Assembly: GCA_964016885.1 (NCBI GenBank)
Contig: OZ024743.1
Coordinates: 279,930,001-279,994,000 of the forward strand
Length of the DNA stretch: 64,000 nucleotides
DNA from: Eledone cirrhosa
Lineage: Eukaryota
Direction of reading: 5' to 3'
Of this stretch, positions 1 through 64,000 are shown piece after piece (positions within the stretch are counted from its first letter, which is position 1; each line of letters starts with the position of its first letter). Position numbers and translations under genes: made by a program. Under the pieces are notes generated by a model. That model was not told the origin of the DNA, did no database searches, and was given only the letters and a program-made list of their open reading frames with translations.

Positions 1-611
1 TTTGCAGTATTAGAGAAAATACTTTAATTTTAATGATGCCATCATTATTAATATTTTGTACTTTTCAAGAATATTTAGGCAATGTGGTTTCATGTGGTAA
101 AAGTTCTTGAGATTTAATATACTATTAAGCGAATAAAGAAGTTTAACAGAAACGAGACATTAGTTACGTATTTAGTCAGCTTCAGAACACTACTGAATTA
201 ACATTAATTGAGCCCACTGATCAGTTCAATTTTATGACTTTAGAAGAATATTTGGATGTTGATTAAAGAGTAGTTATTTTGTGGTGATTGATTGTCATAA
301 GAAGTTTGTTTTGGTTGTATGCCTTCTCCAAAGTAACCATGAATCCAGTTGGTTTTGCATACACTGACTATCTCACTAAATCACAAGATTTAAACTGATT
401 TTAACTCATCTAGTATGAGGATCGCTGCATGCGAAGCCGACATCACAATTTTATCGTAGTATGGTAAAACTTTTGCACACACTTCATGTATATGCCGTAG
501 AAATTGTGAAGTGCATAACATTAAATTGATTAACTGTCTTTCTAATCGTTTATTTAGACAAATATGCACAGCTTAAATACTGCGCTCACATCTACACACC
601 TACACAAACAC

Positions 612-697
<86 letters not shown>

Positions 698-2057
698 GAG
701 AGAGAGAGGGAAAGTATATGCTCCATTCAACAAATTCCTCTTTTCAATATGTTTTTGGACATCACTGATACATTAAAATGAACTAAAATTAAGATTATAT
801 GTCGAAGAAGATTGCGGATGATGGATTCGTTGTGAACACCATTCACACACCAAGTACTTATAAATGGGCTTTATTTTGTTCATTGCAAAACAAATACAAC
901 CAGTGCACAATTGAAATGAATAGTTAATCCGTTTTTAAATAATATGTAGAGTAGAATCAGGTAACTTCCAGTTATTCAAGATGGTGGAAACGAAAATTGA
1001 AAAGGATGTGTTGTACTGGTGTGAAAATCATATACATCTTGTAATGAAGTGAATATGAAAAGTGAACACGACGGTATTGCTGATATGAGTTATTGAAGCA
1101 GCACTAGGTTGAGAATTGGAAATTTTTACTTGTCGATTTGTATTATGCCTCATTTTCAAAAATATGAGATCAATCACTTTTGAGTAGTAATCGTTCTTGC
1201 TTTTTTTTTTCTTGCAATATTTTTTGTATTCCTGCATAGACGAATGCACATTTTTAATCACGTTTCAACTACAATCAATGTTTGTAACGCCTTTGTGTAA
1301 AATTGCCAACGCACTCACAATTAAAGTGAATGCCTTTGTCAATTTCTTTAACTTCGATCGACTTTTCGACTAATTCTTCTTTTTAGTGCTTCCTCATCTT
1401 CTCACTCAAATGTAAAGCACATTCTGAAGACTTTGAACATCTTCGTCGAGGAATCCTAATAACTATTCAACGTATTCGAACTCCGATTATTCAAGTATCT
1501 TTTATTTATTTATTTTTCTATAGCAAAGAAAAATGTTAATTTTGTATTTGTAAAGTTGTTAATGCGTATTTATTCTAGTTCTCTGTGTTATGAGTTCAAA
1601 TTTCAATGTGACTAATTTTGCTATTCAGCGTTACGGAGTTGGTAAAATGGAGTACCAGTCCAAAGCCACAGTCTAATCGCCCAATAAGATATTTTGTAGT
1701 GTTTATCCCAGTTCTCAGTGTTCAGAGTCATTGCGTAAGAGATTTAATCCGTCACCGGTCTAGTTTTTAGGTGTTTTAGTGGAGCCCAATCTGCATTCGA
1801 ATTCGCTAAGCAGTTTAAAGATAACGTCTTTCCTTCCTTCCGCCAATTTCGGAGACCCTGAAAAATGTATGCTTATGGTCACTAACGTTCCATTTATTTA
1901 TAAACTAAAACAAAAAATAAGATCACTAATGAGTTTTAAAATAATAATCAGTATACTATCCAAGCTATTTTGTTTTACAAATATCTATACATAATTGACT
2001 ACGTGCATTCTATTCCTTATCAACGCCCATTATAGGATTTCTGATAAAGAAAAAAAA

Positions 2058-2251
2058 TGTTTTCTACTTTTGGCATAAAGCCATTATTTTAAAGTGAGGT
2101 GGAGAGTCGATTAAATCAACCCAAGTGTGTTACTGTTACTTTCTTATCTCGACGTGGTAAGGATGAGCAAAGCTATTGGGCTGGATTTGAACTCAGAACT
2201 TATGATGCAAAGCTTGATGTCCGGCACTCAACCGATATCGTCATCCACCGC
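2058..2251 (-). mobile_element. Degenerate copy of the abundant tRNA-related SINE
   Basis: Reverse-complement similarity to 39627-39845 (ATTTGAACTCAGA, AAGGATGA, GTCGATTAAATC). Confidence 0.65.
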
Positions 2252-3390
2252 CATCGCACGAGGAAAAAATAAGAATACTTTCACTATCTTACGGCGTTTT
2301 CGCTAAATCCGCAAGTATTCTGTTGAGCCTTATATGTACCAAGCGATCCTTGATTCAGAAACTGGAGGAGTTTGTCTGAATATATGAAAATAATACAACT
2401 CCCAAAAATATACAAATCTTAAATAGATGTTATATTTTACCCTACGTCAAATCTGATTGATCATTTCTATTATCAAAAGAGTTTCACCCATAATCTGTAT
2501 TTGTTTTAGCCACAGTGTATGTAATGCAATAATTTGTGAGTAAGTTGGCTGCTAAATCTATACTGTCGATCAACCGCGTAACATCTCACTCACTGACTCG
2601 AATGTCAATATATAGTAAAAGGTAATGGATAGCAGAATGGGAAAATCAAGTTCCAATCCCACCAGTGTTGACTTTGCTCTTCTTTCAATAAAGTAAATAG
2701 AAATTAAGCTCCAGGGTATGTTTAATACACTATTTTCTCCCGTAAATGTTGTAGCGTTTTAGCAATATACGAAATATATATTAAAGATTTAATAGATTGA
2801 TTCAATATTGATTTGCTATCAACCTATTAATTGTGGAATAACATGTAAATTGTATACTTCACGGTTGAGTCTTGTTTAAAGAAGCACGCAAATGAAAGAG
2901 GAAAAAAGGTTTTGAAGTATTTTGAATGCGGATTCTTAATTATAAGTTATTCAATAAACAACTTAAGATATAAAAAAAAAGGTAAATTCCTTTTTACAAT
3001 TTATCTCTTGTCAACAATAAATAAATTCAAGTGTTATGAACAGGAAAAAATAAAGCGATTCTTTCATATATATTTTCTTGGAGAAAATGCACGGCAAATA
3101 TTGAATTTGAGGACATTAATTAAAATAAAGATGGGGGTGATTAAAAAATATGTTATTCATTTTGTTATCAATTGTGAAATTCTAAGAAGTAGCCTGGAGT
3201 CTCAAGCTGAAGAATATTCTTATTTCAACCCATGTTGGGGAAATCTATATCTAAATTGACAAACTCCACACATCTGCTCATTAAATTGCATTACATTTCA
3301 TTAAGATAGTTAAGGTATAAATATTTTTGTATATTTAAACCTAGAAAGTACATTCACTCACTTACACACACACACATACATATATATTTA

Positions 3391-4166
3391 CGAGGTGTGT
3401 CAGAAAAGTTCCAGGACTGATGTCACAAAAGATTTATTTCAAACCCAAATTACACACTAAGAGTTTTCTCCTTCAAAGTAATCCCCCTGGAGTATGTAAC
3501 TGTAATCTTAGCTCTCTGCAGCGATCAAACTTTTTTCTTCATAATTTTATATACATGTCCTCTGTTTCAGGTCGTCAATCAATGAGAACAGAGCAACGAA
3601 CAAACTTGAAAACTCCGTCAGAAGCACTGGGATTGCTGCAGCAAGTGTATGGAGATGAGACGATGTCACGCTCACGCGTTTCTGAGAGGTGCAAGAGGTT
3701 TAAAGAAGGACGAGAGGACGTGGAAGCTGACCCCAGGAGCGGAAGGCCCTCAACAACCAGGACTGAGGTCAACGTTGAGCGCGTCAGGAAGATGGTGCCA
3801 AAACTGCTGAACGATGACCAGAAGGATGGACGCTTGCAAGTGTGCCAGGACATCCTCGAGCGTCTTGAAACCGAACCAGACTTGCTAGGGATAGTCATCA
3901 CCGGTGATGAATCATGGATCTTCAAGTACGACCCGGAGGGGAACCGTTTTGAAGGCGTGGACGACATCAAAACGACCGTGACGACGGAACTACGGAGGAT
4001 CCCGGAAGAATCCTTCCAGGAGTACATGCAAGCGTGGCAGAAAAAGATGGAAAAGTGCATTAGACTCCAGGGGGATTAAATTTAAGGAGAACACTCTTAG
4101 TGTGAAGATTGGGTTTGAAGATTGGGTTTTGTACCATCAGTCCTGGAACGTTTCTGACCCACTTCG
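3391..4166 (+). mobile_element. Internally deleted mariner (Tc1/mariner) DNA transposon
   Basis: Imperfect ~32-bp TIRs (CGAGGTGTGTCAGAAAAGTTCCAGGACTGATG at 3391-3422; complement at 4135-4166), TA on both sides, transposase remnant inside. Confidence 0.92.
3420..4079 (+). pseudogene. Mariner transposase remnant with internal deletions
   Basis: HTH-region motifs (VYGDETMSRSRV, FKEGREDVEADPRSGRPST), VPKLL (WVPxxL-like), first catalytic motif IVITGDESWIFKYDP and C-terminal KCIRLQGD. The segment with the other two catalytic Asp is missing. Confidence 0.88.
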
Positions 4167-4183
4167 TACATATATATATACAC

Positions 4184-4255
<72 letters not shown>

Positions 4256-4523
4256 GTATGTGTGTGTGTGTGCGTGTGTGTGGGTGTGTGTGAGTGTGTG
4301 TTCTTCTGGTTTTATAATTTCACAAATTTTTTCCCCATAGAGAGAGGGTCGATTTCTAACATAGACACAAGACTCTCTCATTGGAATTTACACAACATCA
4401 ACTAGGTAGATTATGTATGCATGCATGTGTAGATATGGATGTTGTTGTATGTTTGGATGTGGATGTTTTGAGCTGTATGTGTGCATGTGTATATGCTTTG
4501 TATCTGTACATGTGTATATGCAG

Positions 4524-5645
4524 TTATTAGATGCAACATTTTAGGAATGTTTTACATATTTTTACTGTTCCATTAATGGATTGTACTTGTAATTTCCTAA
4601 CTAGCTGTGTTCTTTCTGTTCCTGTGAAGCCTAGCTTCTCAAGATTTGTATTGAGGCAGTTGCTAACATACCCCAGTGCCCCAATAATCACAGGCATAAA
4701 TCCGAAGGTGTAATCAGGGTGGAGTATCTGCAGATTTCTCATCAGTTCTGCATAAATATTCTATTTTCGCTAATCTTTGATATTATATTGGCATCTGCTG
4801 GGCAGCTAATTTCCACTACTGTGCATGCTTTATTCTCCCTGTCCCATATCATAATATCTGGTCTGTTATGCCTGCATTTTATTGCGGTTTTTACTGGAAC
4901 ATTCCACCAGTACTCTTTCATATTATGTATGTGGATGTCTTCCACATTGCTGTAGCTTTTAATGTGTTTATTATCGGGGCTATCTTTTTTACGAACTACA
5001 TTGTACAGTGTTTTGGCCACTACATCATGCCTCATAGGTAGATAGTACGGCGATGACATCTTCGGACAGCTGCTGATGACATGGGTGATATCCTCGATGT
5101 TAGTTCTGCAGCGTCTGCACTTGTTATCACATCTAGGTGTTTTGCCTGCATCCCTATCTCTTTTGTGAATCAGGTATTTCGTGTTAATCTCCTGTTCTTG
5201 GATTGCAAAAGCGTATCCTTCAAAGTGGGAGCCAATATAGCCGTTGTTGGTCTAAGATAGACTACTTTCCTTATCTATATTACTCTCACTCTGGAGCTTC
5301 CTGGCAACATATCCATGCAGGAGTTTTTGCTGATAAGCATGCAGTTGTTTATCCATGGATTCGCTGCGATACTGCTGAGCGACTTCCCTGGGTGTGAGTT
5401 TTTGATTATCACACAGGGAATATATCTCGAGGAGTTCCTTCCCAACTCTCATGATCTTATCTGTTTCATGCAGATAGACTTGCTCGAGGGACGGGCTCCT
5501 ACGCTTCGAGGTTCGTAGATGTTGTCGGAGGGATATGATGCGACACTTAAATGCTGTCACGACTGATGTTAGGCCTCTGCCTCCCTGCTTACGTTTCAAA
5601 TAAAGGCGGTTTATGTCACTGTTGATGTGGAAGTTTCCGGTGTTG
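4524..5645 (-). mobile_element. 5'-truncated, frameshifted non-LTR retrotransposon with restriction-like endonuclease (R4/Dong-like)
   Basis: ORF pieces [27 protein letters not shown] zinc knuckle region, RHDVVAK, RPDIMIWD...VEISCPAD (PD..D/E endonuclease), PVIIGALG. The 5' end abuts a (TATG)n array. Confidence 0.85.
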
Positions 5646-5719
5646 TATGTATGTATGTATGTATGTATGTATGTATGTATGTATGTATGTATGTATGTAT
5701 GTATGTATGTATGTATGTA

Positions 5720-6135
5720 TCTAGGAGCAAAGATTTGGAACACAGAGGATGATGCTGTGGAGAGAAAGAGTACAGCCTGGATCGGCGTGTCACAGTTTGA
5801 AGTCGGTGGGGAAGTCGGACATTCGTAAAGACCTGAAAATCCGTATTTTCATCGCTACAGTGGACATTGATCAAGAGACTCACTCAGATGGTGGATGGGT
5901 GCTACAGGAGAATGCAGAAGATGGCTCTTTGCATTAATCAGTATACACTGAATGTCTGCTCGAAAGTAGCACAGAGGAGATTGAGGTTAGCTGGACATGC
6001 TTACCGACATTCGGAGTTGACACTGCACTCAGACGCCTTGTGGGAGCCCCTACACGGACACACTAGAAGAAGGTGACTGAGGATATATTGATGCACTAAG
6101 GACAGACACTGCTCTCTGAGAGAGGCAGGACATGG
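5720..6135 (+). mobile_element. Degenerate RTE-like LINE 3' fragment
   Basis: Frameshifted pieces [25 protein letters not shown] and RRLRLAGHAYRH resemble the RTE C-terminal region. Confidence 0.7.
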
Positions 6136-6482
6136 CGGCGATGATGGAGAGAACTCGTCAATGGATCTCGGGAATTTTACTCTCCCTAGATGAGATATAC
6201 ATACATACAGTCAGACACATACACTCACATAATCTACCAAATTTTACTCACAAAACATTTATAGAAAATACACATTTGCTCAGGTTGCCACGTTGTCAGA
6301 TCAAGCCCGTAACCACTTGGCTGTAAAGCATACTTCTTAAATATATAGCTATACTTGCTCAGTAATATCTATAATTACTAATTTCTTCTCATTTAAGTAT
6401 CATAGAAGCCATTTGAATTAATTCTACTGTGTAACTGATATGTATTTCCTCCACCTCCTCTTCCCCATCATCATTATTATCA

Positions 6483-6673
6483 CGGTGGATTGGTAGTATC
6501 GGTAGGGGGTCGGACGCCATGCTTTTCTGCGAAGAGTTACGGCCCTTTATGGTATGAGCTCAAATCCCGCCGAAGTTAAATTTGCCTCACATCCTTACGG
6601 GGTCGATAAAATAAACTACCAGTAATGCACTGGGTTAATTGCCGGCCTTGTACCAAAAGTAGAAATAATTATT
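6483..6673 (+). mobile_element. Abundant SINE (Deu/Nin-domain-like core)
   Basis: GGTGGATTGG.AGTATCGGTAG head, B-box-like GAGCTCAAATCCCGCC, core CATCCTTACGGGGTCGATAAAATAAA, (ATT)n tail. More than 12 related copies in the window. Confidence 0.8.
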
Positions 6674-6705
6674 ATTACCATCATCATCATCGTCATTATC
6701 ATCGT

Positions 6706-7015
6706 GTGAAGGTGTGTGTCAGAGGGGTAAGGTATATTCGGCTGAAAATCGTAAGGATTCCGGTTCCCGACAGCACGTTGTGTCTTTGGGCTTTATGGAT
6801 ATGACGCTGCTCCAATCCATACAGCTGGCAAAAATGAGTCGTAACTGTAATTCAAAGGACGAGTGTTTTTCTAAACTGTCTCCAGCTGAATCACCCTGAA
6901 AACTACGTTATGAGTGCAGTGGCAAGTGGACGTCTCAGTCACTTGCATGATTATTACACGAGCAATCTGTCCTATCGTTTAGAATAATTGGAACTCTCCT
7001 CGTTGGAAATGACGG
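6706..7015 (+). mobile_element. Degenerate tRNA-derived CORE-type SINE
   Basis: Weak similarity to 43591-43878 (GTTGTGTCTTTGGGC, CAGCTGGCAAAAATGAGT). Confidence 0.5.
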
Positions 7016-7870
7016 TAATACATCCATTCATTTCATCTAACCGAATCAATGAATGCCCATTTGTCATCAGTGGAGAAATCTGAAGTGAAGTTATGTCAAG
7101 AAGATCGAAAGAAGAAAATGCAAAGACGTTTAATCTGGATATCAGCTGGCTTTTACCAACTTGCCTTCTAATAATTTATTGAATATATCAATATATAACC
7201 CAAACTAGCATATCTCTTCTTTACACAAATACAACACAAAGATTTACGTAAACACAGAGAAACGAGAAGCAAAACAGGCGAGCGAATTATATATTCAGTT
7301 AATTTGTTTTCGTTTCATTTTCGTGTGTGTATTATTTATTTTCATTTTTACACTTATTCTGTTTTATATTTATTTTTATTTTGATATTTTTATTTATTTC
7401 TATTTTTTGACACACTTTAAGCTTAATAGTTGTAGGTTGTGGTTGATATTTTTCTATTTTTGATATTTTCTTTTATTCTTATTATTTTTCATTTTGTTTG
7501 ATTTTGCTTTCTTCTATTCCGTTTTGTTATTTTTTTTTTCTTAAACATTGTCGATATAAAATAGAGGAAAACACAAAAACAAAGAAGATATTCCAGAAAA
7601 TATTGATCCATATTTACAGCAAGGATCAAATATTTCTATTACTTACATTTATTTCCTCAAAAGAAAGTAATGCAAACATAGTTTTACATTCCTCCTCCAC
7701 ACACCACAACGCACATACACACCTAGTTTATTATTTGCTAGGAATTTTATATATTTTATATAACATTATTTATTCGTTTGATTGTTTTGATTTTCATGTC
7801 AGTTTTTTTTTACATTATTTTATTAATTGTATTTGCTACATGTATGCATGCATGTATATATATACGCATG

Positions 7871-7921
<51 letters not shown>

Positions 7922-8024
7922 CATGTGTGTGTGTGTGTGTGTGTGTGTATCGAGGTATATCGAAGTATATGCATGCATAATTTATTTCTTTTCTTAATAC
8001 TGTTTTCTTTTTATACAAATATAT

Positions 8025-8127
<103 letters not shown>

Positions 8128-8611
8128 TGTGTGTACGTGTGTGTACGTGTGTGTCTGTGTGTGTCTGTGTTTATATATACAGTATTTTATGCCTTTAGAT
8201 TTTCTATGGTTGGAAATTATAGTGAAGCCACCTTAATGATATCAAATCATCAAACTTCATACAAAGAACAGAAATAGAAGGTAAAGGCGAGGAAGTAAAA
8301 CGTAAAAGAAAATACACGAAAAGAAACACAACAAATTTATCCAACCACGATGCCCCAATCAAAGTATATTATTGCGTTTTTCCAATTTCCTGCTGGTTCA
8401 GGTACCACAATAATATTGAAGGAACAAAGTTGTTAAATTTATACCCGTCATATATATGCGTGTGTATATATATATATATATTGTATATATTATATATATA
8501 TATACATATATATATATACATATATATATATATATGTGTGTGTGTGTATATATATACACACATATATATATATATATATACATATATATGTAAGAATATT
8601 TTCGATATATA

Positions 8612-8654
<43 letters not shown>

Positions 8655-8690
8655 TATATATATTATATATGTATGTATATATATTATATA

Positions 8691-8759
<69 letters not shown>

Positions 8760-9571
8760 GTTTATATATATATACACACCTATGTGTTGATATGTATAAA
8801 TACATGCATACGTATATTTATAGATAAAAATGTATTATTATACACCATCCTTTCCTCGCACGCGACCATTCACACATGCCAGACTCTGAATGTGTTTCTT
8901 AAGGATAACATGGGATAAATAAATAAACATTTAAAGCATTGGAAAGAATTTTTCCGTATCTGTGTGGAGATGCTTGTGTCATCAAACCGACATACTTATC
9001 CATGTTGTATGATAGTTTCGACATATGTTGTCTGTATAATGTATCCATCTACGCATGCCTTAGTTTTTATAGCATAACATTCTTCATCTATGCACATCTC
9101 TTGAACACATATTTGTGCAAAGCACACGTCATATTTATACATATGTGTGTATATGCGCGTGTATACATATAAAAACACACACAAACTTATATCTTTACTA
9201 GATCTATATATTTCATTTCTTGGTGTCAACATTTTGGTCACTCTCTCTGCAACTTGATCAGAGACACCATTCCACTGCTACCAAGAAACTGTGTAAGTCA
9301 CTAGGTCGCAGGCAGGTCGAATATGATAAAGAAATATTTACTATCATAGCGGCTAGCAGATCATTTCTGTTAGTGTTCATGCTGAGTTTTACTCAATGAA
9401 ACAGCAGTAGGGACCTTGAGTAAATAGGTAAATATTTCTTTATATTATTTGCGTTTCCCAAATTAATTTGTACTATGCTCTGAATAATTGATCTTTAATT
9501 AATTCCTTCATCGAGCCAAATTTATATCTGTCTCATATGACTGGCTATACTGGTGTATATATGTATATACG

Positions 9572-9688
9572 TGAAGGCGTGTGGTTGAGTGGTTAAAGAA
9601 TTGGATTTGCAATCGTGAGTTTGTGAGATCGATTCTCGGACCGGGTGATGCGTTATGTCCTTAAGCAAGACACTTTATTTCACGTTGC
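9572..9688 (+). mobile_element. 5' part of a tRNA-derived CORE-type SINE
   Basis: A-box-like TGGTTGAGTGG, B-box-like GATCGATTC, then GTCCTTAAGCAAGACACTTTATTTCACGTTG as in 43591-43878. A similar fragment lies at ~18462-18578. Confidence 0.65.
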
Positions 9689-10380
9689 GCGTTCTACCTG
9701 GATTTACGACCGATAGATAGTATTAGCAATTGTAAAGACCAATGGAAACATTGTTTCCTCGGTCCGAAATGACGAATGTTGATCGACTGTCCTTATGTAT
9801 ATATCTTCAGTATATTTGTTAATTACTCCCTTGCGGTCGAGTAAAGAATTTGACCGAATCCGACTGCTATATTTAGCAGCCTTTTCACTTGCCATTGTCC
9901 ACATACATCTGCCCGTCTGTCGGAGGCTAATCACCTGATAATTCTCCCGTTTGAATTTAATCGTGGTTCGAGGACAACTCAGTCGAATTTATTTCTTGTT
10001 TAAAAATGTTTCAAGAAGATCTGAGATTTTCAAACTTCATACTGAGTTTTGCTTGAGTAAATAGCTAAATATTTCTTTATTTTATTTGCGTTATTTATTA
10101 TACATAAATATATGAAGTTAGCCCCACAACAAATGTGTAAACGCTACTCGACGATGCGCGTTGGTAATTCGTTGGATGAAACGCGTGTTTTCGAGTATGG
10201 TTTGGTAATTTGTTGTGGAACTAAATTTATACCGAATTCGTCCTAAGGATTTAGTGCTCTATTCTTCCCGGTGTTTTACCACTATATGGTGGCTTAGTTC
10301 GGATCCAGCTGTCGAATCGGCTGAAGCTTAGCCGTCGGGCTCCTGACTCTTTTCGTATATATATTATATGTGTGTGTGTG

Positions 10381-10421
<41 letters not shown>

Positions 10422-10422
<1 letters not shown>

Positions 10423-10815
10423 GATCCCGGGTTAAATCGGGGATAACCACAGTAAGTAAGGTACTCAATACATAGCAGAGTAAAAGTAATTTAATATAGA
10501 AATGGCTACTACAGGACTAGAACTGTTTCATTCTGAGGAAATCATCAGAAATAAAACGTAAATTTCTGGTATTTATACATTTTGTCATGGTAAGCGAAGG
10601 GTAGTGGTTGGGAGGGGGTAGGGGTCATGGTGGGATTAAAGGATGGGGATTCTTAGGAAAAACAAAATTTATTTAGAGAAAGAAGTTTCGGAGCACGTTC
10701 CATTTGAAATAAACACTATCTTATTCTATAGGACAATTTTGAACAAAAGGTATATCAAATAGTTGATCAAAACAGCTGTGGAAATGGTAGGTTAGTACAA
10801 GGTCACAAGCATTCA
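10422..10815 (-). mobile_element. PLE pLTR fragment, family B, with HHR motif
   Basis: Inverted homologue of 12760-13106; 3' end shared with 15884-15965 and 57280-57447; ends in (TA)n; minus-strand CTGATGA..GAAA-CAG..CTG-TA at 10504-10552. Confidence 0.7.
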
Positions 10816-11148
10816 CGCCAACACACAGGCGCCCACGCACGCGCACACACGCACACGCACGCACACACACACACACACATACACACACACATAAATACAT
10901 ATATACACATACATATACCTACATACAGACACACCTACACACATGTGTGTGTATATATATATATACATATATATATGTACACATGTATATGTTTATATAC
11001 ATATATATATACACATACATACACATACATATATATATATATACATATACATATATATATACACACTCACATATATATACATACACTCTCACACACATAT
11101 ATATGCGCACACATATATATATATGTACATACACACACTCTTACACAA

Positions 11149-11188
<40 letters not shown>

Positions 11189-11269
11189 TTGTGTATAATG
11201 GTAGCTATGGTGCTTCCATAGGCGGTATGCCAAAATTAGCACTCAATATTCATACAGAGCATAGTGTGG

Positions 11270-11629
11270 ATAGTATAAAAAAAACGAAAAATCAGTGATG
11301 CCTCTGGACTCAGTTTATTGCGTGTTACAATTGTTTCGCCGGCAGGTAGCTCGGGACATGATCACTGTGTGGATCTCGCTGATTGTACGGCTGCAGGTTC
11401 CTTCGGACACGTGCAGTTCGTTCGGAGCAAATTTTCTCGAAAATTTCGTTCCGAGCAAATTTTCTCACGAGAAAATTTGCTCGGAACGAACTGCACGTGT
11501 CCGAAGGAACCTGCAGCCGTACAATCAGCGAGATCCACACAGTGATCATGTCCCGAGCTACCTGCCGGCGAAACAATTGTAACACGCAATAAACTGAGTC
11601 CAGATGCATCACTAATTTTTCGTTTTTTA

Positions 11630-11635
<6 letters not shown>
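11270..11635. mobile_element. Near-perfect fold-back with ~170-bp arms, probably head-to-head PLE pLTR ends
   Basis: 11270-11440 is the reverse complement of ~11468-11635, with a short internal duplication at the centre. The right end runs into (TA)n and each arm carries a hammerhead-like motif. Confidence 0.8.
11496..11586 (+). ncRNA. Hammerhead-like motif with variant core and long stem II (mirror copy 11321-11411, minus)
   Basis: Stem I CGTGT/ACACG; core CCGAAGG(A); GCCG/CGGC next to GAAA (11570-11573); palindromic stem III CAATTG; GUA triplet. Confidence 0.55.
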
Positions 11636-11670
<35 letters not shown>

Positions 11671-11722
11671 TACATACATACATATACATACATACACACA
11701 TTATATATATATATATACATAT

Positions 11723-11754
<32 letters not shown>

Positions 11755-11774
11755 ATATACACATATATATATAC

Positions 11775-11805
<31 letters not shown>

Positions 11806-11841
11806 CATATACACATATATATACACACACATACATACACA

Positions 11842-11873
<32 letters not shown>

Positions 11874-12021
11874 CATATATACACACACACACACACATAC
11901 ACATACACTACATATACATGCATATATATATACACACACACACATACATACACACACACACATATATATATATATATACATACATACATACATACATATA
12001 CACACATACACACATATACGC

Positions 12022-12115
<94 letters not shown>

Positions 12116-12127
12116 ATATATATATAG

Positions 12128-12215
<88 letters not shown>

Positions 12216-12591
12216 TTATATACACATATAAACACATAAAAATACACAAAGGGAAAATTTAAGGAAACGATCAAAATATGAAAAAACCATCAAATAACAT
12301 GAATTAAAATTAAGTAACATAAAATACAAGTAGATAAAAGTAAAGTATAAGTTATAAGTTTGAAAGGTAAGAAAACGAAGGTAGGGTTGGGATGGGATGG
12401 GGGTGCGGGGGAGTGTGTTTAAAGTCTAATGTCGATTCCGTTGTCTTCTGGGATCATCGTTCAGGGGGAAGAACTGTTCTATATGACTTGCATAGTTTTT
12501 GTGCATGCGATTCGAGCAGTGTTCTGATGAGAGTCTATTGAGTAACGGTCCTTTGGCGAATAGTATTTGTAGGTGTATGTATGTGTGTACA

Positions 12592-12650
<59 letters not shown>

Positions 12651-12759
12651 GTGTGTATGTGTGTCTGTATTTAGGTATATGTATGTGTATATATGTATTT
12701 ATGTGCGTGTGATGTGTGTGTGTGTGTGCGTGCGTGGGGGCTTGTGTGTTGGCGTGAGT

Positions 12760-13106
12760 GCTTGTGACCTTGTACTAACCTACCATTTCCACAGATGTTT
12801 CGATGAACTATTTGATATACCTTTTGTTCAAAATTGAATAAGATAGTGTTTATTTCAATTGCAACCTGCTCCGAAACTTCTTTGCTCTAAATAAATTTTG
12901 TTTTTTCTAAGAATCCTCATCATTTAATCCCACCATGACCTCTACCACCATCCATCCTCCACTCCACATCCCCACCCCCAACCACTACCCTTCCCTTACC
13001 ATGGCAAAATGTATAAATACCAGAAATTTACATTGACAGTCGGCTTTCTGATGATTTCCTCCGAATGAAACAGTTCTAGTCCTGTAGAAGCCATTTCTAT
13101 ATTAAA
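12760..13106 (+). mobile_element. PLE pLTR fragment, family B
   Basis: Homologous to 10422-10815; TATAAATACCAG box followed by an HHR; ends in (TA)n. Confidence 0.7.
13042..13092 (+). ncRNA. Type I hammerhead ribozyme motif
   Basis: GGCTTT-CTGATGA-T-TTC(CTCC)GAA-T-GAAA-CAG(TTCTAGTC)CTG-TA-GAAGCC; predicted cleavage after A13086. Confidence 0.8.
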
Positions 13107-13187
13107 TATATATATATATATATATATATTTGTGAGAAATATATATATAGATGTTAGAAAAACCACTGACCTTCCATCTCAACTCTA

Positions 13188-13222
13188 CTTTTGAAAAGCA
13201 GAAGACTGCGAAACCGGTAAAG
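13188..13222 (+). ncRNA. Minimal type I hammerhead with U3-A8 core
   Basis: CTT-TTGAAAA-GCAG(AAGA)CTGC-GAAA-CCGG-TA-AAG, inside a ~210-bp unit (13152-13362) between (TA)n tracts. Confidence 0.6.
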
Positions 13223-14173
13223 GAACCAAATAAATATATATATTTTTTTTAAAAATAAGACTCCAGTTGCATTTTCGATTTCATCTTTTTTTCTTTATAC
13301 TTTCACTCGTGTAGGACACCTCGGTTATTTTTCATTTTGTAAAAAAAACCTCACTTTCTAATATATATATATACATTTAAGGGGAGATTTACACTAGGGA
13401 CAACAACTTTAGTTTTTCATATTTTTGTCCATGTGCCTGAATGAAGGGCCAGTTTAAACCTGCCTCCTCCATTATACAGTGGTGACCATGACTGCATCTC
13501 GAACCCATTGGTAGCACATACATGTAGTTAGGTTTAGTCGGTTGATGCGAATCAGAAGTGTAAATAAAATGCTTAATAGTTAAATGGTCAAATCATATGT
13601 GCCGTCTGATGTCATCCGGATGTTGTAGATATTTTGTGAGTCAGCAAAATGTTTGTGTTGTTGATCACTAAAGATGTTTGCCTACGCCAACAGGGAGATA
13701 TTAGCTCATTTATGCTGTATCACATCCGCTCTACAACTGGGATAAAGGTATGACACTGTAGTCGTTTAGTCACATATCAATACTGATCAAGCAGATATTG
13801 TCTCAAACACTTTGCAGCCTTTACGAAGCCACATTGTTTTAAAAAAATACATCATCCAATGTGCCGTTCCTGCTTTAAGAAACCAGTTCTTAATTTAAGA
13901 GAACTTTAGTTGATATTTCTATGAGATCCTTTCGTTGCCAGCATGTAAATGTATTTTCTGAAACGTAACCGATTGATTCACAACGTAGGCATTCCAACTC
14001 ACACGTCAGGACTCTTCTCTGCACACCTATTGCTCCACTTCGAATATTTACTTTCATTTGAAATTCTACTGAATCCATTTATAAACACATGATCATGTTG
14101 GAAGGAAGCGACAGTCTCTGGTTACAAAATCGATCTCTCTCTTCCGCTCTTTCTTTCTCTCTTCCTCAGACTT

Positions 14174-14239
<66 letters not shown>

Positions 14240-14888
14240 TAAATCCATCAATTAATGGTCCAAGCCGTATGAAGAACTCAATGTAATCCGTATGTAGAAT
14301 ATGTTGTGAAGCAAAGTTTAAAATACAAAGTTTCAACGAGATAATTCATTGGAAGCAGAGTCAAAAAGATACAAATAGTGAAAACAATGAAATTAAACAA
14401 AATACGGGTAATTCATAGTAAAACCCATTATTTTACGATCGCTTCTGTGGGGTAGTTCTCCGTATATTCATTCTATTAATGATCTATGTAAAATATATTA
14501 CAAATTATCAAAGTAAGAAAATATACATACGTCTCCCCTACCCGCCGTCTTCAGAAATAATGAATTTTGTTTATTGAATAATATAAAACATGTATTAACT
14601 GCTTCCGCTAAAGAAGTGGTATTAGCTAATCTTTAGCGGAAGCAGTTAATAATTGTAAAAAGAAGAAAATTAATTATAACCTAACTTGGAAGATTCCCAT
14701 TTCTTATCAGGGCAATAGAAAGGAGTGTGGACTATGTTCCCAAGAAATTTTTGAAATTACTAAATCGAAAGACACTCTATTAAATAAAAGACAGCAATTA
14801 AGTATCGCATGTAACCATAGAATTAGAAAGACATTCAAGTATTATAAATACAACTAAACAAATAAAGAAGAAAATATAAAAGAAAATG

Positions 14889-14924
<36 letters not shown>

Positions 14925-14927
<3 letters not shown>

Positions 14928-15056
14928 CGAAGTAATTGTGGTAAGGAACCAGATGGACCATAACGCACCAGAGTACTCAATAGTAGAGTGGGTAATAGGA
15001 AAAAGTATGACCCCGACGGCAGAGCTCAAGCCGTTTCGACGGCTATTTCTGGACTA
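14925..15056 (-). mobile_element. Short 3'-terminal pLTR copy of the intact-PLE family (family A)
   Basis: Closely similar to 32504-32644; abuts (TA)n. Confidence 0.85.
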
Positions 15057-15104
15057 TAACTAAAATAAGTTATTGGGATATCCAATAACTTATTTTAGTT
15101 ATTG

Positions 15105-15175
15105 TTCGCGCTAGCCTGAGGTATCTGGTCTTTAATGCGAAGAAATACCTATGATGGCTAGTAGACCACTGATGA
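15105..15175 (+). ncRNA. Candidate pseudoknotted (non-circularly permuted) hammerhead ribozyme, copy 1
   Basis: TTCGC/GCGAA before GAAA; AGGTAT/ATACCT; AUC triplet; TGGTCT/AGACCA before CTGATGA; extra helix CTAGCC/GGCTAG. Confidence 0.55.
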
Positions 15176-15672
15176 TGGATAGTCCTATTTCTAATTCTTC
15201 ATTTTAATCTGTATATCACATATGCAACAACAGAGCACGCCATTTTTCATTCCTAAATGCTTTCCCCTTCGCTGTGACTTCTCTTTGTCTCTCCCCTTAC
15301 TGCTATCCTCTTTCTCTCTCCCCCTTCTCTCTCCTTCTCTCTCTTACTCTCATTCACCCCTTCTGCTACTCACCCTCTCTCGGCTAGCCTCTTCCTCACA
15401 CTTTCACTCACTCACTCTCTGCTACTCACACTCTCTCTCAATTCCTCCACCGTCCCACACCGTGCGTAATTCTTTCCTCGCTTACTTTCGCATGGTTGGG
15501 ATGTGTCTCTCGTCTTCTCGTCAATATTCGCAAGTTCTTATGTTCAAATGAATCATTGACTTGATTTTCTCATTTTTTCCTCTCTTCACGTTGCATCACC
15601 ATTCATCTTTGTTTACCTGTCTCTCCTTCTCCACCCAATTCTTTTTATCCCAATAACTTATTTTAGTTATTG

Positions 15673-15743
15673 TTCGCGCTAGCCCGAGGTATCTGGTCTT
15701 TAATGCGAAGAAATACCTATGATGGCTAGTAGACCACTGATGA
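15673..15743 (+). ncRNA. Candidate pseudoknotted hammerhead ribozyme, copy 2
   Basis: Identical to copy 1 except T>C at one predicted unpaired linker position. Confidence 0.55.
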
Positions 15744-15965
15744 TGGATAGTCCTATTCCTAATTCTTCATTTTAATTTATATATATATATATATATATCG
15801 CTTGCCACGCATCTCGGAAGTTGTTTTTCGTTAATTCCTAAGCCGAAATACGATTCTCGGTAATTTATATTAAAACTCTTATACATCTATATTAAAACTT
15901 TTATACTCTGCTATGTATTGAGTACCTTACTTACTGTGGTTACCTCCGATTCAACCCGGAATAAC

Positions 15966-16007
<42 letters not shown>

Positions 16008-16373
16008 ATTTTGTTCTTCACGATAAACGAACTGCTTATATGAACTGCTTATCTGAATGTTTTGTAACACAATGGAAATATACACGTATTGCTTGCTTCT
16101 TGGACTTTCAGTCACTCCTTTAAAAAGTACGATCAGTCCAACTCCACAAAACATCTCCCCACCGGAAATTTCTCTACTAGTGAATATTTCTCTTGCAGCA
16201 AGACTTAACCTGCGTCAAACATTTCTGTATAGGAGTGACTGCGACGGCAATGAGCACTAACATTTCCTCCAGTAAATGAAACAAGTAAATATATCAACGC
16301 ACATATGTATATATACATACATAAATATACATACATACATACATATATACATATATATATACATATATATACA

Positions 16374-16478
<105 letters not shown>

Positions 16479-16549
16479 CAACACCGATTCTTCGTTCTTT
16501 ATGATATATATGTATATATATATATATATATATATACATATATATATAC

Positions 16550-16691
<142 letters not shown>

Positions 16692-17697
16692 TTATTTATA
16701 TATATATATATATATAATATATGCATAGAGAGAGAGACCGAAGTATATAAAATTAATGGGAGTCATGGATGATGTGAATATGCAATGGTATGAATATATT
16801 TATGATCAACGATTGCATGCGTGCAACAGCAGTAGCAATTTACTACGTACATTGGTATTTAAAGAACTGTAATAATAAATATTTCAAAGCAAAGTCAGAT
16901 TGGAAACGACATGCCGCGGAGATCTAGGCTTTTAATTGAACGTGTGTATGTTTACATATATCTATCTGTCTGACTTTATATATATATATATATATATATA
17001 AAATTCATATACATATATACATATCTATACCTATATATGTGTGCGTTAGTATGTTACTATGTATACATACATTCATACATACATAAATGTGAGTGAAAGC
17101 AAGGCGGAGAGAGAGAAAGGCAAAGAGAAAGGAAGAGCTAGAATTATAAACATTATAACAAAAACTCAAGTAATGAGTTAAGTAACTTTTCATGGTGAGA
17201 GGAAGGAGCAAGGGACGGAAGATGAAGAAGAAACCGCAGTGAAGAATACCACACAACAGCAACTGCCAAGAACGAAATGTGGGCGGGGGGGGGGGGGACA
17301 AGAGCAACAAGAAATTACTGGTGGGGAAATTGAAAGTGAAAGTTGAGTATGAGGTGTAGAAGGAAATGTTGTGAGTGATAGAAAACGTGTGAGAGAGAGG
17401 GAAAAGGAGAGAAACGGGGAGCGTGTTGCAATGTGGATAAAGAAGAGACATATGATCTCAGAAGGAGGCATGTGCAAGAAATACGGGAAAGGAGACACAA
17501 TGAGAAATAAACTGAAACTTAACTAACGGAGAGAGAGATAGAGAGAGTGGGAGGAAGGATAGAGTGAGAGAGAAGGATTTAGACAGGTTAAAGGCATGTG
17601 AGAAGGGGAGATGCTAACAGAAGTAAATAAGAGAGAAACAGATTTTGTGTATATAAATATGTCTTTCTCTCTTTACTGTGTTATACACACACATATA

Positions 17698-17776
<79 letters not shown>

Positions 17777-17779
17777 ATA

Positions 17780-17816
<37 letters not shown>

Positions 17817-19089
17817 ATATATATATTTATATATATATATAGGAGGAGTGGGGGGGGATGACTGTGTATGTATGTATGTGAGTATGTATGCATGTATATA
17901 TCGAGAGAGAACTTGGGAAATAGTGAGACAAAGAGAAATGAGAAGGGGGCTAGTTGTACTAAGCAAGAACTAGGAAAGAGAAGATACAAGGAAAAATAAA
18001 GAGTAAGATTTAGATTTCAATGGTGTGAGTGGGATGAAGAGAGAGAGAGGGGGGAGACAGGCGGGAATATGAAAGAGAATATGTGAGAGAGAGGGCGAGA
18101 ATGAAATAATTCATATTTCTTTGAAATAATGAAATTTACGTGTTTAGAAAGATAAGTCTTTTGATGTTTAAACCCCGCTTCTCCGTGATCCTAAAAGCTG
18201 CATAAGTATTTATGACTTCCACGATTCTTTCGGGATCAAACGGGGCGGAAACCCCCATACACCTAATATTTTTTTTTTCTTTAGAAGTATTATATAAAGT
18301 GAGGTTATTAACTAAAAGCATATTTCACTCCGGAGGTGAGAAGCTTAGCCATGAGTTTTCATATCTCGCATATTAAACAGTGTCGTAAATTTAGAGAAAG
18401 CCTCTAAGCCATACTCTTGTTGCTTTGCTGTTCTTTTTGTTGTTACTACTGATGGTGTTATGAATGCATTTGGCGTTGTGGTTAGAGATTTTGTGTCATA
18501 GTAACTACGTCGTAAGTTCGATTCCAGGACCAGACACCACGGTGTGTCATTCAGTAAGACGCTTTATTTCACTTACTCTCGAATAATCGTCCCCCTCCAC
18601 TTATTAATTTTTCAGATTGATTCCACCCAACCCCTCACCGATCATTTAATTATGTTAATCTATCTCTGGTGAAATGTTATTTCAATTTTCTTTATACATT
18701 AAGAAACGGTATACATGACAAAAAAGTACATTACTAGAAATCCCATACGTCATAAAATAAATAGGATGGGTTGAGGTCCCAACGAAGACAACTTAGACAA
18801 CTTAGAAAAATGAACGATTTTCCAACACCACTCCGCTTATTCCAACTCCTTCCCTGTAATATAGGACCTGAGAGTAGGTGGAAAAAATGAGTTACAATAA
18901 CACTAGTGCCAAACCTTATCGCTATATGCCTTTCCTTTGGACAATACTGGTGACATAAAGAGAGCAAACTCGAATGTTTCGGAAACTAATGGTCTTCCAC
19001 AAAATCACTTTGCCTAGGATTGGGTGTTGGAGAGTGACTTTCAATTTGCAAGCCTATGGTCTACCATGCCTGGGTCTATTTTAGTGACA

Positions 19090-19400
19090 ATGGTGGTGGT
19101 GGTGAAGATGGTGGTGGTGGTGGTAATGGTAGTGGTGATGGTGGTGGTGGTAGTGCTTGTTTTGCTGATGCTTCTGACGGTGGTGGTGGTGGTGGTGATG
19201 ATGGTGTTGGTGCTTGTAGTTGTGGTTGTGATGGTGGTGTTGTTTTTGTTGTTGTTGTTGGTGCTTTTGTTGTTGGTGTCGGTGGTGCTGGTGGTGGCGG
19301 TGCTGGTGGTGGTGCTAGTGGTGGTGTTGGTGTTGGTGTTGGCGGTGGTGGTGGTGGTGGTGGTGGTGGTGCTTGTGCTGGTGCTGGTGATGGTGGTTAC
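19090..19400. repeat. Degenerate (GGT)n/(GTT)n trinucleotide repeat
   Basis: Directly visible. Confidence 0.95.
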
Positions 19401-20256
19401 AGCGGATTGTTTTACGAATTCGCCCACTTGACGAGCGAGATATAGCAGCCAGATCTTCCTAAATTAACACTTATCGATGTTAATAAAATGCTGGACACAG
19501 AGGATATTGTATTAATAGAAATCCCTAAGCGGATTCAGTGCCTTCGATCTTAGTTTTGCTGGATCAGCATTGACCTAGAACTAAACAACAAAATCAATAA
19601 CTCACACCCATGGTGCCAGGCTGTCGTGTTAAATGCGTGGTATAGTGTTTGTCTTAACAATAGATAGGACCATTTCTTCAAAGATTTATATACAGAAACT
19701 ATGAAAATTCATGGACCAGGTGGTGGTGCCTAGGTTGAGGGGTCTGTTTGTAAAATACATTGCAGTCTCCATTTCATGCCTCAAAAACTGGCGATTAACC
19801 TGTGACATGTCCTGGGAGGCGTGGGATAGACGCACAAAGATTGCGAATCCCAAGACCCCAAAGAGGTTTGGAAACAGTTGCTTCTCTCTCTATGTCTGTT
19901 TTTGAATATACTCTCTCGCAACCACTATCTCTCTCCCTCCCCTCTCTCTCTCTCTATTTATGAAAGTACCAGGGAAAATCCCGTATCTCGGGAACCTATG
20001 CTTCGATTCACGCGAAACTTGTTTTATTATATTCATATTCCCATTTCAGAGAAAATTTCCTTTCAAAGTATTTCCCATTTTGCGCCGTTTTGGGTGTATT
20101 AAATTACAGAGAAGCACACAATCACAGTGTTTAAGTAGTATGCAGATAGATATCTCTGTCTAGAAATGTATTTATTGATGTCTAGATACGTTATTCTATG
20201 TCTCTCTCATTCTCTCTCCTTGCCTATTTCTCTCTCTCTCTCAATCTCTCTCTCTG

Positions 20257-20296
<40 letters not shown>

Positions 20297-20297
20297 A

Positions 20298-20763
20298 AAA
20301 ATAATTGTTTCTACTTTAGGCACAAGGCCAGCAATTACCCAGTGCATTACTGGTACTTTATTTTACCGACCCCGTAAGGATGAAAGGCAAAGTAAACCTC
20401 GGCGGAATAATAATTGTTTCTACTTTAGGCACAAGGCCAGGAATTTACCAGTGCATTACTGGTACTTTATTTTATCTACCCCGTAAGGATGAAAGGCAAA
20501 GTCAACCTCGGCTGGATTTGAACTCAGATCGTAAAGGGCTGTAACTATGCTGGAAAGCATGGCGTCCGACCCTTGGGAAAATAATTGTTTCTACTTTAGG
20601 CACAAGGCCAGCAAATTACCCAGTGCATTACTGGTACTTTTATTTTATCGACCTCAGAAGGATGAAAGGCAAAGTTAACCTCAGCGGGATTTGAACTCAG
20701 ATCATACAGGGAGGTAACTCTATGCTTCAAAGCATGGCATCCGACCCTCTACCGATACTGCCA
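20298..20763 (-). mobile_element. Tandem cluster of three partial or complete copies of the abundant SINE
   Basis: AATTGTTTCTACTTTAGGCACAAGGCCAG repeated at ~20303, ~20412 and ~20583, each followed by the AAGGATGAAAGGCAAAG core. Confidence 0.85.
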
Positions 20764-20914
20764 AAATTAATGATAGAGGACTAGAACTGTTGCATTCGTA
20801 TGAAATCCTTAATCAGGAGTGTCCTGGTGATTTCATACGAATGAAACATTTCTAGTTATTTAGGATAAATTTTCTCTCTCTATCTCATTGTCATCCTCAT
20901 CATCACCATCATCA

Positions 20915-23410
20915 TCTTCTTCTTCTTCTTCTTCTTCTTCTTCTTCTTCTTCTTCTTCTTCTTCTTCTTCTTCTTCTTCTTCTTCTTCTTCTTCTTCTTC
21001 TTCTTCTTCTTCTTCTTCTTCTTCTTCTTCTTCTTCTTCGCTCTCCTATTCCTGGGACGGTCGTTGGGGCAGAGTCTTCAAACACTACTTCCAAGGGCGC
21101 TGTCAGGAGCAACCGCCTCCAACTGATGTAGCTCGATCCCCAAGCGAGATAAGCTAAGGTCATGGATGTTATCCAACCATGTTGCTCGGGGAAGGTCAAC
21201 CTCTGAATTTCCTGCTGGTTAGTTTCGCCCGTAAAATCAGTCCACTGATTCTTTCCTGAAACAATCTACCTTCATGTCCATAATCCCGGAGCTTGATAGC
21301 TCTATTAGGAAAAGTAGAATCTCCACCTGGAGTGACTCTCTGATCTCCAAGCTACATACTCTATCGCGTAACGTTACTCCTAAGACCCTTCGGAAGAAAC
21401 CAATTTCTGCAGTTTGTATTCGCGATCGTATTCTTTCGGTCTTACTCAAGATTCATGACCTTAGGTAAACACTAATATGGACTTGAAGATAGCGAGTTTG
21501 GTCTTTACATCTACCGCTTCTTCTCATTACCGAATGCTGAAAACTGGTACATTACTGCACCAGCTCCTGCAATCCATGCACTTAATTCAAGGCCCTGTCT
21601 TCCATCACTCGTGAACACGGCCCCGAGATACTTGAACTTCTCTACCTGCTTCAGTGGAACTCCATTCACAAGTAGAGTGCACTGCGCAGGATTTCTTGAG
21701 AGGACAAGCGTCTCAGTTTTCGCAGCACTGATTTTCATTCCAAGTCATGCAGCAATCAGCGTCAAACCTATCAAGCGCAAGTCGTAGATCAACTTCTGTC
21801 GAATTAAGTAGCACCATGTCATCAACAAATTCTAGCCGACTAATTTTACAGCCGCCAGTCGTGATACCACTTCCAACCTGGCTGCGCATGTCAATCATGT
21901 TTATAAAATAATGAACAGGAGCTTTGACAGTACGCACCCTTGGCGAAGTCTAAGTCTCACATTGAAATGTTTCGATTCAGCACCATTTATCAGAGCACAA
22001 ATATTCGGGCATTCATATATAGACATCAGGGCAACAAGCAGCTGACAATTGATCCAATATCCCTGCAGAGCCTTCCACAGCAAATCCCGAAGAACGCGGT
22101 CACATGCCTTTTTGACATCTACGAAACAAGATTTCCCGACGACCTGCCGCAGTGTGAATATTTGGTCGACTGTGCTGCGTCCGGGGCGAAAACCCCACTG
22201 TTCATCAATTAGGTTGGACTCGACAATCTCCTTACAACACTTTGCCAGACACTTAGCATATACTTTACCAGAGAGGCTTAACAAGGAGATCCCACTGTAG
22301 TTGGAACAATCTCTCTTGTCTCCCTTTTTGAAAATTGGGATTATCACTCCCGATTGCCATTGCTTGGGTGTCTTTCCTGAAATCCAGGCCACCCGGCACA
22401 CACGGCTTTTACTCTCTTGGGTCGGATTTCATCCTCCCCACAGGCCTTGCCACATTTGAGTTCTTTAACTGCTCTTGTTCCCTCAGTCTCCAAGAGATTA
22501 GTCACCTCTCCCAGATGCACCACGTGTACATCAGATGCTGTTGTTATCTGGTTTAGATCAGAAAAGTATTCTCTCCTCGCGAAGATGCACCTTTCAGAAA
22601 AGCAAAGGACCCCGACGCGTTCTTGGTAGCAAGTGTAGAGGAGGAATTCTTATTATGAATTCAGCGGGTGGTCTGCCAGAACACTTCATTTGCTGCTCTG
22701 CAGTAAGATTCCAGCTTACCTCCAAAGTCCTCCCATTTCCTAACTTTGGACGCCGTTACTGACTCTGCTGCCATTTCTAGGGTATGACTGTACCGCAAGT
22801 GCAAGAAAGAGGACTTATTTCCAAGCCCAGGTTTGTAGGCCTCCTTCTTATCTGGTATAGCATTTTTGACGTCTTGATTGGACCAGGAAGTCCTCCTGCA
22901 ATCTGGCGTCATACCAACTCGCGTTCGCCCACAGCATTTAACAGCTGAAGCAGAAACTGCTGTATCAACGTCCTCAGTTTGCTCAGGGAGTTCTCTGAAT
23001 GCAATAGTATCTGGATACCTGGTCCTGACTTCCTTACCCACCTTATCCACAAAATCTTCCCACTTTATCCTGTAGGTCGTCCTGGGCCAGCTTGTTCTGT
23101 GGGCTTCTTTGGATTTATTATTTTCAACTTGCAGATAACTAGATGGTGATCAGTTAACAGCTAAGCCCCTCTCTTAATACGAATATGCAGCCCTGGATCG
23201 AAGACATCAGAGAAATTTAGATGGTGGTCGCTTTTACTTCCAATCACTTCTTCCATTCGTATTTAGATCGGGGAGTTTCCATCCTCCATCCGAATCTACA
23301 GTACCAGGGTCATTGAGCTTTTTTTAAGAAACCCTGACTATATCTAGCTGGTAGCATCTAGCCACCTCCACTAATTCTTGCTCCTTACCTTTTAAGGGTT
23401 GTAATGCGTT
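20915..23410 (-). mobile_element. Degenerate RTE-clade LINE (Rex3/Expander-like) with (AGA)n tail
   Basis: Pieces KGKEQELVE..YQLDIV (APE start), WQSGVIIPIFKKGDKRDCSNYSGISLLS, EQWGFRPGRSTVDQIF, LRQGCVLS, FVDDMVL, VEKFKYLG; (TCT)n at 20915-21039. Confidence 0.9.
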
Positions 23411-23459
23411 TATGTGTGTGTGTGTGTGTGCGTGTGTGTGTGTGTGGGGGGGGTGTGGG

Positions 23460-23534
<75 letters not shown>

Positions 23535-24244
23535 TGTGTGCCTGCTCGCAAATGTGTGTATATAAATTTTTTAAATACACATGTATCTAACAATGTAAGT
23601 GAAATTAGCCCGATCAAATATTACTATTTTGAGCTGTATTTAATTACATATTTTACTATGCAGCATATGAATTAATTTTTATGAATACTGATACAAACTG
23701 AGTTTTACAGGAGCAGATATTTTCTTGTTTAAACACATTGCAAATTTGTTTCTCTTTTCAATCTCATCTGCGCGTTATACTTGTCATATCTCCTCTGAAT
23801 GATGTTTGTCACGAGCTGTGAGGTGAAAAGCCTATTTAATTTTGACGATGTTTCATCAAAAGCAATAGCCACAGCTCCCCACTTCTTTTTAAAGCAAAGG
23901 GATGCATTAGACCATAAAGAACATAATACAGCTCTACGCAGAGAAGCCCTATTAGCTAATGAATGTATGAAGTAGAAAATATGTAGAAAATATGGCTCAT
24001 AATCCTTTAAATTCTATGTCCTTCAAATTTCCACATGTAGAGAGCTTGTGTGTGGTTGCTTCATTTTCTAGAATTCTCATGCAAATTTCCATCAAACCAC
24101 TTCCTACCTTCTTCAACAAAGAAAAAGTACACGTCAGATAATGTACACCTATATATCATTAAAGAAACAGGATAATCTTGGTTGAAATGCGTCAGACCAT
24201 GATTCTTCTCAAACAGGCTGGACCAGGGGCTAAACTACAACAAT

Positions 24245-24456
24245 GTTTTCTTATATAGGCAAAAGGCCAGCAATTTTTTGGCAAAGGGAAAGTCGATTAA
24301 ATCGACCTCAGTGTGTGACGGGTACTTTATTTTATCGACTCCCTAAGGATAAAAGGCAAAGTTAACCTCGGCGGGATTTGAACTCAGATCAGAAAGGGCA
24401 GTAACTCTATGCTGCAAATCATAGCGCCGTACTCTCTACCGATACTACCAGTCCAC
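24245..24456 (-). mobile_element. Abundant SINE copy
   Basis: Reverse complement of the 39627-39845 type. Confidence 0.85.
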
Positions 24457-24559
24457 CAAACAATAACAAACAGCAGCCAAATGTTTTCATTAACTCCATT
24501 CTTATATCACATTCTTTGCAATTATCAGTAGGAAAAAAGATAAGAGTACATTATACGCA

Positions 24560-24655
<96 letters not shown>

Positions 24656-24678
24656 TATATACATTCATGTATATATAT

Positions 24679-24716
<38 letters not shown>

Positions 24717-25160
24717 TATGCATATATATATGCATATATATATATATATATTCATATATATATATATACATGTATGTATTTATGTATATGCATAAAAAAA
24801 TATTCTTCGTGGTACGAATGAGCATCTGAATGGTGTGGTCACGTGACCTCGAAACATCGATACAAATGAACGGGAATCAAAAGTTATTCCCAAGCTCCCA
24901 ATACACAATAAAGAACACTGATAAGGAAATACGAGAAATTAAAAATAAAATATTGTAAAACAGATTGTAGCTGTGTTTTTCAATGAAATGCGCGTAGAGA
25001 AGCTGCCATTATATACAATTGAAGCTCGTACACGTCCACATGTACAAAATACTGTTATGGGTTATAGCAAACATATGCGCAAAAAATATATACACACTCA
25101 TGCATATCATATGTATGAAATCATATATATACATAGTATACATATATCTATGCATACATA

Positions 25161-25237
<77 letters not shown>

Positions 25238-25389
25238 TACATATATTATATATTATATGCATATATATATGTATATATATATAAATATAAATATATATAT
25301 ATACACGTTTTCTTTATATGTGTTTATATGCATTTAAATATATATATATGTGTGTGTATGTATACACACACACACACACACACACACAT

Positions 25390-25458
<69 letters not shown>

Positions 25459-25538
25459 TAGACATATATATACTTCTATTTTATGTATATATATATATGT
25501 GTGTGTATAAATAGAGATATATATATACTTCTATTATA

Positions 25539-25571
<33 letters not shown>

Positions 25572-25574
<3 letters not shown>

Positions 25575-25784
25575 TTTAAAGATATGCATAAACGAACACG
25601 CTAGACACAGAACCGTATACAAGTACAATGTAGCACTCACACACACACAAGTGTTATATCAGAAAGTCATAGGAGAGTATAGTATATACACACATATGTG
25701 TGTGTGTGTGTGTGTATCTGTGCTACATTGTACTTGTATACGGTTCTGTGTATAGCGTGTTCGTTTATGCATATCTTTAAAACA
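25572..25784. repeat. Inverted repeat with 65-bp arms (MITE-like or retroelement inversion)
   Basis: 25572-25636 vs 25720-25784, one mismatch. Confidence 0.85.
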
Positions 25785-26112
25785 GAACCCCTTCTTTTCA
25801 GCCATAATAGTTGGTCCTATGCAAATATTAATCCGCTCGATCAGTAAGAGATAAGGTATTCTGGATTGAAAAGCGAAAATCTCACTGAATGACATTTCAA
25901 TATTATCAGCTCACAGCATTACTAACGTTTCGATAGCATTTTAGTGTAAATAACGCAGCGTGCGAGTAGCCTCGCTAACTTTTATATAGTCTGTCAGCTT
26001 GCCCTTATGTCTGTACGTCTGTCCGTCTCTTCTCCCTCTCTCAATCTCTCTCTCCCTCCTTCCATCTCTCTTTTTTCCAACCTCTTTCTCGACCACATCA
26101 TTTATATATATG

Positions 26113-26291
<179 letters not shown>

Positions 26292-26662
26292 AGAAAGTAA
26301 GAAGGGCGAAGAAGGAAGAAAGCGATTGATAGAAAACGAGTGAGATAGTTACATGTATATATATATTTATATATATTTCTGGCGTGTATGTGTGTGTGTG
26401 TCTATATATAATCGATTTTGAGGGCTGAAAAGCGTCCCCTGTTATGTTCTCATGATTGGAATCGTAGAGGAAATGCGAGAATTCAAACCGGGTTTCTTTA
26501 CGCCAACAAAATAGTTTATATGCCTATTCCCTACAAAATAGTTTATTTTCTTCCAATAGGAAAGAAACAATTCCTTTGCTTCATATTCCTGTCACTATTG
26601 CGGCCATTAATAGTATTGTCATTGCTATCGCTATCGTTGTGGGAGTAGATGCTGATGTGATT

Positions 26663-26663
26663 C

Positions 26664-26700
<37 letters not shown>

Positions 26701-26805
26701 CTTGTTCATTGATGGATGTTGTCGCTGCAGGTGTCTGTGTTATTGTTGCTGTTATTGATGTTACTGTAGTTGATGATGATGAGGAGGATGATGATGATGA
26801 TGATA

Positions 26806-26846
<41 letters not shown>

Positions 26847-27165
26847 ATCAGTGTTGCCGTTGTTGTTTTTCCATCGGTAATGGTGGTAGTGGTGATGATG
26901 AATGTGGTGATGGTGGTGGTGCTGGTGCTGGTGGAAGTGGTAATGGTGGTAATGGTGATGATGATGATTATGTTTGTGTTGTTGGTGCCGTTGATGGTGC
27001 TGCAATTAATGATACAGTTGCTGTTACTGGTGGTGTTGTTGTTGCATTTGTTGTTGATGATGATGGTAATGATGATGATGATGATTTCGTTGCGTTTGTC
27101 GATGATGATGATGAAGATGATGATAATGATGATAATGATAATGATGGCGATGGTGATGATGTTGA
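26663..27165. repeat. Compound (GTT)n/(GAT)n/(GGT)n repeat
   Basis: Directly visible. Confidence 0.95.
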
Positions 27166-27242
27166 AAAGGATATCAACGTTGATAAATTCCATTTGTTGA
27201 TGGGAAGAAAAGCGTATTACTCAGCAGATTTTACCTATGTAT

Positions 27243-27282
<40 letters not shown>

Positions 27283-27358
27283 TATGGGGGTGGCGTGCAA
27301 TGTGGGGCTGTATATATATATATATATGGGGGTATATGTGTGTGTGTATATATATATG

Positions 27359-27389
<31 letters not shown>

Positions 27390-27850
27390 ATATATATATA
27401 CATACATATATGTATGTATATATATATGTATGTATGTATATACATACGTTCGTATGAATCTATATATCTACGTTCGTATAAATGTATACGTGTGAATGCT
27501 GTAGCTATTAGTAAGCAACACAATACTTTATTGGATTGAGCTACAAAATAAAAAAAAGCTTCAATCTCTCACTACAACTCCCCCGTGGGGTTGTTTTGAA
27601 TGAATATAGAATCGTCTATTTCTTTACGCCCCAATCACCGTAACGTTCTCTCACCATTCTCCAACCATTCACTTCCCCAGCAGCACCATCCAAATCCTTT
27701 CAAAATATAGAAATGGACCTATTTATGATGTGTGATTGCGTACGTATTTGTGTGCATTTGTATACATGTTACAACACAATCATTCTCACGTTCAAACGCA
27801 TATGTATACACACACAGACACACACCTATACATAGGTATATATATATATG

Positions 27851-27952
<102 letters not shown>

Positions 27953-28112
27953 CATATATATATACACATTTGTGTGTGTGTGTATGTATATATATATATA
28001 AAGATATATATATATATATATATAAATATATATATATATATTTTATATATATATTTTTATATATATATCTTTATATATATATCTTTATATATATATATAC
28101 ACACACACACAA

Positions 28113-28186
<74 letters not shown>

Positions 28187-28187
28187 T

Positions 28188-28230
<43 letters not shown>

Positions 28231-28324
28231 ATATATATATAAAGATATATATATATATATATTTATATATATTTATTTATTTATATATAACTATGTATAT
28301 ATATATATACATATATATATATAT

Positions 28325-28380
<56 letters not shown>

Positions 28381-28728
28381 TCATACAAACAAAGATATAT
28401 ACGGACATATGTAAAAATATATTTACACACTGAACATCATTTTTAAGTGTCTAACAACTGGGTCAAATATTTTTACTATATATCCACTCTTGTAAAATGT
28501 CAAGTTGTTGTTTTTTAGCTGTGATTCCAAAATCAATCCACATCTCACCTCTATCGTATTCACAACTTTATTGATAATTTACTAAATTTGTTTTTCCTCT
28601 TTTCAGTGTTTTTAATCTCTTCTTCTCAATCTCTCTCGTTTGACCTCTTCCGTGTCTCATTCTCTGACATTGTCTCACACACACTCATACACACTTAAAC
28701 GCATACACACATATATATATATATAAAC

Positions 28729-28767
<39 letters not shown>

Positions 28768-28863
28768 TATGTATATATATATATATATATTTATATATAA
28801 ATATAAATATATGTATATATATGAAGATATATATATGCATATTTATATATATATATATATATA

Positions 28864-28947
<84 letters not shown>

Positions 28948-29216
28948 AATATATTCATATATATATATATATATATAACAATATATTTAGAAACACACAG
29001 ATACATGCGGACACACACATATACATGAATGCATCCACACCCAACCGTGGGTTGAGGGTGTCAACCTCACCGATGTTGCTCAATGAATGACTGGGACAGA
29101 CCATTCCGGTTGAACCAGACTGAACCAGTATCAGAGTTAAGATACATTATGAAGAGAGAAGAAACATTTAGATATAATTAGTAATGAAATGTATCATACC
29201 TAAACTGCTCCTAGAT

Positions 29217-29306
29217 TCCTCGACTACGTAGTTTCGTGGCATAAACAAAAACAATACATCATAAAGATATAGAGTCCCTGCGAGGTCTGCCGACTTATCA
29301 AGAGGA
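29217..29306 (-). ncRNA. Variant type I hammerhead (U3-A8 core, long stem II)
   Basis: Reverse complement of 30105-30194. Confidence 0.75.
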
Positions 29307-29809
29307 TACCTCATTTTACTAGTCTCAAGAACGCGTCTACACGACGTGAGAAAGAATCCCAAAAGGCGGAGGGGGAGATAGTCACGCGATATAACGGTCG
29401 AGAAACAGAGCTAAGCCTCTTATAACCCCGAAGAAAATACCACAGAGGCGGAGGGGGTATTTATATCGAAGCCGTAGAAGAGGTGGTGAAGGAGGCGAGA
29501 AGTATGAGTAATGGCAGCTTTCCAGCAGCCACCACACTTCAAAGATTACTCAACCAGAGGGAGTTATTAACAATATATTTAGAAACACACAGATACATGC
29601 GGACGCACACATATACATGAATGCATCCACACCCAACCGTGAGTTAAGGGTGCCAACCTCACCGATGTTGCTCAATGAATGACTGGGACAGACCAATCCG
29701 GTTGAACCAGACTGAACCAGTATCAGAGTTAAAAATACATTATGAAGAGAGAAGAAACATTTAGATATAATTAGTAATGAAATGTATCATACCTAAACTG
29801 CTCCTAGAT

Positions 29810-29899
29810 TCCTCGACTACGTAGTTTCGTGGCATAAACAAAAACAATACATCATAAAGATATAGAGTCCCTGCGAGGTCTGCCGACTTATCAAGAGGA
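29810..29899 (-). ncRNA. Variant type I hammerhead (U3-A8 core, long stem II)
   Basis: Reverse complement of 30105-30194. Confidence 0.75.
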
Positions 29900-30104
29900 T
29901 ACCTCATTTTACTAGTCCCCTTCACCACCTCTTCTACGGCTTCGATATAAATACCCCCTCCGCCTCTGTGGTATTTTCTTCGGGGTTATAAGAGGCTTAG
30001 CTCTGTTTCTCGACCGTTATATCGCGTGACTATCTCCTCCTCCGCCTTTTGGGATTCTTTCTCACGTCGTGTAGACGCGTTCTTGAGACTAGTAAAATGA
30101 GGTA

Positions 30105-30194
30105 TCCTCTTGATAAGTCGGCAGACCTCGCAGGGACTCTATATCTTTATGATGTATTGTTTTTGTTTATGCCACGAAACTACGTAGTCGAGGA
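30105..30194 (+). ncRNA. Variant type I hammerhead (U3-A8 core, long stem II)
   Basis: TCCTC-TTGATAA-GT(C)GGCA...TGCCAC-GAAA-CTACGTAG-TC-GAGGA; predicted cleavage after C30189. Confidence 0.75.
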
Positions 30195-30263
30195 ATCTAG
30201 GAGCAGTTTAGGTATGATACATTTCATTACTAATTATATCTAAATGTTTCTTCTCTCTTCATA

Positions 30264-30341
<78 letters not shown>

Positions 30342-30353
30342 TGAGTGTGACAT

Positions 30354-30462
<109 letters not shown>

Positions 30463-31992
30463 AGCGAAGTCAATGACAATAAAATAAGTGAAATCTCCCT
30501 TACACATTTGAAGAGAAGAAGTAACTTTGACGTTCTTCGAATTCTGAAAACAGTCAGCAAAAAAAATATTTCCTACAATATCGAATTAATTCAAGCTTCG
30601 AAAACAAGGATGATGCAGTAAGGACCGCATCTTTTTAGATATTAGTCTCGTGAAAACAACGTACATATGATGGTGATAGTGGGTGGTGGACGTAATGGTG
30701 CTGGTGGTGAGGATGTAGGTGGTGGTGGTATTTGTGGGGCTTGATGGAGCAGGTGCTGGTGGTGTTAGTGGGGGAGGGGGTCTTCTAAGGTGAGTATGTT
30801 TGTTGTTGTTGAAGCTGCTGTTGTTTATAATCTCCTGGTGAGTGACACTTGATGAGACCAAAACTTTATAGAGTTCTCAATATGCAATTGCTGAAAAGAT
30901 TCAACCAGAAAACACAAAAGAAATACAAATTTCAGTAATTGACTTCTAGAAAGTTGCCCATTAAACAATTGTTGAACTAATGGTTTCCTCCGAAAAATAT
31001 ATTGGTGTCATAGTTTACAAACACTTCGCCTAGGTAAGAGAAGAGAATTTTAGTAAAACCAGAAATACAGAAAGCTGTCAAGTTCCACCCGCCTCTTTAA
31101 GTGTTTGAATTTTACGAAAAAATAAACATCACATTATAACTAGAGATAGCCGAAATCTCGCAGGGTACACTCATATAATGGTGAAAGATGCGATAATAAC
31201 ATTGATTCATGAAACTGTAAAAAGAGCGCAGATAAGCAACTATACACGCGTATCGCTTACATCACAGTTTCCGAAAGATCCCGAGAGAATTATATGTTGA
31301 AGGATATAAAGCTCTTTAGAAAAAAAATAGCGTTTCCATAATTCTCAATACGATACCTTCTGCGGAAGAAACTACTTGTCAGTTTTCCAGTAATATAACG
31401 AAATCCCATATAGTTATTCTGTAGATAAAATGTTGATTTTCCTAAACATTTTTCACAAAGCGAACCATGTTATCTTATGTCAAATGCTGACTACAACCAG
31501 TAATGGACTTACCTATAAGCTAAATGAGCTATAACTTAGGACCACACACCTTCGGGGCATCATTTTCCAAAATATATTTTTTATTTTATCATTAGTTTTT
31601 ATGCTTTAACACTAAATCATCAGAAATTAGGGCCTCAAATTTCTTATAGCTTAGGGTGTGAGCAGTTGAAATTACGGTCCTGACTACAATCGGTATAGCA
31701 GAGTGTTTGGGTTCGTAGACCTCTAATTTATTTAAAGACTAAAATATTGACATAAAACAGAACTGGTGGGTTTCTAAACAACAACAATTAAGATAGGAAG
31801 GAAAAGGAATTGAGACAACCATCAAATGAACCCCAGGAAATAATGTTTCTATTGTTCTTTCCATTGATTTGACACTATCTGCCGGGCACAACTCCTAGCA
31901 GATGAATAACACGAAATAAAGTATTTTATTATAACAATTTTTATAGCTATTTACGTTGGATTGACTATATTTCGCATATACATGTATATATA

Positions 31993-32189
31993 AATAGGAA
32001 AATGTTTAACCCCGATAGCAGAGCTCAAGCCGTTTCGACGGCTATTTCTAGTCCAGAAATAGCCGTCGAAACGGCTTGAGCTCTGCCGTTGGGGTTAAAC
32101 ATTTTCCTATTACCCACTCTACTAACGTAAGTATTGAGTATTCTCGTGCGTTATGGCTCATCTGGTTCCTTACCACACTTCCTCCGTTA
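31993..32189. mobile_element. Head-to-head short pLTR copies of family A
   Basis: 31993-32048 and 32049-32189 are inverted relative to each other and match 32504-32644; flanked by TA repeats. Confidence 0.85.
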
Positions 32190-32351
32190 TATATATATAT
32201 ATAGTTGTATATATATAGTTGTATATGTATATATATATATATAGTTTTCCAAGAGATGGCTCCATGAATGGACCTGTTATTTTTCTCTAAAAGCAATTTT
32301 TTTCCAATTCCACTCCTCCTTTCCCTTCAATTTATCTAATTTCTCATTCTT

Positions 32352-32387
32352 TCTTCTGATGAAGGACTAGCGTCCGAAAACTTAAGA
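32352..32387 (+). ncRNA. Degenerate minimal hammerhead in a pLTR remnant (~32243-32462)
   Basis: TCTT-CTGATGA-A-GGAC(TAGC)GTCC-GAAA-AC-TT-AAGA; stem III is imperfect. Confidence 0.55.
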
Positions 32388-32465
32388 CCTTCTTCCTGCT
32401 ATATCAAGTGGTAACCTAATATATTCCTGTACCGATTGTGTTGTTATTTCTGTTTACCTTTTATA

Positions 32466-32506
<41 letters not shown>

Positions 32507-32597
32507 CGAAGGAAGTGTGGTAAGGAACCAGGTGGACCATAACGCACCAAAGTACTCAATACTTGAGGTAGTAGAGTGGGTAATAGGAACCAGTAAG

Positions 32598-32691
32598 ACC
32601 CCGACAGCTGAGCTCAAGCCGTTTCGACGGCTAATTCTGGACTAAATGAAAATTTATCCTGGTATTTAAATAGCCAATCTTCTCGAGGGGT
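32598..32691 (-). ncRNA. Variant type I hammerhead (U3-C4...A8 core, long stem II) in the PLE 3' pLTR
   Basis: Minus strand: ACCCC-TCGAGAA-GAT(T)GGCTATTT..31 nt..AATTAGCCGTC-GAAA-CGGCT(TGAGCTC)AGCTG-TC-GGGGT. Confidence 0.7.
32663..32672 (-). promoter_or_regulatory. Putative TATA box (TATTTAAATA) of the pLTR, with Inr-like TCATTTAGT about 20-30 nt from its start
   Basis: Same context as TATAAATACC in families B (~13011) and C (~29946); short copies of family A begin at the Inr-like site. Confidence 0.45.
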
Positions 32692-33793
32692 AATTCCATA
32701 TATGGTCAAAGTGATTGTCAAAAATCAGTAGTAATTCTGTGGTTGCAAATTAGTAGGGGAGATGGTGGCTAAACCTGCCAGTAGAAGAAAGAGGGGAGGG
32801 GGTGGAGTAGACCCAATCGAGCGTTGGTAGTGCCAGCTACAGCTGGGCATGAGGTCAAAGAAGATACAGGGGAGGGGGAGGGGGAGGAAGTCGGAACGGT
32901 AGGTAGAACAATGGGGGGTAGAAATATATAGGAAAGAAAAAATACTGAGAGTGAAGAAAAGCCAATAAGTGTAAAGAAAAAAGTAAAGTAAATTAAAATC
33001 TACGACCTAGGTCTCTAGCTATTGTTAGGCTAGAATAAATAAATAAAGAAAGAAAGAAAGAAGTAAAGAAAGAAATAAAGAAATAACGAAATAAGTAAAA
33101 GAACTAGGTGGGACGGAATAGGCAAGGACCCTTTTAAGAGGTATAAGTACGTAAATGATACGGTGACGGGTCAACAAAAGGGGCCAAAATACTAAAGAGA
33201 CTACCACGAAATAAACAATAAAGGTTTCCATCCCGGGCACAATGCCAGCAATCACCCAGTGCAGCAAAGTGAACTAGTACGAGATAATAATTCTGAGTCC
33301 CGAGAAAAATATATACTAATGCTAACTCTAAAAGATCTAAAACAAGCTACATGAAAGTTCGTACGAAGTAAAGGTCGAATACGGAAAAATAAATTCAGAA
33401 TCCACCCCGCCCAAAAGAAAAGCGAAGAAAGAAATACTGAAACGAAAAAATAAGGCATAAGTGCCACTAAGAAATATAGAGGGCACAGAGAATAGTGGGA
33501 GCGGTCGGGAAAAGGGGACAAGTATCTGGGGTCTAAACCAACTGCTATAAAGGGCGGAGTCCGCCAAATCTATCATAGACTAGGGGAGAGGGTGGGGGTA
33601 CTAAGGCTACAAGGGGCCAAAGGGCAGCCTCGAGTGGGCGAGAAAAGACGCCGACAAAGGAGAAGAGCTGGGGTAGAAGGACTAAGGAGAGAGGGGGGAA
33701 GGAAATAAAGGAAGCAATAAAAGAATACAAAGAAGATCTTACGTCTCCCTTGGCAAGCAGGGGTTACCCATTGCAAAATCGGCAAGTGGGGTG

Positions 33794-35959
33794 TTATAGC
33801 CCTAGTCTACCCCCCGGGTCATTATGGGGTTTGAGGGCGAGATAAGTCCTACGCAATCTATGTTTACATGCAGTAACCAGTTCATCTTTCTTGTTTAGGA
33901 GTTGGTCCGTCGAAAACAGCATTTGTAAAGTTTCCTCCGAGCATAAATTGCACGGACGGCGTCCTCCCGTGTAAGAATTGGCTCTGGACAGTAATCTCCA
34001 AGTGAGATCATAGGTGATGTTGTTGTCCTTGAGGTCCCATATGTGGCCCGAAAGTGTAGTGGCGTGACGCCGGGCCGGGTTTCGGAAGGTATGTCTATGT
34101 TGGTATAGCCGGGTCTTGAAGTCACATGCGGTAAGTCCTATATAGGCTTTGTTGGAGGTATCCGTCCTCACGTTGCACTGGTAGATCACATTACGGTCTC
34201 TGCATCTATTGTCGAGTGGGCAAATAGATCTATCCGGGCAGTTACACCTCCTGGTCGGTTCTCCACTGCTATTTAGGTTATTTCTGCCATCGGGGTTGAG
34301 TTTTTTGTTGTTAGAGGAGACGATGTTTTGTGCGAAGTTTGGTGTAGTGCTGTAAGAGAGTTTGATGGTATTTTTGTTAATTATGTTGTGGTAGCGGTAT
34401 TGTAATGGGAAGTGTTTTTCAATGAGCCTAAAGAATAGTTTCTCGATGGGAGTTGTCACCTCTGCGTTGTGGGGAGGATTGAACCATGTTACATTGCGTG
34501 AGCGGCGGTGTCTCCTGCTGGTTCGGCTAATGGGAGCTGGACAGTAGGATATTTCCTCCCGGAAACCACTCCGCTTGAGGGCCTGGTTGTAATAAGGCGC
34601 ATGTTCATCGAATATCCGCTCATTAGCTGACAAACAGGATGTGCGGAGGGAGATGTTTTTGACCAGGTTGTTTGTGATGTTCCTAGGATGGTTTGATCGG
34701 CGGTGGATGTAGTGCAGATTGTCATTAGGTTTCCTGTATGGGTAGTACAGGTCGTTTTCGAGGTCGAGAGTCACGTCCAGGAAGTTTACTCGGGTCAGGG
34801 ACGTTTGTAGGGTTATTTTAAATCCCCAGTTGCGGAAGAATCTGATTAATTGTTTCCGGACCCGATCTGTACTACTGGGGTTGTACCCTTTAAGGGTAAG
34901 GAGCCCATCATCACGGTACAATCCACCACCGAATGCAGGAAACATATCAGTGAGTTTGGCTATTAGGAATAATCCTATAAGATCTGTGACCTCCGCCGAA
35001 TCCGTGGTGCCCATGCTGACGTCGAAGGGTGAGTCGGGAGCTCTTTTTATCCATTTAGAGTCGTCAAAGAGTAAGACTGTCTTCCTGGCGTGGAGGATGA
35101 TTTTTCTTTCCTGGTCGGTGATGGGCACAAGTGTTTCGGCGAAGTCCAAGGCGGCAGTAAGTAGCGGTAAGGTGATTGAAGCATAGTAGCTCTCTATGTC
35201 GAACTGTATGAATTTAGTTTCTCGTTTATCCTCCATATTGCTGAACCAGGAGATTACTTCCTGGGTGTTGATCCATAGGCTAAGTCGGGTGTGTTGCTTG
35301 ACTTTTGGTATCACGCGGTCTAGGATTTTTTTGCTGATTCTCCCTATGTCGGACTTCGTTGGGTTAATAAGCCTGATAGAGGGTTTACGGTCAAAATCGG
35401 ATTTATGGTCCTTGAGTGTGAAGTATGGTGTCCGTGGGTCTAGAGGTTCCGTGCGGTCGGCGACCCCGAGGCTGGAGGTGATTTGTTGTCCATCTCGATT
35501 TATGTCCTCGATGCAAGAGTAGTTGGCCTTTTTATAGGTGGAGTTTAGGCTGCTCCTGATCAGTGTGTGGTATCTGTCAGGGTTGACAAAGTATAGGTTC
35601 CCAGTTTTATCCGAATGCACCATGATGTCATTTGTGTTATCATACTCTGTTAAGTTGCTACGGAGTTTTTGTAGGAATCGGTTGTGTCTGGGTTTAAATT
35701 TAATGTTCTTGACCAGTTGGAAGAGGTCATTCTCGAAGGGTGCGAGCAAGGGGTTCAGGGGCGGAGATTTGAAGGTAATAAATCCGAATCTCTCCTTGGT
35801 GCCGAAGTCTTGGTTGTCGCAATATCTGTCATAGAAAAAAGTTCTCCATCTAAGTCTTTTCGCAAATAGATTGATTTTTTGCGTGAGCATCCGAAGGTTA
35901 AGTTTTTTCGGTGGGATTGGGATGTTCTTGGTAGAGAAGTGAATGTTGTGTTTTCGCAT
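33794..35959 (-). CDS. PLE polyprotein: reverse transcriptase + Cys linker + C-terminal GIY-YIG endonuclease (721 aa from MRKHNIHF)
   Basis: RT motifs FIQFDIESYYASI, DVSMGTTDSAEV, GLYRDDGL, VNFLDVTL, YRKP/SNHP; linker CNCPDRSICPLDNRC; endonuclease NVIYQC..AYIGLT..FKTRLYQH..LSGHIW..CNLCSEE..LLNK. The ORF-track extension to 36211 runs through the terminal repeat and microsatellite. Confidence 0.95.
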   Translation of the reverse strand: MRKHNIHFSTKNIPIPPKKLNLRMLTQKINLFAKRLRWRTFFYDRYCDNQDFGTKERFGFITFKSPPLNPLLAPFENDLFQLVKNIKFKPRHNRFLQKLRSNLTEYDNTNDIMVHSDKTGNLYFVNPDRYHTLIRSSLNSTYKKANYSCIEDINRDGQQITSSLGVADRTEPLDPRTPYFTLKDHKSDFDRKPSIRLINPTKSDIGRISKKILDRVIPKVKQHTRLSLWINTQEVISWFSNMEDKRETKFIQFDIESYYASITLPLLTAALDFAETLVPITDQERKIILHARKTVLLFDDSKWIKRAPDSPFDVSMGTTDSAEVTDLIGLFLIAKLTDMFPAFGGGLYRDDGLLTLKGYNPSSTDRVRKQLIRFFRNWGFKITLQTSLTRVNFLDVTLDLENDLYYPYRKPNDNLHYIHRRSNHPRNITNNLVKNISLRTSCLSANERIFDEHAPYYNQALKRSGFREEISYCPAPISRTSRRHRRSRNVTWFNPPHNAEVTTPIEKLFFRLIEKHFPLQYRYHNIINKNTIKLSYSTTPNFAQNIVSSNNKKLNPDGRNNLNSSGEPTRRCNCPDRSICPLDNRCRDRNVIYQCNVRTDTSNKAYIGLTACDFKTRLYQHRHTFRNPARRHATTLSGHIWDLKDNNITYDLTWRLLSRANSYTGGRRPCNLCSEETLQMLFSTDQLLNKKDELVTACKHRLRRTYLALKPHNDPGGRLGL

Positions 35960-36128
35960 GGTGCGGGTGAAATGAATTGAGCTTAGCGGAAAAGTCTGGA
36001 TACGGCGTGGTAGGGTCGGAAAGTGCTCTACTACGGGAGTATGAGCTAGATAACGAAGGAAGTGTGGTAAGGAACCAGGTGGACCATAAAGCACCAAAGT
36101 ACTCAATACTTGAGGTAGTAGAGTGGGT

Positions 36129-36171
<43 letters not shown>

Positions 36172-36294
36172 TTAAATATATATCGATCTCATTATACGAT
36201 AAAATGCTCAATGAACATTAAGGAGTAAAATCCAAGATTTCATACCATAATTTCTACAGTACTGTTCAGGAACAATAATATTTATATTTAGCAA

Positions 36295-36352
<58 letters not shown>

Positions 36353-36423
36353 TTATATATATACATATATATATTTATATATATATTTATATATATATGC
36401 ATATATATATATATATGTATATA

Positions 36424-36467
<44 letters not shown>

Positions 36468-39400
36468 CAATATATTAACAAATGGAAACTATATTTATAA
36501 AACCATATTTATTTCATTATACATATTTCAAGGGCCACCAAGGCAGATTATGGTGCGCTTTCATCAGATAAAATATAATATAGATTAGTTTTATAAATAA
36601 ATATTGACATACCCTGAAAAATGTAACCTTTACTACAATTAAATGTTGAGTGCTTTATATCAGTTATAAAAATATTTTGCTTGTTGTATCCCAACAAATT
36701 AAATATAACCTCTACATACATATATTTATATATATATATGTATATATATTGAGTTCTGTGTTTGCTTACACAGACAAGACCTGCTGGTGAATGAACATTG
36801 ATGTCCAGGAAACCTCTGGTTGAAACTCTCATACATAAACCTACTCGATAAACTTATAGTAATGTGTCATTTGAGGGAATTTGTTTGATATTTCTAGCAG
36901 TTGAAACGATCCCACAGGTGTTCTCTCGTGCTATTGGTTAGTTTCCTCTCATGAACGTCCATAGCTGCTATTTTTCTCATCCAGTCACATTTGTCATTAT
37001 AGCTACACCATTTCCCGTTCTTTATATCCTGCGTTCAAATCCCGCCAAGGTCAACTTTGCTTTCCTCCTATCGAGGTCGATAAAATAAAGTACCAGTCAA
37101 GTACTGGGGTCGATATAATTGACTTGCCCTTCCCTCCAATATTTCTGTTCTTAAGCATAAATTAGAAACCGTTATTGCTACACTATGATAACCTCCATCA
37201 CTAGTTTTTCGCGGGAAAGATTACTATTGTTGCTCTGATTTTTATTGTTGTTTGTGATTGTTATAGTTGCTGCTGCTGTGGTAACTGCTGCTCTCGCTGC
37301 TACAACTGTTGTTGATGCTATTATATCTTGCTAATACTGTGGCTGTTAACGTTATAGATGCTGCTGTTGTTATTGTCTTGGTAGTTGTTGTAACTGATAC
37401 TGCTGCTGTTGTTGATGCTATCATATCTTGCTAATACTGCTGCTGTTAACGTTATAACTGCTGCTGTTAATCCCATAACTGCTGCTGTTGCTAACACTAT
37501 AACTGCTACTACAGCTACTGTTATTTTCAGTGCTGATGCTGGTTTTGTTACTGCTACTGCTACTGCTATTGTTTTGCTACTACTTCTGCTTCCTTTGTTA
37601 TAATTGCTGATACTGCTGCTAGTATTACTCTTATGAGAGAAGTTACTGCTGCTGCTGTTGTGATTGATAGCTACTGTTTTTGTTTTTGTTGGTGATTTAA
37701 CTCTACTGCTGCTGTTGTATTAATGCTGTTGGCAATAATTTCATTACTAATACCAATTTTTGCTGATTTTATTGTCATTTTTCAGGCTATTGTTGCTATT
37801 GACGAGGTTTGCTATGCTGTGACACCTTGGCCAGTGGCATCTATGGAAATTGGGGGTCATATAAATAACAAAACTCTAGCCATGGTGCCGTGCGGTAGGA
37901 TCGAAACTTAAACTATATATTTGAGAAATGAACTTCTGAGCCACATACTTATACTGATTTGTATGACTATTAGATTTGTTAATGTGTTTGTTGTTGTTAT
38001 TTTTTTATCCTAGATTAGTTCAGCCATCATTCAGCATATATATTATTAATGGCGTTCCAGCAAAAACTATGCCGTGTTAATTTCATATTATATCCTATAT
38101 TATCACCGAGAGTGTGATTTTGTAGCAAACATGGTTGTTCTCTTCTTTATAGAGAGAGGCCACCACCTATGCGCTTAATTTACTCTCCGGTATCCGCGTT
38201 ATTCAAAAATCATCCATGCTCAAGGCTTTTATATAAATCTTCTTTTGTACGACGAGGCTTTGATGGAAGCGTATCCTCAGGTTCTCTGGAGGCTGAATAA
38301 ACATGATTCGGGTAGAAATTAGAACCTTCCCCCTTACGTAGAATACGATGCTGAGAGTTTTACATTTTTTTTTTATTTTTAAAAAAGGATTTTCCGACAG
38401 CCTATGTTGAAAGACTGATGAGGATGATGGTTGTAGTTTATCAGGAGAAGGACAGGAGTGGTTATTTGTATTGATGAGGCGGAAGTTTATAGTTGTTGCA
38501 TATGATAATGTTCATGATAGTAGTTAATTGCTGTAATAATTGTAGTAGTGTAACTGATATTATATGTGATGTTTATCTGTCACTTAAAAGGCTGAGTTTA
38601 AAATACTACAACATCAAAAGTTGCCAATTGGTACACTTTGCATTATTGTCACCATACTCAAGGTTGTTCAAGTAGCAAAACGTGGTAACAATGACCATTG
38701 ACCATTTCTTACATTGGAAGATGGGCAAACAGCTGCAGTGGTGTGGGTGGGAAAGTCGAAGAAAGATAGAGTTGTTTTTATCGACCCAACAACTTTATTG
38801 ATTTTGTCGACACGACTCCGGAAAGAGAAATGACAAAGTTGACCTGGGTGTGATTTGAACCCAGAAAGTAAGTAAAGAAACATTTCCAAATATCGAGAGT
38901 CATTTTTGTTTTTGTTACTGTTCTTGTTCTACCAGATTTTCAGTCGCAAAAACACTTTGTGAACCACACTCGACACGTTCAGTCCTTGTTGCCTATAGAC
39001 TGCACCGTTGATTTAGGTGTTTTTTTGTTTTTTATTTGTTTGTTGTTTTTTGCTGGAGCATGCCTCTTTAAGTACGAGTTTGTGACAGTCAACTTCATTG
39101 GTCTTGTGTGTTAATTGAGCTCTTGGCACTGCCGTGCAAATTTCTGTTCGCCCACTTCTCTGCTGCAATATCCATCAGTTTCTCTTCTCTGACATTGGGT
39201 TCTAGTTCAGCGTACTTCTTCATCTCATTCGTACATCTCCGACACTATCTCATAATTCTGTAATGATATTGAACGCCTTCGTGTCTCTCATAGCAATAAC
39301 AACATCAATAACAAAACCAACAACTTTATTACGAACCAAGACAGTGTGTAGCAGTCGTATTTCTCTTCAATCACAATTTTCTGCTGAAAAATAAAAGGGG

Positions 39401-39626
39401 CATAGCTCTGTTGGTATCAAACTACTTGAAACCGCCACTGTTTCGGAGTTATAAATTAATTTATTTTAAGTTATATAATTGTATGAAAGAACTTTTGTTA
39501 ATTTAGGCTCCAAACACCAGTTATGTAATGAAAAAGTTAGTCATAAATCCCTCCAAATTCTTATTTTCAAAATTAATTGAAAATCATAGGCAGCGGTATT
39601 TTTTTATTATTATTAGAAATATGGAG

Positions 39627-39845
39627 GGCGGTGGATTGGCAGTATCGGTAGAGGGTCGGACGCCATGCTTTGCAGCATAGAGTTACGGCTCTTTATGATC
39701 TGAGCTCAAATCTCGCCGAGGTTAACTTTGCCTTTCATCCTTATAGGGTCGATAAAATAAAGTACCAGTCACGCACTGGGTCGATTTAATCGACTTTCCC
39801 CTCCCCCAAATGACTGGCCTTGTGCCTATATAAGAAACCATTATT
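39627..39845 (+). mobile_element. Abundant SINE, near full length
   Basis: Complete head, core and tail; ATTATTAGAAATATG present on both sides (TSD-like). Other copies at ~37030-37172, 38740-38865, 39999-40190, 40500-40700, 52898-53072, 62320-62460 and 63010-63131. Confidence 0.88.
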
Positions 39846-41511
39846 AGAAATATGACAACGAAAGATATATTTGGATAATATGATTGTAGATGCACTGTTT
39901 CTGATAAACAATAAACAAAAACAGAAAATAGTCACAGCTGGGATGCGTTTTGATCATAATCATTGCAAAGCCGTAAGAGAGTCGCATAAACTATCGAGTG
40001 GTGGATTGGCAGTATCGGTAGAGGGTCTGACGCCATGCTTTGCAGCATAGAGTTACGGCCCTTTATGATCTGAGTTCAAATCGCGCCGAGGTTAACTTTG
40101 CATTTCGTCCTTAAGGGGTCGATAAAATAAAGTACCAGTAATGTACTGGAATAATTGCTGGCCTTGTGCCAAAAAGTAGAAACAATTATTTACTTTTCTT
40201 TTGACTCTGAGTTCCAATCCTGCTCTAGTCAACTTCGGCTTTCATCCATTATTGGTCAATAAAATATAGGACCGGTATACGTTGAGATATTGGTAGCATT
40301 GTTAGAGCGTTGAATGAGATATCTTTTGGTATCTGTTCCGGCACTTTTCAAATTCCGTTGTGCATCTAGAAATGCATTATCCAATTTGACCTTCGCGTTT
40401 AATAACAGTAGGGTTTGAGGGGAATTGACAGCTATTTCTAGCTTGTGAAATGACTGCCTAATAATTCCGTTGGTGGAAAGTTTAGAGTGATTTGATATTA
40501 ATAGATTCTGACATAGGCACAAGGCCAACACTTTGGAGGAAAGGGAAAGTCGATTAACTCGACCCCAGTGCGCGACCGGTAGTTTATTTTATCGACTCCG
40601 TAAGGATGAAAGGCCAAGCTAACATCAACGGGATTTCAACTCAGATCGTAAATGGCCGTAACTCTATGTCATAAAGCATGTTGTCCGACGTTCCACCGAT
40701 TTGATATTATTACTTCATGTTGACATCATCATTATTGTTGTTGATCTTTATCAAACAAGCTATTCCAGTTGTGGCGAGAGGATTGGACTGTTTTATTCTA
40801 GCAACTCCAGCAGTCATGTAGAGTATACTTCGATATTTCATTTTCTTTATGAAGAATATGGAACATGGAAAGGATGGGGTTGGCAGAAGTACTAGTGGAC
40901 TAGTGGCGATACTAGCAATTTCTCATCGTGAAAATATCACTGGTCATATCTGGGAAAACAAAACGAAACTAAGAAAAAAAGTAAAACGAAAAAAGTCAAA
41001 AACACTATTTCAGCCCTAACGGTTCACTGGACACAGTTCATTTCATCCACCACACCTTCATTCGACATTCGCCCGAGCGATAATCAGCTTTGTCTATTTA
41101 GCACGCATGTGTAATCAGTAACGGCTGGGTGACGAGAAGGCAGTGACGCTGGACTTGTTTGTCTGGCGTGATTCAGAGACACTAGTTTTCAAAGATGGCA
41201 GATATTTCCCATGTATGACTCTAACAATATGCTGTCTCTCTATAAATATGTGAATGTGTCTCTGTATATGTATATGTGTGTGTATTTAATATTAGTTTGT
41301 AGGTTGTCTTGTTTCATTGATTTTTCTCTGTCTGACGCTTTGTGTTTGTCAAAAACAACAAAAAATATTTTGCGTAATTCTTTTTTTTTTTGTATATTTT
41401 CATTGTTTACTTTCCGTTTTTATATTCATTATATACATTTTTTGTATGTTTGTGGGAATAAACTCTTTCCATTTTGGATGTGTATGTATATGTATGCGGT
41501 TGTGTGTGCGC

Positions 41512-41549
<38 letters not shown>

Positions 41550-41770
41550 CTAAATATTCTTACTATTGTCCATTTCAATATTTGCCACGATAGACAAATA
41601 CACACGGAGACACATACAAGTTTTATATCTAAAATTCACATACATGCATTCATACATACATACAAACATATATATATATTATCGATACATGTGTATACGC
41701 AGTTATTACATGTTGTATATATGTATACACATCTATCATATCTATATGCTTTTCTATGTATGAGAGGGCG

Positions 41771-41802
<32 letters not shown>

Positions 41803-42294
41803 CGTGTGTATGTGGGTGTGTGTATGTGTGTTTGTATATGTGTGTGTGTGTGTGTTTATACGTCTGTATAAACGAAAAATTGCCAAAATATTGCCACAAT
41901 ATTAATACATTCATTGCAGGCCGACAGTCACTTACAGTTTCACACACATATATACTGTATATATATATATATACTGTATATATATATATATATATATATA
42001 TTCATATATATATATATTTCGTTTCTGAATTTGTTTAGCAACATTCTTTATTGGCAACATGACCCTCCCAAAGTATAACAATATATATATATATTCATAA
42101 GTCCTTATTCAGGTCAATGACATATTCTCCCTCCTTCTCTCTCTCTCTTTCTCTCTATCTCTCCCTCTCTCTCTCTCTCTTAACACACACACACGCACGC
42201 TCGCACGTGCATGTGTGTGCGAATGTATTAGCAAATGTACACGGCGTTACCGGCGTTAAAGAAAATGATGAAATTTCATTCAAAACATTTTCTA

Positions 42295-42960
42295 AATTAT
42301 ACTTGAAATTTCTAATATAGTTTTTTCTTGTACATAACATATCTTGTAGCTGCAATATGATTTCATTTCTTTATTCCTTTCATATTTTTTCTATGCTTGT
42401 GTTTTCATATAACTAATGAAATACAGTTGTAAATATTTTGGTTATTCTGAAAGTGGCTGCAGTAGTCCAATTCTATGGTTCACTTACCCTTGGATCATGA
42501 AAGTTCTCATAAAGCCATCTTCATGGATGATATTTGCACCAAATGATGTCATTTGGAATGTATTATTGTACTTCAAGGGCGTTGGTTGACACTATCGGTA
42601 GAGAGTCGGACACCATGTTTTGCAGCAAAGAGTTACGGCCCTTTACGGTCTGAGTTCAAATCACGCCGAGGTTATCTTTGCCTTTCATCCTTACGGGGTC
42701 GATAAAATAAAGTACACTGGGATAATTGATGGCCATTATTGTACTTCTGGATATTTTGAGGAAAGTGTGTTGATTCAGTAATTGTACTAATCAGCAGTTC
42801 CCTTAATTCTTCTGGTCGTTCAGGTAATAATTTAATCTTAATCTTTCCATTTAAACTGCACAATCCATTTTATAATTTATGACCAAAATATGGACAAATT
42901 TTGTTCATTGAAGAAATTCGAATTAAAGTTTATGAGAAATAATCTCTATGAGGATCGTAA
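42295..42960 (-). mobile_element. Helitron Rep/helicase remnant
   Basis: Minus-strand translation NGKIKIKLLPERPEELRELL..STHFPQNIQKYNN / TFQMTSFGANIIHEDGFMRTFMIQG*VNHRIG / PKYLQLYF / LQLQDML matches the N-terminal region of Helitron RepHel; interrupted by a SINE. Confidence 0.85.
42575..42734 (+). mobile_element. SINE inserted in the Helitron with a 13-bp TSD
   Basis: TSD ATTATTGTACTTC at 42562-42574 and 42735-42747. Confidence 0.9.
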
Positions 42961-43163
42961 CTAAAATCAATAGAGTTCCACTCGACAACCTTTCTAACTC
43001 GAAAATCTTCTGTCCTTGGTCTTTGGTCACATCTCTTTAGACTTGTTTGCGCTTCAGTTTCTTCAAGCCGATTTGAGCTGCTCTATTTCTTCATTTTCGT
43101 ACACCTAATTCCTCTTGACGATTAGTTGCTTTCATATAATAAACAGACAAACAAACGAAGTAT

Positions 43164-43227
<64 letters not shown>

Positions 43228-43590
43228 AAATTAAATAGCTCTGTTCTTTACATAGAGCACTCTTTTTTCCTTTGCTTTTTCTTCGGAATATGTGTGTATG
43301 TATATATATATATATATATATAATTTCAACTCTTCTAATTAATAACTGGATTATTAATAGTATCTCCCCATTTCGCTCTATATATACTTATATATGTGTG
43401 TATGTATATATATATATACATACACACATATATAAATATACATAGAGCGAGATGGGGAGATACTAGTTAAGACTAGTAAGGTCACTGTTCAGCTCAGTAC
43501 TCGATACTTAAAGCAGAGGGTGTGTGTTTGTCTGCATACGTATCTATATGTATACATATGTGTATTTATATATACGCGTATAGCCAAACA

Positions 43591-43878
43591 GTGGAGGAAT
43601 GTGGCGTAGTGGTAAGAGTGTTGGACTTACGATCATAATGTCGTGGGTTCGAGTCCTGGGCTGCGTGTTGTGTTCTTGAGCAAAACACTTCATTTCACGT
43701 TGTTCCAGTATACTCAGCTGACAATGAGTACCAGCAATAGCTGGAGGTTTAACCCTGCGATGGACTGGCGTCCTGTCCAGGAGGGAGTCTTGTACTCTCA
43801 GTCGCTTCACATCATGAAACCGGGATAAGCACCGGCCAAATGAGCCTTCTGGCTTAAGACAGACTTTAGACTTTTAGA
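43591..43878 (+). mobile_element. Full-length tRNA-derived CORE-type SINE with a 12-bp TSD
   Basis: A box TGGCGTAGTGG, B box GGTTCGAGTCC, CORE-like TGTGTTCTTGAGCAAAACACTT, (AGACTTT) tail; TSD TATAGCCAAACA at 43579-43590 and 43879-43890. Confidence 0.9.
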
Positions 43879-44588
43879 TATAGCCAAACATTTAAGAAAT
43901 TAGTTTCACAATCCTGACTTACCAGGCTGAGATTGATGCTAGAATTGTGAAATCTTGCATTCATTATTAATAACTGGATTATTTTCTTCCAGGGATATAT
44001 TAAGAAAGAAGCTTCGTTTATTCATTCCATGGAATTATGTTGGTCAGCCTATGAACTTTTCAGTGGCTCTGGTAAGTTCCGCCACCAGCTAGGAATTTTG
44101 AGCAGATGTTCTTTGTTTATAGTTTCGGGTCAAACTAACCGTCGAGAGAAAACGTCGGTAGAAAGGAGATACTTTGGAAGCCTATCGGGTGGACTGTACT
44201 AATATTTCAAAGACTTGTCCTTGTCACACATTCCCTGAGAATTATATTAAATGTACATGTATCTGTGAAATATTCAGCCACTTACGCGTATATTCAACGA
44301 GTAGAGTTTCGTATTGATCGAACACCTGGAACACTCCTCGTCGAAAATGATGGAAATCCATTCAGGATTTATTTAATTATCAGTCCTACATCATCCTCTC
44401 CATCTCCTTGATCTTTCTACTGACACTCTTTCTGCTCTTTGTCTCTTCAGGCACTGGTTGTTGATTTCTACACATCCCCCTCTTACTCACCCAATGCCTC
44501 AATATATGTGGAACTTTCTCTCCTTCTCTCTCTCTCTCTCTCTGTCTGTCTGTCTGTCTCTCTTTCTTTGTCTCTCTCTCTCTCTCTT

Positions 44589-44703
<115 letters not shown>

Positions 44704-45623
44704 TTATCTACCTATCTATCTCTTTACAATAGACTGACTGTGTCTTCCCCAATTTATCCACTTAGTTTTAAAGCTCTCCTTGCTATCTACATTCACTCCT
44801 ACAGACTCTACTGGCCTCCCGCTAAGAACCTTCCTACCACTTCACTCTTTCAATCTCATCAGCTATCTCTTTTTCTCCCTCGTTCTCTTTTCCTGTTCCT
44901 CAAGCTCTTCATCGAAGGCATCTTTCACTTTAAATGCTGCATATCTTTCACACCACTCCCACACCTAGTATGTGGCAGACAAATACACGTTTCCATTTTC
45001 CATTCAAACGCCTGCTTTTCTTTCTCTTTCTTTGCGTATTTATCCTCATCCTCGTCTACCTCCTCCTTTTCTTTTTTCGCTCTATTCTCCTATATCTCCA
45101 TCGTATCTTTTCCATCACTTTATCAATGCCTTAAGTATTTCTCCCTATCTAGCGCTCTTATCTTCATCTGCATTTTTTCTCCACCACAACCGCATTTTCC
45201 ATGCTATCATCGTCTAGCACTATGTCTATTCAATCACCAACGCTGTCTTAGTCCATTAAAACCCTCACCCTACCCAGTTATCTGTTATTTCTTCTATTTC
45301 TTCCCCATCTCTGACAACTCCACCAATATTGTAACGTAACCGCTCACTTAGTCAATTACACCAACGACTGCAACCTATAATTCTGAGCATGAAATCTTTC
45401 ACCAAACACCCAACGTTTGAACAACTAATCCAAGACGGAGACTACGGAACAGGATAAATGGCACTCGACTATTAATTCATGGTCTTACTCGCAGCCTCGA
45501 TCAAACGATTACATTACAGAGTCCAGACGTATTTTGTGTTTGCTTACACACTTGTCATTATATGTTTATATACATGAAAATACAAATGCGTATATATATA
45601 TATATATGCATATTTGAATATGC

Positions 45624-45688
<65 letters not shown>

Positions 45689-46657
45689 GAGAGTGGGAGA
45701 GAGAATGAGGGTGTAGAGAAAGATTTCTGTACGCACAGATTTTAATTTAAAGGACATGAGGAGACAGCGTAAATATGAAAACAAATACACGCGTATGCCT
45801 ATGTGTGCGTGCATGCGTGCGTGTGTATGTATGCGCGCGTGTGTGTGTGCGTATGCGTGTATATCAACACACACACGCACACACACATACTCACATACCT
45901 ATATATAGTGATGTAGTTTTCGGTGTTTGTGTCAAAACTTTTTATTCAGAAATCCCAAAACCATCACCGGTAAAACCATACTCTGATTCGTTCCAGCTCA
46001 CAGAAACTTTGCTTAAGAATTGTTTAGAAATATAAAACACCAATGCTTTGAAATCCCTTTATTTGGTGGTTTGTGTTCCGTTGAAAATACATCTTCACTG
46101 GCTTCTCAACTCTCCCCGTCCGATAGGGAGATCTCCCACCCACTTTGGGTTGGGTGACAGATGTCTTCTCTTGTGAAAATGAGTATAGCTTTTATGTAAA
46201 TCTCCCTATTTTGCCTCAGTTCTCCCCGTTCTGGGCACTTTTGTTCATGGTACTCCTCGTTAGAATTTTTAGAGGTTGGCAGGTCTGTGTTCCTTTTATC
46301 CACGTGCCACATACACTGGCTTCGTTAGGTAATCCACTTTTTCACGTTATCAAAGAATGAGAAGACGCGTTGCTATTGATCATCTTACACTGCCGCGTGA
46401 CCATGACCGACCAATGAAAGCCTCTTATAACTCCCAATTTGCAGCCATATCTTCATCGTTAGACACTTATTCCTATTGCATCTGAAAAAATAGACGTATT
46501 ATTTTACTGATAATGAAACCAATGGTACTTCACGAGTAATTCGAAATATTAACACCGGACACGGACACACGCACATAAACGCAAACACGCCTAAACGCAC
46601 ACTCAAACACAAACAAACGCACGCACACACGTACAAGCACACACACACACACATCTA

Positions 46658-46704
<47 letters not shown>

Positions 46705-47133
46705 ACTAGAAATTGATTGACATATATATATATCTAAAATGAACATATGAAATATATATATGTCAATCAATTTCTAGTTGATATAAAATGCTCGGATGTA
46801 TTCATTGGAATCTTGGAGCATATTTTACACTGGATATGGTGCATGTCTCTCTGACATGACACCCTTAATTTAATTTAAATTTTGTATATATATATATATA
46901 TATATATATATAATGTAAGAGCAAGAACGAAGGGTGCATTCTATTGACATGGCTTTAAAAATGAGGCTTGTTTACATAATTGCAAACGAATCGAATGTTA
47001 TTATTAATATTCGAAAAACTCAGATTACATTTATTGTATTCAGCCATGTAGACCGAAATTTTTTTTAAAAATATTTATTATATATATATTTATTATATAT
47101 ATACAGTATATATATATATATGTGTGTGTGTTT

Positions 47134-47210
<77 letters not shown>

Positions 47211-47499
47211 ATTCTAGTTAACACACTTAGATAGAAGCCCCGACATACATAGGAAAACACTGAACTACAAATGAATTTCGCTATGTATTGACACGCTTTT
47301 ATTTTAGTGTTCCAAATTGATCTAAATATAAGATATCCTGAAATATCAATACTCAGGTGTAGATATGATTTGTGCATTTCCTTTTACGCATGAAGCTACT
47401 TTCTTGTTATCGCGAGCAACATTAATATATATAATACATGTATAGATACACACGCACACACACACATACACACACACACACACATACACACACACACAC

Positions 47500-47581
<82 letters not shown>

Positions 47582-47730
47582 ATACTTTGGGAGGGTCATG
47601 TTGCCAATAAGAAACACACGCACCAGTTGCTTTCACTTCAATTTATTATATATTTATAAATTTATAAATCTACAAATTTATAAATTTCTGGTTGGTTGGT
47701 GGTTCCACAACCAGATAGTTGTTTATATAT

Positions 47731-47775
47731 AGTCATAGTTCTTTCGTCACATACTCTGTGACCTCTTCAGTGACT
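47731..47775 (-). ncRNA. Minimal type I hammerhead ribozyme
   Basis: AGTCA-CTGAAGA-G-GTCACA(GAGTA)TGTGAC-GAAA-GAAC-TA-TGACT, sense to the ORF. Confidence 0.82.
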
Positions 47776-48038
47776 GGGGATTCCTTTCTTTGTTTCTGTG
47801 CCTCTCCTTTGTTCTGTCCTACGCCATTTTGTTTCTGTGTGTGTGTTGTGTGCTCAGTCTGCGCATGCGCCACATCCGGGTGTCTGTGTGTGTTTATGTT
47901 CATTTATTTATTTGTTTATTTACATGTTACTGGTTGGTTGTTTGTTCTATGTGTGTGTGTGTTTTCATTTTGTCCTTAATTGTAAGTTGTGATGTTGCTG
48001 TTCCACTCATATTTTCTATTTAATTTTGGTTGTAATTC

Positions 48039-48899
48039 TTATATGTTTATTGCCTCTGTAATTTGTCTAAACATTGCGTCTTTTCTGTGTGTAGATTCTA
48101 TTTTTATTTCTATGTTCTCTAATTTACCCTTGTATTCTATCTTAGCATGCTGGTAGAGTACAGATGATTCTTTATTATCTTGAAGGTCTCGCCAGTGTTC
48201 ATTTAACCGTTCCCCTACACTACGAGCTGTGTCACCTATGTACACTATATTTTTGTCTCTACATTGTCCTTCAGTACATCTTATGCTATACACTACATTT
48301 CTAGTTTTACAGTTAATATGGGGGCTTATTTTACAGGTTATAAATTTCTTATCTATACATGAGGGTCTTTGAAAAGGGTATGTCTTGCTAATAAGTGTTT
48401 TTACGGAGGTACCTGGCCGTTCTACTATCTTAATATTGAGTTTATGTTTATTTAGGGCCCTTCTAAATTTGTAAGCTAATTCACCTCTAGGGGTTGTATT
48501 GAGGAACATTACACTCTGGTATTTATTGCTATGATACCATGAGTTTATTCTATTAGCCTTGTTCGTAGTTCTTTCTATTCTATTCCGAAATGTGCTCCTA
48601 TACAAGGGGCAGGTCCCATTTATGTCATTATTTACCATTTTTTCCCATTTGGTTCTGGCTCCTCTATACACTCTGATTTTATCTCTCTGATTGTAGCCAG
48701 AGAACTGCATACGGTGGATGAAGTGTTGTATGTGTCTCTCTAGTTCTTCGGGGTTGCACATGCGGGACACATTTCTCATCACCCGTACCAAATCCGCAAT
48801 CAGTATGTTGATTTTGGTATGGTCCGAAATGGCCGAGTTTCGGTGGATCAGATGTTTGGAAGTCATGGGTTTGGCATAATGGGAATGGAGGATTTGTTT
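48039..48899 (-). pseudogene. PLE thumb + GIY-YIG endonuclease fragment
   Basis: HYAKPMTS..NSAIS, RMQFSGY, PLYR, NCKTRNVVYSIRCTEGQC..YIGDTARSVGERLNEH..VLYQH..RQITEA. Confidence 0.9.
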
Positions 48900-49102
48900 T
48901 AAGGACAAAATGAAAACACACACACACATAGAACAAACAACCAGCCAGTAACATGTAAATAAACAAATAAATAAATGAACATAAACACACACAGACACCC
49001 GGATGTGGCGCATGCGCAGACTGAGCACACAACACACACACAGAAACAAAATGGCGTAGGACAGAACAAAGGAGAGGCACAGAAACAAAGAAAGGAATCC
49101 CC

Positions 49103-49147
49103 AGTCACTGAAGAGGTCACAGAGCGTGTGACGAAAGAACTATGACT
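49103..49147 (+). ncRNA. Minimal type I hammerhead ribozyme
   Basis: AGTCA-CTGAAGA-G-GTCACA(GAGCG)TGTGAC-GAAA-GAAC-TA-TGACT. Confidence 0.82.
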
Positions 49148-49358
49148 ATATATAAACAACTATCTGGTTGTGGAACCAACCAACCAACCAGAAATTTATA
49201 AATTTGTAGATTTATAAATTTATAAATATATAATAAATTGAAGTGAAAGCACTGGTGCGTGTGTTTCTTTGTGGCAACATGACCCTCCCAAAGTATAACA
49301 CTATCGGTTTCAACACACGATTTCAGATAAAGAATCTTGCTAAACAAATTCAGAAACG

Positions 49359-49438
<80 letters not shown>

Positions 49439-49439
49439 T

Positions 49440-49714
49440 TTCACATGCGCAAACTAAGCACAGAACACACACAAAAACAAGATGGCGTAGGACAGAACAA
49501 AGGAGAGACACAAAAACAAAGAAAAGAATCCCCAGTCACTGAAGAGCTCACAGAATGTGTGACGAAAGAACTTTGACAATATATGAATAATTGTCTGGTT
49601 GTGGAACCAACCAACCAACCAGAAATTTATAAATTTAATTTATAATAAATTGGAGTGAAACAACTGGTGCGTGTGTTTCTTATTGGCAACATGACCCTCC
49701 CAAAGCATAACAAT
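49440..49714 (+). mobile_element. Solo partial pLTR of family D with a slightly degenerate HHR (49534-49578)
   Basis: Similar to 49010-49280; ends CATGACCCTCCCAAAGCATAACAATA. Confidence 0.85.
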
Positions 49715-49978
49715 ATAGATATATATATCCGAAATAAATTTAGTTAAGTTAAATTAAAGGAGTCATGTCCGAGACATGCGCCATATCCACCGTAGAATAA
49801 ACTCAAAGATTCCAATGAATAGATCCGAGCATCATATATCAACTAGAAATTGATTGACATATATATATATATATTTAAAATAAACACATGAAACAATCAC
49901 ACACTTTACAAATTTTCCCCTGTGATTGTTTCATGTGTTTATTTTAAAGATATATATATGTGTCAATCAATTTCTAGT

Positions 49979-50049
<71 letters not shown>

Positions 50050-50053
<4 letters not shown>

Positions 50054-51060
50054 TTTAGCGAGGTTTTTTATATGAAATCGTGTGTCGAAACAAATATTGT
50101 TATACTTGTACCAATAGGAAATGTATCATATGTAAGGTGAACCCCCGTATAAACTGTAAAACTAGAAACGTAGTCTATAGCATAAGGTGTACAGAGGGTA
50201 CTTGTAGAAACATGACAACAACATACATAGGTGAGACAGCTCGTAGCATAGGTGAAAGGATAGACCAACACTGGGGGGAACTAAAAGGACGAAAAAACGG
50301 GTCAGTACTATACGAACATGCTAGACAACAATATGACGGTAACATAGACAACATAGAAATTAGAATAATATCTAAACATAGGAATGACCCAGCAGATAGG
50401 CAAATCAGAGAGGCCAGTGAAATAGAAATTAGAAGACCAAAGCTAAACAGAAAGAATGAGTGGAACAACAACAACACCCAAACAAACAACACTGACCTAA
50501 GAGAAGTATAAATAAGTAAATAAATAAATAAAATAAAATAAAATAAAATAAAATAAAATAAAATAAGATAAATAAATACATACACAAGCACAATAACAAC
50601 AAGCACATAAACACACACTAGTCACCCAGCAGACACAACACTATACACACTAGTCACACAGCACACACAACACTGTACACACACGCAAACGCATGCGCAA
50701 AGAAGACAAAATAAAATAAACAAACAAGCAAATAAATAAATTAATATATAGACAGACTGAATAAAAAATGGCGTAGACATACAACACAACAGGAGGAAAA
50801 AATATAACACCACTGACGATGTTGCAGATGTGCAACGAAAGATTTATGTAAATTATGTAAACTATATATATGTGTTTGTGTCTATATTGTATCTGTATTA
50901 TTTTTGACCGTCGGTCAGTCAATGGCAACATTGAGGACCGAGTAAGTTAGATCGCAGATATAAAAGACAGCGAGAAGCGAAAACCAACCAAACAGTGAGT
51001 GTGTTCTGTTATTAATTCTGGCAATATTACACAAATATGACCCTCCCCAAGTATAACAAT
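50050..51060 (+). mobile_element. 5'-truncated PLE related to family D: GIY-YIG fragment plus pLTR
   Basis: 50107-50511 encodes CTNRKCIICK..NCKTRNVVYSIRC..YIGETARSIGERIDQH..RQIREA..PKLNRKNEW; HHR CTGACGA-T-GTTGCA(GATG)TGCAAC-GAAA at 50811-50848; terminus ATGACCCTCCCCAAGTATAACAA then (TA)n. Confidence 0.9.
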
Positions 51061-51370
51061 ATATATATATAATAGTAATAATAATAGTTTCTCATCTAGG
51101 CACAAGGCCAACAATTTGGGGGAAGGAGAAAGTCGATTAAATCGACCCCAATACGTTACTGGTGCTTTATTTTATCGACCCCGGAAGGAAGAAAGGCAAA
51201 CTTAACCTCGGCGGAATTAGCTTTGCCTTACAGGGTCGATAAAATAAAGCACCTGTAATGCGCGAGGGTCGATTAAATTGACTGTCCCCTACAATAAGAG
51301 TTTCGTTCGATATCCACTGTTTTCGATATATTTATTCTCTCTCTCGCTAAACATATATATATATATATAT

Positions 51371-51495
51371 AAAACAAAGAAAGTGTGGGAAGGTACCAGG
51401 TGGACCATAACGCATCAGAATACTCGATACCTAGGGTAGTAGAGTGGGTAATAGGAAAAGAGTCTGGACGCCGAGGTCCTGACTCTTCTCCTATA
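51371..51495 (-). mobile_element. Diverged family-A-like pLTR terminus
   Basis: CCAGGTGGACCATAACGCA..GTAGTAGAGTGGGTAATAGG shared with 32504-32590; lies in (TA)n. Confidence 0.75.
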
Positions 51496-51527
51496 TAGTA
51501 TATGTATATATATACGTATATATATAT

Positions 51528-51666
<139 letters not shown>

Positions 51667-53356
51667 CCTTTCTATGTGCGTCTCTCTATGTCTGTCTGTC
51701 CTAGTGTTCGCGTCTGTGCATGTGTGTTATATATAGTTCTTTAGATATATAGTTCTTTAGTGGTCATTAACCGTTATATATGTCTGTTCCAAAGCCTTAC
51801 GCTCTTTCTCCTATCAGCAAGCCTATTGTTTATTTCTGCGCCTCTTTTGACTTCGCGTTGTATATGCTGTATATGCTATATATATATATATATATATCAT
51901 AATGTACTAGATTTATCACATATGTTAGTTATGGAAAAGTTGTGGGTAGTCTGGTTCTGTGCAGTATATAGAGGGTTTTTTGTCTGCATTTCCTGACGAG
52001 TTGTTTTTTTTGCTGATGTTCTAATGCCTGATTTTTTTTTTTTTTTTTCGGAAGTTAATTCTATTATTTTACAATCTTACTTTTGTCATGGTTCTGAGCT
52101 CTGCTTCGAAATTTTATGCGCCCTTAATCTGTGATTCATAATTAAGAGTTCTAAATCCTAGTGCTTCTCATGTAGGCTAATCACCATCGCCATGTTTCAT
52201 GTTGGTATGCCCTCTACCGAAGATGTTTATATAAATCTTTTTCTTTTTATATTTGACATTTTGTGTAAAAATTTCTGTTGTCGAACAGAAACTTTCCTTT
52301 TGAATATCCAAATGTGTGCTGTTCCTTATTCTCTTTGCCGCTCTGTTCCATAAGGAACCAGCTTTAGATATCTAGATATTACAGCTTGTAATCGAAATAT
52401 GAAAAGAGTGTACATGGTTTAGATAGTACCATTTTGTCCCGTGTGTCGAGCTTCTTGCCATTGATATTTCAGACCACAGTTTATTTGTTTTCAATATTTA
52501 TTGCTAGTTTTGTTAATTTATATATTGACAGAATCGTTAGAGTGTCGGATTAAATGATTCGGTACATATTCCAGCTCGTTGCACTTCGCGTTCCAATACC
52601 ACCTTGGTAGTTTTGCCTTTCACCCTTTCGGATTTGATAAATAAGGTTCATGATCAGTGGATTGGCGGAATTTTAATATAATCATTATCTGACTCGGCCC
52701 GTTGCAATCCCCACCTCCTTCTTACACGGCAAGAGCTGCAACTGGCAAAGGAAGGATTAATCGAAACATTGTATGCTTTGTAAGATCTGACGAGCGGCAC
52801 CTTTCTCATTGATTTGTTACCAATATATAGAAGTGGGCTTGTATTTCACGTTTGGTTTTCGTTTTCATTGACTAATTTGCGAATTTCATTTCGTATGGTG
52901 ATTGGCAGCCTCGGTAGAGGGTCAGACACCATGCTTTGCAACATAGAGTTACGTCCCTTTACAGTCTGAGTTCAAATACCGCCGAAGTTAACTTTGCCTT
53001 TCATCCTTCGGGGTCGATAAAATAAAGTACTGGGATAATTGCTGGCTTTGTGCCAAAAATAGAAACAATTATTTTCTTATGGTGATATATATGTATATAT
53101 ATATATGTGTGTGTGTGTATGTGTGTGTGTGTGTGTGGGTGTGTGTGTGTGTGTGTGTTTGTGTGTGTTAGTTAGCAGTTACTGGCGGCACGCCGTTTTG
53201 AAGCACTCGATGTTATTTGAATGTGTCGTTGCACATATATACACCCATATTTGACGAGATGTCGAAAAAGAGTCGATCTCCGCCACCTTGATTGTACCCG
53301 GAGCTGATCGATATCAAAACAAAAGTTTGCACATATGCTGCAACACTGGCTTTGAC

Positions 53357-53628
<272 letters not shown>

Positions 53629-54728
53629 GTATATATATGTTTGGATTTTGTTGATTACGGTCAGGTTGATGTTTTTATCGGCTAATTAATCGATTACCTT
53701 GGCTCTATTGGTCAATGTAATATGTCTTCACATTCATATGCTAGGGCGAAAACAGCAACGTATATCTGTATAGGACAATACTCACATAACATGAAGGATC
53801 ACTCCCATTTCCTGGTACGTTTTGTGATCTAAAATAAAATTACATTGTTGGACTTTTCGTACGGCCACCTGCACACTGAGTTCAAATCCTGCTGAGATCC
53901 AATTTGCCTTTTATCATTTCGAGGTCGATAAAGAGAGTAGCAACCCAACGCAGGAGCAGCCCTTTGCCCTTCCATCTGTCGCATGCTGTATGTTCTATTT
54001 GATGAAGCGGGGAAGAATCATGAGAGTTTCAGTGTCTGTACCTGACTGCCTGGGCACCTAAAACCCTCCATGAAATCATTTTATAATACTACCAAATTAA
54101 ACACGATTGTAAATGACGCCAATAGATTTTTCGTAGTTTTATTGACGACTAACTCTTATCACTCAGCAGACTCCTTTTAAGTTAACTACAGTTATTCTCG
54201 GAGACCAACAGACCATCTATTTGCCAAGACAATATTACATACAGTTTTCCCTACGCTCTACATTGTATATTACGTGTTGATGTACATTTTCGGCTCTGTC
54301 TTTGGGTTTCATTCCAATACTATTTACAACATAGCATGGTAGTATCACGACCCACTCTCCTTTGCGGCGCCACAGTTAATATGGACAGGCGATATGGAGA
54401 TATTTAATATTCTTATTTCGAAGCCTTAATCCATTCACTTCCTTTATCACACGATATGATCACATAGTAATTGTCTGCAGATGTGCTTAAGTGCAAATTC
54501 CGCTTTGTAGTGGAAGCAGAAAAGAGGATTTGATGATGACGGAAAGGTTGGTAATAGGGGCGGGTGTGGTATAATGGTAGTTGTAGTAGAAATTCAAGTA
54601 GTAAAGAGGATGATAATGGTAGCCGTGGTGATGATGCTGACGAATATGCTAATGGTAGAGTTAGTGATGATGACGATAATGATGCTAATGGTGGTGATAG
54701 TAAAAAGTTTGATGCAGATGATGATGAA

Positions 54729-54777
<49 letters not shown>

Positions 54778-55154
54778 GTGGTGAGGGTGGATGATGATAA
54801 TGATAACGACGACGACGAGGAGGATCATAGTAGTGGTTGAATACGTTTGATTATGATCATGATGGTGTTAGTGGTGAGGGTTGCGATAATGGTGTTGTGG
54901 TCGTTAGTGGCGGTGGTGGTTGTTGCTAATGGTGGTGGGGCTTGTAGTAATGGGAGTAGTAGAAGGGTGGTGGGTCTATTTTATTTGTTGTTTTATTGTC
55001 TTTCGCCGCTTTTGATGTTTACAAAGCAATTATTTCGGTTTGTTTGCTTAATTTATAAATCTATTGGGACTATCCACATTAGATTCAATGATCTAAGCCA
55101 AGATTATTCCTATATAAGCCAGTATATATATCGCTGTATGTTTATATCTATGCG

Positions 55155-56514
<1,360 letters not shown>

Positions 56515-56805
56515 TACATATGTACCTACTGATATACGTGTTAGGACTATTTTCATGTTTGTTTATACATATATACATATATTCTTGAATAGAATTAATC
56601 TTATGCGTGTGAGTATGAGAGGGTGTATGTGTGATTCCCTATGTAACTGTAAGTATATGAGTGAGTGTATGTATAGTTAGTTATCGGGTAGGTTGCCTAT
56701 GCAAAAGAGTATTTACATACATACCATGGCATAGTATATATGTTTGAGCAAACATTTTGTCATGCCTGCTTGTATATGATTGGGATTCTGGTCGGAGATT
56801 ATATG

Positions 56806-56935
<130 letters not shown>

Positions 56936-57050
56936 ATGTGTATACATAGGGGTGTTCTCGCACACGAGTGCGTGAGTGTATATGAGCGGACGTCGGTAGG
57001 AATTTTGAATGTATGCACACACACACACAGATAATTATATATATACACAC

Positions 57051-57094
<44 letters not shown>

Positions 57095-57099
<5 letters not shown>

Positions 57100-57250
57100 A
57101 AAAAGTATGACCCCGACGGCAGAGCTCAAGCCGTTTCGACGGCTATTTCTGGACTGAAATAGTCCTATTTCCCACTCTACTACCCTAAGTATTGAGTACT
57201 CTGGTGCGTTATGGTCCATCTGGTTCCTTACCACAATTCTTTTGTTTTAT
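57095..57250. mobile_element. Head-to-head short pLTR pieces of family A
   Basis: 57095-57156 matches 14996-15055; 57164-57250 is the inverted 3' terminus; (TA)n flanks. Confidence 0.8.
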
Positions 57251-57279
57251 ACATATATATATATATATATATATATAGG

Positions 57280-57447
57280 TAAGTTATTCCGAGTTGAATC
57301 GGAGGTAACCACAGTAAGTACGGTACTCAATACATAGCAGAGTATAAAAGTTTTAATATAGATGAGATTCTACAGGACTAGAACTGTTTCATTCTTTATA
57401 AATCATCAGGATTCCTAATGATTTCTAAAGAATGAAACAGTTCTAGT
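57280..57447 (-). mobile_element. Family B pLTR terminus with head-to-head HHR motifs
   Basis: Matches 10422-10550; minus-strand HHR at 57366-57414 overlaps an inverted degenerate copy at 57409-57447. Confidence 0.75.
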
Positions 57448-57461
57448 TGTGTATACTCTTA

Positions 57462-57504
<43 letters not shown>

Positions 57505-58139
57505 GTGTGTGTATGCGTATGTGTGTTGGTGTGTGTGACTTTGTGTATCTGTGAATCTCTGTGTGTGTGTGACGCTTTTACATGAGCGGTGGTGAAAACT
57601 GGCCAATTGCTAAATTTCCTATCAGTTGTAATGGAAATGTGTCAGTGACCAGGTGCCAGACATTGCCACGAAACGTATGACACCAAGAAATAAACTATAA
57701 ATATAAATTAAGGTTATCAATTTTATGTGTTTTTGAATAGCTAAAATGTATCGTCTACACTTTAATTGTTTTAATTTTAGCACGTGGTCTCCAATCAAGT
57801 CACTTGCCAAACAAATACAACAACGTCATTTAAATTTAATCTCCGGAAAATCTTGTGAGTGTGCATATATTACACACTGTTCCCTTTCCTTTGTTCTATG
57901 AGAAACAAACAAAAAAACATAATGATTCGATAAATTAGATATCTCTGATTGAAAGACCTCTTATTCTTCACTGATGATTGTAGATATAGCGTATGAAACA
58001 TTCCAATATCAATTCAGGAGTTTCGTACAGATATATATTTCCACATCTGTTCATGTAGATTAAATAGTTTCTGAATGTTGCGTTAAAGAATATGATCGGG
58101 AATAAAAACGGCCTAAATAGTGTTCCACCGAAGGGTCAC

Positions 58140-58425
58140 TAGAGTAGCATTACTCGATAGAGTGCGTAGTTCGGAGATCAGAGAGTCACTCCAGGTAGAA
58201 CCGATACTTCATCGAATTGAGAGATCACAGCTCCGATACTATGGCCGGTAATAAGAATGTTTCAGGAAAGAATCACTGGATAGAATTTATGGGCAAAACT
58301 TGGGGATCAAACCGGATCAGTTGTTGACGGTTGCTTCTGACAGGACCCGCTGGAATCTGAAAGGAGTGCTTGAGAACTCTTCCCCCATGACCCACTCGAG
58401 AATAAGTGGGCAAAGAAGAAGGCAA
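58140..58425 (+). mobile_element. RTE LINE 3' fragment, same family as 20915-23410
   Basis: GGAGATCAGAGAGTCACTCCAGGT and TGTTTCAGGAAAGAATCA match the reverse complement of 21245-21350. Confidence 0.7.
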
Positions 58426-58639
58426 GATTGAAGGAAAATGATAGAGAAACCAAGTGTAATCATGTATGCCTTACGATTGCAGTATTATACGTTGCCACAA
58501 TAAAAAATAAAGTGAGTCCAATACATACACAGAGAATATACAGCAGATATATAATGAAGCCCTCCTCTCACTGGACAAACGGGGCCGTCGAGAATTTAAA
58601 ACCACACCGTATTAGGATTCAGCATCCACAACAAGGAAT

Positions 58640-59040
58640 GAACCTCCTTGAAATAGTATGGCTCTATCTTTAGACATAATCATTGAAATATATAAATCAT
58701 GGCCGTTTACCCCATAGACATATAAATGCATACATCCACGTGGACACAGCGAATGGATACACATATACAAAATGTCAGTTTTAAAATCCTTACTTAGATG
58801 AACATCGTCTGTCAAAAGACTACATACAGATACCAACTGAATAAAACAAATACCAACCAACAACGGATATTCTAACAAACTAATAGACCAAGCCATAAAA
58901 CTATACATTACAAAATACATCAGATAATGGCTATATTTTAATGAACTATACAGCACTAATAAAGTAAATACTAATTATATAATTTTAAACAAATCTTATA
59001 AAACATCTCACAAAATGCATCGCACAAAATCATAAACTAA
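58640..59040 (+). mobile_element. Highly degenerate PLE RT-thumb fragment
   Basis: Translation pieces YKMSVLKSLL and IKQIPTNNGYSNKLIDQAI resemble the PLE LxxNGY thumb motif. Confidence 0.5.
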
Positions 59041-59148
59041 CGTCAATAATACACACAGTGGACCATCATGTGAGCTTGCGTGTATATTTATCTATATATG
59101 TATACATATGTATGTATATGGGTGAACGTATGATTATATATATATATA

Positions 59149-59230
<82 letters not shown>

Positions 59231-60959
59231 AATATTATTTCAGCGAGATTCGTATTTCGGCTGTGGTCGAAAACGAAGCGAAACGCAATATCCGAGCTAT
59301 GCTGGCAAGCGCTCCATGGACCAAATAAAGACCAGAGCAATAAACATAGGTTATAAAAGCCAAACAAACAGAGATGGCGGTCAAGAAGCCTTCAACCACC
59401 TAAGCCAAAAAGAAAAGGCGAACATACATGTGTGCATATATATATATACTGGGAGAACATACATGTCGAATATATATTAAGAAACGCATGAAACAATATA
59501 TGTAACAATACCAACTATAACATTATCAACATTAACATCACCTTGATCACCCTGATAAAAACTTTGTGGATAAAAACAACAGATAAATTACAAATCTAAT
59601 GGAAATAAAAACAGTTAAAATATAAGCAAATATAAGCAAATACAACACGAATATCAAGCACATCATCATCAACAAAAGCGGCAATTACATCTCCAACAAT
59701 AGAGTAGCAAGTTCCATAATGAGCAACAGTAACAAGGATAATGACAAAAAGTAGCAATACCCGCAACAACAACATTAAAAGAATAGCAATACAACTAGCA
59801 AGCACAGCAGCCAGATTAACACAGTAGTAACAACAATAGTCAATAAGAATAACATTAAAACACATTAACAACATCAACAGTAACAAAATTAAGCCAAATA
59901 ACTACGTCTATTAAAACGCACGTAGTCATGGTAACTATGATTACAATCACAACAACATCATTAACCAAGATAAGATCATGAACAAAAATAAAACAAAAAT
60001 AAATTAAAATATAGGGAAGTAATAGAAGCGGTTATCTATAACAACAACATTGACAGCTACAGTAACAACAATACCAACAACAGCTTCAGATAGTTATATG
60101 GCAAAAACAAATTGTAGCAAAATTTATAACAAAGTCAACAACAAAAATTACAAACAACAACTAAATCATAAATAGAACAAATATTCATCACAAAAAAATA
60201 ATAACAACAATAGTAATAGCAACAATAACACTTTCAAAATAAAAACAATAACAGCTGCAAGTAGAACACATAATCAGAAGGATAACAACATTAATAGCAA
60301 CAGTAATAACAGTAAAACAACAACAATAACAACAGAAATATAATATGCAATGCAGTTGCAACTTTAAAAGCAGCCCAAAACAAAACCAAAAATTCCTACA
60401 AATGTTTGTACTCTTAACAAGAATTAGAGAGGGTAAGAAAGACGGCATACAAACCATAAAACAGAGGAAATTGCTACCAAAATAATGAAAATATTAAACA
60501 ATAACAAATGTCTGATAGTATTGTTTACCATCCCACGGTGACAGACGAACGGATTGTAATCCTGGAAAATAAAGCCCAACAAGCAAGGACTGCTACAAAA
60601 ACCAACTTACCAACATCAAATACTAACATAAGGACCAACAAACCAGCAACTACAACTACTACAAAAATCAAAATACAGACAACAACAAATACTAAGGCAA
60701 AGAAACCAACAACAAAAACCATCTTTGTTGAATCCTTCAGTGCGTTAGCTTGGGCAAGTGTTTTCTAACCAATGCCTTGTGAGTGTAATTTGGTAAATGA
60801 AAACTATAGAAACCCGTATGTGTGTGTCTATGTGTGTAAGTGTGTGTATGTGTGTGTAAGTATGTGTACGTTTACATATGTGCTTACTTGTGTGTGAGCG
60901 TATGTCTATGTGTGTTTGTGTATATCTGTTTATAGATATCTACAAATTTCATTTTAATA

Positions 60960-61001
60960 TTAGGGTGCAAGAGGTCCCGGATTCAAATCCTGGACGAGCC
61001 C
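60960..61001 (+). pseudogene. 3' half of tRNA-Pro(AGG)
   Basis: TTAGGGTGCAAGAGGTCCCGGATTCAAATCCTGGACGAGCCC matches the conserved animal tRNA-Pro 3' half with about 3 changes, followed by an oligo-T tract; the 5' half is absent. Confidence 0.8.
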
Positions 61002-62507
61002 AAACATTTTTTTTATTTACTTTTTCTTACTGTTTAATAAATTGGAAATTAATTTTTTTTAAAATATATATATATATGAATGAACTGTATGGGAAAATCA
61101 GGTCTTCCTGGTTGCTCTTAACTACTCTGTTGCGGCCTTGAGATTATAAACGGACGATTCACCCATTCATTCAATATTTAAATAAAAATAATCAAATTGT
61201 ACATATAATATGTATTGAGTATAATTCAATAGTTGTCTAAATCATTTGGGGACTCTCCAACACAGTTCTATATTTGTGTGTCATTGTGAGTGCATATATA
61301 AATATATATGTATATGCGTATGAATGTTATCTGGTATTCAACAGGTGGTAAGAAAGTACTATATCCGTTGAAGAGCTATATAGTGATATTGCAACGATAT
61401 TTTACAGAATTTGTTAGGTTACTTGACTTTCTCATAAGGAAGTCAGACCTTAAGTAGGGTTAAAATACACTGTCGTTGAAGACAGGTTTCTCGGTACTAA
61501 TATGTTTACTGTATGGTAATTCGATAGTCTGCAATAGCTTACCAATAAGTGTGCAATAACTATGAAATAAGAAAGGCAAGAAAGAGCGATGGAAAGAGAA
61601 AATGCAGGGACAATAACCAATGCGTGTGTTTTTACCGTTATAATATAGAGTAGCTCTTTAAGAAGTGATAATTGAATAGTAAAGTGTATATGTTAGGAGA
61701 TGGTGTATGAAGTTGAAAGGTTTGAAAAGGAGGTGTCTGAGCCATTAACCTTAGAAGATGCATAAATATGATCTATGAGAATTAGTATCTCTTCAGCAGC
61801 ATGTTCAATTAAATTACAAGCATTTGCAAGAAGGAAATCACAAATAAGAGATTTACCTTTTCGTTACCATATTTTTAATGAAAGACAATCTATGAAATTT
61901 CGGATAATTTTTATTTAATAATCAAGAATTTGAAGGGATTTTATAATATAACTTTCTCATTATTAAGCTGCTGATTGTGTCATATTTTAACGAAGCGACT
62001 TACATAAAGTTTTAATGGAAAGCTTTTTGATAAATATGAGTTCTTTAAAATAAACTGTGTTATGCCACAGAACCAGCGGGGATTTCAGGCGATTTAGTAT
62101 CAAAAGGGTTTAAAGAATTCCGGACTGGCAGTAAAATACTGCAAATTTAAGCGACGCCACAATCTCGATATCACACATAACTGAAGAGCAATTGGTGGCA
62201 AAATCATGCGTGAGAATAACAATAAAATGGAAGGTAAAGAGATTTGAGGCAAGGATTTTATTTACTATTATTTCGATCTACATTAGAGACACCATTAGGT
62301 TACACTCTTCGTTGTAACTAGTATTTTATTTTATTGACCCCATAAGGATTACAGGCAATGCAAAACTCGGCGGGATTTGAACTCAGAACGTAGAGGGCCG
62401 CAACTCTATGCCACAGAGCCGAATGTCCGACGCTCTACGGATACTGCCAATCCACCGCCCTTACGCTAGCAAATTCTGTAAAATATCGTTACAATATCAC
62501 TATATAA

Positions 62508-62752
62508 CTCAAGGTAGGATCTGTATCGATCTAGCCCGACTCAGGAATCAAAAGGTCGTCGGACCACTCTGGTAGTAACGACAGTATGAACATACATGGC
62601 GCACAAAAAGGTCTGACTTTCATATGTAACGTTTATATGAACGCTAGACTTGTTTGTACGCCATGTATGTTCATTCTGTCATTACTCCCACAGAGGTCCG
62701 ACGAGCTTTTGATACCAGAGTCGGGCTAGATCGATACAGATCGACTCTTGAG
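62508..62752. mobile_element. MITE-like imperfect fold-back (~245 bp)
   Basis: Arms pair along nearly the whole length (GATCTGTATCGATCTAGCCCGACTC / GAGTCGGGCTAGATCGATACAGATC). Confidence 0.8.
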
Positions 62753-62921
62753 CTGATCAGTAGCGAAACTCACGTCACCAACCAAAATACCTAATGAAGG
62801 AGTAACCATTCGCCCTTGTTTTATTATACTACACTCTGTCTAGCTCTACACCTTGATACTGACGTGAACCTAAACATCGAGTGCTCACTCGGGTGAACTC
62901 CGCGTTACACTCCCTCCCTGG

Positions 62922-63013
<92 letters not shown>

Positions 63014-64000
63014 GTTTCTACTTTTGGTACAAGGCCAACAATTATCTCAGAGCATTACTGGTACTTTATTTTATCGACCCCGTAAGGATGAAAGGCAAAG
63101 TTAAACTCGGCGGGATTTGAACTCAGAACGTATATATATATATATATATAATGAAAAATAATGCTTACATGTAACAACATTAATTGCATTTAAAAAAGGA
63201 AAAAATCTCTACCGTGAAAATTACATCATCATCATCAACATCATCATCATCATCATCAGCAGCAGCATCATCATCATCATCATCAACATAATTATCATCC
63301 TCCCCCATTATCATCATCCCCATTATGGTCTTTATCAATATAATCATCATCTTCGTCATCCTTGTAGACGTCATTGTCAGATTCTGTGAAACAGTCCCTT
63401 GCAGGAAAAGAAACATTAAAAGTGAAAGAAACTGAGATTGTTCATCAACATTACAATAGCCAGGCACAATCGACAGTGTCCCAAGCAACATCATCATCAA
63501 CAACCAGAGCCATGCACAGTAGTTGATCTATAAATCGCCAAACGAGCAATATCAATAAAAATATTCTTTAGTCAACTATGACAGCAGCAACATAACCATT
63601 GTTCATCGTTCTCTTTATCTCTCTCTTGCTGCCTCTCTCTCTCTTTCTCTTTTTTCTCTCTCTTTCTTTCTCCCCCCCCCTCTCTCTCTCTTGCTCTCTC
63701 TCTATCTCTCTTTATATATATATATAAAGATAGATAGATATATACATATATATACATATATATATGTATATATGTGTATGTATGTGTATGTGTGTGTATG
63801 TGTATGTGCGTGTGCGTATATATATATATATATATATATGATAAGAAAATACGTTTAAAAATGATAGTGTTTACATTATAAGGGTTCTACCAGGTTCATT
63901 ACTAAGATAATATTAATGGTAAAGAAGAGAATGTGAGTAGGGTGTATATATATATATATATATATGTACTACACCAAACAACCATTAACACACACAGTAT

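Follow-up and report, generated by a model that had tools for sequence, protein, structure and literature searches.

The window analyzed here, a stretch of 64,000 nucleotides from the Eledone cirrhosa genome, contains two copies of a motif that, judged by its sequence, is a genuine hammerhead-type motif with a non-circular strand order. The first copy is followed by the second at a distance of 568 nt (135-nt repeat, 97% identity). Both belong to a non-autonomous Penelope-type insertion, whose make-up of one 568-nt unit plus a terminal repeat of ~130 nt accounts for the two copies. The explanation that we consider most likely, and indeed probable, is a self-cleaving ribozyme that acts as a monomer, slowly or under regulation, and whose role is to trim multimeric transcripts. 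New here are the junction inserted into a split stem II, the occurrence in animal retroelements, and the putative connection with Naiad elements. The anatomy of the motif, its covariation, the structure of its copies, and the distribution of their ends were observed directly. The features of the locus, in window coordinates, are as follows.

15079..15778, + strand: non-autonomous Penelope-type insertion (568-nt non-coding unit and ~130 nt terminal repeat); 5′ end truncated, 3′ end going into (TA)n
15056..15080, − strand: the element's 5′ end repeated as a short inverted copy, as is usual for Penelope-like insertions (PMC8557442)
15079..15182, + strand: motif copy 1, predicted cut after C15125; the 5′ truncation falls within helix X
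15210..15258, + strand: AC-rich "tail" between the family's two preferred 3′ ends
15645..15750, + strand: permuted hammerhead copy 2, complete (descriptor, alignment, fold)
15645..15650, + strand: helix X, 5′ strand; partner 15745-15750, directly 3′ of CUGAUGA-U
15651..15672, + strand: hairpin H, an 8-bp stem that separates X from stem II′
15673..15678, + strand: stem II′, 5′ strand; partner 15704-15709, before GAAA
15678..15684, + strand: strut helix, 5′ strand; partner 15724-15730
15687..15699, + strand: block S, with a stem III strand, AUC with the predicted cut after C15693, and a stem I strand
15710..15718, + strand: block G, with GAAA and the stem III partner
15731..15744, + strand: block C, with the stem I partner, CUGAUGA (15737-15743), and U10.1 (15744)
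15779..15798, strand not applicable: (TA)n target microsatellite at the element's 3′ end, read from the sequence

Rereading of the sequence placed the hammerhead elements of copy 1 where the original prediction had put them, namely the AUC triplet with C15125, GAAA (15142-15145), TACCT, AGACCA, and CTGATGA (15169-15175), together with the pairs TTCGC/GCGAA and CTAGCC/GGCTAG. The elements recur in the second copy, 568 nt away, as expected of the direct-repeat duplication that had been described. The two copies had been said to differ at a single position; this is correct within 15105-15175 (T15117/C15685, in a 2-nt linker), and further differences were found at 15079-15081 and from 15190 on. 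The extent of the motif had been understated, as copy 2 spans 15645-15750 and includes helix X and hairpin H, both of which were overlooked. Copy 2 is whole, and copy 1 is cut within X.

In helix X, the 4-6 bases that follow CUGANGA-N pair with bases ~45 nt upstream of the cut, and hairpin H separates this helix from the upstream strand of stem II; in family Q, reading by eye puts the hairpin outside X, on its 5′ side. The hammerhead core is complete (C3 U4 G5 A6 N7 G8 A9, G12 A13 A14 A15.1, U16.1 H17), stems I and III border it in the proper register, and N17 is never G among the family types. Stems I and II′ measure at most 7-8 bp in every family. The linkers between the strut and stem III are 2 and 5 nt long, which is short for the known three-dimensional core; Eckert et al. 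note the same puzzle (PMC10085705). The minimum free energy (MFE) structure of copy 2 (15645..15750) contained X (5/6 pairs), hairpin H, the strut, and stem III, and placed the stem I strand within the stem III loop, not in stem I pairing.

A descriptor for the S-G-C order, consisting of stem I of at least 4 bp, stem III, and both core motifs, matched only two places in the 64-kb window, and these are the two motif copies. The claim of a hammerhead core with non-circular strand order is upheld, the order being S-G-C. On three dinucleotide shuffles of 581 kb, the same descriptor gave 1, 0, and 2 matches, compared with 138 in the real loci, which had been selected for the motif. Standard models miss the motif, as had been anticipated: Rfam produced no match at gathering score in the whole window, around the motif itself no match to a ribozyme at E ≤ 5, and at loose E-values, hairpin or microsatellite matches only.

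Genome-wide, the 135-nt repeat returned 2,364 first-look candidates, and the 40 that were scored were 94-100% identical. The pattern of blocks S and G had at least 8,105 exact matches in the genome and none in the control, and 40 stretches fetched from these matches yielded seven further young families. Family B was reached through a divergent copy (locus L015). A looser descriptor gave 219 matches versus 14 in controls and added three older families, P, Q, and R, whose stems are unrelated in sequence and whose design is kept. In total, 12 families carry the motif, the helices of families P2, R, R2, Q, and Q2 having been taken partly from reading and not from automatic helix picking. A conventional hammerhead, from which the present arrangement could have been derived, was found in the consensus of none of the 12 families. 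Among 52 copies picked without the CUGANGA block, block C was intact in 45, with stem I paired at 5/5 positions in 40 of them, and an exact helix X partner was present in 40 of the 52.

Across families, the core and the pairings are kept, with covariation in stem I, in the strut and hairpin, and at the 10.1-11.1 pair. In an alignment of 21 copies from nine families, 90.6% of the cells were paired, and two-sided changes were observed in 20/37 pairs; none of 500 shuffles scored as high, and slid controls paired at 24-46%. Stem I was 100% paired with two-sided changes in 5/6 pairs. The strut helix, which had been proposed from its two complementary linkers, was 96.8% paired and likewise showed two-sided changes in 5/6 pairs, followed by hairpin H (5/7 pairs) and stem III (2/6 pairs). 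One two-sided change in five pairs was seen in helix X, where family B is displaced by one column, and one in five in stem II′, where three pairs are invariant within young families; the stem II′ sequence differs in families P, Q, and R and in the coral-type copies described below. RNAalifold independently recovered H, the strut, and stem III.

Positions 10.1 and 11.1 were paired in 118/130 distinct copies (shuffled mean, 68) as G-C, A-U, U-A, or G-U; these copies are related and not independent, and one descriptor match among the 130 (L028), which looks like chance, was kept in the count. In copy 2 of the window, U10.1 (15744) can pair with A11.1 (15709). According to the original prediction, the chain is open at the A9/10.1 link. 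This describes coral-type and octopus Naiads, in which C11.1 is paired by the upstream strand as proposed; it fails for 10/12 families, in which 10.1-11.1 is paired, and helix X returns the strand after CUGAUGA to the 5′ side. Coral-type copies, as well as families G and H, lack the pair. The part of stem II located after A9 and before G12 comprises one pair in 10/12 families and none in coral-type copies, with the upstream strand providing the rest. All three block-to-block links are predicted to be continuous, and the chain opens within X, an insertion in stem II. Reconstitution of a contiguous block C by splicing or circularization was considered and rejected, given that X and H occur in every family and that no usable donor follows CUGAUGA. 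Overall, the earlier interpretation was borne out in part.

The motif is located at the end of a 568-nt repeat unit that is non-coding by ORF inspection, and units in tandem are spaced 502-637 nt apart. Copies of the element have variable 5′ ends, frequent inverted partners, and two preferred 3′ ends ~44 nt apart, both going into (TA)n. Measured from the core, the two 3′ ends lie at ~34/78 nt in family A, 30/73 nt in family B, and 16/62 nt in family D. Fixed 3′ ends, an optional tail, 5′ truncation, partial tandems, inverted 5′ copies, and (TA)n were thus all observed, a pattern described for Penelope-like elements (PMC8557442, section 6), and the Penelope-like context that had been suggested fits the carrier. 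Frangieh et al. (PMC11167929) place the tail between two internal reverse transcriptase (RT) start sites, within an AC-rich stretch. Since the tail is AC-rich here too, the + strand is probably the RNA strand. An RT motif upstream of the ribozyme motif was found in none of 40 loci (families P, Q, R, and others).

Cleavage of the RNA should halt RT at the site or just 3′ of it, so the 5′ ends of genomic copies can serve as a test. Among coral-type copies, 51/107 5′ ends fell 0-7 nt upstream of the anchor pattern (predicted cut at 5), followed by 9/56 and 3/47 in the next 8-nt bins (51/107 versus 9/56, Fisher p = 7e-5); all of these bins lie upstream of the anchor, and 16 of the 51 ends are at position 0. 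Family A was represented by 441 exact G-C segments, and 94 distinct copies were obtained from the first ~90 places. At the first site of this family, no excess of 5′ ends was observed (11/94 in the 16 nt from GAAA to the site versus 7/83 in the next 16 nt, p = 0.62), and 83/94 copies pass it. Of the 20 family A copies that reach 487 nt, 11 end by 525 nt, about one unit from the nearer RT start. Among the copies reaching the next upstream ribozyme, 3/7 in family A and 5/7 in family B have their 5′ end in the 16 nt that follow its site on the 3′ side. With the background taken as 5.9% per 16 nt, these 8/14 second-round copies give p = 3e-7; the background is uneven, with windows near one unit length at 25-38%, and 8/14 against 20% gives p = 0.002. 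The 5′ ends are suggestive of templates cut at the upstream ribozyme, with the last ribozyme uncut or held by its helices, and the motif would then be self-cleaving.

The strand order itself is not new, since it was published by Eckert et al. in 2023 (PMC10085705), and the original prediction of a novel topology does not stand in this respect. These authors split the hammerhead into blocks C, G, and S and predicted 583 non-circular SGC ribozymes, of which five were shown to cleave, and also described two CSG sequences and one GCS sequence; in vitro cleavage is established for strut-containing SGC and CSG ribozymes. Type SGC is known from metatranscriptomes and other sequence collections, with no animal genomes named. 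Like type SGC (HRIMA-1 and variants), the present motif has the S-G-C order, a helix that connects stems I and II at their outer ends, and a short linker between these stems (4-5 nt here versus typically 3 nt there), and type SGC also often has one extra nucleotide after CUGAUGA. In type SGC, however, stem II directly follows CUGANGA and the strut strand is 3′-terminal, whereas here the stem II and strut strands are 5′, joined to block S, and X and H interrupt block C. CUGANGA and the stem II strand were taken as inseparable by Eckert et al., and in the SGC rows of their supplement that were consulted, stem II begins directly after CUGAUGA or after one U. Because stem II is split, the motif lies outside their SGC definition. 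Type CSG, represented by two metagenome sequences, has the same non-circular connectivity, including the link between strut and stem III, but its chain is open between block G and the strut, and its stem II is plain. Types I, II, and III differ in order, being CGS, GSC, or SCG and not SGC.

Animal non-LTR retrozymes (PMC7229834; 10.64898/2026.07.22.740005) resemble the present element in having non-coding tandem units with one hammerhead each and in being non-autonomous and derived from Penelope-like elements. They differ in their type I hammerheads, units of 150-450 nt (PMC7229834), and circular RNAs, whereas the element described here, known from genomic DNA, has a non-circularly permuted ribozyme that is not of type I, units of 500-640 nt, and a mostly dispersed distribution. 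Type I models are the only ones in the parts of Cervera and de la Peña 2020 (PMC7229834) and of the 2026 preprint by Li, Clavereau, and Pollet that were used. A 2026 paper mentions hammerhead variants with extra helices or other permutations, citing Eckert et al. and two others. The minimal type I hammerheads of canonical Penelope-like elements are also near the 3′ end and upstream of the RT starts, but they have the conventional C-G-S order and tiny stems. In the openly accessible full-text literature, there was no report of SGC or CSG ribozymes in animal genomes or Penelope-like elements, or of a split stem II; the wide distribution is apparently unreported.

The putative link to Naiads rests on shared architecture in other species. 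Naiads and the present element have in common (TA)n targets, 5′ truncation, partial tandems, inverted 5′ copies, an optional tail, and, at several consensus 3′ ends, the same ribozyme design, one of these ends being flagged as "HHR_half_core" (PMC8557442). Here, in contrast, the unit is non-coding, without the Naiad ORF of N-terminal GIY-YIG and C-terminal RT, and its tail is ~44 nt as opposed to 30-40 nt. In Craig et al. 2021 (PMC8557442), Naiads are described as having no canonical hammerheads, with 10 flagged "HHR_core" and eight "HHR_half_core". When the last 350-420 nt of 53/54 Naiad consensuses from the supplement were read by eye, the S-G-C order with upstream II′ and strut was recognized at the 3′ end of nine of the 53: two from octopus, three from Acropora, and those of Pomphorhynchus, Clytia-3, Morbakka-2, and Beroe, the last with a stem I of just 2 bp. 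X and H were seen in seven of these nine; in the two octopus consensuses, X is weak. Complete type-CSG motifs, each with a strut, stand at the ends of six nematode Naiads, and the other 38 ends showed cut-off cores, different motifs, or nothing in the stretch seen. The CSG nematode Naiads (Naiad-1/2/3_Nbra, Hcon, Hpol, and Asuum), also read by eye, have long strut helices and parasitic hosts.

The 21-nt Acropora-type motif was present in at least 120 metagenome stretches, with CUGANGA downstream in 70/106. Full copies of this coral type have all helices, with an X of 8-9 bp that begins directly after A9, and C11.1 is paired with the upstream strand; two subfamilies show compensatory changes in X and stem I. 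In one metagenome locus (L248), a Naiad-type RT C-terminus runs into a stop without an endonuclease and is followed by a 220-nt UTR and a coral-type motif, which in this copy has a 4-nt insertion before the core. Pfam gave no name for this RT end, and viral contigs contained no relative of the Naiad RT piece; all eight descriptor matches in viral contigs look like chance, as the S block is missing. The octopus Naiad motif has no sequence match to the unit studied here and had 0 matches in the E. cirrhosa genome. These units presumably derive from Naiad. On balance, we lean toward the view that the non-circular hammerhead is ancient in the Naiad clade and vertically inherited, as CSG in nematodes and as an active split form in other animals. 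The latter, with split stem II and a four- or five-way junction, would occur in ctenophores, cnidarians, acanthocephalans, and cephalopods, would fall beyond the six-permutation scheme with thousands of copies per animal genome, and would account for the reported "missing" ribozyme of many Naiads. Separately, a conserved motif of another kind, rich in GC, occupies this position in the consensus stretches seen of Naiads from oyster, ark clam, pearl oyster, and hemichordate, and of Naiad-2_Chem. We take this GC-rich motif to resemble an HDV-like ribozyme, and that of Naiad-1_Movir is presumably twister-like. Naiads may therefore swap ribozyme classes.

A coding partner with the motif was found neither among the GIY-YIG loci of this genome that were examined (32/150) nor among Naiad remnants. 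The endonuclease is C-terminal in every one of those among the 32 loci in which both domains could be read, and several examined loci have minimal type I cores instead. The motif is present in two of the 32, and both were rejected as partners: in L167, it lies behind microsatellite tracts and is a separate insertion, and in L169, it precedes the ORF, and five other loci of apparently the same family do not have it. One of two matches to a Naiad pattern is Naiad-like, its 3′ end missing, and none of seven RT-thumb-like remnants has CUGANGA within 1 kb downstream. Decayed Naiad-like coding remnants with many stops and frameshifts were noted at L174, L176:1400-2950, and L399-L405, the decayed ORF of L174 resembling octopus Naiad proteins by eye. 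The Naiad traces found in this genome are decayed remnants without the motif.

We propose the following mechanism. The motif would be a hammerhead of non-circular (SGC/CSG/GCS) connectivity, outside the published six-permutation scheme, located at the 3′ end of Naiad-clade Penelope-like elements and surviving in E. cirrhosa as tandem units that are non-coding and retrozyme-like. Both core motifs would be normal, as would stems I and III, with the strut connecting stems I and II at their outer ends; stem II would have only 0-2 bp at the core and branch into X, H, and II′, with the chain opening in X. Folding would take place within one repeat, with X, H, the strut, and stem III nested and stems I and II′ forming pseudoknots into the stem III loop, and the cut would come after the NUH triplet. 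A presumed Penelope-type RT/GIY-YIG protein would copy the units into (TA)n, starting at either of two sites ~34 or 78 nt downstream of CUGAUGA. It would usually pass the nearest, uncut ribozyme and often stop where cleavage of the next unit upstream had produced a 5′ end; from this stop, trimming of multimeric transcripts is the likely job of the ribozyme.

Several observations could also be accommodated if activity required two repeats, in tandem or in trans, to exchange strands, as in the dimeric minimal hammerheads of other Penelope-like elements. Covariation is the same for pairing within or between units, units do occur in tandem, the short linkers would strain a monomer, and the 3′-most motif is usually passed while upstream motifs stop copies. 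However, X, H, the strut, and stem III nest locally and make up the MFE structure of a single copy, the 7-8 bp limit on stems I and II′ is what a threaded monomer would presumably need, and single SGC and CSG motifs cleave as monomeric transcripts (PMC10085705); we therefore judge strand exchange unlikely and favor monomer folding.

The passage of the first site by 83/94 family A copies would equally be expected if the fold were kept as a protein binding or priming signal, with cleavage lost or protein-aided and without a part in copying. A precedent exists in the Anolis Poseidon hammerhead, which, according to PMC11167929, is dispensable for in vitro insertion and cleaves only with protein, the main template being uncut RNA. 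This explanation is rather improbable in view of the conservation of every catalytic core position across families with wholly different stems, the exclusion of G at N17, and the pile-up of 5′ ends at the predicted cut. It is very improbable that X, H, and II′ represent an "off" state of a plain type SGC ribozyme whose active form has a short conventional stem II. Family B can make such a stem II of 2-3 bp, the 10.1-11.1 pair forms in most families of this genome, and natural hammerheads with a stem II of 1-2 bp exist (Perreault 2011, PMC3088659), but family A and most others cannot pair past 10.1-11.1, coral-type copies not even that far, and the strut comes after the upstream II′ strand, just as in true SGC and CSG ribozymes it comes after stem II.

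Non-circular hammerheads have so far been a rarity from unassigned metatranscriptome and metagenome contigs. If the self-cleaving monomer that we favor is correct, they are abundant in animal genomes and missed by standard descriptors, and the question raised in the Naiad paper, why Naiads thrive without a canonical hammerhead and what the "half cores" are, would be answered. The link between CUGANGA and stem II, thought to be unbreakable, would be able to take an inserted junction, and the many families with different stems offer natural variants for a structure. The 5′ end pile-up constitutes a genomic test of the role of hammerheads in Penelope-like transposition, which was left open by the in vitro Poseidon work.

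Other mobile elements were noted in the window and at other loci. The 3′ end of another Penelope-like family occurs at 14925-15055 (−), 32505-34100 (−), 31993-32189, and 57095-57241; this family has a C-terminal endonuclease and a 1.3-kb 3′ UTR, and it stands head to head with the studied element. It possesses GAAAC, stem III, and a UC site, but its CUGANGA block is atypical and its stem II long; in many of its copies, the sequence begins at one same base in the loop of this stem. Minimal type I cores of other Penelope-like families, none of which is detected by Rfam, lie at 49108+, 49539+, 47770−, 50813+, 32356+, and 13048+. A C-terminal fragment of a GIY-YIG-type endonuclease with C-x-L-C and H-R motifs, for which Pfam gave no match, lies at 14639-14848 (+) and belongs to a separate Penelope-like insertion. 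A conventional retrozyme was seen at L171:7568-9053, as a tandem repeat of ~490-510 nt with a type I-like core in each of its four units. Within the window, positions 11276-11631 form a near-perfect inverted repeat of 164 nt with a 28-nt spacer, short repeats near 20.3-20.7 kb presumably resemble an octopus SINE, and a fragment of a non-LTR retrotransposon reverse transcriptase is located at 21901-22428 (−).

Follow-up and report, generated by a model that had tools for sequence, protein, structure and literature searches.

The window, the whole stretch of 64,000 nt analysed here, is animal DNA rich in microsatellites and repeats. A self-comparison of the window identified positions 28976 and 30269, between which the earlier note had placed a family of hammerhead ribozymes, as the limits of a single composite insertion flanked by (TA)n tracts (Table 1). 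The insertion consists of a full non-coding unit of 592 nt (copy 1), an upstream tandem copy which is truncated 18 nt before its hammerhead (copy 2), and an inverted partial copy (copy 3), which stands head to head with copies 1 and 2 next to a single unmatched base at 29918. Copy 3 differs from copy 1 in 1 of 351 nt. The three hammerhead copies described earlier are thus present, but as parts of one insertion and not as separate insertions. The tandem extends over 1.6 units at the locus, comprising two complete hammerheads and not two complete units. The ends of the insertion have 2-3 letters in common with the (TA)n tract, which is shorter to the left of 28976 than on the right-hand side.

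This arrangement of a partial tandem and an inverted 5' piece is the layout of a Penelope-like element (PLE), the features of which (pseudo-LTR, inverted 5'-truncated copy and one-ended tail) are all present at 28976-30269.

A TATA-like stretch followed by a short C-rich motif was noticed by eye at 29448-29459 (-) and at the matching place in copy 3. The C-rich motif occurs twice per unit. Stretch and motif represent a candidate internal promoter, which the truncated copy 2 lacks; a bacterial promoter scan, the model of which is unsuited to an animal genome, remained at chance level.

Table 1. Positions of the insertion, its parts and other features in the window.
Feature	Positions	Strand	Remarks
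Whole composite insertion	28976..30269	.	Full unit, 5'-truncated tandem copy and inverted partial copy
Copy 1, full 592-nt non-coding unit	28976..29567	-	Unit positions 1-592 counted from 29567 down
166-nt terminal tail	28976..29141	-	Between the family's two recurrent (TA)n-joined ends
Hammerhead of copy 1, type I, U3-A8	29217..29306	-	C17 29222; palindrome 29223-29232
Predicted 593-nt cut-to-cut monomer	29222..29814	-	Release predicted
Copy 2, upstream tandem copy	29568..29917	-	5'-truncated at unit position 244; pseudo-LTR in PLE terms
Hammerhead of copy 2	29810..29899	-	C17 29815; palindrome 29816-29825
Copy 3, inverted partial copy	29919..30269	+	Unit positions 76-426
Hammerhead of copy 3	30105..30194	+	C17 30189; palindrome 30179-30188
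(TA)n target tract, right side	30267..30338	.	
Hydra-clade PLE, outside the insertion, in (TA)n	32502..36132	-	ORF 35959-33794, 721 aa, RT and GIY-YIG
~190-nt repeat	6484-6673, 20257-20764, 24239-24458, 39625-40200, 40496-40700		
~190-nt repeat	42575-42734, 51059-51290, 52893-53106, 62313-63133		

Hammerheads and predicted folding of the unit

Scanning the whole window on both strands with a hammerhead descriptor recovered the U3-A8 hammerheads with the core UUGAUAA that had been reported at 30105-30194 (+), 29899-29810 (-) and 29306-29217 (-), and no other sites with this core. The shuffle control (30 block-wise dinucleotide shuffles) yielded 0.1 U3-A8 cores per window. The three hammerhead 90-mers are identical to one another, and the traits ascribed to them earlier, i.e. 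U3-A8, a bulged pyrimidine, a stem II of ~60 nt, a length of ~90 nt, a palindromic stem III and the GUC, were all found again, as was the distance of 593 nt between the minus-strand cut sites (C17 at 29815 and 29222).

The core is complete (UUGAUAA / GAA-A / U-C), with the U3-A8 pair in the slot of the usual 3-8 pair, and cleavage is predicted to occur after C17 of the GUC. Stem I comprises 5 bp (UCCUC/GAGGA). The stem II domain of 59 nt begins with G10.1-C11.1, shows a bulged C after two pairs and six basal pairs, and ends in a distal hairpin of 14 pairs. Stem III, ACUACGUAGU, is a perfect 10-nt palindrome with calculated energies of 0 kcal/mol as a hairpin and -12.9 kcal/mol as a duplex. The U3-A8 pair is a natural covariation reported to be active in vitro (PMC3088659), and the hammerheads of metazoan PLEs cleave weakly (PMC4209133).

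Rfam gave no match at gathering score in the whole window, and the five matches at E<=10 obtained for 29100-29700 include no hammerhead, a miss that is probably due to the long stem II. Instead of a canonical hammerhead whose loops 1 and 2 make a tertiary contact, the unit has the variant core and the 59-nt stem II domain. Such a contact is not a strict feature of retrozymes, since most of the contact nucleotides are also absent from the mussel retrozyme as described in PMC7229834.

In a single hammerhead stems I, II and III can be formed, with the ends in stem I, at -22.1 kcal/mol in the constrained fold compared with a minimum of -23.2 kcal/mol; the pair probability of stem III in the monomeric hammerhead is <0.1. 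In the unconstrained fold of a tandem transcript the two stem III palindromes pair with each other along their entire 10-nt length. Compared with the minimum of the tandem, the full double hammerhead is less stable by 9.5 kcal/mol and a pair of monomeric hammerheads by 14.6 kcal/mol. Since stem I is absent from this minimum-energy fold, the active form is not predicted to be the most stable one. If transcription reads through the insertion, the ribozyme of copy 1 is predicted to be paired with copy 3 over its full 90 nt, so that the locus itself may be unable to make a monomer; with copy 2 lacking the first 243 nt of the unit, 28976-30269 may be a dead end.

The 592-nt unit is not an autonomous PLE. 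The single ORF with RT and GIY-YIG of an autonomous EN+ PLE is absent from it, its longest stop-free stretch comprises 80 codons, and none of 120 related PLE proteins matched the insertion at E<1e-3, compared with 118 of 120 for a control stretch.

In the sense of the ribozyme the cut-to-cut 593-mer is predicted to fold far better than shuffles (z -5.3, a value reached by 0 of 100), whereas its antisense folds no better than they do (z -0.1), and three control stretches gave z values of +1.1 to +2.0. Folded as a circle, the monomer is paired at 63% of its positions (z -6.4; 0 of 40 shuffles as good). One confident long-range helix is predicted, in which the tail (~29658-29663) pairs with 29485-29490, near unit position 80, across the head-to-tail junction. 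The GC content of the unit is 43%. ARAGORN predicted no tRNA gene in the window.

PLEs and other repeats in the window

An intact-looking Hydra-clade PLE is located 2.2 kb from the insertion. Its 721-aa ORF has 2,136 relatives among the 8,000 candidates scored, the best of which are mostly ~40% identical and one 53%; no relatives were found in viral contigs, and Pfam gave no name to the PLE ORFs. The protein has the Hydra-clade motifs RWR, DKTG, CxCx5C, CxxC before E, and CxH, as given in section 11 of PMC8557442.

The element has an 86-nt pseudo-LTR. Its hammerhead (32691-32598) combines U3/A8 and GUC with a bulge, a stem II domain of 54 nt and a long stem III. This is the only complete hammerhead in the window of the type called family A in the earlier note, and was assumed to be the one meant there. 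Its core reads UCGAGAA (U3, C4, A8), so that UUGAUAA is not common to both families as had been claimed. The claim that they are dissimilar in sequence holds, as the unit and the neighbouring element have no DNA similarity beyond that of shuffles. On the same ground the Hydra element is the likely type of helper, not the partner, of the unit. All 26 Hydra hammerhead rows in File S2 of PMC8557442 show C3-G8 and a short loop 2, whereas the hammerhead at 32691-32598 and that of the unit have U3-A8 and a long stem II.

Short pieces of the same Hydra-clade PLE family are found in (TA)n at 31993-32217, 57095-57277, 14886-15066 and 51353-51474. In the first two of these, inverted pieces meet head to head within the stem II region and leave one long and one short end, the two-end pattern also shown by the 592-nt insertion.

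A further PLE remnant (47575-49716 and ~50080-50500) includes C-terminal coding sequence at 48039-48900 (-), together with an inverted terminal repeat and one more copy in tandem, and has minimal C3-G8 hammerheads at 47775-47731 (-), 49103-49147 (+) and 49535-49577 (+). Another inverted pair, ~80% alike, lies at 10489-11033 / 12564-13107, and a relaxed scan run without shuffle control gave a weak Hydra-like C3-G8 hammerhead candidate at 13042-13092 (+). An above-shuffle match to 10489-11033 was rejected as (CA)n low complexity.

The window also contains at least a dozen copies of an abundant dispersed repeat of ~190 nt, which may be an octopus SINE and would give the window a likeness to octopus genomes. 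A Mariner/Mos1-like transposase fragment at 3345-4079 (+) was suggested by a weak match to HTH_48 (E 0.0013), below the curated cut-off.

The family in public sequencing runs

Four of 23 public sequencing runs (X1, X21, X5 and X8) were compared with a circular permutation of the unit (29100-29691). X5 and X8 are two of the 16 runs that are labelled as other organisms.

In X1, 1,410 contigs fall on the 592 nt and all 30 bins are covered. The summed contig depth of 5e4-6e5 is not a copy number, and the X1 contigs listed have a depth of 4-17 in seven of eight cases and of 416 in the eighth; the unit may be called high copy in this run. X1 contains 0.60 of the words and some letters of the window are rare or absent there, hence it probably does not come from the same individual as the window. 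In X5 and X8 the unit occurs at ~96% identity and a depth of 8-13, with the majority letters of organism A, which may reflect kinship, contamination, diet or transfer alike.

Two (TA)n-joined positions stand among the loose ends listed, 29142 (7 contigs in X1, 237 reads in X21) and 29573 (5 contigs in X1, 246 reads in X21). They match both ends of the insertion; (TA)n is thus the target of the family, the two fixed ends of which are ~160-166 nt apart. The best 15 of the 147 loose-end rows include no continuation of the ORF type. Piles of read ends in X21 at 29179 (AATT) and 29596 (CATG) were rejected as restriction sites, which we take to be the enzyme sites of the RAD library of this run.

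The head-to-tail junction 29567/8 is crossed in all four runs by an allele that is 3 nt shorter than the locus: by three contigs in X1, by 8 of 36 reads from four starts in X21, and by one contig each in X5 and X8, reaching >120 nt on both sides. A joint that goes back 592 nt is the break of the permuted reference and was excluded from this evidence. A 621-nt record of X5 covers the whole unit and, as read from its coordinates, has a terminal overlap of ~30 nt, giving a closed cycle of ~591 nt. The cycle shows a head-to-tail unit; as tandem DNA gives the same cycle in the graph, it does not show a circular molecule. Strand-changing joints were found at several positions of the unit in the runs compared. 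An inverted joint is also present in X8.

A metagenome scan with a 24-mer gave no hits. The best matches of a 17-mer in metagenomes (51 loci) and of a 14-mer in viral sequences (93 loci) extend over 18-27 nt across the 144 loci and were rejected as chance.

Among the best 40 of 100 family substitutions none is located in the core, stem I or stem III of the hammerhead. The two commonest substitutions within the hammerhead (29278, 29257) both change a G-U to an A-U pair in the distal stem II, and a family deletion of 2 nt falls into the terminal loop of this hairpin. Mapped on the predicted fold, 18 family substitutions keep the pair in ten cases, break it in three and are unpaired in five. The proportion of kept pairs does not exceed the chance expectation (10 of 13; p 0.17), except among transitions alone (10 of 11; p 0.03), in a test that is biased because the fold was derived from the locus's own copy. 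None of the five unpaired variants closes a mismatch.

Within the insertion, the tails of copies 1 and 2 differ at 7 of 166 positions, whereas their bodies are identical over 183 positions (Fisher p 0.005). The boundary between the differing tail and the identical body is the second end of the family; two of the differences (29138, 29141) are situated at this boundary. Either body and terminal tail come from different templates, or differences in the body have been erased, by conversion between the inverted arms or by polishing of the assembly. Since identical repeats would be expected from one circular template, a single circular template alone does not explain the tail differences.

Mobility and kinship of the unit

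That a PLE moves the 592-nt unit, itself non-autonomous, we consider quite probable. The earlier proposal of a retrozyme-like non-autonomous element gains support from the family-wide junction, the cycle of ~591 nt, the lack of a PLE remnant and the folding restricted to the sense strand, but the plus-strand copy had not been recognised there as an inverted 5' piece of the kind typical of PLEs. For the full chain, in which hammerhead cleavage and an RNA circle are added to the movement by a PLE, our judgement comes down only just on the favourable side.

According to this chain, the two palindromic stems III of a transcript longer than one unit would form a double hammerhead, cleavage of which after the GUC would free an RNA of 591-593 nt to be circularised by a host ligase. 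Unit-length RNA circles of retrozymes have been described in coral, mussel and axolotl (PMC7229834). Against cleavage stands that only one of nine Xenopus retrozyme dimers was cleaved in published tests (bioRxiv 10.64898/2026.07.22.740005). The (TA)n tract would be nicked by a PLE protein with RT and GIY-YIG endonuclease, probably one of the Hydra type that targets (TA)n, and reverse transcription would start at one of two internal sites, ~80 and 242-247 nt after the cut. Continuing for more than one round of the unit it would produce the tandem copy, while the other target strand would prime a second cDNA from the first site (~80 nt) and so give rise to the inverted piece. Starts at two internal sites, on both strands of the target, are known from the PLE of Anolis (PMC11167929). 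Tails, partial tandems, inverted 5' copies and a (TA)n target belong to the standard features of PLEs (PMC8557442).

The main rival assumes a non-autonomous PLE derivative that moves as an uncleaved linear tandem RNA and forms no circle, its hammerhead being slow, dependent on a protein or just a retained recognition structure. The Anolis PLE is inserted from RNA that has not been cleaved; mutation of its hammerhead leaves insertion normal, and the cut site is not the end of any RNA-seq read (PMC11167929). In addition, eight of the nine Xenopus dimers of the preprint stayed uncleaved (bioRxiv 10.64898/2026.07.22.740005). At the locus, all three copies run through an intact cut site, stem I is missing from the minimum-energy fold, and the seven tail differences fit a linear template with two different tails. 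Movement as linear RNA seems nevertheless rather unlikely to us in view of the intact core, GUC and perfect 10-nt palindrome, of the best 40 of 100 family substitutions lying outside core, stem I and stem III throughout, and of the well-folded cut-to-cut monomer with its helix across the junction.

Less still can be said for 3' debris of an ORF-bearing PLE, in which a copy was 5'-truncated, the template jumped back to the start site and an inverted piece was added; the 592-nt "unit" would then be the accident of a single insertion. The layout is standard for truncated PLEs, in which pairs of hammerheads on opposite strands lie 100-700 bp apart (PMC4209133), the ORF-bearing remnant at 47575-49422 in the window has the same inverted end, and in X21 up to 246 reads have ends joined to (TA)n compared with at most 36 at the junction. 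However, the junction is crossed in all four runs by an allele differing from the locus, long contigs span it in X5 and X8, and X5 closes on itself; the unit has no coding remnant, nor is an ORF-type end found among the best 15 of the 147 loose-end rows. As the junction is common to the runs, we regard such debris as improbable, and as less likely than either movement as linear RNA or the retrozyme reading. A satellite-like repeat, amplified at the DNA level by unequal crossover and conversion from an old PLE terminal repeat and no longer retrotransposing, appears the least credible origin and very improbable: local amplification of PLE termini has been proposed (bioRxiv 10.64898/2026.07.22.740005) and gene conversion might account for three identical arms next to a diverged tail, but the sharp recurrent (TA)n ends and the strand-changing joints fit target-primed insertion and not the expansion of an array, and the locus holds no more than 1.6 tandem units.

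The unit has the structure of a retrozyme, with head-to-tail hammerheads and a self-paired predicted monomer, and is best read as an animal non-LTR retrozyme in its mode of working and as a PLE in its insertion marks. Like the animal non-LTR retrozymes of Cervera & de la Pena 2020 (PMC7229834) and of Li, Clavereau & Pollet 2026 (bioRxiv 10.64898/2026.07.22.740005), it is a non-coding head-to-tail unit with one type I hammerhead, a GC content <50%, a well-folded predicted monomer and co-occurring autonomous PLEs. Its length is within the range of 51-972 bp given in the preprint and above the 170-400 nt given for invertebrate retrozymes. It differs from animal retrozymes in its dispersed (TA)n insertion, inverted 5' piece and two fixed ends; its ribozyme is a PLE-type variant, whereas those of the coral, mussel and axolotl retrozymes are canonical type I (PMC7229834).

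The hammerheads of PLE pseudo-LTRs, among them the U3-A8 variant of Cercyon from Schistosoma mansoni (Cervera & de la Pena 2014, PMC4209133), agree with those of the unit in U3-A8, which occurs in ~1,300 Schistosoma motifs tied to this PLE, as well as in a long helix II with one base left unpaired close to its basal end, in G10.1-C11.1, in a short helix I, in a helix III that is palindromic and in the occurrence of pairs on opposite strands at distances of a few hundred bases. Compared with the hammerheads described there, the unit has an additional 14-pair hairpin in helix II, a 10-nt palindrome and no ORF attached in the data examined. With the Hydra-clade EN+ PLEs (Craig et al. 2021, PMC8557442) it shares the (TA)n target, the partial tandem, the inverted 5'-truncated copy and the one-ended extension. 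In contrast to them it lacks an ORF; its sequence does not match that of the Hydra element of the window, and its tail comprises 166 nt instead of the 30-40 bp stated in PMC8557442. Non-autonomous derivatives of Chlamys PLEs, e.g. MRC1 (PMC8557442), are likewise non-coding passengers with pseudo-LTRs and head-to-tail insertions. However, they belong to green algae and to a clade described there as mostly without hammerheads, and they resemble their autonomous partner at the 3' end, whereas the window contains no such partner for the unit.

The derivation of retrozymes from PLEs has been argued in the 2026 preprint (bioRxiv 10.64898/2026.07.22.740005). The surprise is limited, since earlier work describes elements of this kind, the variant of the core and the layout individually. 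The combination of a long-stem-II U3-A8 ribozyme with a 592-nt passenger, two fixed ends and a 166-nt tail was not found in the papers covered, and a literature search by title and beginning of the abstract listed no paper on the family; the dimeric PLE hammerheads of Lunse, Weinberg & Breaker may include an earlier description of the design.

The farthest-reaching version would combine an abundant circular-RNA retrozyme of a design missed by Rfam, insertions that record mobilisation by a Hydra-clade PLE, a tail taken from another template, and spread between species as the reason for its presence in X5 and X8; taken as a whole we find it doubtful. If it were true, the origin of the 166-nt tail from a separate template would expose where the tails of PLEs come from.

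Because Rfam misses the U3-A8 design with a long stem II, and none of the 26 published Hydra rows shows it, families of this kind are probably undercounted. Arguments on which enzyme moves animal retrozymes have relied on co-occurrence, a shared type of ribozyme and homology of the pseudo-LTRs (PMC7229834; bioRxiv 10.64898/2026.07.22.740005). The present retrozyme-like unit displays the footprints of insertion themselves, namely the (TA)n target, the two fixed start sites and the inverted 5' piece, and together with the intact Hydra-clade PLE ORF 2.2 kb away it offers a ready pair for tests of trans-mobilisation and of circular templates.

Follow-up and report, generated by a model that had tools for sequence, protein, structure and literature searches.

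The window, a 64,000-nt stretch of the Eledone cirrhosa genome (contig OZ024743.1), contains a young Hydra-type Penelope-like element (PLE). Its type I hammerhead, with the family core UUGANAA and a 54-nt stem II domain, probably cuts its RNA after the GUC triplet some of the time. The C at core position 4 of the window copy is a private change that is predicted to weaken the ribozyme.

The element and its hammerhead homologue

The element lies at 32500 to 36132 (minus strand), between (TA)n tracts, in a microsatellite-rich host genome of 3.0 Gb. Its 3,633 bp comprise one unit plus an 86-bp tail. The genome also contains arrays of 3,531-bp units joined head to tail, to which the element is 97% identical from end to end; these arrays have open ORFs and carry the motif in each unit. 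In agreement with the initial annotation of an intact PLE, a 721-aa ORF (33794 to 35959, minus) encodes a reverse transcriptase (RT; DKTG, FDIES, YRDD) and, at the C terminus, an endonuclease (EN) of the GIY-YIG type, whose region holds CxCX5C (CNCPDRSIC), CxxC (CNLC), and CxH (CKH) motifs. A Pfam scan of the ORF found no family. Its relatives in the database number at least 2,136 proteins, and most of the best 120 are ~40% identical. We checked the motifs against the Hydra-clade description in the available text of Craig et al. 2021 (PMC8557442). The single ORF, the order of RT and C-terminal GIY-YIG EN, DKT, the CxCX5C linker, CxxC, CxH, and (TA)n insertion all agree with it, RWK is RWR in the window's ORF, and two typical traits are absent, the core being U3-A8 instead of CUGANGA and the unit 3,531 to 3,550 bp instead of <3 kb. 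By its motifs and by 36 to 53% identity to RWK/DKT proteins, the element is assigned to the Hydra clade. Endonuclease matches number at least 150 and were 100% identical in all 150 scored; the family is, judging from its sequences, very young.

The 86-bp tail is found at both ends of the element. Its 3' copy (32500 to 32585, minus) lies between insertion end site 1 (32583) and site 2 (~32503), and its 5' copy (36047 to 36132, minus), where the element start is site 1, is without an upstream hammerhead. Elsewhere in the window are 5'-truncated sisters, namely, an inverted copy with the 3' half of the hammerhead and the tail (14886 to 15066, minus) and inverted pairs of arms at 31993 to 32239 and 57077 to 57275 (no single strand). 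The initial annotation had read pairing from sister copies; they do carry GCCG and AAATAGCC, but, being inverted or cut short at the 5' end and missing core positions 3 to 9, they cannot by themselves show pairing. A coding fragment of another Hydra-type endonuclease (14630 to 14836), 40% identical to the window's ORF, adjoins the sister arm at 14886. Members of a dispersed ~150-bp repeat family lie in both orientations across the window, at 37019 to 37177 and in at least 10 other places.

The hammerhead motif (32598 to 32691, minus) sits just upstream of the 86-bp repeated tail and not inside it. Read from 32691 down to 32598, its letters are those first described: ACCCC, UCGAGAA, the stem II domain, GAAA, CGGCU-UGAGCUC-AGCUG, UC, and GGGGU, with C17 at 32603 and the predicted cut between 32603 and 32602. 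CUGANGA is absent from both strands of the element, and an expanded type I hammerhead homologue, its 3-8 pair U3-A8, its loop III palindromic, and its triplet GUC, is supported at the Hydra-clade position. Core positions 3 to 9 (32680 to 32686, minus) read UCGAGAA in the window copy and UUGAGAA in its subfamily. The 54-nt stem II domain (32626 to 32679, minus) has a proximal helix interrupted by a bulge and a U-U mismatch, an asymmetric loop, and a predicted inner hairpin (32659 to 32639); the latter falls within what had been called a 31-nt loop. Stem III with the palindromic UGAGCUCA (32604 to 32622, minus; GAA(A) at 32625 to 32622) is predicted to form as a monomer or a dimer, and for the isolated 20-mer the predicted energies are -26.5 (duplex) versus -5.0 (hairpin) kcal/mol. 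Past a variable bulge, stem I is predicted to extend (32586 to 32697, minus) by pairing of GGAAUU (32697 to 32692) with GGUUCC (32591 to 32586); the GGAA/UUCC extension is paired in 98% of cells and shows no double-sided changes. Rfam gave no hammerhead match in 32500 to 32900 at E ≤ 10 and none among the matches listed for the whole window (150 of 254).

The family core is UUGANAA (U3-A8), since genome-wide counts make C4 private to single copies. Exact patterns recovered 3,295 U4, 9 C4, and 3 A4 copies, and the U4-to-C mutation at 32685 (minus) is thus present in 9 of 3,307 counted copies, which are scattered over the subfamilies and form no clade. Among the copies recruited through the endonuclease, U4 occupies 36 of 37 rows, the sole exception being the window copy, and U4 makes up 115,646 of 115,698 depth in the contigs of run X1, which are perhaps not independent of the assembly. 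UCGAGAA as the family core is ruled out by these observations. Seven apparent C4 cases among 30 early loci arose because loci had been ranked by likeness to the window. CpG decay was likewise rejected as the origin of U4, neighboring CpGs being intact and U4 being found in all subfamilies. Another hammerhead family of this genome (L192 + 1400, L346, L183) has CCGA (C4) in three copies and CUGA in others, the full core CCGACGA being found twice (L192 and L346); this family may include a real U4C subfamily. According to the accessible part of PMC3088659, U4C lowers hammerhead activity in vitro and is tolerated in a viroid.

The window copy also has a private C-to-U change at 32676 (C in 36 of the 37 endonuclease-recruited rows), and together with C4 it is predicted to misfold this copy. 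The hammerhead fold of the initial annotation holds for the family-majority copy L002, of which the minimum free energy (MFE) structure is the hammerhead three-way junction (z only -0.52), but not for the window 94-mer, whose MFE structure is a different one (z -0.99). The hammerhead was sampled in 5% of structures for the window copy versus 61% for L002, and in 13% for a copy with U4 but the window's stem II change. The predicted competitor is a hairpin, AGCCGU-CGAA-ACGGCU, that would hide the catalytic GAA. In 8 of 12 copies tested the hammerhead was sampled at ≤10%, and folding z-scores are weak. A junction of three helices, with stem I open, appears both in the L002 MFE and in cross-lineage compensatory pairs of stems I and II. 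A possible stem I-stem II contact, ACCAG/CUGGU, can pair only in the youngest subfamilies and is not a conserved pseudoknot of the family.

Conservation of the core and variation of the 3-8 pair

When positions 5, 6, 7, and 9 were left free, a hand count of the first 100 of 7,179 copies gave G5 in 98, A6 in 100, and A9 in 98, with N7 distributed as G58/A18/C12/U12. Between subfamilies G5, A6, A9, GAAA, and U16.1-C17 are unchanged and N7 is changed. The majorities of eight subfamilies, some of them small groups, differ at 0 of 10 invariant core, 4 of 40 helix (three to G-U), and 31 of 74 other positions, gap columns being counted among the last (Fisher p 3e-5). At the family level the full conserved core is present (U4, G5, A6, A9, G12, A13, A14, A15.1-U16.1, and H17, with N7 free); the window copy departs from it at U4. 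A related, metagenome-derived element (L033) has a canonical hammerhead in the same place, before the same tail hairpin.

A relaxed descriptor, which favors long stems (recovered stem II domains of 26 to 63 nt), was run over 1.264 Mb of unbiased DNA, where it matched 44 type I motifs, against none in the reversed control; the 44 were 31 CUGANGA, 10 U3-A8, 2 C3-A8, and 1 C4. Nine of the 10 U3-A8 matches belong to a second lineage with the core UUGAUAA, and three lie within the window between 29216 and 30196, one on the plus strand (30104 to 30196, with a 59-nt stem II domain) and two on the minus strand, 593 nt apart (29809 to 29900 and 29216 to 29307). At loci L283 and L327 the second lineage is found near ORF remnants 31 to 48% identical to the window's protein. 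Double-sided changes were seen in 0 of 27 pairs within the window lineage. Across the two lineages (4 + 4 copies), 95% of cells are paired and 7 of 13 pairs are changed on both sides, against ≤56% in slid controls, in a test that comprises few independent events and a structure chosen by the analyst. Selection on the fold is supported because N7 takes all four bases, G5, A6, and A9 are fixed, and the second lineage compensates 7 of 13 pairs. Other families in this genome join 9- to 12-bp stem II arms to canonical cores; a long stem II is common among its hammerheads and not special to the window family.

The second-lineage motifs of the window are located in three ~593-nt units (29073 to 30260), two in tandem on the minus strand and one inverted, with a longest ORF of 80 aa. 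These units look like a nonautonomous, retrozyme-type derivative of a Hydra PLE. In this lineage (30097 to 30130, L283, L327), UGAGGU 5' of stem I could, by eye, pair with the stem II-loop ACCUC(A/G), a possible pseudoknot tertiary contact.

Most copies, including the window's subfamily, have U3-A8 at the 3-8 pair. The C3-A8 mismatch occupies its own tree branches and accounts for 25 of the first 100 of the 7,179 copies, U3-G8 is found in 20 of 26 copies of the oldest (most diverged) subfamily, and C3-G8 is seen in just 11 of 59 G8 matches. The amplified C3-A8 state and the U3-G8 state of the oldest subfamily speak against strict 3-8 pairing. The initial annotation had expected full-length homologues to retain G5, A6, A9, and 3-8 complementarity; the three bases are kept, but the complementarity is broken in 1,559 C3-A8 copies. 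Divergence from the subfamily majority, in groups of 3 to 36 copies each, falls from 0.059 (U3-G8) through 0.025 to 0.030 (U3-A8) and 0.024 (C3-A8) to 0.018 to 0.009 (U3-A8). A first tree omitted 48 rows with divergent or inverted flanks; a tree of a shorter region has 82 rows and is midpoint-rooted only. From the falling divergence and the midpoint-rooted tree we infer the order U3-G8, U3-A8, C3-A8, and again U3-A8.

Insertion ends and copies that start at the predicted cut

In 176 insertion arms with stem III, 77 end ~20 nt and 75 ~100 nt past the cut, 5 enter the next unit, 11 continue with a G-run substitution, and 8 are unclassified; none was seen to end at the predicted cut. Insertions end downstream of the cut, and therefore most templates would have been RNA that was uncut or re-joined at the ribozyme. 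In the window lineage each insertion end lies 3 to 5 nt 5' of a bulged hairpin, and two such hairpins, noted at L173 to L202 too, delimit the tail. Hairpin 1 (RCUC-stem-UW-GAGY-ACU; 32551 to 32577, minus) is 5 nt 3' of insertion end site 1, and hairpin 2 (36022 to 36046, minus) is 3 nt 3' of site 2. The distance is ~4 nt in a second family and ~5 nt in lineage 2. The bulged hairpin was counted 14,419 times in the genome versus 15 in the control, is present in L033, and can be seen by eye, with compensated upper stems, in the published Hydra-2_Amil and Hydra-2_Ajap and twice in Hydra-1_Ajap. This hairpin is a candidate signal for RT positioning.

A pattern for 5' truncations at 0 to -7 gave 2,624 matches, the first 100 rows of which were counted by hand; truncations lying 3' of the cut escape it, as do symmetric junctions at -2 and beyond. 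Thirty of these rows (22 loci) start exactly at G1.1, while 6, 6, 2, 4, and 7 start at -1 to -5, respectively, and the rest comprise intact copies having indels of one letter or switches within repeated letters. In four inverted pairs (L064, L221, L232, and L237) both arms begin at G1.1 with 0 to 2 letters between them. The unbiased 1.264 Mb contained 47 arms, 5 with the whole motif and up to 27 truncated 31 to 48 nt upstream; of 13 nearby truncations the script placed 1 at the cut (p 0.50), and 2 to 3 were found there by eye. The minority of copies that start at the predicted cut suggests occasional cleavage. Loose contig ends at 32602 and 32603 (2 contigs each, run X3) and one strand-switch joint at 32602 had been considered as signs of cleavage as well and were set aside as too few. 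Most copies keep only the 3' half of the ribozyme, a 30-mer being present in 13,298 exact copies. A strong hotspot of 5' truncation and inversion is located at ~32637 to 32650 (L069 to L098), immediately 5' of stem II's 3' strand.

These observations fit a scheme in which reverse transcription would start just 5' of the two bulged hairpins, at points 20 or 100 nt to the 3' side of the cut. If tandem-array transcripts are cleaved, RNA of unit length with G1.1 as its first base would be released, and run-off of cDNA at a cleaved RNA end would give copies beginning exactly at G1.1. Two cuts could not free a unit from the window copy by itself, since it is without an upstream hammerhead; array transcripts could yield one. 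The competing hairpin is predicted to keep the ribozyme partly off, and protein help or a dimer formed via the stem III palindrome is for that reason plausible. More tentatively, and with less confidence than we place in occasional cutting by the window family, the scheme may extend to a clade of large U3-A8 hammerheads in PLE lineages with proteins only ~30 to 50% identical; these ribozymes would cut germ-line RNA and leave cut-start copies, one lineage would have walked from U3-G8 through U3-A8 and C3-A8 to U3-A8 with each state amplifying, and the twin hairpins would set the two RT starts.

Alternatively, the hammerhead-derived motif may no longer cut, its fold being kept for RT binding and the G1.1 starts being RT stalls at the three-way junction. 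We consider this unlikely, even though the C3-A8 and U3-G8 states were each amplified, no end at the cut was seen among the 176 arms, and another PLE can insert in vitro without cleavage (PMC11167929). G1.1 starts occur in the C3-A8 subfamily too (~6 loci among the matches listed, by hand count). Against loss of cutting, the catalytic positions have stayed constant between subfamilies as N7 changed, and the second lineage has the same core with compensated stems. Furthermore, in several inversions both arms stop at one and the same base, often with extra letters, which would fit run-off better than stalling. Less likely still is an efficient monomer ribozyme that cuts every transcript, with unit RNA circularized and insertions copied from circles across the re-joined site. 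The length of stem III would suffice for a monomer fold, exact head-to-tail arrays of 3,531-bp units exist, and insertions read through the site with no arm seen ending there, but the competing hairpin dominates most subfamilies, and mismatch cores have amplified well. The initial proposal that UCGAGAA is a functional variant core defining an expanded PLE hammerhead class is very improbable, because C4, although present in the window, recurrent in 9 copies across subfamilies, matched by the two CCGACGA cores of another family, and tolerated in a viroid (available text of PMC3088659), is a background mutation in 0.3% of copies (9 C4 versus 3,295 U4) that defines no clade, is nearly absent from run X1 contigs, and is predicted to misfold. 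Occasional cutting by a UUGANAA hammerhead is the reading that we prefer.

Relation to known PLE hammerheads

The window family resembles Hydra-clade PLEs, as described in the available text of PMC8557442, in its C-terminal EN, DKT, CxCX5C, and CxxC/CxH motifs, (TA)n targets, shared tail hairpin, and sense type I hammerhead in the 3' UTR. The Hydra rows available from File S2 of that paper all have CUGANGA, a 3- to 7-bp stem II, and a very short stem III; the window family differs in its U3-A8 pair, 54-nt stem II domain, 5- to 6-bp stem III with an 8-nt palindrome, and 3.5-kb unit. Hydra PLEs are already scored as hammerhead-bearing in the same text, and the 3' ends of the octopus elements Naiad_Obim and Naiad_Ovul have GAAA upstream of CUGAUGA, unlike the window architecture. 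The suggestion that PLEs without a recognized hammerhead use this expanded class thus found no footing in the Hydra elements or in the two Naiad ends.

That U3-A8 is a recognized natural variant was confirmed by the available text of Perreault et al. 2011 (PMC3088659), where it is reported active and where the accessible part gives it no PLE context. Within PLEs it was confirmed by the accessible text of Cervera and De la Pena 2014 (PMC4209133), which reports ~1,300 matches for the U3-A8 core of the Schistosoma element Cercyon. Cercyon shares with the window family the U3-A8 PLE core, a longer-than-usual helix II, a palindromic helix III, and proposed dimer action, and differs from it in a helix II of 7 to 8 bp and a minimal helix III; the available text of PMC4209133 makes no mention of amplified C3-A8 or U3-G8 states for PLE hammerheads. 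Poseidon PAc of Anolis (Frangieh et al. 2024, PMC11167929) likewise has two RT start sites delimiting a tail, AT-rich targets, a hammerhead upstream of the start sites, and uncut RNA as the main template. Unlike the window family, it has a canonical C3-G8 core and no reads beginning or ending at the cut, and its start site is an AC-rich stem-loop rather than twin bulged hairpins; its hammerhead is assisted by protein and is not required for insertion in vitro (PMC11167929). A literature search, in the parts of the sources available, found no report of amplified C3-A8 cores, cut-start genomic PLE copies, or the twin hairpin. The motif is a real hammerhead homologue of modest novelty, a U3-A8 core with a large branched stem II on a known PLE feature. 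The core itself is already published for PLE hammerheads; in the window family it sits in an unusually large frame.

PLE hammerheads cut poorly in vitro and were dispensable in the one reconstituted system. In the present family, copies number in the thousands and can be ordered by age, the 3-8 pair varies naturally and includes an amplified mismatch, and some copies start at the predicted cut. The combination of these three makes the role of a PLE hammerhead directly testable. Rfam, like descriptors that require CUGANGA and a short stem II, misses such motifs. If the wider reading of a cutting U3-A8 clade is true, the family would document, in natural sequences, how compensation in the active site of a ribozyme passed through a mismatch, and twin hairpins setting both RT start sites would explain the PLE "tail" in Hydra elements.
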